DNA of 64,000 bases from Macrostomum lignano (Eukaryota). The notes beneath the pieces are model-generated. The model saw only the letters and a program-made list of their open reading frames with translations. It did no database searches and was not told the DNA's origin. The stretch covers positions 62,001-126,000 of the forward strand of contig NIVC01001458.1 in NCBI GenBank assembly GCA_002269645.1, given 5' to 3'. The translations under genes were made by a program, and so were the position numbers. Positions within the stretch are counted from its first letter, which is position 1; each line of letters opens with the position of its first letter. This document shows positions 1-64,000 of the stretch, piece after piece.

Positions 1-3000
1 AGGTAAGAAAGTCTCGAAGCCTGCAGCTAATGCTCCAGGTATATCTGAGGTGGCTGCGGCTTGAGAGGGAATATTATAACACGCACCTAATGCCTTCGCC
101 GTGTCCCGTGGTGGCAGTTCAACCGACCTACCTTATCCGACCCTCGATCCACCTGACTCCCTGCATCGTTCCCGCGCCGCATGCTGCTTCATCCGATTGA
201 GCTCTGAGAGAGTCTGAGATTTTTAAAAAAGAGATCGACCAACCCCGCCCCCTCGCCGTCAAGATTGCATTCATTTGGCGCAGGGCTCATTGTCTGGCTG
301 CCTGCACAGCCTCTCTCCCTTTTATTTTGCGTCTTTTGTTACTGAGTGAGAGTTAGAGAGTTGACATGCCGATGAAGTGGCTGTAGGGCTTATGATGATG
401 ATGGCGCCGCCCATTATTAATTGTGTGTGCTGTGTGTGTGCGTGTAACTATGCGCTGACACTGGCTTGGGCCCGCCTCTCTTCCCGCCCAGATATAGGCC
501 TGTATATATAAGGATTTTCAATAGACTTTCAATATAAGGTCCTCCCCTCTTTGTTGTTGCAGAAAAGTGGGGATTTAGTGAAGAAAGGTCGAGAGAACGA
601 GAGAGTTTTCGAGGCGACAGCCGGCAGGTATGTAGGCTATATGTGATGCGGTTTTCCGAAAGTGTCAAATTCAAACGTTGATTTACTGAAAATAAAAATA
701 ATTAACAGGTTAACAAAGCCACTTTTGTTTAATTGGCTATTTTTAAAAAACTATTTTCCGGCTTTGGTTCGAATTTCAAATTAGCATGGACTATTGGACC
801 TTTAGATCGCAGAGGCTTTCCCGAATTTCCAGGAACCGAACTAAAGAAACCCTACCCGCCGGCGGGTAGCAACTACAAAAATTTGCTTTATCGCAGATCA
901 GATTGTTACTCGTACTCACCCCTGTTGTTTAGTCTCGGCTCGAGGTCCGGAGCAGGCGGCACAATACAGTACACTCGAAAATATATATTGCACACAGCAA
1001 TCAAAGTCGAATATTGATTGGGTATAATTCCTCTTGGAAAATGTCTTTGAATTACTCACTTTGCCTATCGATTACTGGGCTAGACGTGGGCTAGAAAATT
1101 CCAAGCCAGAAATTTTATTGTTCAAATAAAAGAAAATAACACTTTTTAGTCGAATTTTGCCCGGTGAATAAAAAATAGACTTGGGCTTGCGGCCTTTTGG
1201 TGGTTGTTCGCCTAGAAAGTGAGAGTAGAGAGAAGAAAAATAAAAAGAAACAATTCTATTCTGGTCTAGGACTGACTCACTAAGAAAAGAGAAAATGGAA
1301 TGTGTTCTAGCCAGAAGAAAGAAAAACCTGTTTTGCCTTGTTCAAAATAGCTCACGCAACTGTTGTATTCGGTTCTGTCTGTATCGTTCGCTCGCTCGTT
1401 CGCTCTTTTTAGTCTTGCTGCCCCTCCCCCAAAGTCTGAACAGGCTTCGCTCGGGGTGGCAAAATGCACAATAAACAATTGGTTGGAAGGAAGAGGGCGC
1501 TCGCTTTAGCGGAGAGAAGAGTGCCATTAAGCTACACAAGGCTAAGGCTTATACAGCGACACCCAGCCGCAGTGAGGCCTTTACAATTGTATTCAACCTG
1601 ACCCCCTCATCCTAATGTGGCGCACAAAATGTTCTCCCCCTCCATTATAAGAGACTATATGAACTGGTTGGGGGGGACGGGGGGTTGTGGATTGGCGCAC
1701 CAGACTAAGGCCATAAAACGAGCCAAAGTAAAGAGTGGAGAAAGGCTACAAGTACACCCACCCCAAAGTTGGCGCGCGGGCCCCTTCTATTCTGTCCTTA
1801 TCAGTGGGGGAAGGGTTTAAGTGTCGGGTGGGGTGGAAAGGGTTGAGGGGTGGGGCAAAGGCAGAGAATAGCGGAGTGAGGGGTAGGGGTCCATTATTAA
1901 AATTAAGTATACCCACCCGCTGCTACTAAAATTGGCGAGACGGGGCTAGAAAAATAAGGGCTGATGCTGCCAGCGCAAGCAGTCAGTCCCACCCAGCCGT
2001 GGGTTGGTCGCTGCCGTGGCTGGTTGAAAAGAAAGGAAGAAGGGTTGGAGGTACGAGCTAAATTAGAAGGCGCAATTTTGAAATAAGAAAGAATTCCAAC
2101 AACACTTGACTCCGTTGTAGCGGTTTTCCTGTGAGCGCAGTGCGCCCCGCCTGGTCCGACTTAGGCTGTGTGCATGTACAGCACAGTATCAACCGTTTGA
2201 ATGGGCCATGTGTGTCCTTCAACTACAAAGCAAAGCTCATATCCGAAGCCACCACCCCTTTGCAACAAGCTACAAGGCGCTCAGCTCCACTTTCTATTCC
2301 TGCTTAAATTATATTTATGTTTTCCATAGGCCTCTGCAATTACAAGTACAATGCACACAAGCTTTTTGCTTTGAACTCAGAAGATACATGAAAGTAAAAA
2401 TGATTTGAAAAGTCTTAAACTTCTACTCTAAGGCAACACTTATCGACCTCGATATCCAATATTACTTTCCAGTATCCGTCTATCCTTATTGTTACAGCAC
2501 GCTCGTGGTCAGCGATAGATTGCAATAGCAAAAATTGCAATAAAAGGCTATAGTCTAGTTAGCATGCATGACAATGCGTCGATCGTGCCGTGCGTATGTC
2601 AGCTTAAAATGCAAATCTATACTTACATTTCCAGCGTTCTATTAATAGCGATTACTAGCAGGGGTTATAAGCAGATCAAAGCGAATACTGGACCGGACCT
2701 CACTCACTGCCCAGACAGTAGGAGGTAAGATATAAGGTATGGCTCGAATAGTGGCCAAATTCTGCGTGAATAGTGAATAGAAACCAATAGGAAATTCGAA
2801 CACCAAAGACTGCTCAGAGTTCAGCTCGGAGATCACCTTCAGTGGCGTATATGTAGCTTCATCTTGAGGAGCAGGAGGAGGTCACGAGTCAGAGCCAGAG
2901 CACCCAGATTCCCACAGTCATTGTTCAGTCGCCAGGAAAATAAATTTTGCTATAGTGGGGCAAGAGACCCCAGATCCCAATCACTGAGCAAAACAATTTA

Positions 3001-6000
3001 GCGTTAGCTCGACAAGGTGAAATTTTAGCTTTTAAAAGTCGTGTCTCTTACATGCACCCTGTTGTTGACAATTGCAAATAGTAAGACTCAAAACCCCCAA
3101 GGACCACAGACAGGAACTCACCTTTTTTAGTATTGTTGCTTTCTTCACCTTTAAGCAAAGCGTTGAAACGTTTCGTTATTGATTTCTTTCTTGGGAGTTC
3201 GACTAAAGGGTAGATGGCATGGATGGCTGGCCGAATGGACAGCTCGGCAACTAGACCAATCGGGTATTGTTGTTACCAGCGAGCGTCGATAACAAGTCCA
3301 ACAACAATGCACAATCGAGCATCCGCCGGTTTTTTGGAGTTCAGTCGCTTCTCTGCTGCAGTGCCAGCAAATCGATAGAGCCTTTTGAGGGAGGCTGAGA
3401 GGGGGCCGGGGAAGTGTCGGGATAAGTGATGTAGCAAGGGTAGGTCGGCGTTCGGAGGCCCAGGAGAGATCGAGGCGGCGCAGTTTTTGGGGACCCGGAG
3501 AGTGCGTGCGAGAGGGAGAGAGAGAAGGAGAGAGAAAGGAGTGTGTTAGTTGTGTGTGGGAACAGAGGGTAACACAAACGGCGCACAAAACACTGCTGAT
3601 GGTGGCAGAGCCCTTACCCTTCCTTCATCCCCCTCTGTGTTCCAAGACTTTGGGTTGGCTCGGGCCAGAGAGTTCTTTCAATTCAATGGGAGAGAGAAAG
3701 GGGAGGAGCGGAGGCTGAAGGATGCAAAAGGGGAAGGGAGAATGAATGGGGATGGAGATAAGCTCGACCAACCTCCCCTCAAACTACCCCTTCGTCTCTT
3801 TCCACTGTGCCTCCCAGAGGCTTCACATGGGCTCGACAACCGAGGCAGCATCCCTGCATCCCCCAATACCCTCTCCTGGAAGCCCCACCCCTCCGCTTGC
3901 TCCGTCTCCCCCTTTCGAATAAGCTCGAAGCCCTGAAAGCCTGCCTCTGACACGCGAAGTAGCCGGGAGATAATAGAGACTGTACGGGAGGCAAGCCAGC
4001 CTGGCTTTAGCCACACACAAGGGAAAATCGCCCCTCTGTTCCCCATCCTACTGTCTCTCTAACCCATCGGTCTCCCCGCTCCCCTACCCACGCCTCGCTC
4101 TTTTTCGACGAATACATTGTGTGTCACGCGGCCCCGTACGTCACCGAGGCCCACTGCTGTACGCCACAAACTATTCGAGACCGGAGTGGGGAAGAGAAAC
4201 AGGAGAGAGAAATGGGAGAGACGAATAGCAAGCTGGTGCAGCCCAGAAAGAAAGAGGAGCGAGAGAACCGGCAACCCTCCCCCATATATTTTGCCTCTTT
4301 CTTCTCCATTCCTGGCTGCTCCACAGAACCCCTTGGTTTCCTCGTCTTCTCCCAGCTAGCTACCCATTTTCCCCCGAGGCGGAGGTGGGGTAGGTGGGGG
4401 AGAACGGAGAACAGGAGGAAGGATTCGGCCTGGGAGCTGATGGGAACAAGAGAATTCGAAATCGAGGAGGGAGTCCAAGAGTAGGGGGGGGGGCTGTTTG
4501 GATCGAGTCCCAGAGTCTCCATCCGCTCGCACGGCATTCCCCCTCTTCCAGTCTCCTACGAGTCTCCCCTCGGTTGGCTTCGTCACGCCTGTGCCTGTTC
4601 CACTGTTCCCCCGCGCTCGTGTGCGCGAATTCGAATGCACCACTTTTGTGTTCAATCGCGGCACACAGTCGCCCAGCACTCTGTCTCTATACGGCTGCGC
4701 CTATTGTGTACAATGAATAGACCCAGGAGGAAGAGAGAAGAGAGGCGGAGAGACGATGGAGAGGATCTGGGATATTATGGGAGAATTGTTGTGCCGCTGC
4801 TGCCGGCTTCTGGAGGAAAGAAAGGAAAGAGAGGGAGAGGAAGGGGAGAAATACGAGGCAAAGACGAGGAAGGAAAAGGAAGCTTCGAATGGGGAGGAGA
4901 AGCAATTTCAGCAGACTCCGGGATTTGGGATCATTCGATGGGGAGACTCCTTCAGCTCGCCTCCTTTCTCTTACTCTTGCTCTCCTACCCCTCCATCGGA
5001 TGCATTCTTTTCTTTCTGGCTCAACCGCCTCGCTCGGTGAAGCCTTTCCCAAACTGAGAGCTCGCACCTCCATTCTCCCCTCTCCCTCCCCCCTTTCTGT
5101 CGCCTCGCCATCGCTCTCCTGCAATTCCCCATGACTTACGCACACAATTTCGAAGCAGACAGACACAGCGCAGACAGGCAATCCACGGCATATTCAGCTG
5201 CCGCCAGCCAACTCCCCCCCCCCTCGGGCTCTCTCTCCCACCAGCCTCTATATAGTAGTTAGTCTTCCTTCGACTCTAGTATAGAGACCACGCAGAACAT
5301 CGAGTAGGAAGACAGAGAGAGGCAGAGAAGAGATAAAGACAGAGTGTAGAAGGAGGTGAAAACCAGCAGCTTGGAGGAAGAAAAGTGACTTCCTTGTCAG
5401 GCGCGGCCTTCGACTCAGTTCTGTTTCACACACTCTTCGTCGCTTCCCCGGCGAGGCATCCCTTTATTTTACACCGACTGACACATTCGCGGGCCTGGGG
5501 ACCTTATTCGAGAAAATTCCCCACCCCCATGTGCCGTGCTCCCTTTCTTCTTTCCTCCATCCTCATCCTCGCACCACTTTATCCTTCTCTGCCCCTCAGC
5601 CTTCAGCCCGCCAAGTCTTTTAACCCGAGCTGCAGGCGCGGCGGCAAAGTGGATGACTTAGCTATTTTCCGTGAGGGTTGGGAGGGAGTTAGCGGTAGCT
5701 GTGCTGGGAAAGAGACAGTAGATAGTTTCGAGGTTGGGGAATGAGGCTAGCAAAAGAAGTCCTGAGTCACCTGGGCATCCCCAGAAGGCGCCCGGCGACT
5801 AACTCGCATGTTGTCAATAGGCCCAAATAAAGCAGAGTTTCGAATTTCTTGAGAAGCCAGCCTTCGCTGCAACAACAAATAATTATCCGACTCCCCTGTC
5901 GTCAAAATTTATTAGCATTTCATTTAATCCTGATGTGATTCAATCTTCTGAATTTTCAATTTTCTATTCATCGACAAGAAAATAACAAATGCAACAACAG

Positions 6001-9000
6001 ATGTGAGCCCCATACAGATAGTCAGTCCACTAATCGATGAGTTTAGCAGGTAAATCCCTGAAGATATTGGGAGCCAGACCGGACACAGAATGTCCTGAGC
6101 AGCATGGCGTCCAGCTGTCGCTATCGTAGCCATCAGCTTCACGTCTCGGCTCGTCCAATTAGGACAGATAAGCAGACAAACGCGAGAGCGTACCGTACAG
6201 ACACACTCACAGATGGTCTGTACGGTACGGTACGGTACGGTACGGTACAGTAAAAGTTAAATGTTCGTATAGTAATACAGAAGTAAGCGTGCATCGATCG
6301 ATATTCGTCGATACTGGAACAACATTTTGGGGAGAAATCTGAAATATAAGCGCAACCTAACCTTACTTGGGGTTAATCGGATTTCAAGCTCGTTGAGTTT
6401 CCAGCAAAGTGCATGGAATCACCTCATATCTGGATATTAAAACAAAAGCAACAAAATTTGAAAGAAATTCTTGGAAGGCAGCAAAACTTACGGCGGCTTC
6501 ATCTATGCACACGAAGGTGGGTGGAAAGTGATATATTACGTCACTGTTCTACTCTTGGTGCAGATTTTTTTCTCAATAAAATTGTCCACTTGAATATTAT
6601 GGCAGCGGCTACTGCTGCAGCGAATGGAGATTCTCAAATTGATCGGGCTTAGTTATCAACTTGTCTGAAAAAAGCATTGCTTGTCAGGTGTGTGGCTACG
6701 GTTGATGGTACGATGGTCAGGTTATTACCGAGCGCCTTATTACAAAGTCGGACACATTTGCTGCGCTCTCAAATTAATGCGAAAACAGGTGCGCGGAATC
6801 GGAATTACGCACTTCGTAATCTATAGCTACCCCCCCCTCCCCCGGTTTAATTTTTTATACATTCCAAATTGGACCATTCCAAACAAAAACACAGTATATC
6901 CCGTAGCAACACAACGAATAGCGAATACGTTCGTGTAGGCGCTGAGTCCAGTCGATTAGTCAGGGGGGGGGGTAGTTTTCTTTACCCCCATCTGCCCGCC
7001 TTGTTTGCCTCGCTCTCCAGAATCCCTTCCTTCCAAATTCATGCATAATCAGTTTTTTGCCCATTGTGCTTGTCTTGAGGAAGGAGAGAGCTGCCCTCAG
7101 TCCGGTCTTGAGTGCGGCTTTCTCCAGCCGTTATTCAACTCCCCCAGGGCAACAATACATCTGCTTTGAAAATCTTGCTGAGAGCGGAGAGATGAATTGA
7201 GAATGCGAATTATATGCATAAATAATAAAAAATTACATTCAGCATTTCGGCTTAAAGAGTGAAACACGAAACAGGAAAATAGGGCCGGGCCGTTGTACCC
7301 AGTACCCGCACAGAAGGACTGACTGGTCGGGCTTGTGGCGCAGTTGATGAAGAATAAGAATGCTCCTTCCATCCGAGAAAAGAAAATGGGAAGCGACGGC
7401 TGTGAAATGCTTTCTGGTTAATAAGTACCGGTATTGATTCAGGATCTCGAAATTAATAAACTGTGATTTTTGTCAGGAAATTCGTTTCTGGTACCGTCAA
7501 TGGTAGTCTTTTGTTAAACAGAATCCAGATAAAAAGCAAAGTAGTTTCAGATTATTATTTTGATTAGTTAATCGACTAAAAGTTTGCCTTCTGTTGGAGT
7601 TTCATAATTGCGAAAATTATATTGATGCTTGATGATGAAAATCAAGAAAAAAAAATAAAATATATGATACCGAATGGTCCTACGGTATATACTAGTAGTC
7701 CATAAATTGCTCTAGTGCAAAAATGGTTTGATTAAAACAAAACTCAGTCTAAATTCTGAAAATTATTGAAATCTATTCCAGTGTTATTACTACCTATAAA
7801 AACACTATGGCCTAAATCACATAAATGGCGTTTGACTTTGAATTAGTTCAAAGTCACTCTTAATCATGTCAATCGATACCACTGCACCTCCACGCTAAAG
7901 CATGCATTGAAGCAAGTAAGAGGAGAGAGGGAATATAGGATGAGTTTGAGTCGAGTGGCATGAGTCGAGATAAATAAACAGAAAGAGACTGCAGGAGAGA
8001 CAGGAAAGATTGAAGGGGAGTATTAGGGTCGCGGGTTTCACCGCTAAGACACTTCTTATCCCATCTTCCTTATCCCATTCGCAGACAGAGTTTTGCCGGC
8101 CGGTAGAGCTTGGAGTTCGGCTGCAGCAGTCGACTCTTGCTCGGCAGAAGAGGCCCGACTGCGTGTAATCAGAGAGACAGGGGAATCTGGATGGGCTTGA
8201 TGGGACGGACGGGACGGGGAGAGGAAAGGCGTGGGCGCGAGTGCGAGAGGCGAGAATAAGCGGGATCGCGAGGCAGAATCTTTGCCTCATCGCACACAAT
8301 GGCAGCTGCAAAAGAGGTGGCTGGGGGAATATTCCACAGCAGCCTGGTTTTCGCCTCGATGTCTCTCCCATGATCCCCTTCTAACTCTTCCCCGCCTGCC
8401 GTCCCGACCCCGAGGCCAACAAAAGGAAGACGCTGAAAGCAAGGCGGGATGTGCGTGCGAATTCGCACTCGAGATTCTGGGGGAGGGGGGGGGCGGCGCA
8501 GCACGCGTGCGTCTTGCCTCATCAGAGTTTCCAGAGCTTGCAAGCAATAGTTGAGGGAGAGTCTATCCTCGTATCAGCGAGTTCCGTCCCTTCTAGCGAT
8601 TATTTACGCCCTGCTGGTGCCTGTAACTACTACCTAACGATGCACAAGCTGAAGCGAAAGTAAAAGTCAATTTAATGATTTTGTAGAGGCAAAGCGCTCC
8701 TCCGCCGACTCCGCCTCTTCCCTCCGTTGTAACTACACACAAAGCAATATTATTATTGTTCCCGGTTCTGTTGCTGCTGAAAGCAGCCTCACAGGTGCTG
8801 GAACAATGACAGAGCTACTATATAAAGACTCAGAGGGAGAAGGCAGTGCTAGCAAATTCTTCTTTGTCAAAGCCCATTGTTTCTATCTGCAGTCAATAGC
8901 CATTTTACTCTGCTTATTGTATATATTACAATATTCAGACGTACCCCTCCCCTACTTAACCAATGCGCCCCAGAGAGCTACTCACACCTTTGTCTCCTAG

Positions 9001-9359
9001 GGGAAGGTAGCTGAGTTGCATTATCTCCCTTGTTCATTGTTTCATTTTGCCAAACAATGGCCTACGGCAGGCTAACAGAAGAAAATAAACCCATACCCGG
9101 GCCAGCCACCTTGGCGAGTAACGGAGACCAATGGCATAGTCTGTCAACGTAACACAATGGAACAATGCACGAGGTGGGTGAACACTGAGACAGCTTGTCC
9201 CATGTCTGGCTATAGCTGGGTACGGCTGAGGCAATTATCCACAAAGAAAACTTAGCAAGAGAATAGTTAATCAATTCTATACAGGGCTTGGCACAGGAAG
9301 GCCGTCCGAGACGTTATGTAGGATATTCAGACATTATTACAGCAAAAAATTGTAAGGGC

Positions 9360-10395
9360 GATTATTGAGGCGTCGGGGCGATTCTGCATCACTTAAGGCA
9401 GCTATTGAGGTGTCGGGGCGATTTTAAGTCGCTTAAGGCAATTACTGAGGTGTCGGGGCGATTGTGAGTCACTTAAGGCAATTATTAAGGTGTCGGGGCG
9501 ATTTTAAGTCACTTAAGCCAATTATTGAGGTGTTGGAGCGATTGTGAGTCACTTAAGGCAATTATTAAGGTGTCGGGGCGATTTTAAGTCACTTAAGCCA
9601 ATTATTGAGGTGTTGGAGCGATTGTGAGTCACTTAAGGCAATTATTAAGGTGTCAGGGCGATTTTAAGTCACTTAAGCCAATTATTGAGGTGTCGGGGCG
9701 ATTTTAAGTCACTTAAGCCAATTATTGAGGCGTCGGGGCGATTTTAAGTCACTTAAGGCAGTTATTGAGGTGTCGGGGCGATTTTAAGTCACTTAAGCCA
9801 ATTATTGAGGTGTCGGGGCGATTTTAAGTCACTTAAGCCAATTATTGAGGTGTCGGGGCGATTTTAAGTCACTTAAGGCAGTTATTGAGGTGTCGGGGCG
9901 ATTTTAAGTCACTTAAGCCAATTACTGAGGTGTCGGGGCGATTCTGAGTCACTTAATGCAGTTATTGAGGTGTCGGGGCGATTCTGAGTCACTTAAGCCA
10001 ATTATTGAGGTGTCGGGGCGATTCTGAGTCACTTAAGCCAATTATTGAGGTGTCGGGGCGATTCTGAGTCACTTAATGCAGTTATTGAGGTGTCGGGGCG
10101 ATTCTGCATCACTTAAGCCAGTTATTGAGGTGTAGGGGCGATTCTAAAGGATTAATGACTAGTATTGAGGTGTCGGGGAGATTCTAAAGGATTAATGACT
10201 AGTATTGAGGTGTCGTGGAGATTCTAAAGGATTAATGACTAGTATTGAAGTGTCGGGGAGATTCTAAAGGATTAATGACTAGTATGAAGTGTCGGGGAGA
10301 TTCTAAAGGATTAATGACTAGTATTGAAGTGTCGGGGAGATTCTAAAGGATTAATGACTAGTATTGAGGTGTCGGGGCGATTCTAAAGGATTTAT
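9360..10395. repeat. 40-bp minisatellite (ATTATTGAGGTGTCGGGGCGATTTTAAGTCACTTAAGCCA), switching to a 39-bp variant near 10130
   Basis: Tandem periodicity seen directly. Confidence 0.95.
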
Positions 10396-11181
10396 GGCGA
10401 TTATTGGTGTCGTGCGAATCGTGCAACCTGTCGTTCAGGCTGGAAGTCTTCTATTAAACTAAATTGTCAAGTTGACTCGCTTGCATAATGGTAGCCTATT
10501 GTGCGAAAATAATAAAATGCTGACAATCTGAAAAGAAATAATATTAAGCAGGATGAAGTGAGAATGCAATTCCATCCAGGTGGTAAATGAGTGAAGACAC
10601 CAGCCAGCATAAGGTAAATGCTTGGGCGCCTCTTCCCTGGCTATTGAGAAACCGGTTCACAAGATCACAATAGGCAAGCAAAGCCGAATTCACAATAAAA
10701 AATTCTAATGAGAACGATTGATCAGGCCCCGCATGTGTTGATTGTTAACAACCTGAGGGCGGACTGAAGAGAATTTTGCTCCTCAACCACTTCTCCATCG
10801 TTGTTTTGTTCCTTCTTTTCTCATTTCTTTTGTTAACAACAGCATACATGTAGGAGCTACTTTGTCGTCCCCAGCCAGAGACAGGCATGGTGACGACAGG
10901 TGACTTCTATAGCTAGCTAGTTAGCAGTACAGTACGCGGTCGCGCTTCCATTGTTTCACTCGATGGGTGAATGAATGAACTGGGAGACGTCGGTGCTGGA
11001 GACAATAGGGGGGAATCGACGGGTGATTATGCTCAACCCTCCCCCCGTCTAAACTGTTGCTCAACACACCGTTGATCTTGTTTCTATAAATGCACACCCG
11101 TAATTTAATTGAAAATTTTCTCATCTATAATAAGCAGACTTGCAAACAGCATATCAAGCTAGCGTTGCTTGATCCGGTGGT

Positions 11182-12168
11182 CATAGGCGTAGGAACCGGG
11201 GGGGAGGGGGGGTGCAGTGGGGCCATGGCTTCTCCACATTTTAAATGCAAAATGCAGACTTTTTGCTTATTTTTTATTCTTTTTTATTTTTGCTGCTTTG
11301 CATGAATGCATTTTGCTGCAGGGCGACAAAAAGAGCGCCTGCGGCGCTAAAATGAGTGCCTGCGGCGCTAAAATGGGTGCCTGCGGCGCTAAAATGAGTG
11401 CTTGCGACGCTAAAATGAGTGCCTGCGGCGCTAAAATGAGTGCCTGCGGCGCTAAAATGAGTGCCTGCGGCGCTAAAATGGGTGCCTGCGGCGCTAAAAT
11501 GAGTGCCTGCGGCGCTAAAATGAGGGCCTGTGGCGCTAAAATGAGTGCCTACGGCGCTAAAATGGGTGCCTGCGGCGCTAAAATGAGTGCTTGCGACGCT
11601 AAAATGAGTGCCTGCGGCGCTAAAATGAGTGCCTGCGGCGCTAAAATGAGTGCTTGCGACGCTAAAATGAGTGCCTGCGGCGCTAAAATGAGTGCATGCG
11701 GCGCTAAAATGAGGGCCTGTGGCGCTAAAATGAGTGCCTACGGCGCTAAAATGGGTGCCTGCGGCGCTAAAATGAGTGCTTGCGACGCTAAAATGAGTGC
11801 CTGCGGCGCTAAAATGAGTGCATGCGGCGCTAAAATGAGGGCCTGTGGCGCTAAAATGAGTGCCTACGGCGCTAAAATGGGTGCCTGCGGCGCTAAAATG
11901 AATGCCTGCGGCGCTAAAATAGGGACTGCGGCGCTAAAATTAGTGCCTACGGCGCTAAAGTGAGTGCCTGCGGCGCTAAAATGGGTGCCTGCGGCGCTAA
12001 AATGAGTGCTGACACAGATTCTAAAAATAATTGGTACATGATAATGTGCATTTTCCATAAAAATAGAAAAATCTATCTCGACATTCAGGACGTGCACCCT
12101 GTGCGCCCCCCCCCTTAAATCCGCCACTGAAGCCCCCCCCCACTTTTTGAAACGTTCCTACGCCTATG
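11182..12168. mobile_element. Non-autonomous hAT-type element (MITE) carrying an internal minisatellite
   Basis: 15-bp perfect TIR CATAGGCGTAGGAAC. 8-bp TSD CCGGTGGT at 11174-11181 and 12169-12176; an 8-bp TSD is typical of hAT. Confidence 0.8.
11332..12008. repeat. 21-bp minisatellite (GCCTGCGGCGCTAAAATGAGT) inside the hAT MITE
   Basis: Tandem periodicity; explains ORF 11217..11963. Confidence 0.95.
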
Positions 12169-13754
12169 CCGGTGGTGTGGGTTCTTTAGTTAGTATCGAT
12201 TTTTATTCTAGTAAAACGATCATCTACTTTGTTATTGTAGTTGACAATTGCAAAGCAAGTTATCAATTGCAGCTGGCTTGGTCTGGATCTTGACTTCGGG
12301 CTCCGTTCACTTTCACTTCGACATTCAGTTTCGATTAAATTTCGAAATATTACCAACCATTTAATTTTATTGTACTAAAATTGGTCCTTTGCCCAAAATC
12401 TAATCAATGCTTCACAATTCGATAATTCTAAAACTTTCTCCAAAACAGGTGCTAAACTGGAACACGTCAAACTCGAACGCAGTTAGCTTAAAATTATTAG
12501 AAAAAAAAACATTTTTTTATTGACCCTAAAAGTTGCATCGTCGAACTAACCCACCGAAGCGGATCCGGGAGAGGGGGGGAGGGCAGCAAACTTAAGAAGG
12601 ATAATGCCAGGCCTTGTCGCGGGCTCTGCGGATGAGGCGAAAATGCCCCAATTCTTCCCATCAAGCGGCTACTGCAGGGGGGGGGCGATCCGAGCTCCCG
12701 GTCGCGTGACGAGGCGGAGCTTCGGATGGAAGGGGCGCTTCATCGATCCGAGCGGAGGCTGGGGGGCGCACTGCTTTAGTAAGCCGGGCTTTCTCAACAA
12801 TGGACAGGCAGCAGAGAGGAGCGGAGAGCGCGATAGAGAGGCCGAGTGGTTCGGGTCCGGGGTCCAGTTTTGTGGAAGTGGAAAGAAGAGCTTGATTTCA
12901 GAGAGAGGGAGAGGGGAGGGACGGGAGCTACCGTTGCGAGTCGACTGTTGGCATTGCAGAATCCCGACAATCAATCCCTGCCCCAAATAGCTCCCCTTTT
13001 CCTTCCAGAGCGCCTGGAGAATAAGGAGAGCGGGAGAGGGACGGGCCGAGCAAAAAGGGGCCTAGAGAAGAAGCAGCTCAAGCATTCGAGTACTCGGCGC
13101 AAATAAGGGGGTGCATTGGGAGAAAAGAGTGAGAGGAAGAAGAGGGAGAAGTATAGGAAGGGATGGGGCATTTTGGGAGAAAGAAACTGGGCAGAGGAGG
13201 CGGAGGAGCACGGTGGGACTCCGGGGAGGTAAGGACTAAGGAAAGAAAGATGGAGAATTCGAGGCTCGTCGGAGGAAGCGGCGCAGCCGCAGTTTCGCTC
13301 AGGCGTAGGGGGCATTTGGAAGGCTTGTCGGATTGAGCCTGGGAGAAAGGGGAGGAGGAGGCGGGTAAGAAAGCGAGTTTGGGTTCTGTGCGATTCGCGC
13401 TTGGCTGAATAAGCTTTCTTCCTTTCTTCTTCTTGTCTCTCATTCTACCGCCGCCTCATCTCCGCACCATCCAGCTTCTCCGGGATATCACGGCAGCAGC
13501 TTGTATAGAATGGGAGAGCGCCTTCTCCTAATGGGATATATAAATATCTGAAGAGGGCAATGCCGTTGACAGGGCGGTCAACGACAAGGGCGTCCCAGAT
13601 TCTGGCAACAAATCCATTATCCTCATAGGCATCACTGAAAGAGTGGAGAGAATGTAGCGCTGACTCCATAGTTTTTCCCAGATACCTGTAGCATTATATT
13701 AATGCTCAATGCCTTTATTCTGAAGTATGAGTTCCGCATGTAGCTTCGGAGATC

Positions 13755-14700
13755 TCGATTCACAGAGTAGATCCCGAATCACAGAGTAGAAGATCCCGAA
13801 TCATAGAGAAGATCCCGAATCATAGAGTAGAAGATCTCGAATCAAAAAAGTAGAATATCCCAAATCATAGAGTAGAAGATCTCGAATCAAAAAAGTAGAA
13901 TATCCCAAATCATAGAGTAGAAGATCCCGAATCATAGAGCAGAAGATCCCGAATCATAGAGTAGAAGATCCCAAATCATAGATTAGAAGATCCCGAATCA
14001 TAGAGCAGAAGATCCCAAATCATAGATTAGAAGATTCCGAATCATAGAGTAGAAGATCCCGAATCATGGAGTGAAGATTCCGAATCATAGAGTAGAAGAT
14101 TCCGAATCATAGAGTAGAAGATCTCGAATCATAGAGTAGAAGATCCCAAATCATAGAGTAGAAGATCCCAAATCATAGAGTAGAAGATCCCAAATCATAG
14201 AGTAGAAGATCTCGAATCATAGAGTAGAAGATCCCAAATCATAGAGTAGAAGATCTCGAATCATAGAGTAGAAGATCCCAAATCATAGAGTAGAAGATCT
14301 CGAATCATAGAGTAGAAGATCCCAAATCATAGAGTAGAAGATCTCGAATCATAGAGTAGAAGATCCCAAATCATAGAGTAGAAGATCTCGAATCATAGAG
14401 TAGAAGATCCCAAATCATAGAGTAGAAGATCCCAAATCATAGAGTAGAAGATCTCGAATCATAGAGTAGAAGATCTCGAATCATAGAGTAGAAGATCCCA
14501 AATCATAGAGTAGAAGATCCCAAATCATAGAGTAGAAGATCTCGAATCATAGAGTAGAAGATCCCAAATCATAGAGTAGAAGATCCCAAATCATAGAGTA
14601 GAAGATCTCGAATCATAGAGTAGAAGATCCCAAATCATAGAGTAGAAGATCCCAAATCATAGAGTAGAAGATTCCGAATAATAGAGTAGAAGATCCCAAA
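13755..14700. repeat. 22-bp minisatellite (TAGAAGATCCCAAATCATAGAG)
   Basis: Tandem periodicity. Confidence 0.95.
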
Positions 14701-15284
14701 GCATAGGATTTAGCATCATATAGATGTAAATCTACATGTAGGTTTGTAGATAAACATATAATTAAGAAATGGAACAAACATCATCATATGAGTAGATAGA
14801 CATCAAAGTCGATTTATTTTACACCAATATTGGTAGTCACAGTGCAGTATATATACGATAACAAGTCTAATGGTTATACCTGGCAGTGTCACACCTATTG
14901 TGCCTCGGTGCAACCGCAATCCAGTTATATTTATGACAATCTTAGCAAGTAAAACTCACTGAGTACAAGCAGTAAGGATACCCGATTCCTAAATATATAC
15001 CAAGAGCAAAAAACCGAAATTCCAAAGCACACAGAAAAAAAAATTATAATTAACAAGACTTAATTGTTTTGAAAAGCAAACTAACATTCATTAGATGCCT
15101 GATTTACTCTGCTTTTCCTTTTTTCTCTTCCGAAAAATCCCAAAAGTGAACTCTCGGAAATTTTTGGCCAGCGAAATTAACATTCATGATGATACACGTT
15201 AGTGGATAAAGGTCATATGCAATAAAATAATTAACAAAAAACTACACGAGTTGACTTAAGAGAAGAGATCGGTGAAGACTTTCA

Positions 15285-15718
15285 GTTCACCAGACAGTGT
15301 CACCAGAGTGTCACCAGATACAGTGTCACCAGACAGTGTCACCAGACACAGTGTCACCAGATACAGTGTCACCAGACACAGTGTCACCAGACACAGTGTC
15401 ACCAGACATAGTGTCACCAGACATAGCGTCACCAGACACAGTGTCACCAGACATAGCGTCACCAGACACAGTGTCACCAGACACAGTGTCACCAGACACA
15501 GTGTCACCAGACATAGCGTCACCAGACACAGTGTCACCAGACATAGCGTCACCAGACACAGTGTCACCAGACATAGCGTCACCAGACACAGTGTCACCAG
15601 ACATAGCGTCACCAGACACAGTGTCACCAGACATAGCGTCACCAGAGACAGTGTCACCAGACATAGCGTCACCAGACACAGTGTCACCAGACATAGCGTC
15701 ACCAGACACAGTGTCACA
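15285..15718. repeat. 15-bp minisatellite (GTGTCACCAGACACA)
   Basis: Tandem periodicity; explains four overlapping ORFs. Confidence 0.95.
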
Positions 15719-16036
15719 ACCAAATAAGTCACCGTCTCATTATAGAAATAAAGCAAAAACTCCCTTTGCATTCTGCAGTTTAACCTCTGCAGGGAGTTGA
15801 CTAAGATGAGCCAAATTTTGCACCTGGACTCGACCCAGTCAATAATTCCAGTTGTTTCCAAACAAGAACAAAAATCTACTAAAGTCATTAACGTACTCAG
15901 AAATGTTCACAAACATAGCATAAATATATCGATAGGGTAAAGCGGTAAATTGAAATGAATTTAACTAAGCAAAAAAACAAATAGTTAAGGAGAGAAGCAT
16001 TTGTCGGCGATCTAGAAGTACAAGCTGTCCTTTTCT

Positions 16037-16084
16037 CTACTTCAAAAGCGACCACTTGAACTGCTCTTTGGCCTGCTGGAGAAC
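16037..16084 (-). CDS. COPZ1: Coatomer zeta terminal exon (VLQQAKEQFKWSLLK*)
   Basis: Acceptor gtatttcag followed by 16 codons matching the conserved zeta-COP C-terminus (VLQSAKEQIKWSLLR type). In phase with the main exon. Confidence 0.92.
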   Translation of the reverse strand, partial: VLQQAKEQFKWSLLK

Positions 16085-16392
16085 CTGAAATACGTTAGAT
16101 AAATAAATAAATTTAGATTAATTTGCGACTTAGCAGTAAAATTGCATAAAAGGTAAACACGTTAAAGACACTACTCATAGTAGATAGTCTGGTACGTACT
16201 AGTGTACTATAATGTAGCCGGGGAAAAAACACGAAAGCACAACTAATAAAATCAGTCTCGATTCTATTCAAAAAAATTATGGTTCGAATATAGCAATACG
16301 TATTAGAAGGCAAATATTCACTCGGGTATTTAAATGCGCATTAGAATTTTAAATTAAATAGTTATGAGCATTTAAGTCTAAATGCTGCGCCC

Positions 16393-16930
16393 ACCACTCT
16401 ATGAGGTAATTTGATTGGCTCATCTGGTAGCTGCACCTGCCACTCTATGAGGTAATTTGATTGGCTCATCTGGTAGCTGCACCTGCCACTCTATGAGGTA
16501 ATTTGATTGGCTCATCTGGTAGCTGCACCTGCCACTCTATGTCATTTGATTGGCTCATCTGGTAGCTGCACCTGCCACTCTATGAGGTCATTTGATTAGC
16601 TCATCTGGTAGCTGCACCTGCCACTCTATGAGGTAATTTGATTGGCTCATCTGGTAGCTGCAACTACAACTCTATGATGTCATTTGATTGGCTCATCTGG
16701 TAGCTGCAATTGCCGCTCTATGTCATTTGATTGGCTCATCTGGTAGCTGCACCTGCCACTCTATGAGGTCATTTGATTGGCTCATCTGGTAGCTGCACCT
16801 GCCACTCTATGAGGTCATTTGATTAGCTCATCTGGTAGCTGCACCTGCCACTCTATGAGGTCATTTGATTGGCTCATCTGGTAGCTGCACCTGCCACTCT
16901 ATGAGGTCATTTGATTGGCTCATCTGGTAG
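16393..16930. repeat. 46-bp minisatellite in the last COPZ intron
   Basis: Unit GCCACTCTATGAGGTCATTTGATTGGCTCATCTGGTAGCTGCACCT. Confidence 0.95.
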
Positions 16931-17205
16931 ACATCAATATACTTTATAGAATTTTATGTATTGCACGAAGTTAAGATACCAAAGCACTGCTAGTAAACAT
17001 TAATTAAGCACAGAAAGTAGGTCGCCTTTAACTTCCCTTCGGCTAATAATACCACGTTGAATAAGATTTTTTCACCAAAACATTTCCAGGAAAAACAAAT
17101 TACACAGGACAAGGGCATGGTGCATTATTCGAACGCTTACAACTGCCAATTGGTACAAGCAAAGCGGAGCTCGTTTTGAAGTTGGACTTTCCCACGGCTC
17201 GATCC

Positions 17206-18262
17206 TACACCAGGATCCCAGTCCCTAATACCAGGATCCCAGTCTCTAATACCAGGATCCCAGTCCCTAATACCAGGATCCCAGTCCCGGATACCAGGAT
17301 CCCAGTCCTGAATACCAGGATCCCAGTCCCGGATACCAGGATCCCAGTCCTGAATACCAGGATCCCAGTCCCTAATACCAGGATCCCAGTCCCGGATACC
17401 AGGATCCCAGTCCCGGATACCAGGATCCCAGTTCCGAATACCAAGATCCCAGTCCCGAATACCAGGATCCCAGTCCCGAATACCAGGATCCCAGTCTCGA
17501 ATCGAATACCAGGATCCCAGTCCCGAATACCAGGATTCGAATACCAAGGTCCCAGTCCCGAATACCAGAATCCCAGTCCCGAATACCAGGATCCCAGTCC
17601 CGAATACCAGGATCCCAGTCCCGGATACCAGGATCCCAGTCCCTAATACCAGGATCCCAGTCCCGGATACCAGGATCCCAGTTCCAAATACCAAGATCTC
17701 AGTCCCGAATACCAGGATCCCAGTCCCTAATACCAAGATCCCAGTCCCGAATACCAGGATCCCAGTCTCGAATACCAGGATCCCAGTCCCTAATACCAGG
17801 ATCCCAGTCCCTAATACCAAGATCCCAGTCCTGAATACCAGGATCCCAGTCCCTAATACCAGGATCCCAGTCCTGGATACCAGGATCCCAGTTCCGAATA
17901 CCAAGATCCCAGTCCCGAATACCAGGATCTCAGTCCCGAATACCAGGATCCCAGTCCCGAATACCAGGATCTCAGTCCCGAATACCAGGATCCCAGTCCT
18001 GAATACCAGGATCCCAGTCCCGAATACCAGGATCGCAGTCCTGAATACCAGGATCCCAGTCCCGAATACCAGGATCGCAGTCCTGAATACCAGGATCCCA
18101 GTCCCGAATACCAGGATCGCAGTCCTGAATACCAGGATCCCAGTCCCGAATACCAGGATCGCAGTCCTGAATACCAGGATCCCAGTCCCGAATACCAGGA
18201 TCGCAGTCCCGAATACCAGGATCGCAGTCCTGAATACCAGGATCCCAGTCCCGAATACCAGG
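17206..18262. repeat. 21-bp minisatellite (AATACCAGGATCCCAGTCCCG) in COPZ intron
   Basis: Tandem periodicity. Confidence 0.95.
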
Positions 18263-18549
18263 CTCCTAATCGGCAATACTAAGATCCAAGTCACGAATCA
18301 TTCTATCATGATTTCTAACCCTAGATTTTCGAACCTTACTTGTGTCTTAATCACGAATCACAGGACCAGAGTTCCAATTCGAAAATCTCTATTCAGAGTT
18401 AGAATTCACACCTTCACCAAAGCGTGTGACCAAGTGTACTAATGCTAATTAATGAGCCAATAGACGTGTCACAGTTAAAGACGGTGATAAAAAAGATACA
18501 CAATAGGTGACAAAACCCATCAAAACTCGAACTGAGCTATCTTACTCAC

Positions 18550-18570
18550 CTGCAGTTTCTGGGAGACTTG
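18550..18570 (-). CDS. COPZ1: Candidate 21-nt in-frame microexon of coatomer zeta (QVSQKLQ)
   Basis: On the minus strand: CTAAC branch-like motif about 30 nt upstream, tatttatag acceptor, 21 nt, then CAG|GTGAGTAAG donor. Phase 0-0, lying between the main and terminal exons. Confidence 0.5.
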
Positions 18571-18749
18571 CTATAAATAGACAGATATAATAGACAGGTT
18601 AGACGGATAGAGGTGACAACTACAGATTAACTAATTCAAATTGATACAAAATTAAACGACGTGCGGAACATTCGAAGCAAAACAATATCAAAGCAAAATG
18701 TTATTAACGCAAAGAAGAACTGCATTTAGGACCAGAAATTCTTTTGGGA

Positions 18750-20418
18750 TCTGACATGCTCCCTCTGACATCTGGAACAGTATCTGACATGCTCCCTCTG
18801 ACATCTGGAACTGTATCTGACATGCTCCCTCTGACATCTGGAACTGTATCTGACATGCTTCCTCTGACATCTGGAATAGTATCTGACATGCTCCCTCTGA
18901 CATCTGGAACTGTATCTGACATGCTTCCTCTGACATCTGGAATAGTATCTGACATGCTCCCTCTGACATCTGGAACTGTATCTGACATGCTCCCTCTGAC
19001 ATCTGGAACTGTATCTGATATGCTCCCTCTGACATCTGGAACTGTATCTGACATACTCCATCTGACATCTGGAACTGTATCTGACATGCTCCCTCTGACA
19101 TCTGGAATAGTATCTGACATGCTCCCTCTGACATCTGGAACTGTATCTGACATGCTCCCTCTGACATCTGGAACTGTATCTGACATGCTCCATCTGACAT
19201 CTGGAACTGTATCTGACATGCTCCCTCTGACATCTGGAATAGTATCTGACATGCTCCCTCTGACATCTGGAATAGTATCTGACATGCTCCCTCTGACATC
19301 TGGAACTGTATCTGACATGCTCCCTCTGACATCTGGAACTGTATCTGACATGCTCCCTCTGACATCTGGAATAGTATCTGACATGCTCCCTCTGACATCT
19401 GGAACTGTATCTGACATGCTCCCTCTGACATCTGGAACTGTATCTGACATGCTCCCTCTGACATCTGGAACTGTATCTGACATGCTCCCTCTGACATCTG
19501 GAACTGTATCTGACATGCTCCCTCTGACATCTGGAATAGTATCTCACATGCTCCCTCTGACATCTGGAACTGTATCTGACATGCTCCCTCTGACATCTGG
19601 AACTGTATCTGATATGCTCCCTCTGACATCTGGAACTGTATCTGACATGCTCCCTCTGACATCTGGAACAGTATCTGACATGCTCCCTCTGACATCTGGA
19701 ACTGTATCTGACATGCTCCCTCTGACATCTGGAACTGTATCTGACATGCTTCCTCTGACATCTGGAATAGTATCTCACATGCTCCCTCTGACATCTGGAA
19801 CTGTATCTGACATGCTCCCTCTGACATCTGGAATAGTATCTGACATGCTCCCTCTGACATCTGGAACTGTATCTGACATGCTTCCTCTGACATCTGGAAT
19901 AGTATCTGACATGCTCCCTCTGACATCTGGAACTGTATCTGACATGCTCCCTCTGACATCTGGAACTGTATCTGACATGCTCCCTCTGACATCTGGAACT
20001 GTATCTGACATGCTCCCTCTGACATCTGGAACTGTATCTGATATGCTCCCTCTGACATCTGGAATAGTATCTGACATGCTCCCTCTGACATCTGGAACTG
20101 TATCTGATATGCTCCCTCTGACATCTGGAACTGTATCTGACATGCTCCCTCTGACATCTGGAACAGTATCTGACATGCTCCCTCTGACATCTGGAACTGT
20201 ATCTGACATGCTCCCTCTGACATCTGGAACTGTATCTGATATGCTCCCTCTGACATCTGGAATAGTATCTGACATGCTCCCTCTGACATCTGGAACTGTA
20301 TCTGATATGCTCCCTCTGACATCTGGAATAGTATCTGACATGCTCCCTCTGACATCTGGAACAGTATCTGACATGCTCCATCTGACATCTGGAACTGTAT
20401 CTGACACCCTCCATCTGA
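18750..20418. repeat. 33-bp minisatellite (CTGACATCTGGAACTGTATCTGACATGCTCCCT) in COPZ intron
   Basis: Highly homogeneous tandem array; source of the 560-580 aa ORFs. Confidence 0.97.
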
Positions 20419-20588
20419 CAATTAATGACATTCTGTACATCAAAACAGGTGTAGAACTTTTATGTACAATGAGGCCCCCCTGACGACATGGACAACTATT
20501 GGAAAATGGCATCACTAACAACAAGCCATAATGACAATTAAACAACGAAAACTCGACATCATCTACATGGTAGATTGAAGTCACGAAC

Positions 20589-21062
20589 CTGCGTGACGGA
20601 GCCCTCCAACTGCTGCGTGTCGTCTAGTCTGGAGCCGACCCTGGACACCAGCTGGATGCTGTCGGTCTCCAACACGATGCCGCTGTCGCACAGCTCATCG
20701 ATAGCAAGAAATACCAAGTCCAAGCTATCCAACAAGGCGCGCTTCTCCACATTTTTCTTTAAAATCTGCGACACTGCATCGTACAGAGTGTTGAGAGTGT
20801 TAGATAAGATTAGTTCGTTCTCGACCGCGTCTCCAATCACGTAGAAGATTAGATCCACGTTGCTCTTGAATACGCAGGTGTAACCTTCAAACATGACTAT
20901 TTCGGCGGCCAAATTCTTCGACGTCTTGGCAAATAGGCTGGTCTCGAATGCGCGCTGTTCTTTTACAGACGGCATCGAGTCTGCGCCATAGTATTTGGCA
21001 ATAATGCGCCTCCCATCGTTGTCAAGGATGAGGATGGCTTTGATCGTGTGCAACGAGATATC
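20589..21062 (-). CDS. COPZ1: Coatomer subunit zeta, main coding exon (DISLHTIKAILILDNDG...EGSVTQ)
   Basis: Clear zeta-COP sequence (KAILILDNDG, KEQRAFE, ENELIL, KNVEKRALL). Acceptor atttccag at 21063, donor GTTCGT at 20588; 474 nt, phase 0 at both ends. The start-codon exon was not resolved. Confidence 0.93.
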
Positions 21063-21106
21063 CTGGAAATTGTCGATTTTGCGAAAGATGTATGCATTGA
21101 AGTGAA

Positions 21107-21692
21107 AACTGGGTTTTTGGTTTGATTTAGGGTCAAGACTGGGTTTTAGGTTCGATTTAAGGTCAAGACTGGGTTCTGGGTTTGATTTAAGGTCAAGACT
21201 GGGTTTTAGGTTCGATTTAAGGTCAAGACTGGGTTCTGGGTTTGATTTAAGGTCAAGACTGGGTTTTAGGTTCGATTTAAGGTCAAGACTGGGTTCTGGG
21301 TTTGATTTAAGGTCAAGACTGGGTTTTAGGTTCGATTTAAGGTCAAGACTGGGTTCTGGGTTTGATTTAAGGTCAAGACTGGGTTTTAGGTTCGATTTAA
21401 GGTCAAGACTGGGTTCTGGGTTTGATTTAAGGTCAAGACTGGGTTTTAGGTTCGATTTAAGGTCAAGACTGGGTTCTGGGTTTGATTTAAGGTCAAGACT
21501 GTGTTTTAGGTTCGATTTAAGGTCAAGACTGGGTTCAGGGTTTGATTTAAGGTCAAGACTGGGTTCTGGGTTTGACTTAAGGTCAAGACTGGGTTCTGGG
21601 TTTGATTTAAGGTTAAGACTGGGTTCTGGGTTTGATTTAAGGTCAAGACTGGGTTTTGGGTTCGATTTAAGGTCAAGACTGGGTTTGATTTA
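21107..21692. repeat. 30-bp minisatellite (GATTTAAGGTCAAGACTGGGTTCTGGGTTT) with alternating dimer
   Basis: Tandem periodicity; lies just upstream of the COPZ main exon acceptor. Confidence 0.95.
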
Positions 21693-21852
21693 AGGTTGGG
21701 GCTGTGCTTTGAGCTTGGCTAGAGGTCAAGGTTAGCTCCTAGGTCAGGTTAGGGTTAATGTTATATTCTGTATATGAGAATAACATTTAATCCATCTTCT
21801 ATTCTGGCTATATGAACTAGTAGTGAAAATTCAAAGTTAGACTAGTTATTTT

Positions 21853-22252
21853 TAAGGGTTGGACGTGATCACAATTGTGATCACGATTTCGTGAATTCAC
21901 GACCATTTTTTACAATCGTTATTTCCTTGAAACCCATTCACAACAGTCGTGAATTTCCGATTTATTACATTTTTATTAGAAGTATAACTTTTCTACTTGG
22001 TTTACCAAAACATGTGAACACAAATGTGTAAAAGAGTAATAAATTTTAAATTTGTTGACTTGACAGCATTACCGAGTAGCTATTATCTATTTATAAATAT
22101 TTCTTTTCTTGTTTTGTTATTTTCAACACTTGTAACTTACAAGCTCAAAATACGTGTATGCAAATATAAATTCACGATCACGATCACGATCAACTTTGAA
22201 AATTTCACAAAATTTCACGCCTGACCAAAATTTTCTGCTTGTCCGACCTCTA
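21853..22252. mobile_element. 400-bp hAT-type MITE
   Basis: Imperfect TIRs TAAGGGTTGGAC / GTCCGACCTCTA, 8-bp TSD GTTATTTT (21845-21852, 22253-22260), subterminal GATCAC repeats. Confidence 0.7.
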
Positions 22253-22801
22253 GTTATTTTAATTGATTTTGGATATAGAACCCAACTTTGAAAATTATGG
22301 TTTAATAAAAAATTAATATAGCATTAAAAAACTGCTATTTAAAAGAATGAAAAAAAATAATAATTGATTTTATACCCTGTATTTATTAAACATTTTACTT
22401 ATGACCTGGTAACAATGAAAATTACAATAGATTGCATACATTGAATTGTTGACAACTAATAATCTATTTGACATGTCTTCAATAATAAAATTGGAAGCAT
22501 CATTTGGGGCCAACCTGTTAAGAAGCCTTGTCTATTAGATCTAGTACTGTTAATTGCAATTGCAATCTCTACTATTAATTGGTACTGGTACTGTTAATTG
22601 CAATCTCTAGAGCATTATGGACATTCAAGCATTCAAGCATAAAACCTTAGAGATTTAGTATATTTGGATAGATTGTAATGAAATATCCTATGATTAGTAA
22701 ATTTAACAATTGTACAAGTATGGCGATTTTTAATGGTATATTAGGAATTGGACAACAACAACTTAGTCACACATCATATACCTATGTCTCATCAAGGTAT
22801 A

Positions 22802-25280
22802 GTAGTAGTAGTAAGAGAGAATTTGGCTCAGGCAATTAGCCTGTTTGGCCAATATATTATAGAGCTATGTATTTGGAAAAGTTTTTGAAATAGAGGTTTA
22901 TAAAGACGATTTGCCGCAATCGTTAGTAGTAGTAAGAGTTAAAGTTATTGTAAAAGATAAAGTATTTGAAAGCGCGCCAGAATTTTTACGGTATTTTTGG
23001 ACAAAAAGTGACGACTAACAACTAACAACGAGTATAAATATTAATACAAAAATGAGTACAAATTACGAGGTATAGCTTTAATTGCGAGATTACTTTGGTA
23101 AGCGAGTTTGTAAAAAAAGATGTAGTATTTTTGAAAGCTCATGATACTTCAAAGCGTGAAAAAAACGAACATAAACAACTTCAAAAGAACTTTACGTTTA
23201 ACGAATAACGACGATTTAAATAGGGAATTAAAAAAGACAGTAAATGAATAAACAACTGAAAAGCGGATTTGTTACACGGGTAATTCCACGAGATGATGGT
23301 CGTTGGGTTGGAGCAAATAATAATCAGTAATCATACAAAAGACAAACTAAATTGAGACTTTGTGAGTTCTATATTTATGGGCGTGACCTCTAGATTGAGA
23401 TGAGATACATTTTAAAGTCATTTGTCTTACTGTGTTGATTTAGCAGAGAGAAACTTTCAATGACGGTCGTTTTTGGTGAAAGTTTATGTATCCAACTTTA
23501 TAACTCAAGTTTAAGATTCCTGCGAATCAGGCAAGTTTTTGTCTCAATTGATCATTAATTGAAGTAAACAATAGCTAGATGAATGGTTACAAACAATTAT
23601 TACATTTTAGTAGATAACTTTAACTGTGTTGCACGTTTTTTCTTAAATGATGGTCGTTGACTGATGGTCGTTTGTTTCAAAAAAACAACCATCAGTTTCA
23701 AAAAGTGTATCAGGATTCTCTATTTTTAGATAAGATCTCGGTTAAAAGATTGTTTATAATCCATAGTTGTTCATATAAAAACTATAACTTGCTTGTCTAA
23801 CCATAAAATTTATTGTACCTGTTTCACATTTCAGATCAAACGTACTTATGCACCTTCAACAAAACATCACTTCATGATTGCACAACTCAACATATGATCA
23901 TAAAGATGGACAGTCCTAATCTATTCAAGAATTCAAAGAATAGAATATAACAATTAACAAAACCAAAGGCAAATACAGATTATTTGTTAGGCAATAAGCA
24001 GTAGCACCAATAGATAGTAAAAACTTGAGTCTAGTTAGACTACTTATGCTGAAGATTGGGGCATGTGTTAAAGTGCAGTGCAAACTAAAGTGGAGAGTTC
24101 TAGGTGCATGGTTAGTAATTTGAACAACCTTTTTAATAGTGCAGGTTGAAAATGATTTTAAGGTATCAAACAAGTAATTGACAGTATACATTTTTAATAA
24201 AAGACTTGAATTCCACTATATTTTTCTTTACAATCAAAACTGTAAAAACTTTGAAAGAGAAATTGAATAAGTAATTCACATTTAAAAAAAGACATGGTTT
24301 TAGAATATCAGTAAATTCAGTTTTTTGTATAAAATTTAGGAATAAATGATAGTAATTCAGGTTTTATGAAGATCAACAAATTTCAGAATACCAGAAAATG
24401 ATGGTCATTAGGTAACTTTGCAGGGTTTTTTTAGCATGTTACACTTATCATAAACTAACAAAAATGACTATAAACTTAAATATAGGCTCAGAAAATATTT
24501 TAGCAAAAAATTATCAACTTATAAACCTCTTGAAAATTAGTACAACAACTTTTTGTAAAAAAAATGATGGTCGTTTTTAACACTTAAAAAAGGGAAGTCA
24601 AACTTTTTAAAATATAAAATTATGATAGATAGAACTATATTAGATCATAAAACTTTATAATTTCAGTCTTTAGATATAAGAAAGAAAGATTTTTATTATT
24701 TATGCACTTGATGCATTATGTTTATTAACTTTTTTTCTTATTGAAAACTAGATTAAACTTTTTATAATGTCCCGCGGGACATTTAAAATCTTGCAAGGGT
24801 ACCATGATCAAAACAAAATATATATACCTAGAGGTAGATAAATGTATATGAAACTATATAAAAATGAAACTATACATAATTATATGCAAAATGAAATATT
24901 CACATTTGCAAATAATTTTAAAAAAAATTTCTATACCTTTGATGACCCTATCATGGAATAACCCACACTGCTAATGTATCTGATTCAGTTTGTTTAACTG
25001 TTTTAGCTATTCATGACTTCATATATTTTAGCTACACCAGTGAGTTCTTTTCTGACTCTTTTTTCATTTGTAGCATATCCTATCTTGTGTATTTGATTGC
25101 TATTTAAGAGGTATTGACAGAAGTATTTTTTCCTGATCTCTTCAGTTTGTGGACATTCGGTCAAGTAGTGTAGAATGTCAGAACCATTTCGCGCTCCACA
25201 CATTTTACATGGTTCTTGAGAAAAAAAGTTGGGTATAATCTCGCATTTCAGTTTTAGGAGGGTTGTTAAGAATTGTTAAG
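22802..25280 (-). mobile_element. 5'-truncated LINE insertion between 86-bp direct repeats
   Basis: Minus-strand ORF2-type C-terminus LLKLKCE...CKMCGARNGSDILHYLTECP (CCHC) at 25003-25280 is cut at the right repeat. A (TAC)n tail abuts the left repeat. Identical repeats at 22716-22801 and 25281-25366. Confidence 0.6.
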
Positions 25281-26080
25281 AAGTATGGCGATTTTTAATG
25301 GTATATTAGGAATTGGACAACAACAACTTAGTCACACATCATATACCTATGTCTCATCAAGGTATAACTTAATAGATAACAACATTTAAATTTGTGCCAA
25401 GAACAATCTGATCAAACAAAATCTATGCATTTAAACTTTTATTCATAAACAGAAAACAGTAAATAAATAAATTATATATTTGGAATAGTTGATAATGGAA
25501 ATTACAAACTGTTAATACATATACATAGGACTGAGAAAAAACCTTTATAGGAGTAAAATAGTGAGAATAGAATAAACAGTGCCATTAGACTGCTTAGGCC
25601 AGAAGTATAGTACATATACATATGCTACTAATAGTACAGAAGTAGATAGAGAAGTAGATACATTACCAATAGATATAAGTATAAGCATCAAGTATATACA
25701 TTCAAAAGTACATTAATAACTGTCAATAGGAGAATATAGGAATTACACCATTTTACCCATTTTACCCATGTAAAATGGATTTTATACTTGCGAGGGTAAC
25801 ATGGTATACCTCTAGCATAATACTAATGACATTGATAGGATTATTCTAAGGGAACTTCTTATCCCTATGTCAACTTTGGTGGCAGCTTTAGGATATTTAT
25901 AATAATAACAATCAGCATTGTTATAGCTTGGTAAGTGCATTGGGATTTCTAAAAGAGGGAATATAGCCCCTGCTACATAATTAATAGATTAAATAATAAA
26001 AAATTCCAGAGTTTAAACTTTATAAAAATCTTGCTAAAGTCCCTACATATGGTATAGACAAAAGATATCATGCTTGGGCA

Positions 26081-26230
26081 CAACCTTGGGATTCACTCGG
26101 CTGTTTCTGTTAGCAATACACACATGTAAGGTGCTATTGGATGGAATAGTAGTCATGTGACTGCTCTCAGCCAATAGGGACTTACATGTATATGTTGCCA
26201 ATAGAAATGGCTGGGTGATTCCCAAGGTTG
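26081..26230. repeat. 150-bp degenerate palindrome (hairpin MITE-like)
   Basis: Arms start CAACCTTGGGA and end TCCCAAGGTTG, with a centre near AGTCATGTGACT. Mismatches in the outer arms are mostly transitions. Confidence 0.75.
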
Positions 26231-28668
26231 CACATGTATAAAAGATATATATAGGTAATAGTATCCTATCAATTGAAAAAAATTAAGCAAATGCTTATTT
26301 TAGGCAAAAATGATGTTTTCCACTAGCTAGTAGTAATAATGGTAGTCATAAAATATAATGAAAATTAGCAAATTTAGTTTTTATTTTTATTAAGTTTTTA
26401 TTATTTAGCTACTAATTATTAACCATATATAGAGTATAGTTAAAATAGCATACGCTAGAAATTTTTTTGACGACAATATATCCACTATCTATGCCCTGTC
26501 TCTAATTATGATTGTGTAAATTGAAACAAACAAAAGAGCCCACTGGAACTATGTCTATGTTCAAAACTAATAATTCTTCATTCTAATACTAATAGAAGTC
26601 TAGAAGACTAATAAAACAGAACTCCAATAAACGACAAATTAGGAAGTCTAAAAAAGACAAATCAAGAAGTATATTATCCTTGCTTGTATGAGTTAAATGT
26701 TTTACTTTTAAGTAACATTGAATGCACATGAACTATGCTGCTGCTGCACCAAATAGTAAAAAGAATTGCGATGTAAAGAAATTGAAAATGTGCATTGGCG
26801 CGTCAGAATTAATGAAGAATGAATAACAAAACAATACATAAAATAAAACTTTAAACTAATGTATTAGAGACAGGGAAAAATTTACAAATGAATTTTAATA
26901 TTTCAATTTGAAATAGCTGAGTATAGTAATTTGCCTTGTTATCAATGTGATGGATGGCGGATTTGTCGGTAAAATACATGGTTTGTTGACATTTTATGTC
27001 ATAAAGGGATAAAGCCCACGTTTCGTGCGTGCTAAAAGATAGTAATTTCCTTAATTTTAGTAGTCTTGATTTAAGTCTTACTAAAACAAAACTGTAATAA
27101 TAACTTAAGACGAAGAAATAGAAATATAGTTAATTTTTTTTTGCCACAAAAGCTTCAACATCTGTCCTTTATGCTCATTTCTGAACCAAATATTTATCGT
27201 TAAAGAATTTGTATACAGTGACCCACCTTTCTGCTTCAATTTGAAGGAGTTTTAATAAAGCAGGAAGGGCACTCAAAAATGCATACATGTATATCTCTTG
27301 GAAAATTTTGTAGGCGGTTGTTAACGAAAATATACATGCACACTAAACGAGCGTAGAGATGCCAAGGACCACTTGCAGTATACAGTGGTCCTTGCGAGAT
27401 TCATGCAGTAAAAATTCTAGAAAACACAAGTTTGATCGTTGCAGTAGTATCGAATCTAGCAATTCTTACCGCATTACATATGTAAAAGTGTTGTTTGAAC
27501 GACATACAGACCGCCTGTTCACTCATACATGTACGAGTATATATGCAAATATATTCTTGCTTATCTCTTATAAATGTACACCATTTTGCTATTTTTCGAG
27601 CTGTGCGAAATCGATCCAGCTTTGAAGACAAGCAAATGTAGCTAATATTTTGCAAGAAATCCTAGCTTATAATGTAGTAAATTCCTTCCGTCACGGAATG
27701 CGATCTCAGATACATGTGGGTCCAACGCAATACACAAGTGGCTAGAGAAAGCTTAGGCTTATTTTAAATTCGTATACGAATTCGAGTTACAGATGGATAG
27801 CTAATAATGATGTGTGTGTGGTGTGCTTAATCAGATACATGCTGCAGAGATTCATCGGACATATATGTGCACTTCAAGTGCACAAGATCGATATTGAATT
27901 GTCCGAGCTATTTTTTAGCTTGAATCTGCAAGCCCTACTATGATTAACTAATCAATCAGTGGCCGGTTTCCACTTTCTACAGATGAGTTCGAATTGAAGC
28001 GAGCCAGCCAGATCAACTACTGTACGGCATGACTGAATCCATTAAAAAGCTATTCATATTTTGAGCAATCAACCTTGGTCTCCGGGGCGGAGCGAGCGCG
28101 TGCCTTCCGGTGAATCCTCGTTGGACCTGAACAATGGGGCCCGCACCTGTGAAAGTAGGGCAGCAGGTGGGGGCTCAAATTCAATTTCCTGAGCGCGGAA
28201 CCGTTCGGCTTTGACCAATTGCTGCTTCAGCGAAAGCATCACGAAATAGAAGAGAGCAGCCATGAGAAGGGAAACCCCTCCATATCCCTCTCGTGCAACT
28301 CTTGTCATAGTTTTACCCTATCCTGACTGCCTCTGATCCCAGTTTCTGATCTCAATCCATCAATTATCTCAAACGGTTGAGTGGCTTTCGTGTTCGATTC
28401 GCCGCTTTTGTTCTTCATCGTCGTCGATAAACAGCGAATCCCAGACATTTCCCTTCCCTCCTCTTTATCTGCCGGTCGGCCGAGAATCAAGAGAGGACCA
28501 CTTCAGAAAGTATTGAATATTTTGATTGGATACAGTATGAATGATAGCGGGCTATTTGTTCAATCAAAACTCTCGACTTTTTTTCTCATCTTACTAGATA
28601 TGGAAAGTTGAGAAAACTCCGATCAAAATATTGGTTAAATATAATTTTAGCGGCATTACCGGTGTCAC

Positions 28669-29353
28669 TAGGGCAATATTAGAGACAGCAGGGCACTATT
28701 AGAGACAGCAGGGCACTATTAGAGACAGCAGGGCACTATTAGAAACAGCAGGGCACTATTAGAGATAACAGGGCACTATTAGAGATAACAGGGCACTATT
28801 AGAGACAGCAGGGCACTATTAGAGATAACAGGGCACTATTAGAGATAACAGGGCACTATTAGAAACAGCAGGGCACTATTAGAGATAACAGGGCACTATT
28901 AGAGACAGCAGGGCACTATTAGAGACATCAGGGCACTATTAGAGATAACAGGGCAATATTAGAGACAGCAGGGCACTATTAGAGATAGCAGGGCACTATT
29001 AGAGATAACAGGGCACTATTAGAGATAACAGGGCACTATTAGAGACAACAGGGCACTATTAGAGACAGCAGGGCACTATTAGAGACAACAGGGTACTATT
29101 AGAAACAGCAGGGCACTATTAGAGATAACAGGGCACTATTAGAGACAGCAGGGCACTATTAGAGACATCAGGGCACTATTAGAGATAACAGGGCACTATT
29201 AGAGACAACAGGGCACTATTAGAGACAGCAGGGCACTATTAGAGACAGCAGGGCACTATTAGAGATAACAGGGCACTATTAGAGACAACAGGGCACTATT
29301 AGAGACAACAGGGCACTATTAGAGACAGCAGGGCACTACAAGAGACAGCAGTG
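28669..29353. repeat. 20-bp minisatellite (GGGCACTATTAGAGACAGCA)
   Basis: Tandem periodicity. Confidence 0.95.
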
Positions 29354-30685
29354 CGCTACCAAAGGCATGCTTTTTCTAAGAACAACTTAATATAGTAAAA
29401 TAATATTTTTGAGACACTACATGGGTCACGACACCAACGCCCTTTCAGACAGATTTTCAGCTGCTTAAAATCCATGCTATTTCTACTTTTCGGCCAAGTT
29501 CGTGTTACTTTTTTCTCTGACGCCTTTCTTCTTTCACTTCCCGTTGCCACTGGCAACATACCGGCGTCATTGCATTGCATATCGACTTGCGCTCCACGCA
29601 TATAGACTATCCAATTTGCCCACTCTTCCGGGTGGGGGGTTTTGTTGGCTCACTTGGGCCGATCAGAGACTGCACATGGGGAGAAAAGGTGCAGGACTTC
29701 AGACTGACGACGAGAAGACAGCGATGCAAATAAAGTGTCTCTGCAGTTTTTTGGTGGACCAGCAGGGCAATCATCCCCCCAATGGATTGGTCTAACTCAT
29801 CGATTGAGTGCTGATCAAATTTAGCATCACAATTTATATAGCTTTTATTCTCTCGTGTTAGCTCAATGACCGTTTGCCCCGACAGGCAGCATAGCCCGAG
29901 ACCAAGTGTATGCGAACGGATCAAACAATGAATGAATAAATGCTGATCGAGATACACAAGTCTTACCGGGGGAGAGTGCCGCGATTACCATCCATCATCA
30001 GGCTCAGAATGCTCACTGTACTATAAAATTGGGATTATTGAATGCTGCACGGCTGCAATTGCAGGCGATCATGACTTTTTTGGGCACCACCGAAAACTGT
30101 CTCGGAGCTTCTCCTAACTTGCCTAACTTGTTTGCCTCCATTCTATAGCTGGCCAAAAAGCGAAAATGGGAAGAGAGTTCAGAGTCAATCAAACAATGAC
30201 TGCATTGTTTGTCCGGCTGTTAGAGCCATCATTTTAGGCGGGATGAGGCGTAAGAGAGAATGGGAGGCTCAGTGGAGTGGGGTAATGGACTTTGTGCCAC
30301 CGGGTGGAAGCAGATCTGAAAGACAGAATTAGCCAGGAAAAAAGTAACTAAAGCTGATGCCAAATTCGTCCTAAGATGAAAAGTGACTGTGAGGACAGAG
30401 CTATAGGCTGAAATCGAAGTAATGCCCGACATTAGGCTAGCAACTAACTGATCGAACTGCTGATATTATCGTCAAATTCCTCCCTGTTTTAAGCCATGGT
30501 GGGGCTTCAGCTCCCCCTGCCATATATGGTCAACGCATTTCCCGCTTGTGACAATTGATTTTTTTGGAACGCCTCATTTGGCTGATGAAGCAAGGAAAGC
30601 ATTGCTCAGGAATCTTTAGATCAGGAACTAACATAAACAAAAGGGAAATTGTAAGAATCGGATGAAACTGTAGATTATTTATCGC

Positions 30686-31101
30686 AGGGAAGCAGCGGGG
30701 ATCACAGGGGAGCAGTGGGGATCACAGGGGAGCAGTGGGGATCACAGGGGAGCAGTAGGGATCACAGGGGAGCAGTGGGGATCACAGGGGAGCAGTGGGG
30801 ATCACAGGGGAGCAGTGGGGATCACAGGGGAGCAGTAGGGATCACAGGGGAGCAGTGGGGATCACAGAGGAGCAGTAGGGATCACAGAGGAGCAGTAGGG
30901 ATCACTGGGGAGCAGTGGGCATCACAGGGAGCAGTGGGGATCACTGAGGAGCAGTGGGGATCACAAGGGAGCAGTGGGGATCACTGAGGAGCAGTGGGGA
31001 TCACAAGGGAGCAGTAGGGATCACAGAGGAGCAGTAGGGATCACAGAGGAGCAGTGGGGACCACAGGGGAGCAGTGGGGATCACTGGGGAGCAGTGGGGA
31101 T
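30686..31101. repeat. 19-20-bp minisatellite (GGGATCACAGGGGAGCAGTG)
   Basis: Tandem periodicity. Confidence 0.95.
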
Positions 31102-31757
31102 CGTGTTTTACAGAAACCGAAGACCGTTGCGTTTGCTCAGGTCTTATAATTTTACGATCCAAGCAGGCAATATCCTTGCGATAAGACGCTCGATCGCCAG
31201 GAGCAGAAAAATTGTTGAACATAAAAAGACTGGCGGATCTGCGACCCTTTGAGTGAGGCAGATTTTGGGCGAGGCCCTCGATGCAAGGATGAATTCGCTG
31301 CTGATTGGAAAGCAGTATTTAGCTAGCTGGTTACAGCAGGTTAAACAAATTCATTGAACCCCTGTTAACCCAGACACCAAGGTGAAACTTGATCACATTG
31401 TAATAACAATTGATGCATGAATGCAGTTCTAGAAGACTCCCCGCTTAACACTTGGTTGCGATACAGATACGAGTTGAGATGGGGCCAGGGAGCATTAGAA
31501 AGAAAATCTGGAGTGGCGGCTAAATTTAATTGAACATGAATTTTTTTACAAATTGAACACTTTGGTGAGGATTAGTTCATTGGTGTAAGGGTGTTGTTAC
31601 AAAGCTGGCTCAGTAAGAGCTCCTTTGAAATCCAGATTTCTATTCGGAGGTGTCCCTGGTTGGGAGGGGGACAAATTCTGCCCCCATTCAGGCAGCGAAT
31701 CAGGCACTCGGGGATCCGGCGCCCACTCAGAGAGCCAAGCCAAGAGGCTGGACCAGC

Positions 31758-31766
31758 TATATAAGG
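31758..31766 (+). promoter_or_regulatory. Probable TATA box of the neuropeptide gene
   Basis: CTATATAAG about 115 nt upstream of the signal-peptide ATG. Position-based inference only. Confidence 0.5.
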
Positions 31767-31876
31767 CCGAATTGGGACGCCAGGCTCGGATCCCGCCACT
31801 GGGGAGTCGAACCTTGTCTCTCTTAACCAGCCCGTTCTTGATAATCCGGCAACCCCGAACACCGTTCTACACCGAG

Positions 31877-34800
31877 ATGAGGCACTGCACGCTGACACTG
31901 CTGCTGGCTGTGGTCGCGGGTGAGTCCTGGCAGGTGGTTAATTGTAACTATGCGTCATTCGCACGACATTCCCGCCTGAAGACTTGTTCGCCTGCGCATG
32001 TTTTTTAGGCCGGCTTAGAGGTTAGAACTCTTTTTTTGTCAATTTTCTTTCAGCCGCAACACTTTCCCTTGCCGTCTCATGGGGTCGCGAAATCTCCTCA
32101 ATCACGCAGCGTTTGTCGAGCAGGAGAAGACGAATGCGAGAGATTCTCCTCTGACAGGTCTGCAAACGCGTGGCGGCGCTACCCACCTCTATTTCTCTCT
32201 CTCTCTCTCTATGCTCGATAATATCGAAGCAGAACAGTGACGAATTTTCTTATTATATCAATTAATATAGCTACGACGCCGAATCATATATAACTGGATG
32301 GGCACACCCCAACGAAGAATAGTGCGGATCGACTGACGGCCACTCAATTAGGAAAAGTTGCGCCTTTCAATTTCAAGCGACTCTTCATCTTTCGAATCTT
32401 TCGCCTTTTCTTCCTAATCCAGTCTTCAAGTCTTTAGCTGAATTTCCTGACGCGCTTTTTTCGTCTCCGGAGGATCGGGCAAAGCGGCAGAATTGAGCGA
32501 ATTAAGAGCAATGAGTTGAGAACTATTGAGCAAAACTGGGATAGAACAGAGAGCGCAGACTAACAGGCCTTCATATTTCTAATACCATCCGATATGGCTA
32601 ATCTGCCGACGAGGTTTTTTATTGAATAGTTTGCCATTTTTCCCATCATCAGGCCAAAGTGTGTTTCACCAGCAGAAACCGAGTCGCACAGAGAGCATTT
32701 TTGCAATGCGTAGCGAATGACGGGCCGGTAAGGCCATGCGCACAGGCTTGGATCAACAGCGATCACGGTTGGGCTGGAATAAGATTTCGGGGTAAAAAAA
32801 TGCCCAATAAAACGACCACTGCAGTGTGATAGAGGAACATCTCAGCTGCTAGGGGAATATTTTCCTAAAATGAAATCGGTTTGTCCTGACCAGTTATGCC
32901 TAATTATGTTAATTAGCTAGCATAATTAATTTATGTACTCGAAATTAGGCGCTTCCTTCGTGTGAAATCGCCTAAAAACTGCTTTTATGGCCTGGTCTGC
33001 TTTAATGTTTTTATGATATAAACTGCTATTATACTGGATGAGCAGTTGCTAATCAGAATGTATGCAGCAGCCAATGCTCTGCTCTAGCTTCAATATGAAC
33101 TGTTGTGCTCTAGGTCTCACGCACTCTCTCTGCTCAATATTGAAATCAGCACATGAACGTACGTTCGTACTGTTCTATTTCATATGCGTCGGACTGTCAG
33201 ATGTACATTGATTATTGCAACTTTCATAGCCAACTCATATCAGCACTCAAATAAATATCACAACCAATACTCAAGTCAAGGCCAAATTCAAAACATTTGT
33301 CTCTTGCATCAGTGGCCAGCGATCAATTTCAGAATTTCAGAATATGCCGAATGCAAAAAAATCACATGAGGAGTGCAGAGAGAGTCTGTGTTTGCTCTGT
33401 TTGCGGAAAGCCTCGCGCTCAATTTGGTCGGTAGCAAATTTTTCTGCTGAGGATTTGGTGCCGAATTTCGCCTCTGTACAGCACATTCTGCCGACCGGCT
33501 TGTGTGACGGGTGTCGACGCATCATTTCATCTCTATCTGGTCCAGCGCCTCGTGAGTTGCCACCAAGGCTAAACTATGAGCAGATGGTTGCCGACCTGCA
33601 GAGTCTGCCTCCGTCCACAAGAAATAATCCGCATTGCTCTTGCGAACTGTGCGAGCTTGCCAGATCGAAGAACAGCAGCAAGTTGACAACTTATGTCAGC
33701 TCTTACAGTACTGGCGCTGCTGCATCTCGTCCAGGACGACCTCGAAAACATCCATTGTCGGCAGCTGATGCAGCACAACCACAGTTCATTTGCTCGTTTT
33801 GTCGATCAGAAATTGGCCGTGGCAAGAAACACAACTGCTCAAGAGCAACGCGACTGACTAATCTGCAGCAGGGCGTCAGTCCTGATACGCAGGACATGCT
33901 GGCCAGCAGCTGCATATCAACAAAGGCTGCAGCAAGTGGCTCCAGCTGTGTTTCCTTGTCACGGATGGAAGGTGGTCGCCCAATGCGCGTGACTGTTGGT
34001 GCTAGTGTGGGCAATGGAGCAACCAGCTTCCCTGCAACTTCTATCAGCACAATGAAGACACTGAAAGGTGTGCTGAATCTTAGCAACAATCAGACGCTGC
34101 AGGTCGCGCAGGTACTGAGAGCTGGTGCGAGCTCTTTGCGAGCAGTTGAATCTAGGCTGAAAGATTCATTAGTGACTCAAAATCGTGTATTGGAAGACTT
34201 TTTTAAACTTCAGACACTTCAATTCGAGCTGTCATCTTCTGCCATTGGTGATCGTGCTGCTGTCCTCTGCACTGATGCTTCGCGCCTCATTGAATTTATT
34301 GTCCAACAGCGAGGAACCTCTAACTTCGAATGCCGGCTGGGGCTTGATGGTGGCGGAGGTTTTTTTAAGATTTGCGTGTCTGTCGTTGCGTCCACGTCTG
34401 ACCATCAGGCGCACGGCCGTGCTGCTGCAGTTCACGAAAGTGTGCGACGCCACTCACAGTTCAATGACGCTGGAGTGAAAAAAATTATAGTTCTCGCAAT
34501 CCGACATCTCAGAAACGTACAAAAATGTAAAAACACTGCTACAGGCTGTTTCTGTGGTGGAGCTGTCTGCTGTGACTGTCACAGACATGAAGCTAGCAAA
34601 CATTCTCTGCGGACTCCAGCCTCACTCGTGTGCTCACCCATGTCCGTACTGCGAGTCTACTGCACCACTGACGACAAGCGGCAGGCCACGAACCCTCGGT
34701 AGAATTCGGCAGAAAGTGCAGGAGTTCAATTCTGCTGGACGAGTTTGGAGCAGAGCGAAGCAGTTCATGAACTGTGTCAATCTGCCGCTGCTGGCTGGTG

Positions 34801-37800
34801 ATGATGACGAGGAAGTGCTGATGCTGCTGCCCCCTCCTGAACTGCATCTTCTGCTCGGAATCAGTAACAAATTGCTTGATTCTTTGAACGAAGCTTGGGG
34901 CGAAGACCGCGGATTTGCATGGCTACAATCTCACGGCATCGTGCGAGCGGGGTACCGCGGCGGCACAATGGAAGGCAACGCTTGTCGCAAATTGCTGCTG
35001 ATGGCTGAGGTTCTTCTTGAAGACGTTCCTCATGAACTACAGCCCTTCGCCCAGTGCTTGATTTGCTTCAACAGCGTTGTTAATGGAGCATTTGGCCAGG
35101 AATTGGCCCGGATTTTGGTGAGCGAATCGAAAATTTTGGAGCTGCATACCTGGCACTGGGATTGACTGTCACGCCCAAAGTGCATGTTCTCCTTTGCCAC
35201 GTGAGCGACTTCTGCCATCGCACTGGTCGTGCACTTGGAACTTGTAGCGAACAGGCAGTAGAGAGCGCACACTCGGATTTCCAGCGGACTTGGCAGCGCT
35301 ACAGGCTGCCAGCCGATCACCCACAGTTCGGCAATAGGCTGCTGCAGGCAACAGTGGCGTATAACAGCTGGCATATCTAATGCAGTGACATATTTAATGC
35401 GGTGATGGCTTTTCATTTGACTAAATTTACTGTCGTGTTGTGCAGCCTACTTTGCTGCATGCTGTTGTTACCAGCACTACTACATGGATGAAGAAAAACA
35501 GTATAATAGGAGCAATATTTCCATGACTATTTGTGAAGGGATCTATCTAAAAGTTCAACATCCAAAAGTTTGAATATTGATTCTATTGGCAATGGAAGTA
35601 ATTCAAAAGAAATATTCAATATCTAAAAAAACTTTTGACCCAGACTTTTCTGCTCAGATTAGCAATATTCTCTTCTTCATCTGTGACATGTATCTCGTAG
35701 CACCTGCATGCTAAAACATAAACTGATCATGAATTGCTATATAAGTTATATTATAATTATATCATATATTTAATTTATTGATATAAATTTTAATAGGTGC
35801 TATCCAAATGTCCAACCAGCTGCTCAGTTTTGAAGAGACCCTTTCTCTGAAACGCTGGATATTTCTATTTTTTTCTTATGATTTTTGAGTACTAATAATA
35901 TGAACTACAAAGTGCTCACTTTCTATAACTAATACTAAATATATATTGATATTAAATAGCTACAGATTTTAATACGAACACAGCTCATAAAGGCAGTTTT
36001 TAGGCGATTTCACACGAAGGAAGCGCCTAATTTCGAGTACATAAATTAATTATGCTAGCTAATTAACATAATTAGGCATAACTGGTCAGGACAAACCGAT
36101 TTCATTTTAGTAAAATATTCCCCTAGCAGCTGAGATGTTCCTCTATCACACTGCAGTGGTCGTTTTATTGGGCATTTTTTTACCCCGAAATCTTATTCCA
36201 GCCCAACCGTGCGATTTGATTGATCACCTTGTCTATAGGTTAGACAGAGGAGCCCGCATGTTTGTCATTGATATTAGCCGGGGCACAGGACCCAGGGGGG
36301 GGGTCGATCCCGGGCCAATTCTGATAATAAAATGTCAACTTCCCGCATCCCGGAGTTCCGGGGATTCTCGAGAGGGCGGTGGAGAGAGGGGGCGTAGAAT
36401 TTGTTTGAGCAAGAATGAGTCTCGTATCTTTTGAGTGCAGATTAAACAGTTGATGACCAGATTTGGCATCCGTGGCCCATTTCTCCCCCCCCCCTAGCAA
36501 CTAACGCAGTCCGACTGGCCACCTGCGGTACTCACCTACGTCGAAGACAGTGAGACCAATCACGGGAATTGCGCGCTGGCTCATATAGTATTTTCTTTAA
36601 CCATTAAGCAAACAATTTTTGGGCATCATTCTGAATACACAGAACTGCGACTGTTTCCGATCTGGTTGGGTCACCGATCCCAGCACGACGGAGTGCAAAC
36701 TGCGCCTAATTAATGAGGAAATCAACCCTCCCGACCGCTAGCTACCTCTGCCTTCTCCCTCATCTCCCACTGCCAGCTGCCTCCCATCATTCGTGTTTGA
36801 GTAGCAAATTTTTCTCCAACTAAAACTTTGCTAGTAGATCAAAAAACATTCGATAAATATTCAAATTTTCTCTCTCTACATATTAAACGACTTTCTAGCT
36901 GCAAAAGTTTCTGTGTAAATTTATTCGAGAAGACGACCCAGAAACGGCCTGGATGGATCACGGACCAATTTTGTCTTGGATTAAACCGTAAATTTCAGGC
37001 TCACAACGAAGCTGAGAAGAAATAATAAATTAATAATGCAAAACGTTCTTTCGAAACCTTCAGACATACATTATTGAAGTAGCGACTTGAATTAGAGCTC
37101 GGGGGGAGCAAGCACCGCAACCCGAGGCTGGCATGTTTATCGAGCGTAAAATAGGTTCTGGAATGGAGACTTCAGCGGCTATATTTATGAGCCACGTCAG
37201 TTCGCCAGAGTCCGGCATCCTATACTGGAGTTCATGTTAGGCAGAAAGCAGCTCCGCTTCTGCCACTCCGCTAGGTTAATTGATAACAAGAGCCCAGCGG
37301 AGTGGTTTGCAGGGCCGGTTACGGCTGCTTGGTTTTGAGCAAAAATCTCTGCAACTTCCGATTATTTGGGCCGGTGTGTGGGGGGGGGGCGGGCGGGGGT
37401 TCAGCGCTACTTAAGAGCCAGGTTTCAGGATGCGGGATGCGAAGCAAACTCACGGGGCGTGCCTAATCAGGCCATTGTGCCAGAATCGAAGGGGGGGGGG
37501 GTGAAGTCAACTTTCGCCTCGTTCATTCTTCGTCTATTCTATAGTCCAATAGTTCTTTTTAATTCACTAACAGCTGGCTGGCTCGCCGCACTTGTGTATT
37601 CACAAATCTGCAGCGGGGAGACAGATCGCCACTCTCAGCGGGACATTGTCAATGCTGGATGGGAAGCGGCGTGGCACCGGAGAGCAATAGAGATAGAATG
37701 GAATGGGTAGGAGAACAATCGGTTGCTATGGTGACTTGTGTGACAATTCATGGGAGCAGAAGCAGTCAGTACTAACACGTTCCATACAGCGCTAATCTCA

Positions 37801-38680
37801 GTTGATTGCATGAATGCCTCGGGAGAGACGGGTGCGCGATGATGATTAATCTATATGGTTGCGGAACAAGCTGCGTGGTAAATGAATTGAAAACTAGCCG
37901 CTAATTGGATGATTGTTAATCCCGAACTGGATTCCCTTGCATCCCTCAGCCATCTGCATGATGAACGGCGCCACCGGCGAGGAAGTCAAAAAGCGCAGCT
38001 CCATCGAAAACCAGGAGATTGAGCAATTTGAGCCGGAGCCCTTCGACGAGGAAACCGACGATGAGGACGACGTTGACAAGAGGGCGATGCGCCTCATGCG
38101 CTTGGGCAAGAAGCGCGCCATGCGTCTAATGCGTCTGGGCAAGCGCGACTGGGACGACGGCGCGGACGAAGAGAAGCGGGCGATGCGCCTCATGCGCCTG
38201 GGCAAGCGCGAGTGGGAGGAGGAAATGGACGAGGAAAAGCGCGCCATGCGCCTCATGCGCCTGGGCAAGCGTGACAACGACAAGCGCGCCATGCGCCTCA
38301 TGCGCCTGGGCAAGCGTGACAACGACAAGCGCGCCATGCGCCTCATGCGTCTGGGCAAGCGTGACAACGACAAGCGGGCCATGCGCCTCATGCGCCTGGG
38401 CAAGCGTGACAACGACAAGCGGGCCATGCGCCTCATGCGCCTGGGCAAGCGTGACAACGACAAGCGGGCCATGCGCCTCATGCGCCTTGGCAAGCGTGAC
38501 AACGACAAGCGGGCCATGCGCCTCATGCGCCTGGGCAAGCGTGACAACGACAAGCGGGCCATGCGCCTCATGCGCCTGGGCAAGCGTGACAACGACAAGC
38601 GGGCCATGCGCCTCATGCGCCTTGGCAAGCGTGACGACATGGAAGAGAAGCGCGCCATGCGTCTCATGCGCCTTGGCTGA
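31877..38680 (+). CDS. Myomodulin-like neuropeptide precursor, 13 x AMRLMRLamide: join(31877..31919,37950..38680)
   Basis: Exon 1 encodes the signal peptide MRHCTLTLLLAVVA with a phase-1 GTGAGT donor. Exon 2 follows ccctcag and continues (A)ICMMNGATGEEV. 13 KR-AMRLMRLG units (KR-flanked, the last ending at the stop) have acidic spacers. Resembles flatworm AVRLMRLamide peptides (npp-6/mpl, recalled). Confidence 0.92.
32764..36211 (+). mobile_element. Chapaev/Transib-like DNA transposon, 3448 bp, 226-bp TIRs, 4-bp TSD CGAT
   Basis: Ends are CACGGTTGGGCTGG...CCAGCCCAACCGTG. TIRs 32764-32989 and 35986-36211 show only 2 mismatches by eye. CGAT flanks both ends (32760-32763, 36212-36215). Contains a transposase. 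Confidence 0.9.
33344..35380 (+). pseudogene. Transposase with two apparent frameshifts (about 34501 and 35108); about 680 aa if repaired
   Basis: N-terminal Cys/His motifs (HEECRESLCLLC, PTGLCDGCR, CSCELC). Core motifs LGLDGG, TDMKLANILCGLQ..CPYC, PELHLLLG, TPKVHVLLCHV and SEQAVES follow the RAG1/Transib-type DDE layout. Pieces are ORFs 33344-34702, 34554-35165 and 35162-35380. Confidence 0.85.
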
Positions 38681-39619
38681 GCTTTTTAACGTTACCTTTA
38701 CTCTCCGCTTTCGATTTAACAGTCTCTCTATATTTGTCTCTCGTCCCGCCCGATATACTAAACAAAGACTGACTGATTGAAAATGGAAACCAGAATGCCC
38801 CAGCGCCACCGGAACCTCCTTGACTAGCGCTTGAGACTAGGCAATGGCAGGCAAAGAGCTCGAAAAAAAGAACAAGAGAACAAGCAGGCCACCAATGAGA
38901 CTAAGCCCAGATTGGCAGATAACCATGCTTCGATAATAATAAAAAAGCGTTGCGACCAAAAAATGCAACCATTTAAAAGATGATCTAATAGTTTGTTTTC
39001 GGTGATGATTCGTTAATTTTCAAGCAATTCAATGCAACTTTTGATTTTATCAGTGATTGGCCAATAAGAAATTCACTGCAAAGAGGGCGTCGTGCGTTCG
39101 TCGCGTTCTACTTCAGCTTATTTCTATCGTGCAAAGAAAGTTAACCTGCATCATCATTAATCCTGCCTGCTGTCAGAGTCTTAAGAGAGTTGCGATGGCA
39201 GAACAAAAATACTTGCATCATAGGATAAGCAGTGAGGGAGCTAAGACTACACAAAGGCTCCATCACTCTTTGATTGGACTCACAGAAGAATTCCAGCGAC
39301 GGCTGTACGCGGAGACTCAAAAACAAGCGTCGGAGGGTTAATTAAAGATTCAATTTTTTTCAGTTAAAAGCGGCAGCAGTAGCGTGAAGATACGTCAAAG
39401 GAGGTTGGAATCAACACGACGCATTTTCCTCGTTAAAGAAAGCCGAAAGGGCCCGTGTAGCCGCTCCATTATCTCATTAGTCTTTAATCCTGATGCTTTC
39501 ATTTCTTCATCTCGATTTCATGAAGAGACCGTTTTTTTCTCTGTGAACGTTATCCCTCTTCGTCTAATTGAATATCCCAATCACCTTGATGACCCCTTCA
39601 TGCGCGAACACTAGTGGGA

Positions 39620-39830
39620 GTGGTCAGAGCGTCAGACTCACGACTTGAAGGTCGGGGGTTCGATTGCCGATCCCGCTGGAACAATCTGTGTCCTTGAGCA
39701 AGACAATTAACTCTGCATTGCTTCAGTTCACCCAGCTGTAAAATGGGTGCCAGCTGGGGTAATTGAAAGGGTTGTGCGTGGCGACCCCCCAGTCCTTGGA
39801 CTGAACAGCCGTACGCAGTCTTCAGATGCG
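39620..39830 (+). mobile_element. tRNA-derived CORE-type SINE, copy 1
   Basis: tRNA-like head with B-box GGTTCGATT, followed by TGTGTCCTTGAGCAAGACA..CCCAGCTGTAAAATGGGTGCC. Homologous to 53137-53362. Confidence 0.7.
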
Positions 39831-40689
39831 CCACGCACATCTGCCCAGGTAGGGCAGGTATAAAAAAATCCTACCGAAGTTCACAGGCCTTACAGTTTCC
39901 TGGAACCTGCGGCGTCGCTAAAAAATAATCCACCATCTACCAAATAAGCCTTCTACCGAATTCACCAATCTACCCAATGTATCTGTCATTTCTCTAAAAG
40001 TTAAGCTAAAAAACATCACCGAAAATTCACTCCCACAGAGTTAGACAAATTTCGTGCTTCGGATGCTCTGTCTGAGTAGCAGGATTAGTTTAACGCAGTT
40101 ATACACCTGCTTCATCACGCGACTAGTCGGCATATAATCAAGGCTGCAAATAACTTTGTCGGTAACAGAAGCACTTACTAGGCTATAGCAAACACAGGGC
40201 ACTGATACTAGGCATTGGTCTCGCTCTGCATGTTAACTCGGCGGCAGGGTTAATTTGATTGCTTGCAGCATCGACAGCCCCACCATGGCCCTCAGAGCCT
40301 AATCTCTCGTTGGTTTATCCGTCGAAGACGCCACAGATTGGGGCTGTGCAGCGCCAGAGACTCATGAAAACAGCAGGAAGGGAGAAAAACTTTAATAACT
40401 TTGCATCAGGCGTCACATCTAACTCGGCCCAGGACGACATGGAATTATGACTCTTTTATCGGGAGCAGCCGCCAGCTAGCTGGAAACTGGGCCAAGCAAA
40501 GGGAAGGCTCAATTACGAGAAACGGCTCGTAAAAGAGGCGCAAGAAATGCCGAGCAATTCTTAAGCAAAACCGGTGGAGCTCAGTAAAATAATTGTGAGA
40601 ACTATATTAGCTGCTCCTGAAAGTTCTCGATAAGATAGGTAGATAAATACCATGGTAAATATATCTAGATACGAGCCAAGATGTAGACT

Positions 40690-40877
40690 TGATAGATTGA
40701 TACAAGACGGATAGATAAACAGATAGATAGATAGACAGACAGACAGACAAATAGACAGACAGACAGACGGACAGACAGACAGGCCGACAGACAGACAGAC
40801 AGTGGCAGACAGACAGATAGATAGATAGATAGATAGATAGATAAGATAGATAGATAGATGATAGATGATAGATAGAC

Positions 40878-40934
<57 letters not shown>

Positions 40935-40940
40935 AAGATA
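40690..40940. repeat. Compound (GATA)n/(GACA)n microsatellite
   Basis: Seen directly. Confidence 0.95.
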
Positions 40941-43351
40941 CTGAAGTAGATAAGCAGACAAGAGCAGCAATACACACGGGATACTGGAGCAGAAGCTCAA
41001 GCTGAGTGTGGAACTGGGCCCTTAATATCCAGCTGGCATGCAAATAACCGAGCCGTTTCTCAAGAAGCGATCAGATGCGCTTCGATTCATGCGAGGCGGG
41101 CACGCAGAGCGTAGCAAAAATGGAGACTCGGGAGAGACGGAGAAGCTAAAATAAGTTTCTACTACTTGAATCAAGAAGACAGACGATTGAGAAGAATGAG
41201 AATCTGAATGTTTATCAACGCATACAGCCAGTTGGCACAGTAATACAGGAAGCATTGCTTAAATATCTGGGAAACCATGAAAGGAACGCCACCCTAGTTG
41301 TGAGAGGTGGGGTCAAATAGTATCGATAATAATGAAGTGACTTAAAAAATGAAGCGTGCCCACATAGGATTAACAAGCAAATATGGTACTGTTCAGTTCT
41401 AGCGGGTAAACGGCAGGAGTAACTCCTCACTAATTAGATTCCTCGTCATCTAATTAGTTATCTGTAAAATGCCTAAGAAATCTCCATCAATTTGAAGGTT
41501 TTACAAACCATAGCTTTTACGCCTAAAATGGTACTGGCATCCAGTTTTATGAATTATAAACTTCACAAACCCTAAACTTTAGAAACCTTCAACTTCAAAC
41601 TAACCCTCAAACACAAACCCTAAACTTCATCACAAACCCTAAGCTTCATCACAAACCCTAAACTTCATAAATTGTAAACTGTGAGACTGAATTTAGCCTA
41701 AAAAGATAAATATAAAAATCGAAAGCTGAAAAACAAATGTTGTTAAGTCACGAATAGGTCAAACAACACAAATAATTAACTATATGATATGGGATCAGTA
41801 ATATATGCTTATATATTTATTTACAGAACATAATTTATTTACACTTTGCTGCTCAAACGCTAACACACTTCGCCATGACTAGATCAGAAAACATGCATAA
41901 TCAGATTTCTAATATGATGACCAAACACAGCTGAAAAAGCTGTTTTTAAGATTCAAATTATTGAGTTTCACTCCAATTGTAAGGCTAAAATGAAAATATA
42001 ATAATTGTTTTATCAATAAGAGTCGCAATTCATAGTGAAATATGAAAAATGGAGGCAAATTTTAAAACACAAACCCGACAGACGCCAGAGCGGCACTGCA
42101 AGTATTAATAGATTTTTGTTGAGATGCATCCAATTTCTTGTTCGTTCGGCGGGAGAGACTGACATGGCTGAGACTGGATCGACAGGTGTTTTAACCCCGA
42201 TAAAAATGATTGTCTGAGACTCAACACTGGCAAAGATTTTTAACTCATTTATTGTCCATAAAATTATTGTTACAGGGTAATGAACATTGCAAGTAATGAG
42301 TACAAAACAATACAAAAGGTTTAATAGTAATAATAATTATAATACAATAAAATATAAACTGTGTACTTCGAAAAGCGTGCAAGCAAAATTAACAGTAGGA
42401 GTACTTTAAGATTTTTTGCAGGGGGCGGCTAGCCCCCTTTTAATTTAAGATATCTTAAAAATACGAGGGCTGTCCCAACAGTGTTACTCTTCATTATATC
42501 TCTCGTTCCCATGATCCAAATAACATCATTTTGCACAAATTTATAGCGGCAATATTCCTCTTCATATTAATTTTAACATCTTCAAAAACAGACAATGGGG
42601 GTTGTCTGGAAGTGAGAATTCATGGTAATAGCCATAGACACGAGCGGCGATAGCCACGATTGTCAATTTGGCCATTACCATGTTTTTTCACTTCCAGCTA
42701 ACTTCATTGGTGAATTACCATAGCCCCCCACTTACTACCATAGACTATTTTATCTTACGCTCATAGACTCGTTCGTTTTCTAAAATGATTATCCCGCTAA
42801 ATTGCTTTATTGTCAATTTCAAACAAATGACCGGTCATTTCTTGAATGTCATTGCCTTAACGTAAATTACCATAGACATTTTGAACAATGGAAACAAAAG
42901 TTTATGAGCAAAAATTTAGCAGGAGTTCGACCACAGGCAAACAAATAACAAATAACTTTTGTTCCGATTGTCTGTGTTTGAAGATGTTAAAGTTAGTATG
43001 AAGAAGAGAATTGCCGCTATATATTTGTGCGCCCAAAAGTATGAATTATTTCTTTGCTCGTTAATCCTACTGTTAATAACAATAACAAGCCAGTTAATTA
43101 TGTCAAGCTTCAATGCAACAAGAATCTGCGTATTTTGTAAATAAAAATATACAAATATAAACGCACGATATGAGCTGTACACAGCTGCCTCAGCTCTGCA
43201 AGTTAAAAAATTAGAATACTATATATGCAGAGTTCTTATAGCTAGCAAATTACACGCGCACAAACTGTGTGATAGCTCTGATCTGTACCAATTTATATCT
43301 GATCCATTATGTACATTATGTATGTATATGTAAGCAACTGACTAGCAAGAA

Positions 43352-46300
43352 TCAATCGTAGCCACTTTGCTGACTTGGCGGCGCAGCCTGGCCCATTAGC
43401 ATGGCTCCCATTGGCAAACAGGAGAATAACGAAGCTGCCGTAGGTTGAATCATGCCGCCGCCGCTGCCGCTAGCAACAGCACCGGATGCGCTGCCGTAAC
43501 TTGCAGTAGCACCCATTGATGCCGGCTGGGCGCTTAAATCTGGCATCGGACCTTCCAGCCACTGCAACACGATTTTTATAGATACTAAGATTTTCTCATT
43601 AAAACTTTGCATAGCCATATTCGCTGCTTGGCTACTCATAGTAGGCTAAATGAATGTAAACAATGAAGTTAAGATGAAATAAGAAAATTTTCGATAGTCA
43701 AGATTGAGAGACAGTCATTCTGTTTTAGAAAATAGATAGAAGTAGTAGAACTATACTTTCAGAATACTTCCGGTTTTCACACTGAAAGGTCCTACTTCCG
43801 GTTGTCAGAAGGAAGGCCCTACTTCCGGTTGTCAGACCGAAAAGTCCTATTTCCGGTTGTAGAATGAAAGGCCCTATTTCCGGTCGTCACACTGAAAGGT
43901 CCTATTTCCGGTTGTCACACCGAAAGGTCCTACGCCGGTTATCAGACTGAAAGGTGCTACTTTCGGTTGTCAGACTGAAAGGCCCTACTTCCGGTTGTCA
44001 CACTGAAAGGTCCTGCTTCTGGTTGTCACATTGAAAGGTGTTACTCCCGGTTGTTAAAATGAAAGCCCCTAATTCTAGTTGTCACACCAAAAGGTGCTAC
44101 TTCCGGTTGTTAAAATGAGATGCCCTACTTCCAGTTGTTAGAATGATAGGCTCTACTTCCGGTTGTCAGACCGAAAGGCCCCACTTCCGTTTGTCAGACC
44201 GAAAGGCCGTATTTCTGGTTGTCAGACTGAAAGGCTCCACTTCAGGTTATCAGACAGAAAGGCCCCGCTTCCGGTTGTCAAAATGAAAGGCCCCACTTCC
44301 GGTTGTCAGACTGAAAGGCCCTACTTCTGATTGTCAGACTGAAAGGTCCTACTTCCGGTTGTCACACTGAAAGGTCCTACTTTTGGTTGCCATACTGAAA
44401 GGTCATACTTCCGGTTGTCACACTGTAAGGTGCTACTTCCGGTTGTCAGACTGAAAGGTTCTACTTCCGGTCGTAAGTCTAAAAGGTGTTTCCGGTTGTC
44501 ACACTGAAAGGCTCTACTACTGGTTGTCAAATTCGGGGACCCTACTATTGTTCTGCAGATAGTAAATAAATTAAAAACATGCACTCACGTAAACAAGTTG
44601 ATGCTCAGGCTGGGCGGTGGCCATCTCAATGCTGACCTGATACTTGTGCAACAGTGCTGAGCACTGCTGAGCGCAGCTGGCCTCCAGCACAGAGTTACCC
44701 TCGGCTCTGTACAAATCGCGCATCAATGTGCTGGCCCACAATTGAACAGCTTCGTCGGGCATTTGATCGGCAAGCTGCACTGCCGTGTCGACTACATTTT
44801 TAACCTCATCGTATTGGCCAGTGGCAAAGTGAATCTGGCCGAGAACAATTAGCGAACAGGTGAGCATGCGTTTCAGGTTCTCCATGTTGGCCAATTTCAA
44901 GCACTCGCGGATGTACACTCTGCAAGTCGATTTCGGGTGGTGCTTTTCTAGCTAGGTCTTTGTAGTTAAATTATACAAATTATATTAAAGGAGAGAATTG
45001 AAGCACGAAGATCTTGGAGGCTGGCCCAGCAACTGAGGATCTGGGAAGATGGTGGTCAGCAACTGAGGATCTGGGAGGCTGGCCCAGCAACTGAGGATCT
45101 GGGAAGATGGTGGTCAGCAACTGAGGATCTGGGAGGCTGGCCCAGCAACTGAGGATCTGGGAGGCTGGCCCAGCAATTGAGGATCTGGGAGGCTGGCCCA
45201 GCAACTGAGGATCTGGGAGGCTGGCCCAGCAACTGAGGATCTGGGAGGCTGGCCCAGCAACTGACACTCTGGGAGGCTGGCCCAGCAACTGAGGATCTGG
45301 GAGGCTGGCCCAGCAACTGAGGATCTGGGAGGCTGGCCCAGCAACTGAGGATCTGGGAGGCTGGCCCAGCAACTGAGGATCTGGGAGGCTGGCCCAGCAA
45401 CTGACACTCTGGGAGGCTGGCCCAGCAACTGAGGATCTGGGAGGCTGGCCCAGCAACTGACACTCTGGGAGGCTGGCCCAGCAACTGAGGATCTGGGAGG
45501 CTGGCCCAGCAACTGACACTCTGGGAGGCTGGCCCAGCAACTGAGGATCTGGGAGGCTGGCCCAGCAACTGAGGATCTGGGAGGCTGGCCCAGCAACTGA
45601 GGATCTGGGAGGCTGGCCCAGCAACTGAGGATCTGGGAGGCTGGCCCAGCAACTGAGGATCTGGGAGGCTGGCCCAGCAACTGAGGATCTGGGAGGCTGG
45701 CCCAGCAACTGAGGATCTGGGAGGCTGGCCCAGCAACTGAGGATCTGGGAGGCTGGCCCAGCAACTGAGGATCTTGGAGGCTGACCCAGCAACTGAGGAT
45801 CTGGGAAGATGGTGGTCAGCAACTGAGGATCTGGGAAGATGGTGGTCAGCAACTGAGGATCTGGGAGGCTGGCCCAGCAACTGACACTCTGGGAGGTGGC
45901 ACAGCAACTGAGAATCTGGGAAGAAAGAGGCTTGGCCGAACTCACTTGGCCTGGCCGAAGTCGCCCAGCATAAAGGCCAGCAGGCCCCGAACCCAGTGCC
46001 CGGCAGCCCTGAGTCCGTGCGGCGGATCCGGGTGCCGGAATTCGTCCAGCACGGATCGGCAATCGTTCAATCGATTCTGCCTGAGCATGAGCAGGGCCAG
46101 GTTTAGTTGAACCAGGTGCAACAGATCTGAGCGAGGCCGCTCGGCCAGGGCCCGCCTGAACTGGCTCTCAGCGGCACCGAGGCAGTTGGTGCACATGCTG
46201 TACAGGGCTAGCATGGAGCGCGTGTGCGCCGCACGACCGCGCACCGGACACAACTCGGACAGCCGGACACAAGCGGCCAGATCGGATAGGGCACCCGGAC

Positions 46301-49300
46301 GGTCGCCAGACACTAATCGGCATTGGAACAGTTGCTCCTGGTTGATGCGTGGTGGGGGGAGCATCCGGATTGTGAATTAATGATAGGGATCAGTCTAATG
46401 ACTGTCAAAGGCCATTCTAGTGACTGTCAAAGTGCAATTTTAATGACTGTCAAAGGCCATTCTAGTGACTGTCAAAGTGCAATTTTAATGACTGTCAAAG
46501 GCCATTCTAGTGACTGTCAAAGTGCAATTTTAATGACTGTCAAAGGCCATTCTAGTGACTGTCAAAGTGCAATTTTAATGACTGTCAGAGGCAATTCTAG
46601 TGACTGTCAAAGTGCAATTTTAATGACTGTCAAAGGCAATTCTAATGACTGTCAAAGGCCATTCTACTGACTGTCAAAGTGCAATTTTAGTGATTGTCAA
46701 ATTGCAATTCTAATGATTGTCAAAGGCTATTCTAATGACTGTCAAAGTGCAATTCTAATGATTGTCAAAGGCCATTCTAATGACTGTCAAAGTGCAATTC
46801 TAAAGACTGTCAAAGGCCATCATTCTAATGACTGTCAAAGGCAATCCTAATGACTGTCAAAGGCAATTCTACTGACTGTCAAAAGCCATCATTCTAATGA
46901 CTGTCAACGACGATTTTAATGACTGTCAGAGGCAATTCTAGTGACTGTCAAAGTGCAATTTTAATGACTGTCAAAGGCCATTCTAGTGACTGTCAAAGTG
47001 CAATTTTAATGACTGTCAAAGGCAATTCTAATGACTGTCAAAGGCCATTCTACTGACTGTCAAAGTGCAATTTTAGTGATTGTCAAAGTGCAATTCTAAT
47101 GATTGTCAAAGGCTATTCTAATGACTGTCAAAGTGCAATTCTAATGATTGTCAAAGGCCATTCTAATGACTGTCAAAGTGCAATTCTAAAGACTGTCAAA
47201 GGCCATCATTCTAATGACTGTCAAAGGCAATCCTAATGACTGTCAAAGGCAATTCTACTGACTGTCAAAAGCCATCATTCTAATGACTGTCAACGACGAT
47301 TTTAATGACTGTCAGAGGCAATTCTAATGACTGTCAATGACGATTCTAATGACTGTCAAAGGCCATTCTAATGACTGTCAAAGGCCATTCTAATAACTGT
47401 CAAAGGCCATTCTAATAACTGTCAAAGGCCATTCTAATGACTGTCAAAGGCCATTCGAATGACTGTCAAAGGCCATTCTAATGACTGTCAAAGGCCATTC
47501 TAATGACTGTCAAAGGCGATTCTAATGACTGTCAAAGACGATTCTAATGACTGTCAAAGACGATTCTAATTACTGTCAAAGGCCATTCTAATGACTGTCA
47601 AAGGCCATTCTAATGACTGTCAAAGGCGATTCTAATGACTGTCAAAGACGATTCTAATTACTGTCAAAGGCCATTCTAATGACTGTCAAAGGCCATTCTA
47701 ATGACTGTCAAAGGCTATTCTAATGACTGTCAAAGGCGATTCTAATGACTGTCAAAGACGATTCTAATTACTGTCAAAGGCCATTCTAATGACTGTCAAA
47801 GGCCATTCTAATGACTGTCAAAGACGATTCTAATTACTGTCAAAGGCCATTCTAATGACTGTCAATTGCCATTCTAATGACTGTCAAACGGAGATTCTAA
47901 GGGAAAAGCTAGTCACATTTTAGATAATAGGGGGCAGCTCACCTGAATGCACAGCTGCAGCGCTAGAAATAGTCTGTTACTAATATTATTATTCAGACTG
48001 GTAGTTGCGCCTCCAGTTCCGTCTGAAACTGCGCGCAGCTTCTCAAGCTGCATCAGGGCTTTGTCAGCGTAGCGTCGAACCTGCGTTGAGAAAAGCGCAA
48101 GCACGTGGGTTGAGAAACAGTTTAATACCATGTAGTTTGATTCTTTCAAAAATAAAATTTTAATCCAGGTCAACTGACTACAATGCTTTAAGTTAAGTAG
48201 AGTTAGTAGCGGTTAGTACACAGATGACCCAGAGGGGCGGATCATGACGGTCAAGACCCAGGGGGGAGCCTGACGGTCAAGACCCAGGGGAGGGATCCTG
48301 ACGGTCAAGACCCAGGGGAGGGAGCCTGACAGTCAAGACCCAGGGGAGGGAGCCTGACAGTCAAGACCCAGGGGAGGGAGCCTGACAGTCAAGACTCAGG
48401 GGAGGGAGCCTGACAGTCAAGACCCAGGGGAGGGAGCCTGACAGTCAAGACCCAGGGGAGGGAGCCTGACAGTCAAGACCCAGGGGAGGGAGCCTGACAG
48501 TCAAGACTCAGGGGAGGGAGCCTGACAGTCAAGACCCAGGGGAGGGAGCCTGACAGTCAAGACCCAGGGGAGGGAGCCTGACAGTCAAGACCCAGGGGAG
48601 GGAGCCTGACAGTCAAGACTCAGGGTAGGGAGCCTGACAGTCAAGACCCAGGGGAGGGAGCCTGACAGTCAAGACTCAGGGGAGGGAGCCTGACAGTCAA
48701 GACCCAGGGGAGGGAGCCTGACGGTCAAGACTCAGGGGAGGGAGCCTGACAGTCAAGACTCAGGGGAGGGAGCCTGACGGTCAAGACCCAGGGGGCGGAT
48801 CCTGACGGTCAAGGGCAAAAGGGGGACAAGGGGTCAAGAAACAGAGGGGGACAAGGGGTCAAGAAACAGAGGGGGACAAGGGGTCAAAAAAAAGAGGGGG
48901 ACAAGGGGTCAAAAAAAGAGGGGACAAGGGGTCAAGAAACAAAGGGGGACAAGGGGTCAAGAAACAGAGGGGGACAAGAGGTCAAGAAACAGAGGGGGAC
49001 AAGGGGTCAAGAAAAAGAGGGGGACAAGGGGTCAAGAAACAGAGGGGGACAAGGGTCAAGAAACAGAGGGGACAAGGGGTCAAGAAACAGAGGGGGGCAA
49101 GGGATCAAGAAACAGAGGGGGACAAGGGGTCAAGACCTAAAGAGGGGGGGGCAGATCCGAGGGCTCAAGACCTCAAAAAGATGATGTAAAACACCATACA
49201 CTTCCATCGCTAACCTTATCGTAAGTGGCCTCCTGCATGCAGTGGAGCAGAGTGAGCAGATAGGTGAGCACAGACAGCTGCTCCCTGCTAAGCCACTCCA

Positions 49301-52300
49301 GCTGGCCTAGAGCTTCCAGTTCTTCGGACAATTCCAAACCGGAAGACCCATCGGCCGCGGCGGAAACAGACGCGTAACCGGAAGTTGAAGCGGTCGACGA
49401 GCCGGAAGCGGCTGCGGCGACGGCAGCGGCCTCTTCTTGCATAGCCGAATAAGACTGCACAGAGCGTTGCAGCTGGCGCAGGATTGGGCGAGCCTGTTTG
49501 GCCTGGCCAGCCACCAGACTGTTCAACACCTGGACAGGTGGTGGGCATTGTAAAACGTTAAAGAAACCCAGAATCACGCCAGTCTGAACTGGCACATCTC
49601 ACCTCGTTCAGATCCCATCTCAGAATCACGTCAGGCTAAACTGTCACATCTTACCTCGCTCAGATCCCATCTCAGAATCACGTCAGGCTGAGTTGGCACA
49701 TCTCACCTCGTTCAGATCCTATCTCAGAATCACGTCAGGCTAAACTGTCACATCTCACCTCGTTCAGATCCCATCTCAGAATCACGTCAGGCTAAACTGG
49801 CACATCTCACCTCGTTCAGATCCCATCTCAGAATCACGTCAGGCTAAACTGTCACATCTCACCTCGTTCAGATCCCATCTCAGAATCACGTCAGGCTAAA
49901 CTGTCACATCTCACCTCGTTCAGATCCCATCTCAGAATCACGTCAGGCTAAACTGTCACATTTTACCTCGCTCAGATCCCATCTCAGAATCACGTCAGGC
50001 TGAGCTGTCACATCTTACCTCGCTCAGATCCCATCTCAGAATCACGCCAGTCTGAACTGTCACATCTCATCTCGCTCAGATCCCATCTCAGAATAGAAAT
50101 CCCCACTTCCTAAATCCCTTAAACAGATCCCTATCCAAAACCCATAAACTCCATAAATCATTGAGACAGATGACAACTGAACGAAAGCAGAGAATACCAA
50201 TTAAACCCAACAGCTACCTTTACTACACACATATCGCACCTGAATGAGTAAAGAGAAAGTTCTCAACGCCTCCTGTCGTCGCGGATGCGGCATCTGGTCC
50301 ACCAGCTTGGAAGCCACAGTCAGGGTGTTGTGCACCTCGGCCAGCTGCCTGTTGGCTAGCAGCGGCACGCACTTGGCCAGCAGGAAGAGGCCCCTGGCGT
50401 ATTCGCTGCCGTGCTGTTGCGCGTATTGCGAACCGAGCGCCAATAGCTCGCAGGCCCGCGAGGAATCCGATGAGCTGAGGCACTGCGCCTGCTTGAGTAG
50501 GAAGCGGCCGTACCTGCGGTGGCAAATGCATTGGGATACAGTTAGAGTAGCCAGGATTGCGTATGCACCGACATTTAGTTGCTGTGACCATATATGCACT
50601 GACATTTAGTTGCTATGACCATCTATGCACTGACATTTAGTTGCTATGACCATCTATGCACTGACATTTAGTTGCTGTGACCATCTATGCACTGACATTT
50701 AGTTGCTGTGACCATCTATGCACTGATATTTAGTTGCTGTGACCATCTATGCACTGACATTTAGTTGCTATGACCATCTATGCACTGACATTTAGTTGCT
50801 GTGACCATCTATGCACTGACATTTAGTTGCTGTGACCATCTATGCACTGACATTTAGTTGCTATGACCATCTATGCACTGACATTTAGTTGCTGTGACCA
50901 TCTATGCACTGACATTTAGTTGCTGTGACCATCTATGCACTGACATTTAGTTGCTATGACCATCTATGCACTGACATTTAGTTGCTGTGACCATCTATGC
51001 ACTGACATTTAGTTGCTGTGACCATCTATGCACTGACATTTAGTTGCTATGACCATCTATGCACTGACATTTAGTTGCTGTGACCATCTATGCACTGACA
51101 TTTAGTTGCTGTGACCATCTATGCACTGACATTTAGTTGCTATGACCATCTATGCACTGACATTTAGTTGCTATGACTATATATGGACTGACATTTAGTT
51201 GCTGTGACCATCTATACACTGACATTTAGTTGCTGTGACCATCTATGCACTGACATTTAGTTGCTGTGACCATCTATGCACTGACATTTAGTTACTGTGA
51301 CCATCTATGCACTGACATTTAGTTAGTGAAATTTCACTGCTGAGACTGGAATGAGTATTAGCTGGCACTGAAACTTTTTGTTTCTTTTTGTAGTCTTTTA
51401 AGTGATATTAGGCGGAAAGAAACTGTCTACGGAGTGACTTGGCGAAAGCGGCTGTCTATGGAGTGACTTTTGGTGAAAGAGACCCAAAAATTTTATCAGT
51501 TATCACCTTAGCACAACACATCAAGGTCAAGTCACACTGAAACTCACCATTCAGGCAGGTGCTGGCTAAGTCTAGCAGCCTCTTCAAGCAGTTGCGGCAG
51601 TCGAAACGCCCCGCTAAGCTGCTCATTGCTTGAGTACAAATCCGACAGCAGATCAGCGGCGTGAAGGCAAGCGGCTAACAAGTCGGCTACGTCAGTTGAG
51701 CCAGTAGCAAAGAGAGAGCGCAGCTTCCAGGCGGCCTCCAGATGCTGGGCCGCCTTGTCCTGACAGGATCGGGCGGCGTGCTGCATCAGCAGGCGACCAA
51801 TCTGTAGGTTGGTCCTGTCAAGGTTGACCCGGGGGGATTGTGCACTAAATCAACTATCGGGATACGCGCTCATACACTCGCTCACACGAGAGAGCGACCC
51901 TGATAGCTTCCTAATCGTCAAGGCATGTACATTCTCTGCGTCTTGGGGTTGGCCCAAGGACAACTCAAAGAAGGACGGGAAACTGATCTTCTTAGAAAAA
52001 GCTAAGGAGCTGGTTTTCGCGGAAAAAAAGTATAAGGACGGGAAACTACGTTTCTTAGAAAAAGTAACGGAGGCTTGTTTGCGCGGAAAATAGTAGGACG
52101 ATAAACTACGTTTCTTAGAAAAAGTAACGGAGGCTGGTTTTCGCGGAAAATAGTAGGACGGGAAACTACGTTTCTTAGAAAAAGCTGAGGCTGGTTTTCG
52201 CGGAAAAAAGTAGGACGGGAAACTACGTTTCTTAGAAAAAGCTGAGACTGGTTTTCGCGGAAAAAATTAGGACGGGAAACTACGTTTCTTAGAAAAAGTA

Positions 52301-53831
52301 ACGGAGGCTGGTTTTTTGCGGAAAAAAATAAGACGGGAAACTACGTTTCTTAGAAAAAGCTAAGGCTAAAGCTAAAGCTAAAGCTTCTATCTCCGTAGTG
52401 AATTTTTCGGCGAAAACCAGCCTCCTTAACTTTCTGAGTTGTCCTTGGGTTGGCCCTCATTGCTGTGAATTGCACGAAAACCTGAATAGGCTGAGAGTGA
52501 TTGGCAAATATGGCAAAAACTCGCAAGGCTCGGGCTCCAGAAAAGGCGGCTGGAGCCTGAGCAATAGACACTCTTGCCTATTGAGTAGCTAAAATTAAGC
52601 TAAAAAACATGAAAGATTGGCAGTGTGTTCTTACATAACCCGCTGAAAGCGTTACTGCGACAAGGATCGCTAGAGGGTCATAGTAAACAACTCACTAGCA
52701 GCGACTTTAGCGACTTTTTAACGATTAAAACGACCGCAATGCGACGCAAAGGCGGCTGTTAAGTCACGAGCGCATCACGTGAGTTTCGGAATTGCAAGAG
52801 TGGCGAAAACGTCGTTGTGCAAACGCTTAACTTTCTACTAACTTTCTTCTAATAGAGTTTTTATAAATGCGAAATGCGCTCAAGACGCAACTCGGTGATT
52901 CCACAGCGACTCGGGAGCATGCCTCAGAGACGACTCTACGGCCCCATATTTATTACAGAAGCGCACCAGAGTCGTTACAGAGTCGCAGACAATCAAACAC
53001 CTCAAATTGACTTTTGGGCGACTCTTAGACGTATCGTTTTAGAGTCGTCTAGAGTCACTTCTTTCCTATTTCACCTGTGTTATCTGCAACCACTCTCGGG
53101 CGACCCAGGTGACACAGGGACGCTTCTAGGCCGAGACGCATCTGAAGGCTGCGTACGGTTGTTCAGTCCAAGGACTGGGGAGTCGCCACAGACACCCTCA
53201 ATTACCCGAGCTAATGCTGGCACCCACTTTACAGCTGTGTAAACTGAAGCAATGCAGATTTAAGTGTCTTGCTCAAGGACACAAATTGTTCCAGTGCCAG
53301 TGGGATCGGGAATCGAACCCCGACCTTCAAATCGTGAGTCTGACGCTCTGACCATCAGGCCAGAATCTAGATAGCGGGGTCTGCACAAAGTCAAAACTCA
53401 GTAAAGTCAGTCTTGATAGCTCAAAACCTCACAAATTTCGAGCTTGCGTAAGAGAATCTAAATAACATAATGCGGACTTCAGAGATAGTAACGGCAACCC
53501 CCCCACCGCTAATAGTGAAACCAATAAAAGTGCAAACCCACCAAGCCAATTGCAGATCAGTCAATTTGCAGTGCAAAGCCGCTTTTAAACAATGCAAACA
53601 GAGTTGATAATTGCCGCCAACTCTGAACCGCTCGGCCATGCCTAGCAGGGAGGCGTAGCAGGCCTCCTGATCTGCCCATTCCGAGGCGCCGTGAGCAGCC
53701 TGACTGGTCGATGGCGCCGCCGATGACGCCAATGCTTTGCTGCCATGATGCGAAGCCGCAGCGGATGAGACCGGCTCGACCGGCTCCTCCAGAGCGCGGG
53801 ATAAAAAGGATTCTGAGTTCCAATGACTCAT
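43352..53831 (-). CDS. MAU2: MAU2 (Scc4) cohesin loader subunit, 8 exons: complement join(53542..53831,51548..51814,50240..50513,49215..49529,47943..48080,45946..46337,44589..44919,43352..43561)
   Basis: Canonical splice sites with matching phases. Segments YASLLGMAERFR, HLEAAW, GSEYARGLFLLAK, YADKALMQLEKL, LRAAGHWVRGL, CSLIVLGQI, DEAVQLWASTLMRDL and PEHQLVYWLEGP align colinearly with metazoan MAU2 as recalled. An in-frame upstream ATG at 53936 is an alternative start. Confidence 0.92.
43775..44530. repeat. Degenerate 28-bp minisatellite (ACTGAAAGGTCCTACTTCCGGTTGTCAC), MAU2 intron 7
   Basis: Tandem periodicity with divergence. Confidence 0.9.
45010..45922. repeat. 28-bp minisatellite (GAGGATCTGGGAGGCTGGCCCAGCAACT), MAU2 intron 6
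   Basis: Tandem periodicity. Confidence 0.95.
46396..47897. repeat. 22/23-bp minisatellite (TAATGACTGTCAAAGGCCATTC) with 45-bp dimers, MAU2 intron 5
   Basis: Tandem periodicity. Confidence 0.95.
48225..49137. repeat. Two abutting arrays, 28-bp (GACAGTCAAGACCCAGGGGAGGGAGCCT) then about 25-bp (GGGGGACAAGGGGTCAAGAAACAGA), MAU2 intron 4
   Basis: Tandem periodicity; the switch is near 48815. Confidence 0.93.
49570..50093. repeat. 52-bp minisatellite, MAU2 intron 3
   Basis: Unit CTCAGAATCACGTCAGGCTAAACTGTCACATCTCACCTCGTTCAGATCCCAT. Confidence 0.95.
50563..51325. repeat. 31-bp minisatellite (GCACTGACATTTAGTTGCTGTGACCATCTAT), MAU2 intron 2
   Basis: Tandem periodicity. Confidence 0.95.
51965..52370. 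repeat. About 55-60-bp minisatellite (AGGACGGGAAACTACGTTTCTTAGAAAAAG...), MAU2 intron 1
   Basis: Tandem periodicity with length variants. Confidence 0.9.
53137..53362 (-). mobile_element. tRNA-derived CORE-type SINE, copy 2 (MAU2 intron 1)
   Basis: Reverse complement has A-box-like TGGCCTGATGG, B-box GGTTCGATTCC, the core TGTGTCCTTGAGCAAGACACTTAA, and the same 3' part as copy 1. Confidence 0.72.
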
Positions 53832-53939
53832 GGGATGGGGATCGGGGCCGGGACTGTCGAACTGGGAGACTGCAAGGCGAGCGGTGGTGGTGTGCAAGGG
53901 GGCGAATTGGTCTGACTTAAGTGCCCCGCTAAGCATGTC

Positions 53940-54535
53940 TTAGCCTGTCTTATGTGTCTTATAGGACACTTGATGTGTCTCACAGCCTGTCTTGTGTCTT
54001 TAGGACACTTAATGTGTGTCTCATAGCCTGTCTTAATGTCTCATAGACTGTCATAATGTCTCATAGACTGTCCTAATGTGTCTCATAGCCTGTCTTAATG
54101 TCTCATAGACTGTCCTAATGTGTCTCATAGCCTGTCTTAATGTCTCATAGACTGTCCTAATGTGTCTCATAGTCTGTCCTGATGTCTCATAGTCTGTCTT
54201 AATGTCTCATAGACTGTCCTAATGTGTCTCATAGCCTGTCTTAATGTCTCATAGACTGTCCTAATGTGTCTCATAGCCTGTCTTAATGTCTCATAGACTG
54301 TCATAATGTGTCTCATAGCCTGTCTTGTGTCTTTAGGACACTTAATGTGTGTCTCAAAGCCTGTCTTAATGTCTCATCAACTGTCCTAATGTGTCTCATA
54401 GACTGTCTTAATGTCTCATAGACTGTCCTAATGTGTCTCATAGCCTGTCTTAATGTCTCATAGACTGTCCTAATGTGTCTCATAGCCTGTCTTAATGTCT
54501 CATAGACTGTCCTAATGTGTCTCATAGCCTGTCCT
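53940..54535. repeat. 42-bp (dimer-structured) minisatellite immediately upstream of the MAU2 first coding exon
   Basis: Unit AATGTGTCTCATAGCCTGTCTTAATGTCTCATAGACTGTCCT. Confidence 0.93.
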
Positions 54536-55899
54536 TATAGCACATCTGACAACCCATTGCTTGACCAATCTAATTCCATCGAATTCCAGTCATTAGATTG
54601 GACTCTGACCAGAGCACAATTCCGACTGTATTCCAATGGAAAATTTCAATTGGATTCTGATTGCTGTTTTTTTCAGTAGGATCTTTGCACAATGTACAGC
54701 ATGTATCATTAGTGCCCTCTTGTTTTTGCTTGCCAGTTTACACCTATATGATGACTGTCCACAGAGAAGATAAATCTTCACTCAACTTTATAAGTTGCTA
54801 ACTAGGCAAATGATACTAGAGACAGTAATAGATTATTATAATTTAATTAATTTATATTCATTAAAGGACATTTTATGAATAATACAACTAAAACTTAGGG
54901 ATTAAAAGTTCTATATGCTTTGTGTTTAATGGTACAAACTGTATCTTAATATGAGTTTTATAAAAAACATATGAGCATTTCCTTATTGATTCATAGCATT
55001 CCAATCAGGCCCTTAACCCCAAACTGTTATGCTACCTATACTGGTTTCCTAAACTAGCCTTATATTATAGTTATACTAGTATATAGTTATATTATTTGTT
55101 TTGTATTATTTTTGTTAAATTTAAGAATTTCTAGCAAAAACAATGTAACTAAAAAACAAGAACAAATTATTTATGAAAAAACTATCAATTGTATTATAGT
55201 AGCTAATTTTAGGTAGCCCCAATTTTAAAATAAGCTTTAAGCCAATTGGTTAAAATATCAAAATAGTATTTTGATGGTATTTATTATATATACATAAATA
55301 TATATGTATATATATAATATTAATAGTATATCAATTAATTTTTTAAGCTTTAGCTAAGCCATAGTATATTACTGATAAGTGTAAGCCTATAGGCAACTAT
55401 AATGAAATATAAGCCTAAATTACCATTAGCAATTAAGCCTAGTTTATTTACTAAATTTTATAAATAGTAGCAAAGATATTTCTATACTTAAAAGCCATTT
55501 AAAATAATGATTGTTAATGTCAAAGTAAAAAAACTAAAGCTGAATTAAAAATTTTTTTGTTCCTATTGTAATTTTCAAGTTAATACCTCTAAGTTAATAA
55601 ACTTAATTTTCTAATTTAAAAAGCTATAAACTAATCTTATCTTTGATTTAGAGAACAATAACAAGATATATTATTTAATTACTTTTATTTATTAAAAACT
55701 TTTATTCATGTTAAATAAACTAAGAAAATGATTTTGATAAGCTAAACAAAAGTATTATATAGTATTATCTATATTTTGTTAGATATCTTATGTCAAACTG
55801 CAAGCTCTTAGTATATATAGCCTAGCCATACACGCATAATATTTGGCCAAGTTGGCTAATCTAGCCAACTGATTTGGCAGCCAACCAAAGTAGGTTGCA

Positions 55900-56300
55900 A
55901 AAATTCCCACCCAAATAAGTATCCAAGTAGTACTAAGTAGATAATGAGGCATTTTGGCTTAATAAGACAGTTATAGTTACTCCTACTATTTATCCAAAGT
56001 TGCGTTAATTTTGCTTTAGGGTTTCTTTTACATGTAAGTCACATTTTGGCAAAAAAACTATATTGCATTTTTGTTAAAACTAAGTCACATGGCTAATCCA
56101 ATTTTGGAGGTTGCGCATATATGAGCCTAGCCAATAGATAATATAAGCTAATGTTCTATCAGCAAGTGCTAAAGAGTACTACCTCCTAAATTATTACCTT
56201 GCATATTTTAATGGTAGAATATTTGACATTGATAGTTATTTCAGCTATGATTATACAATTGTACAATATGTAAGGCTTTTTATATCTCTATTAAAGAAGC
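55900..56300 (+). pseudogene. Heavily decayed Gypsy-like integrase fragment
   Basis: Stop-ridden frame reads VIVTP..KLR..SHFG..N*VTW..YEPSQ..FNGRIFDIDSYFS. This loosely matches the Gypsy integrase zinc-binding region and core start (VIVP..LR..GHPG..WW..CEPCQ..VDAYS). Confidence 0.4.
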
Positions 56301-59300
56301 TAAATTGAGTTTTACTTATTAGATCTATTAGATTCAAGTCATGCAAGCTAGTAAAATTTAATAACAAAGTTTTTAAAGTCTTATTTATTGATTACAAGCA
56401 AGGCTTTAGATATAAGCTATCTGTCAAACTAACTAACTAACCCTGATTTTTTATTAATAGTATAACATGTCTTAAACTAAGTACAAGATATGCATTATCA
56501 GCTAAGTGTTTTGCAGAAAAATATACATTAGAAGTACTATCAATTGATATTATTACTATTATACATCCAGATTTTCATGGCAAAGGTGCCTTAAGACTGT
56601 AGCCAATAAACTCCTATATGACGTTTGGAAGAAAAAAACTAAAATAAATTGGACATTGCATAACTTTGAAAAAAAAAGAAACATTTCTTAGAATAGAAAT
56701 GTACATTAAAAAACCATAGAAATAAATGATAGATAAAACAAACTCAATTAGAAGGGACAATAATTATACACTGTCTAATACCATTGCATTAAAAGAATTT
56801 TTAGGATTATAATAAAATTTATATATTAGATTATTATCAAATTCATTTATAATAAATCTTTGTTGCCAAATTTGTTTGTTGTGTGGCAGGTAGGTTGGCA
56901 CTTTAGTTGTTTGTATTTTCTTTGTTTTAGAAACTTAACTTTTATGGAAGACTTTTTTGCCTGCTTTGACCTAGAATTGGCATTAATGTTATTTTTCTCT
57001 TTGTTGGCCATTTTCTTTGTCCTAGCTATGGTGCTTTTTTGTTTTTATCTTTGGCCCTATTATGCCCCAGTCTTAGTTTTAATCTTATTTTCTGCTATTT
57101 TATTTATATTTTCTTTTATTTCCCACTGGCCTATCCAATCCCAGTTTTGTGTTTGCCTATACACTGCCCTGCGGGTTGGCAATACTAATTTTGTTCACAT
57201 AAATATATTTAAATGATGATAGTTATAACTTCCCTCCTACCTTTTATACTTTCAACTTATAAACTTTCCTTTGATACTAATTTAATACTTGTTTAATAGT
57301 TAGTTTACCAAACCTTTGCCACTTTAATGACTGTTTTACTTAGCCTCAGCATACCACAGCTCTGCCAGTTCATTTTGTTAGTCATCTCATATAATTTATC
57401 AACTTGCTTAATTTCAATTAACTATTTATCTATTACCAACCAATAAAACTAAATGAAACAGTATTTATTCATTCATCAATAAAAGCCCATAGCATTATCT
57501 TGAGTCATTTGCTTATGGGGCATAAAACAACCAAATTGATCTCATTTCTACATAAGCTTTAAGTAAATTAATATTTTATAATATGTGAATTATAATGATA
57601 GTACTGCTATTCTACTAATAGTAATTATCAAATCATGTCAATATATATTGAAACTGTAGTATTTAAGGACAATTAAACAACAATGCCTAATGAAGACCAC
57701 TCAACTATAATAACTACCCTTCCTCAAAAAATTCCAAAATTGAGGACTAAACAGACAGAATTTAGGAGAAATAATTGATATAATTCAATTACACAATTTT
57801 TCTAGCTTTATTATATGCAAACTCAATTCTAGCAGCCTTTAAAATTCTATAAACCGACCCACTGACCTCAAAGCAATTTTTTCCATCTTATCTCTATTAC
57901 TAAATTGGTTAGCATCTAAAAAGGAGCTTGGGATATTCAAAACATTTCCTAACATAATAGCTAATATTTCTTACCTTGATGCAATGATGCTAGATATCAC
58001 TATTTATATTTAAATTGATTTTTGGCAAATGTTTTCAATTTTATTGAATAATCTAGTGATCATATTTATATATTAATAGATAATATTTAATAGATAATAA
58101 TAAGATTATCATATTATTAAGCAAAGCAAGAATGACTTTTTTATAATCTTTAATTTTGATCATTTGATATCATTATTTTTAACTAGGTCTAGGCCCTAAA
58201 TTAAATAAGCAAAATATTGTTTGACAAAAGCATTTTTGGTGAAATGTCTTGGAATTCTACTAAACCTATAGTCTATACCATTGGCATTGTTCTTAGCCTA
58301 TTTATTAAGATTATCAAAAAGATGGTATGATGTTCCTGAAGATTAGGTCAGTAAAATACTTTACTTTGTTAGTCAGATTAGAAACCTCTTGTAGTTTGTT
58401 AGCCTAGTCTTGTACTCAAAATGCATTCTTTAATCTTTATGCAGTTGTGTTATGTCAAAAGCATTTGTCTTGGTTTTTCAGGTTTAGGTTTAACCCGAAC
58501 TTGGCTTATGTTAAGCATTAGACCTAAGCTTATCTACTGTTGCAATTTGCAATTAAAGTTCAAGAAAACAAAAACAATGAGGTAGGCCCTAGGCCTAGCC
58601 TATTCGGTAACGTTAGACTTAAGACTTAGACTTAGACTTTATAGGGCAACAAATATACTAAGCGGAAAACTTTTTAAAGCGTGAAGATGTTTAGGGCCTA
58701 CTACAGTAATGAATTAAAAAAGGCTATGCAGTAAGCAGTCTGCATTTAATGTATTGTAGACTTGTAGTTTCCAGCATGCTCACGTTGCGACTTGCGTCCC
58801 TATATAGACGCGCTGACTTAATATTGAGAAAAATTGAAAAGAAAGTAAATTGTTTTTGTGGCTGACCCAATAAATATACTTATTTATAGGTTATCCTAAA
58901 TAAAAAACTGTGCTGTCTTTTTTCTACCCAAAAGATATTGAACTATTTTGCTGCAATATAAAAATTTCATAATCGCAACAAAATTTTCGTTTTGTTTAAC
59001 TTTGACAAATTTAGCTTTTGTCAATAGAGATTAAGAGCAAGGACGACTTAAGTAGAAGGACGGGAAACCTTGTTTCTTAGAAAAAGTGCCTTCAAAACTT
59101 TTCAAATAGCGCAAATCTCTACAGAAATTTTGACAATTGATTGCTATTCACCTTTTGATTTACAGTATAGTGTAGTTGATCAAAGTCTTTTTTCTGAATG
59201 ATTTACGAAGCTCTTACAGTTTTCTGGTCTTAGAATTACACATGTTGCTGTCTGTTTGCAAAAAACAAAACGACATGTAATGTATTGAAAATCTACTTGC

Positions 59301-60216
59301 ACAACATCTGCTTCGTAAATTTATCAGAATATGATCCTATTAAAATCAAGTATGATTGGATTAAAAAACGCAAATATATTTTCTGTTGGCGACCATAGTC
59401 TTGAACAAATAACCAAGAAAAAATGCCCCACAAGGCCACAAGTATTCTTCTTCACTCGTGTACCCATGCAGCTTGCATGTAAAATCATCTTAAACCGTCT
59501 TAATCGGACGTAAATCGGACGTAATTCCTCAAAAATGCTGCTCCTATTTTATTTTTTCATTCTTGATCAAATAGTCAGCTGTTTAGTTGGCAAACTTATT
59601 AATGTTTTACACGTACGTTTTTCTTACTTTTACGCCTTTCTGAAAAGTTATACATGTACTTGCATGGAGCAACTTTAAACTATAAATTGTACCATGGATA
59701 TGTAACCTGTAAATAAATGGATAGCAAGACCTTCATTCTATACTGAATAATAATGAAATGAATGGCTCTAAAAAGCTGCTTTATAGCAATTTGTTTCTAT
59801 AGTTTTAATTCGGTAGTTTAACAAGCAGTTGCAACTACGATCGCTACATTCATTGATCTATATATATAATTTTGCTTACAGTTCTTGTGATTAAATGCGT
59901 ATGTACAGTATACATACTTTTGTCGATACAAGTGTACTTTTTATATTAGATGATGGGCATAGCGTACTAAATACATGCATGCTAGTGTATTGGATGCTGC
60001 ATTTTACACATTATGCAGCATGGTATCAACAGAAAAAATGTACACACGAGCTAATCAGATATTTGAGTACGTTAATTCGGCTGGATTATAAATCTATCTA
60101 CATGTACAAAAATTTCGCACATTTACAAGCTCTGTATCTATATGAAATTATCCTTTGAATGAACTGCTATCCATGTACATGTTGCTCATACAATTTCAGA
60201 CGGCAAATTTAGCAAA

Positions 60217-62763
60217 ATGGAAAAGCTGCTGGTCATTCAGACAGGAGGTAAGAAATTTGAGCTCATCGTTTAGGGCCTGTTCAAACATCAGTTGGATGCA
60301 GGAAACCTACATTGAAAGTAGGTTTTTGAACATACTTATCCTTCCTGGATCCTTTTTAAGGTGTGTCCTTTTTAAGGTCCTCGGGTCATAGGGTCTTTCA
60401 GATCATCAGGCTGGGGCCACCATCTTCCTTCATCATCAGGTTGGGGCCACCATCTTCCTTCATCATCAGGTTGGGGCCACCATCTTCCTTCATCATCAGG
60501 TTGGGGCCACCATCTTCCTTCATCATCAGGTTGGGGCCACCATCTTCCTTCATCATCAGATTGGGGCCACCATCTTCCTTCATCATCTGATTGGGGACAC
60601 CATCTTCCTTCATCATCAGATTGGGGACACCATCTTCCTTCATCATCAGATTGGGGCCACCATCTTCCTTCATCATCAGATTGGGGACACCATCTTCCTT
60701 CATCATCAGATTGGGGACACCATCTTCCTTCATCATCTGATTGGGGACACCATCTTCCTTCATCATCAGATTGGGGACACCATTCCTTCATCATCAGATT
60801 GGGGACACCATCTTCCTTCATCATCAGATTGGGGACACCATCTTCCTTCATCATCAGATTGGGGACACCATCTTCCTTCATCATCTGATTGGGGACACCA
60901 TCTTCCTTCATCATCTGATTGGGGACACCATCTTCCTTCATCATCAGGTTTAGGACACCATCTTCCTTCATCATCTGATTGGGGACACCATCTTCCTTCA
61001 TCATCAGGTTGGGCCCACCATTCCTTCATCATCAGATTGGGGACACCATCTTCCTTCATCATCAGATTGGGGACACCATCTTCCTTCATCATCAGGTTTA
61101 GGACACCATCTTCCTTCATCATCAGGTTTAGGACACCATCTTCCTTCATCATCAGATTGGGGACACCATCTTCCTTCATCATCAGGTTTAGGACACCATC
61201 TTCCTTCATCATCAGATTGGGGACACCATCTTCCTTCATCATCAGATTGGGGACACCATCTTCCTTCATCATCAGGTTTAGGACACCATCTTCCTTCATC
61301 ATCAGATTGGGGACACCATCTTCCTTCATCATCAGGTTTAGGACACCATCTTCCTTCATCATCAGATTGGGGACACCATCTTCCTTCATCATCAGGTTTA
61401 GGACACCATCTTCCTTCATCATCAGATTGGGGACACCATCTTCCTTCATCATCAGATTGGGGACACCATCTTCCTTCATCATCAGGTTTAGGACACCATC
61501 TTCCTTCATCATCAGGTTTAGGACACCATCTTCCTTCATCATCAGATTGGGGACACCATCTTCCTTCATCATCAGATTGGGGACACCATTTTCTTTCATC
61601 ATCAGGTTGGGGCCACCATTTTCTTTCATCATCAGGTTGGGGCCACCATCTTCCTACACCATTTTCCTTCCAATCTTCATGTAGTTTGGTAACCTATTTT
61701 ATAGCTAGATCAAAACTGTCGATTCCCAGGCACCATGGACAAATGCTATCCCAGAGCCATCGGAGGCTACGCATTTGAGTTCGGGGACAGCGGCTATTGC
61801 CGTCAACTATTGGAGCGACAGCTCTCCGATTGGGAGTCGCGATTCGAATTTCTATCGATATTTGCCAAAGACAGTCAGGACATTTCCGACGATGACAGGT
61901 ACGTCTCCGTGTGTGTGCGTGTGCATGCTCAAGAGTCAGCGGATTGGGCACGACTGCTTTAATTGCCTTCTCACTGGCTGCGGTTCGACTGTCACCTTGA
62001 GCTAAGGCAGTATCTAAACTGCCCCCACTAAGGTAATTGCTATAAAAAACCACGCGAACTAATTTATTGCAGAGTAAAATTGGCCGAGGTCATTAAGTCG
62101 AGCGACAGTCGAAGGGTCCTTGTAACGCATGGCACGGACACACTGTTGGACACGGCCAGGTTTCTTCAGAGCTACCTAAAATCAGGGAGGGCAACATGTA
62201 TATTGTCGATATTTTCTTTATAAATAATCAACTATCCTTACCAGTTAACTGCACTAAATATGGAATCCCAGTGCATGATGAATTGAAATTGATGAGTATC
62301 AAAAGGCTCATTAAGGGATTAATCAGACTAGAAAGGCAATTCCCGTTCCGTCCCGTTCCGTCCCGTTCCGTCCCGTTCCGTCCCGTTCCGCCCCGTTCCG
62401 TCCCGTTCCGTCCCGTCCCGTCCCGTTCCGTCCCATTCCGTTCCGAATTAGCACGACAGCTCACGCGCCTAATTCTCTACAGACTTTGACGTCGCCAGCA
62501 CCGCAGCGCCAGTTGTAATTCTGACCGGCGCCAGACTGCCCGGCGCTTTCAAAGACACCGACGCCGATTTAAACATCGGCTTCGCCCTTGGCTGTCTGGC
62601 CGCCGCCAGACCCGCTGCCAGAGACCAGGCCAATGGCGGCAATCCGACAACGTTGCTCAAGCCAGGTGTTTACACCTGTATGAACCTGCGACTCATGCGA
62701 CCCGACGAAGTGGTCAGGAATTTGGAAACCGGAGCGTTTGACTGGCCTGCCTGTTCCGACTAA
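60217..62763 (+). CDS. Short-chain (single-domain) class 1 L-asparaginase, 4 exons: join(60217..60247,61730..61898,62073..62197,62483..62763), about 201 aa
   Basis: All introns are GT-AG with consistent phases (1,2,1). Spliced product: MEKLLVIQTGGTMDKCYPRAIGGYAFEFGDSG...KDSQDISDDDRVKLAEVIKSSDSRRVLVTHGTDTLLDTARFL...PVVILTGARLPGAFKDTDADLNIGFALG...KPGVYTCMNLRLMRPDEVVRNLETGAFDWPACSD*. It has both asparaginase signatures (TGGT, HGTDT). The exon 3 donor (GTATAT) is weak. Confidence 0.9.
60403..61650. repeat. 30-bp minisatellite (CATCTTCCTTCATCATCAGATTGGGGACAC), asparaginase intron 1
   Basis: Tandem periodicity. Confidence 0.96.
62340..62445. repeat. (CCGTT/CCGTC)n pentamer microsatellite, asparaginase intron 3
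   Basis: Seen directly. Confidence 0.93.
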
Positions 62764-63056
62764 CGCGTCACAAATATCCGCATCGATGCGACCGATATTT
62801 CTAAGAAATTCAAAATCCTGCAGAAGTTGTCTGTGGTTGAGCACTAAGACAATCGGTGCAATAAATCACTTTTAGTTGCAAAAAAATTGTTTTGACTGAC
62901 AAATTGATTTGATATTGTACGAGTATTTATTACACCGAATTCGATTTAAATACAAATTAGTCGCGCGCAGTAGACGATTTGAAATTGTTAAATATTACAA
63001 AAATCTGTCAGGCTGTGGGTGTGCTGGACTGTAATTAAACTTTTGGTCTTCTTCGA

Positions 63057-63395
63057 TCGGGACTCATCAGGATTCTGGGATCAGGACTCATCGGGATTCT
63101 AGGATCGGGATTCATCGGGATTCTGGGATCGGGATTCATCGGGATTCTGGGATCGGGACTCATCGGGATTCTGGAATCGGGATTCATCGGGATTCTGGGA
63201 TCGGGACTCATCGGGATTCTGAGATCGGGACTCATCGGGATTCTAGGATCGGGATTCATCGGGATTCTGGGATCGGGATTCATCGGGATTCTGGGATCGG
63301 GACTCATCGGGATTCTGGGATCGGGACTCATCAGGATTCTGGGATCGGGACTCATCAGGATTCTGGGATCGGGACTCATCAGGAATCGGAGATCG
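63057..63395. repeat. 24-bp minisatellite (GGGACTCATCGGGATTCTGGGATC)
   Basis: Tandem periodicity. Confidence 0.95.
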
Positions 63396-63399
63396 TGAC

Positions 63400-63600
63400 T
63401 CATCTCGAGCTGCACACCCTCGCGCTCGTAAAAGTTGGCCATGTAGGCGGCCTTATCCTCATCGGACATGGAGGAGGAACCGCCAGACTCTTCCTTAGCA
63501 GTGTGTCGACACCCACCTTGCCTCCAGCATGTATTAAGTACTGTACGACTGAATATATCTCTTCAGAAGTGTGCAGTTGGTCAATCCAAAACCCCACGAA
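63400..63600 (-). pseudogene. Probable Polinton/Maverick protein-primed DNA polymerase fragment
   Basis: VDTLL / frameshift / KEESG..SDEDKAAYMANFYEREGVQL resembles the recalled Polinton pPolB segment just before the NPG-R..K..LNS-WGK motif. Confidence 0.45.
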
Positions 63601-64000
63601 AGCTCAAGTTGAAAGCCTGAAAGAAATCTCTTCCATTCATTGCCTTGAGTACAGTGAAACCTGAGAACTCACAAAAACGGTTTGGAAAGAGGAGGTGAGA
63701 GAAAAATGAATGTACATGTACTGCTCATGAGAAGCCTGTGCGCACAACGCCTTCCATGCTTTTTACCATGCGATAGCAGCAAACTGTGCACACTGCTTTC
63801 TCATTTCTGTCCCCCGCTACTGCTTCGGTACAAAAAGAGCCAGCTTGGAAAAGACAAAATTTTATAAATTCTTGCCCACCACTGACGGGACTCCTGCGGA
63901 TAGCCCCCCCCCCAACGAACGTTCGTTGGAGAGCCCACCTAACGAACTGGTCGTTGCTACGTAGTCCTGTACCGGAATCTACAGAATTCGATAAGCTGCC

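What the first reader, a model, noticed from the sequence alone, without database searches (positions are those of the whole stretch)
60217..62763. Hidden bacterial-type short-chain L-asparaginase with spliceosomal introns in an animal genome
Seen: four exons splice in frame to about 201 aa with GGTMDK, KDS-D, THGTDT, ILTGA..P, D---N-GFA and PGVY--MN motifs, and a stop right after this single domain. The ORF track shows only part of exon 2. Known: this layout matches short class 1 asparaginases such as the roughly 170-aa Rhodospirillum rubrum enzyme, whereas the standard animal enzymes are the long ankyrin-containing ASPG and the Ntn-type ASRGL1/AGA. Inference: either a domesticated horizontal acquisition that gained introns, or an overlooked, patchily retained animal asparaginase family.
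Basis: partly seen in the sequence, partly recalled or inferred. Interest (0 to 1): 0.85.

Follow-up and report, generated by a model that had tools for sequence, protein, structure and literature searches.

The report
Unannotated short asparaginase gene in a flatworm
The window (from the flatworm Macrostomum lignano) really does hold a four-exon gene for a 201-residue single-domain asparaginase of the "short-chain" type first described in bacteria, but this gene is an old animal gene found in many invertebrate phyla, not a recent bacterial import.

Summary
Four + strand exons (60217-60247, 61730-61898, 62073-62197, 62483-62763), all with GT..AG borders, splice in frame to 201 aa. The product matches Pfam Asparaginase N-terminal (E 9e-14). 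Its best solved relative is the 172-aa Rhodospirillum rubrum short-chain asparaginase RrA.

The host is the flatworm Macrostomum lignano: a neighbouring COPZ exon is 99-100% identical to that species. No M. lignano protein matched the gene, so it looks unannotated there.

The family is not hidden in animals. Short homologues (160-200 aa) are auto-annotated in trematodes, molluscs, a brachiopod, a nemertean, amphioxus, a hemichordate, echinoderms, a tunicate, a nematode, krill and a sponge.

Window intron 1 (phase 1, inside the TGGT motif) and intron 2 (phase 2, in the DxDR Arg codon) sit at exactly the same positions in genes from deuterostomes, spiralians and a nematode. The intron-bearing gene therefore predates the bilaterian radiation and recent HGT is refuted.

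All catalytic residues are kept except that RrA Lys158 is Arg, as in every animal member sampled. Activity is inferred only. Splice junction 3 is unverified. I found no paper on the animal members. Interest is moderate.

The parts
60217..60247 (+). Exon 1: start codon and MEKLLVIQTG(G), ending in phase 1 inside the second Gly codon of the TGGT nucleophile motif
   Evidence: There is an in-frame stop 57 nt upstream and no other ATG. Homologues start the same way, e.g. trematode MEILVIQTGGT.
60248..61729 (+). Intron 1 (1482 nt, gtaaga..cccag). It is almost filled by a 30-nt minisatellite of 42 copies at 60402-61662.
   Evidence: The same position and phase are seen in Diadema, Clavelina, Heterobilharzia, Elysia, Branchiostoma and Lineus.
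61730..61898 (+). Exon 2 (169 nt): (G)TMDKCYPRAIGGYAFEFGD...FAKDSQDISDDD(R). It carries Thr12, Lys15, Tyr17, Asp58 and Ser59.
   Evidence: The orthologous exon is 160 nt in five other animal lineages.
61899..62072 (+). Intron 2 (174 nt, gtacgt..ttgcag), phase 2 in the conserved Arg67 codon
   Evidence: The same position and phase are seen in Diadema, Clavelina, Elysia, Mytilus, Branchiostoma, Lineus and Mesorhabditis.
62073..62197 (+). Exon 3 (125 nt): VKLAEVIKSSDSRRVLVTHGTDTLLDTARFLQSYLKSGRAT, with Thr88-Asp89 of the HGTDT motif
   Evidence: Read-through of the GT at 62160 is supported by krill HGTDTLLDTARFLASHLKM.
62198..62482 (+). Intron 3 (285 nt, gtatat..ctacag), phase 1, containing a (TCCCGTTCCG)n repeat at 62341-62445. 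Its position lies in a variable loop and is not shared with the other animals mapped.
   Evidence: Alternative in-frame acceptors give exon 4 starts at 62507 or 62513.
62483..62763 (+). Exon 4 (281 nt including TAA): YFDVASTAAPVVILTGARLPGAFKDTDADLNIGFALG...PGVYTCMNLRLMRPDEVVRNLETGAFDWPACSD*. It holds Arg187 at the RrA Lys158 position and a lineage-specific 16-residue loop insertion (about residues 151-166, within AARPAARDQANGGNPTTLLK).
62860..62865 (+). AATAAA polyadenylation-like signal 97 nt after the stop
   Evidence: consensus match only
60194..60199 (+). tttcag 3' splice-site-like sequence 17 nt upstream of the ATG. It could be an acceptor for a 5'UTR intron or a spliced leader (speculative).
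   Evidence: Sequence read. Untested.

Best explanation
This is a genuine, intact, nuclear gene of the flatworm Macrostomum lignano. It has spliceosomal introns and encodes a 201-residue cytosolic short-chain L-asparaginase (scASNase, 'class 1 type s'), the single-domain family whose prototype is R. rubrum RrA.

Origin. [quoted passage not shown] That gene has been kept patchily in flatworms, molluscs, brachiopods, nemerteans, echinoderms, hemichordates, amphioxus and tunicates, in a few nematodes and crustaceans, and in one sponge. It was missing from the gene models of this species.

Inferred mechanism, by homology with RrA. [quoted passage not shown] Thr12 acts as nucleophile and forms an acyl-enzyme. 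Tyr17 and the scASNase-specific Lys15 relay the proton. Thr88-Asp89 plus the basic residue at position 187 (Arg here, Lys158 in RrA) carry out deacylation.

Shown here: the gene structure, the family assignment, conservation of the catalytic residues, the animal-wide distribution and the shared introns. Inferred only: expression, quaternary structure, substrate and activity.
For: Gene model: canonical GT..AG borders and a 606-nt in-frame CDS.

Family assignment:
- PF00710 E 9e-14.
- Best PDB hits are the RrA entries 8uoo etc. at E 7e-13, against 3.5e-5 for typical class 1 enzymes.
- The profile of 86 family members hits RrA over its full length at E 1e-47; the next best hit is 3e-24.
- A 40%-identical flatworm homologue models at pLDDT 92 and superposes on RrA (TM 0.9, rmsd 2.0 A).

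Catalytic residues: Thr12, Lys15, Tyr17, Asp58, Ser59, Thr88 and Asp89 are all present. The window agrees with 33 of 38 columns that are at least 85% conserved.

Host identity and native character:
- COPZ exon 20559-21053 is 99-100% identical to M. lignano.
- MAU2 exons flank the gene.
- GC3 is 0.62, against 0.57-0.75 for host exons.
- The introns carry the same kind of minisatellites as the rest of the window.

Age of the gene:
- The best hits to the window protein are trematodes, the same phylum.
- The profile search lists homologues from at least 11 animal phyla.
- Intron 1 is shared with 6 lineages and intron 2 with 7 lineages. Together these cover Deuterostomia, Spiralia and, for intron 2, Ecdysozoa.
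Against: - No transcript evidence was available, so expression and the three junctions are unverified. Junction 3 is ambiguous and not conserved.
- The window protein is among the more divergent members. It has two loop insertions and non-conservative changes at two nearly invariant positions (K118P, G177L).
- The residue equivalent to the essential RrA Lys158 is Arg. K158M kills RrA (PMC10949315), and I found no assay of any Arg-type member.
- A distance tree does not resolve where the window protein sits. Window plus trematodes has 32% bootstrap support, sometimes together with two Bacteroidota sequences.
- The one sponge gene is intronless, so presence before Bilateria is uncertain.
Confidence: 0.85

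Rival explanations
1. Ancient horizontal transfer. The family entered animals once from a bacterium before the bilaterian radiation. It then gained introns 1 and 2 and was afterwards inherited vertically with many losses. This concerns only the ultimate origin and is compatible with the best explanation.
For: - The family is abundant in bacteria (7% of species; PMC10949315) and in metagenomes: 7972 proteins passed E 1e-5 among the 8000 candidates scored.
- Animal and bacterial members are about equally similar to the window protein, at 35-47% identity.
- Two Bacteroidota proteins (P0006, P0007), sitting in clearly bacterial operons, score as unusually animal-like and cluster with the flatworm sequences.
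- Vertebrates, insects and most nematodes are absent from the hit lists.
Against: - A dinoflagellate transcript (P0289) and several long, probably eukaryotic fusion proteins (P0012, P0212) also carry the domain. An older eukaryotic presence, or several independent transfers, is therefore equally possible.
- The tree available here is unresolved and has no outgroup.
Confidence: 0.35
2. Recent bacterium-to-flatworm HGT that acquired introns afterwards.
For: The protein belongs to a family described only from bacteria in the literature. In one NJ tree the nearest neighbours were two Bacteroidota sequences.
Against: - Two of the three introns are at identical codon positions and phases in seven other animal lineages.
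- The exon sequence flanking intron 1 varies (GAG|G, GTG|G, GGG|G, GCG|G), so repeated insertion at a fixed proto-splice site is unlikely.
- The best hits are other flatworms.
- Codon GC3 is host-like.
- The NJ sister relation has only 18% bootstrap support (37 of 200).
Confidence: 0.03
3. The locus is a decaying or unexpressed copy, i.e. a pseudogene in the making, in the highly duplicated M. lignano genome. That would explain why no gene model exists.
For: - No M. lignano protein or transcript-derived ORF matched it in a 5.8-billion-protein collection that includes Logan assemblies.
- It has above-median divergence at conserved columns: 5 deviations against a median of 2.
- It has large insertions and a 1.26-kb minisatellite in intron 1.
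Against: - The reading frame is intact over four exons, with all splice sites canonical.
- All catalytic and invariant residues are retained.
- The start context and an AATAAA signal are present.
- A 31-nt first exon separated by a repeat-filled intron is a plausible reason for gene finders to miss it.
Confidence: 0.1
4. The protein is a real enzyme of this fold but not primarily an L-asparaginase. It could be, for example, a glutaminase or another amidohydrolase, or it could be non-catalytic, because Arg replaces the catalytic Lys.
For: - Arg sits at the RrA Lys158 position in the window protein, in 31 of 31 animal members and in 32 of 54 other members sampled.
- K158M abolishes RrA activity.
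- RrA itself has only millimolar affinity for Asn.
Against: - The nucleophile Thr, Tyr, Lys19-equivalent, Ser58-equivalent and Thr-Asp pair are invariant or nearly so across the family, which points to selection for catalysis.
- Arg keeps the positive charge.
- The RrA authors note that Lys158 is only moderately conserved, yet still expect the family to be catalytically active.
Confidence: 0.15
5. Bacterial contamination or misassembly within the animal scaffold.
For: None beyond the bacterial flavour of the family.
Against: - The gene has three spliceosomal introns with host-type minisatellites.
- Host genes flank it on the same contig.
- GC3 is host-like.
- No contiguous bacterial-style ORF exists.
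Confidence: 0.01

Closest known systems
RrA, the 172-aa short-chain L-asparaginase of Rhodospirillum rubrum (PDB 8uoo/8uou; Zhang et al. 2024, PMC10949315). It is the prototype of the scASNases, later called class 1 type s (PMC12951835).
   Same: - Single N-terminal-type asparaginase domain with no C-terminal domain and no signal peptide.
- Full-length alignment.
- Thr16/Lys19/Tyr21/Asp57/Thr87/Asp88 correspond to window Thr12/Lys15/Tyr17/Asp58/Thr88/Asp89.
- RrA is the best solved relative by sequence and, for a flatworm homologue, by fold.
   Different: - Eukaryotic nuclear gene with three introns.
- 201 aa rather than 172 aa, because of two loop insertions (residues about 99-117 and 151-166).
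- Arg187 instead of the catalytic Lys158.
- About 30% identity over the aligned stretch printed (my count).
- Activity untested.
Automatically annotated invertebrate homologues. Examples: Trichobilharzia, Schistosoma and Paragonimus 'L-asparaginase N-terminal domain-containing protein'; Branchiostoma 'probable L-asparaginase periplasmic'; Lingula 'L-asparaginase 1'; S. purpuratus XP_794170.
   Same: - Same family and length class.
- 36-47% identity (BLASTP local alignments).
- Arg at the Lys158 position.
- Shared intron 1 and/or intron 2 positions.
- Trematodes are the best hits.
   Different: - The M. lignano gene is not in the protein sets searched.
- It has a 169-nt rather than 160-nt exon 2, its own intron 3 position and a unique 16-residue insertion.
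Typical class 1 asparaginases (E. coli AnsA/AnsB; animal ASPG, the 60-kDa lysophospholipase; guinea-pig asparaginase 1)
   Same: Homologous N-terminal catalytic domain with the TGGT and HGTDT motifs.
   Different: - These are 320-570 aa proteins with a C-terminal domain, and ASPG also has ankyrin repeats. Here the protein stops after the first domain.
- NCBIfam type I and type II models score far below their cut-offs (36 and 30 bits against 260 and 314).
Truncated or N-terminal-domain constructs of Pyrococcus furiosus L-asparaginase (PDB 4nje, 5b5u)
   Same: Similar size and fold. They are the next structural neighbours after RrA.
   Different: They are engineered fragments of a two-domain enzyme, with 21-23% identity to the modelled flatworm homologue, and do not form a natural single-domain family.

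Membership tests
Short-chain L-asparaginases (scASNase, class 1 type s; prototype RrA) | Homology to the N-terminal domain of class 1 asparaginases (Pfam PF00710) | tested here: met
   PF00710 E 9e-14, 51.9 bits against a cut-off of 22.5, residues 3-150.
Short-chain L-asparaginases (scASNase, class 1 type s; prototype RrA) | Single domain with no C-terminal asparaginase domain, length about 160-180 aa | tested here: met
   - The stop at 62761-62763 falls where 85 homologues end.
- AATAAA lies 97 nt downstream.
- + strand ORFs in the remaining 1.2 kb have no asparaginase hit.
- Length is 201 aa, i.e. 20-40 aa longer than usual, owing to two loop insertions.
Short-chain L-asparaginases (scASNase, class 1 type s; prototype RrA) | Closer in sequence to RrA-type proteins than to typical type I or type II enzymes | tested here: met
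   - RrA chains E 7e-13 against at best 3.5e-5 for typical enzymes.
- Family profile: 1e-47 over the full length against 3e-24.
- Nearly all the listed hits in a 5.8-billion-protein search are proteins of about 160-200 aa; the few exceptions are a 118-aa fragment and longer fusion or duplicated proteins.
Short-chain L-asparaginases (scASNase, class 1 type s; prototype RrA) | Catalytic Thr16, Tyr21, Thr87 and Asp88 (RrA numbering) | tested here: met
   Window Thr12, Tyr17, Thr88 and Asp89. These columns are invariant or nearly so in 85 homologues.
Short-chain L-asparaginases (scASNase, class 1 type s; prototype RrA) | Lys19, a basic residue that is highly conserved in scASNases and absent from typical class 1 enzymes | tested here: met
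   Window Lys15 in GGTMDK. The column is Lys in 84 of 85 homologues. Its role in RrA is described in PMC10949315.
Short-chain L-asparaginases (scASNase, class 1 type s; prototype RrA) | Catalytic Lys158. It is essential in RrA but, according to its describers, only moderately conserved in the family. | tested here: inconclusive
   - The window has Arg187 at this column. The alignment of the family profile to RrA shows K158 opposite the consensus Arg.
- Arg occurs in 31 of 31 animal and 32 of 54 other members, Lys in 22 of 54.
- It is therefore not a family-defining residue, but the chemistry of Arg-type members is untested.
Short-chain L-asparaginases (scASNase, class 1 type s; prototype RrA) | RrA-like fold | tested here: inconclusive
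A proxy, Paragonimus P0003 (40% identical), modelled at pLDDT 92 and pTM 0.87. It matched RrA chains first (E about 1e-17, TM 0.9 by target, rmsd 2.0 A).
Short-chain L-asparaginases (scASNase, class 1 type s; prototype RrA) | Cytoplasmic, with no signal peptide | tested here: inconclusive
   The protein begins MEKLLVIQTGGT, i.e. strand beta-1 starts at residue 3. There is an in-frame stop 57 nt upstream and no room for a leader. This is judged by inspection only; no signal-peptide predictor was run.
Short-chain L-asparaginases (scASNase, class 1 type s; prototype RrA) | Homotetramer that hydrolyses L-asparagine | not testable with these tools
   Needs recombinant protein, an assay, and SEC/MALS or a crystal structure.
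Bilaterian orthologue group of scASNase genes | Shared intron positions: phase 1 in the second Gly codon of TGGT, and phase 2 in the Arg codon of DxDR | tested here: met
   I mapped the annotated proteins exactly, with splicing, onto their loci.
- Intron 1 is shared with Diadema, Clavelina, Heterobilharzia, Elysia, Branchiostoma and Lineus.
- Intron 2 is shared with Diadema, Clavelina, Elysia, Mytilus, Branchiostoma, Lineus and Mesorhabditis.
Typical class 1 asparaginases, type I/II, and animal ASPG | Two-domain chain of 300-400 aa (plus ankyrin repeats in ASPG), passing the type I or type II family models | tested here: not met
   TIGR00519 scores 35.9 bits against a cut-off of 260.5, and TIGR00520 scores 29.6 against 314.3. 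There is no C-terminal domain.
Class 2 (Ntn-type, ASRGL1/AGA) and class 3 asparaginases | Ntn-hydrolase fold (Pfam PF01112) or R. etli-type fold | tested here: not met
   The only Pfam hit is PF00710.
GatD (Glu-tRNA(Gln) amidotransferase subunit D) | Passes the GatD equivalog models, about 400-420 aa | tested here: not met
   15-16 bits against cut-offs of 310-324.

The most novel reading that the evidence does not exclude
The animal short-chain asparaginases, including this unannotated M. lignano gene, are a bilaterian-wide third lineage of animal asparaginases, beside ASPG and ASRGL1/AGA, that has escaped the literature. On this reading it stems from a single very old bacterium-to-animal transfer, with the nearest prokaryotic sequences here being Bacteroidota. 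It also works with an Arg in place of the otherwise essential catalytic Lys, which implies a modified deacylation chemistry or a different preferred substrate.
Probability: 0.3. Interest if true: 0.6.

Novelty: new member of a known kind. Interest (0 to 1): 0.4.

Why it matters
The scASNase family was defined in 2024 purely from bacterial genomes, and its describers explain its scattered distribution by HGT (PMC10949315). This locus, and the orthologues it led to, show three things:
- The same family is a normal, intron-bearing nuclear gene across invertebrate phyla.
- Two of its introns date back to the bilaterian ancestor.
- It was lost in vertebrates and in most ecdysozoans.

That adds a third asparaginase type to animal amino-acid metabolism. 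It also provides eukaryotic, uniformly Arg-type variants for enzymologists interested in small asparaginases.

For M. lignano, and for schistosomes, which carry the same gene, it is a missing or uncharacterised metabolic gene.

The point is modest. The proteins are already in public databases under automatic names, and nothing about the mechanism looks new.

Tried and rejected
1. First splice model. Using the GT at 62160 as the exon 3 donor gave a frameshift and stops. I rejected it. The krill and other homologues also show that the exon continues through TARFLQSYLK.

2. Sequence phylogeny. I built an NJ tree of 227 family members with Kimura distances and 200 bootstraps.
- 27 non-flatworm animals form one clan together with 3 unnamed sequences.
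- The window protein's position is unstable: with P0006/P0007 18%, P0038 18%, krill 12%; window plus trematodes, with or without P0006/P0007, 32%.
- No ML program was available, so the tree cannot decide the origin.

3. Naive-Bayes test of animal against prokaryote signature. The window scores -8. That lies between core animals (leave-one-out median +70, minimum -16) and prokaryotes (median -165, maximum -66). Two genuine Bacteroidota proteins also fall in the gap. Not decisive.

4. Checking whether P0006 and P0007 are eukaryotic. They are not: both sit in dense bacterial operons, DciA-scASNase-RsmB.

5. Structure prediction of the window protein. I modelled a flatworm homologue instead.

6. 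A hidden short intron inside the 16-residue insertion of exon 4. No compatible GT..AG pair exists, and 48 nt is too short (sequence read).

7. Literature. Searches for scASNase, short-chain asparaginase with eukaryotes, asparaginase with HGT and metazoa, with Macrostomum, and with Schistosoma or invertebrates found nothing on the animal members.

8. Krill locus. No DNA was available for it.
Full report
**1. The observation**

- The exons are 60217-60247, 61730-61898, 62073-62197 and 62483-62763.
- Each intron starts with GT and ends with AG.
- The CDS is 606 nt and gives 201 aa.

My first attempt used the GT at 62160 as the third donor and broke the frame. The working donor is 62198 (gtatat).

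The listed motifs are all present: QTGGTMDK, KDSQD, THGTDT, ILTGARLP, DADLNIGFA and PGVYTCMN.

ATG 60217 is preceded by an in-frame stop 57 nt upstream, with no other ATG between them. An AATAAA lies 97 nt after the TAA.

One uncertainty remains. Donor 62198 can also join in frame to acceptors that start exon 4 at 62507 or 62513, giving 193 or 191 aa. The 62483 start has the best pyrimidine tract. No RNA data were available to decide.

**2. What the protein is**

- Pfam gives a single hit, Asparaginase N-terminal PF00710 (E 9e-14).
- NCBIfam type I, type II and GatD models score far below their cut-offs.
- Against PDB sequences, the eight best hits are the 185-residue chains of entries 8uoo to 8upc (E 7e-13 to 7e-12). 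Typical two-domain asparaginases start at 3.5e-5.
- Foldseek later identified those entries as the 'atypical asparaginase from Rhodospirillum rubrum'.
- A profile of 86 family members, with the window protein as first row, matches RrA over its whole length at E 1e-47. The next best hit is 3e-24.

The describers of RrA defined a family of short-chain asparaginases (scASNases, 160-180 aa, cytoplasmic). They found it in about 7% of the bacterial species they surveyed. Their text does not mention eukaryotes or animals (PMC10949315). A 2026 paper classifies these enzymes as class 1 'type s' (PMC12951835).

The residues critical in RrA are Thr16, Lys19, Tyr21, Thr87 and Asp88; RrA Asp57 and the residue matching EcAII Ser58 lie at the active site as well. 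They correspond to window Thr12, Lys15, Tyr17, Thr88 and Asp89, with Asp58 and Ser59. All of these columns are invariant or nearly so across 85 homologues.

The exception is RrA Lys158.
- The profile-to-RrA alignment puts it opposite window Arg187.
- That column is Arg in 31 of 31 animal members and in 32 of 54 others, and Lys in 22 of 54.
- K158M inactivates RrA, and its authors note that this Lys is only moderately conserved.

The window protein agrees with 33 of 38 columns conserved at 85% or more. Its non-conservative deviations are K118P and G177L. It also carries two loop insertions, one of them unique.

The spliced protein could not be submitted for structure prediction. A 40%-identical flatworm homologue (P0003) modelled at pLDDT 92 and superposed best on RrA (TM 0.9, rmsd 2.0 A).

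**3. Whose genome it is**

- The ORF at 20559-21053 (-) is a coatomer zeta exon, 99-100% identical to Macrostomum lignano proteins. The next best species reach 63% or less.
- Exons of the cohesin loader MAU2 lie at 44571-50605 (-).
- The window is packed with minisatellites (39 TRF rows). One fills intron 1 of the asparaginase gene (30 nt x 42 copies, 60402-61662). A 10-nt repeat sits in intron 3.
- The gene's GC3 (0.62) lies within the range of the neighbouring host exons (0.57-0.75).

The gene is therefore native to the flatworm scaffold and is not contamination. No M. lignano protein appeared among its homologues, although M. lignano proteomes are in that collection. The gene seems to be missing from the annotations held there.

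**4. Distribution**

The single-sequence search returned trematode proteins as the best hits (Trichobilharzia, Heterobilharzia, Paragonimus; E 5e-33 to 2e-31). Next came krill, sea urchins, a tunicate, Elysia, Mytilus and a nematode, interleaved with bacterial and metagenomic proteins of the same length.

A profile of eleven animal sequences added:
- Schistosoma and Fasciolopsis;
- Lingula, Lineus and three Branchiostoma species;
- Glandiceps, Acanthaster and Amphiura;
- many bivalves and gastropods;
- the sponge Corticium;
- a dinoflagellate transcript.

These entries carry automatic names such as 'uncharacterized protein LOC...', 'probable L-asparaginase periplasmic' and 'L-asparaginase 1'. 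Vertebrates and insects do not appear among the hits listed.

**5. Recent transfer or old animal gene**

I fetched the loci of nine annotated animal homologues. I then mapped each protein exactly onto its DNA with a spliced matcher.

Window intron 1 is in phase 1, inside the second Gly codon of TGGT. The identical position and phase occur in:
- Diadema (echinoderm);
- Branchiostoma;
- Clavelina (tunicate);
- Elysia (mollusc);
- Lineus (nemertean);
- Heterobilharzia (trematode).

Window intron 2 is in phase 2, in the Arg codon of DxDR. It is identical in Diadema, Branchiostoma, Clavelina, Elysia, Mytilus, Lineus and the nematode Mesorhabditis.

The exon between these two introns is 160 nt in five lineages and 169 nt here. 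The exonic bases before intron 1 differ among lineages (GAG, GTG, GGG, GCG). That argues against repeated insertion into one proto-splice site.

Intron 3 lies in a length-variable loop and is not shared. Clavelina and Elysia share a phase-0 intron a few codons downstream. Heterobilharzia and Mesorhabditis share a phase-1 intron in LTG. The sponge gene has no introns.

Two identical intron positions spanning Deuterostomia, Spiralia and Ecdysozoa mean the intron-bearing gene existed in the bilaterian ancestor.

**6. What sequence trees add**

Sequence trees add little.
- In an NJ tree of 227 members, 27 non-flatworm animals form one clan with three unnamed sequences.
- The trematodes are monophyletic in 88% of bootstraps.
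- The window protein's neighbours change from replicate to replicate. Window plus trematodes, with or without two Bacteroidota proteins, reaches 32%.
- Those two proteins (P0006, P0007) are truly bacterial, sitting in DciA-scASNase-RsmB operons. They are unusually animal-like by a naive-Bayes signature, where the window protein also falls between the two groups.

The ultimate origin therefore stays open: a very old transfer from bacteria, or descent from an early eukaryote. I could not run an ML analysis.

**7. How it most likely works**

- Thr12 attacks the amide to form an acyl-enzyme.
- Tyr17 and Lys15 relay the proton.
- Thr88-Asp89 together with Arg187 activate water for deacylation.

The residues are shown here. 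The activity, the oligomeric state and the competence of Arg in place of Lys are inferred. RrA has only millimolar affinity for Asn, so a housekeeping role in asparagine and nitrogen turnover is the default guess.

**8. Novelty and verdict**

The gene is a new, unannotated member of a known family.

Presence of the family in animals is visible in databases. As far as my searches reach, it is not discussed in the literature. It is not a recent horizontal acquisition.

Interest is moderate (0.4). The shared-intron result and the uniform Arg at the catalytic Lys position are the points worth following up.

Noticed in passing
window 37913-38680 (+): A 255-aa ORF looks like a multi-copy neuropeptide precursor. 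It has an acidic N-terminal part followed by 12 or more repeats of KR-AMRLMRLG-KR(D). After dibasic cleavage and amidation this would give AMRLMRL-amide, which from memory resembles molluscan myomodulins (...MLRL-amide). There is no Pfam hit. The DNA is a 45-nt tandem array.
   Followed up: partly
window 20559-21053 (-): A large exon of coatomer zeta (COPZ) is 99-100% identical to Macrostomum lignano proteins. This identifies the source organism.
   Followed up: yes
window 44571-53936 (-): Several exons of the cohesin loading factor MAU2/SCC4 (Pfam Cohesin_load) are separated by introns that are largely minisatellite arrays.
   Followed up: partly
window 33344-35165 (+): Two long overlapping ORFs (452 and 203 aa) are Cys-rich at the N terminus and have no Pfam hit. 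They could be an intronless gene or the remnant of a mobile element.
   Followed up: partly
whole window, e.g. 9361-10386, 13769-14706, 17209-18298, 18749-20420, 46394-47900: Minisatellite density is extreme: 39 TRF rows, with periods of 10-60 nt and arrays up to 1.7 kb. These arrays create many long spurious ORFs on both strands.
   Followed up: no
window 63035-63469 (-): An ORF begins with the non-repetitive peptide MSDEDKAAYMANFYEREGVQLE and continues into a 24-nt (8-aa, PDPRIPMS-like) tandem repeat. There is only a weak, sub-threshold Cornifin hit. It may be an exon of the next gene downstream, on the opposite strand.
   Followed up: partly
L009 3001-3501 (Corticium candelabrum chromosome OY729830.1): The sponge homologue of the short asparaginase is a single uninterrupted ORF, unlike the bilaterian genes. 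This could be intron loss, a separate acquisition, or the ancestral state.
   Followed up: partly
L003 and L012: A phase-1 intron in the Gly codon of the LTG motif is shared by the trematode Heterobilharzia and the nematode Mesorhabditis. It is absent from the window gene and from the deuterostome and mollusc genes mapped.
   Followed up: no
L006 8001-8498; L007 3977-4474; L008 1311-1808: In the Bacteroidota-like metagenome contigs the short asparaginase sits in a conserved gene string: radical SAM, cyclase, DciA, scASNase, RsmB-type methyltransferase. Start and stop codons overlap between neighbours.
   Followed up: no
proteins P0196, P0012, P0212: Some unnamed metagenomic relatives have unusual architectures. 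P0196 is a tandem duplication of two short-asparaginase domains, the first with HGLDT instead of HGTDT. P0012 and P0212 carry long N-terminal extensions; the P0012 extension looks like the C-terminal part of a GHMP kinase on my reading, which I did not test.
   Followed up: no
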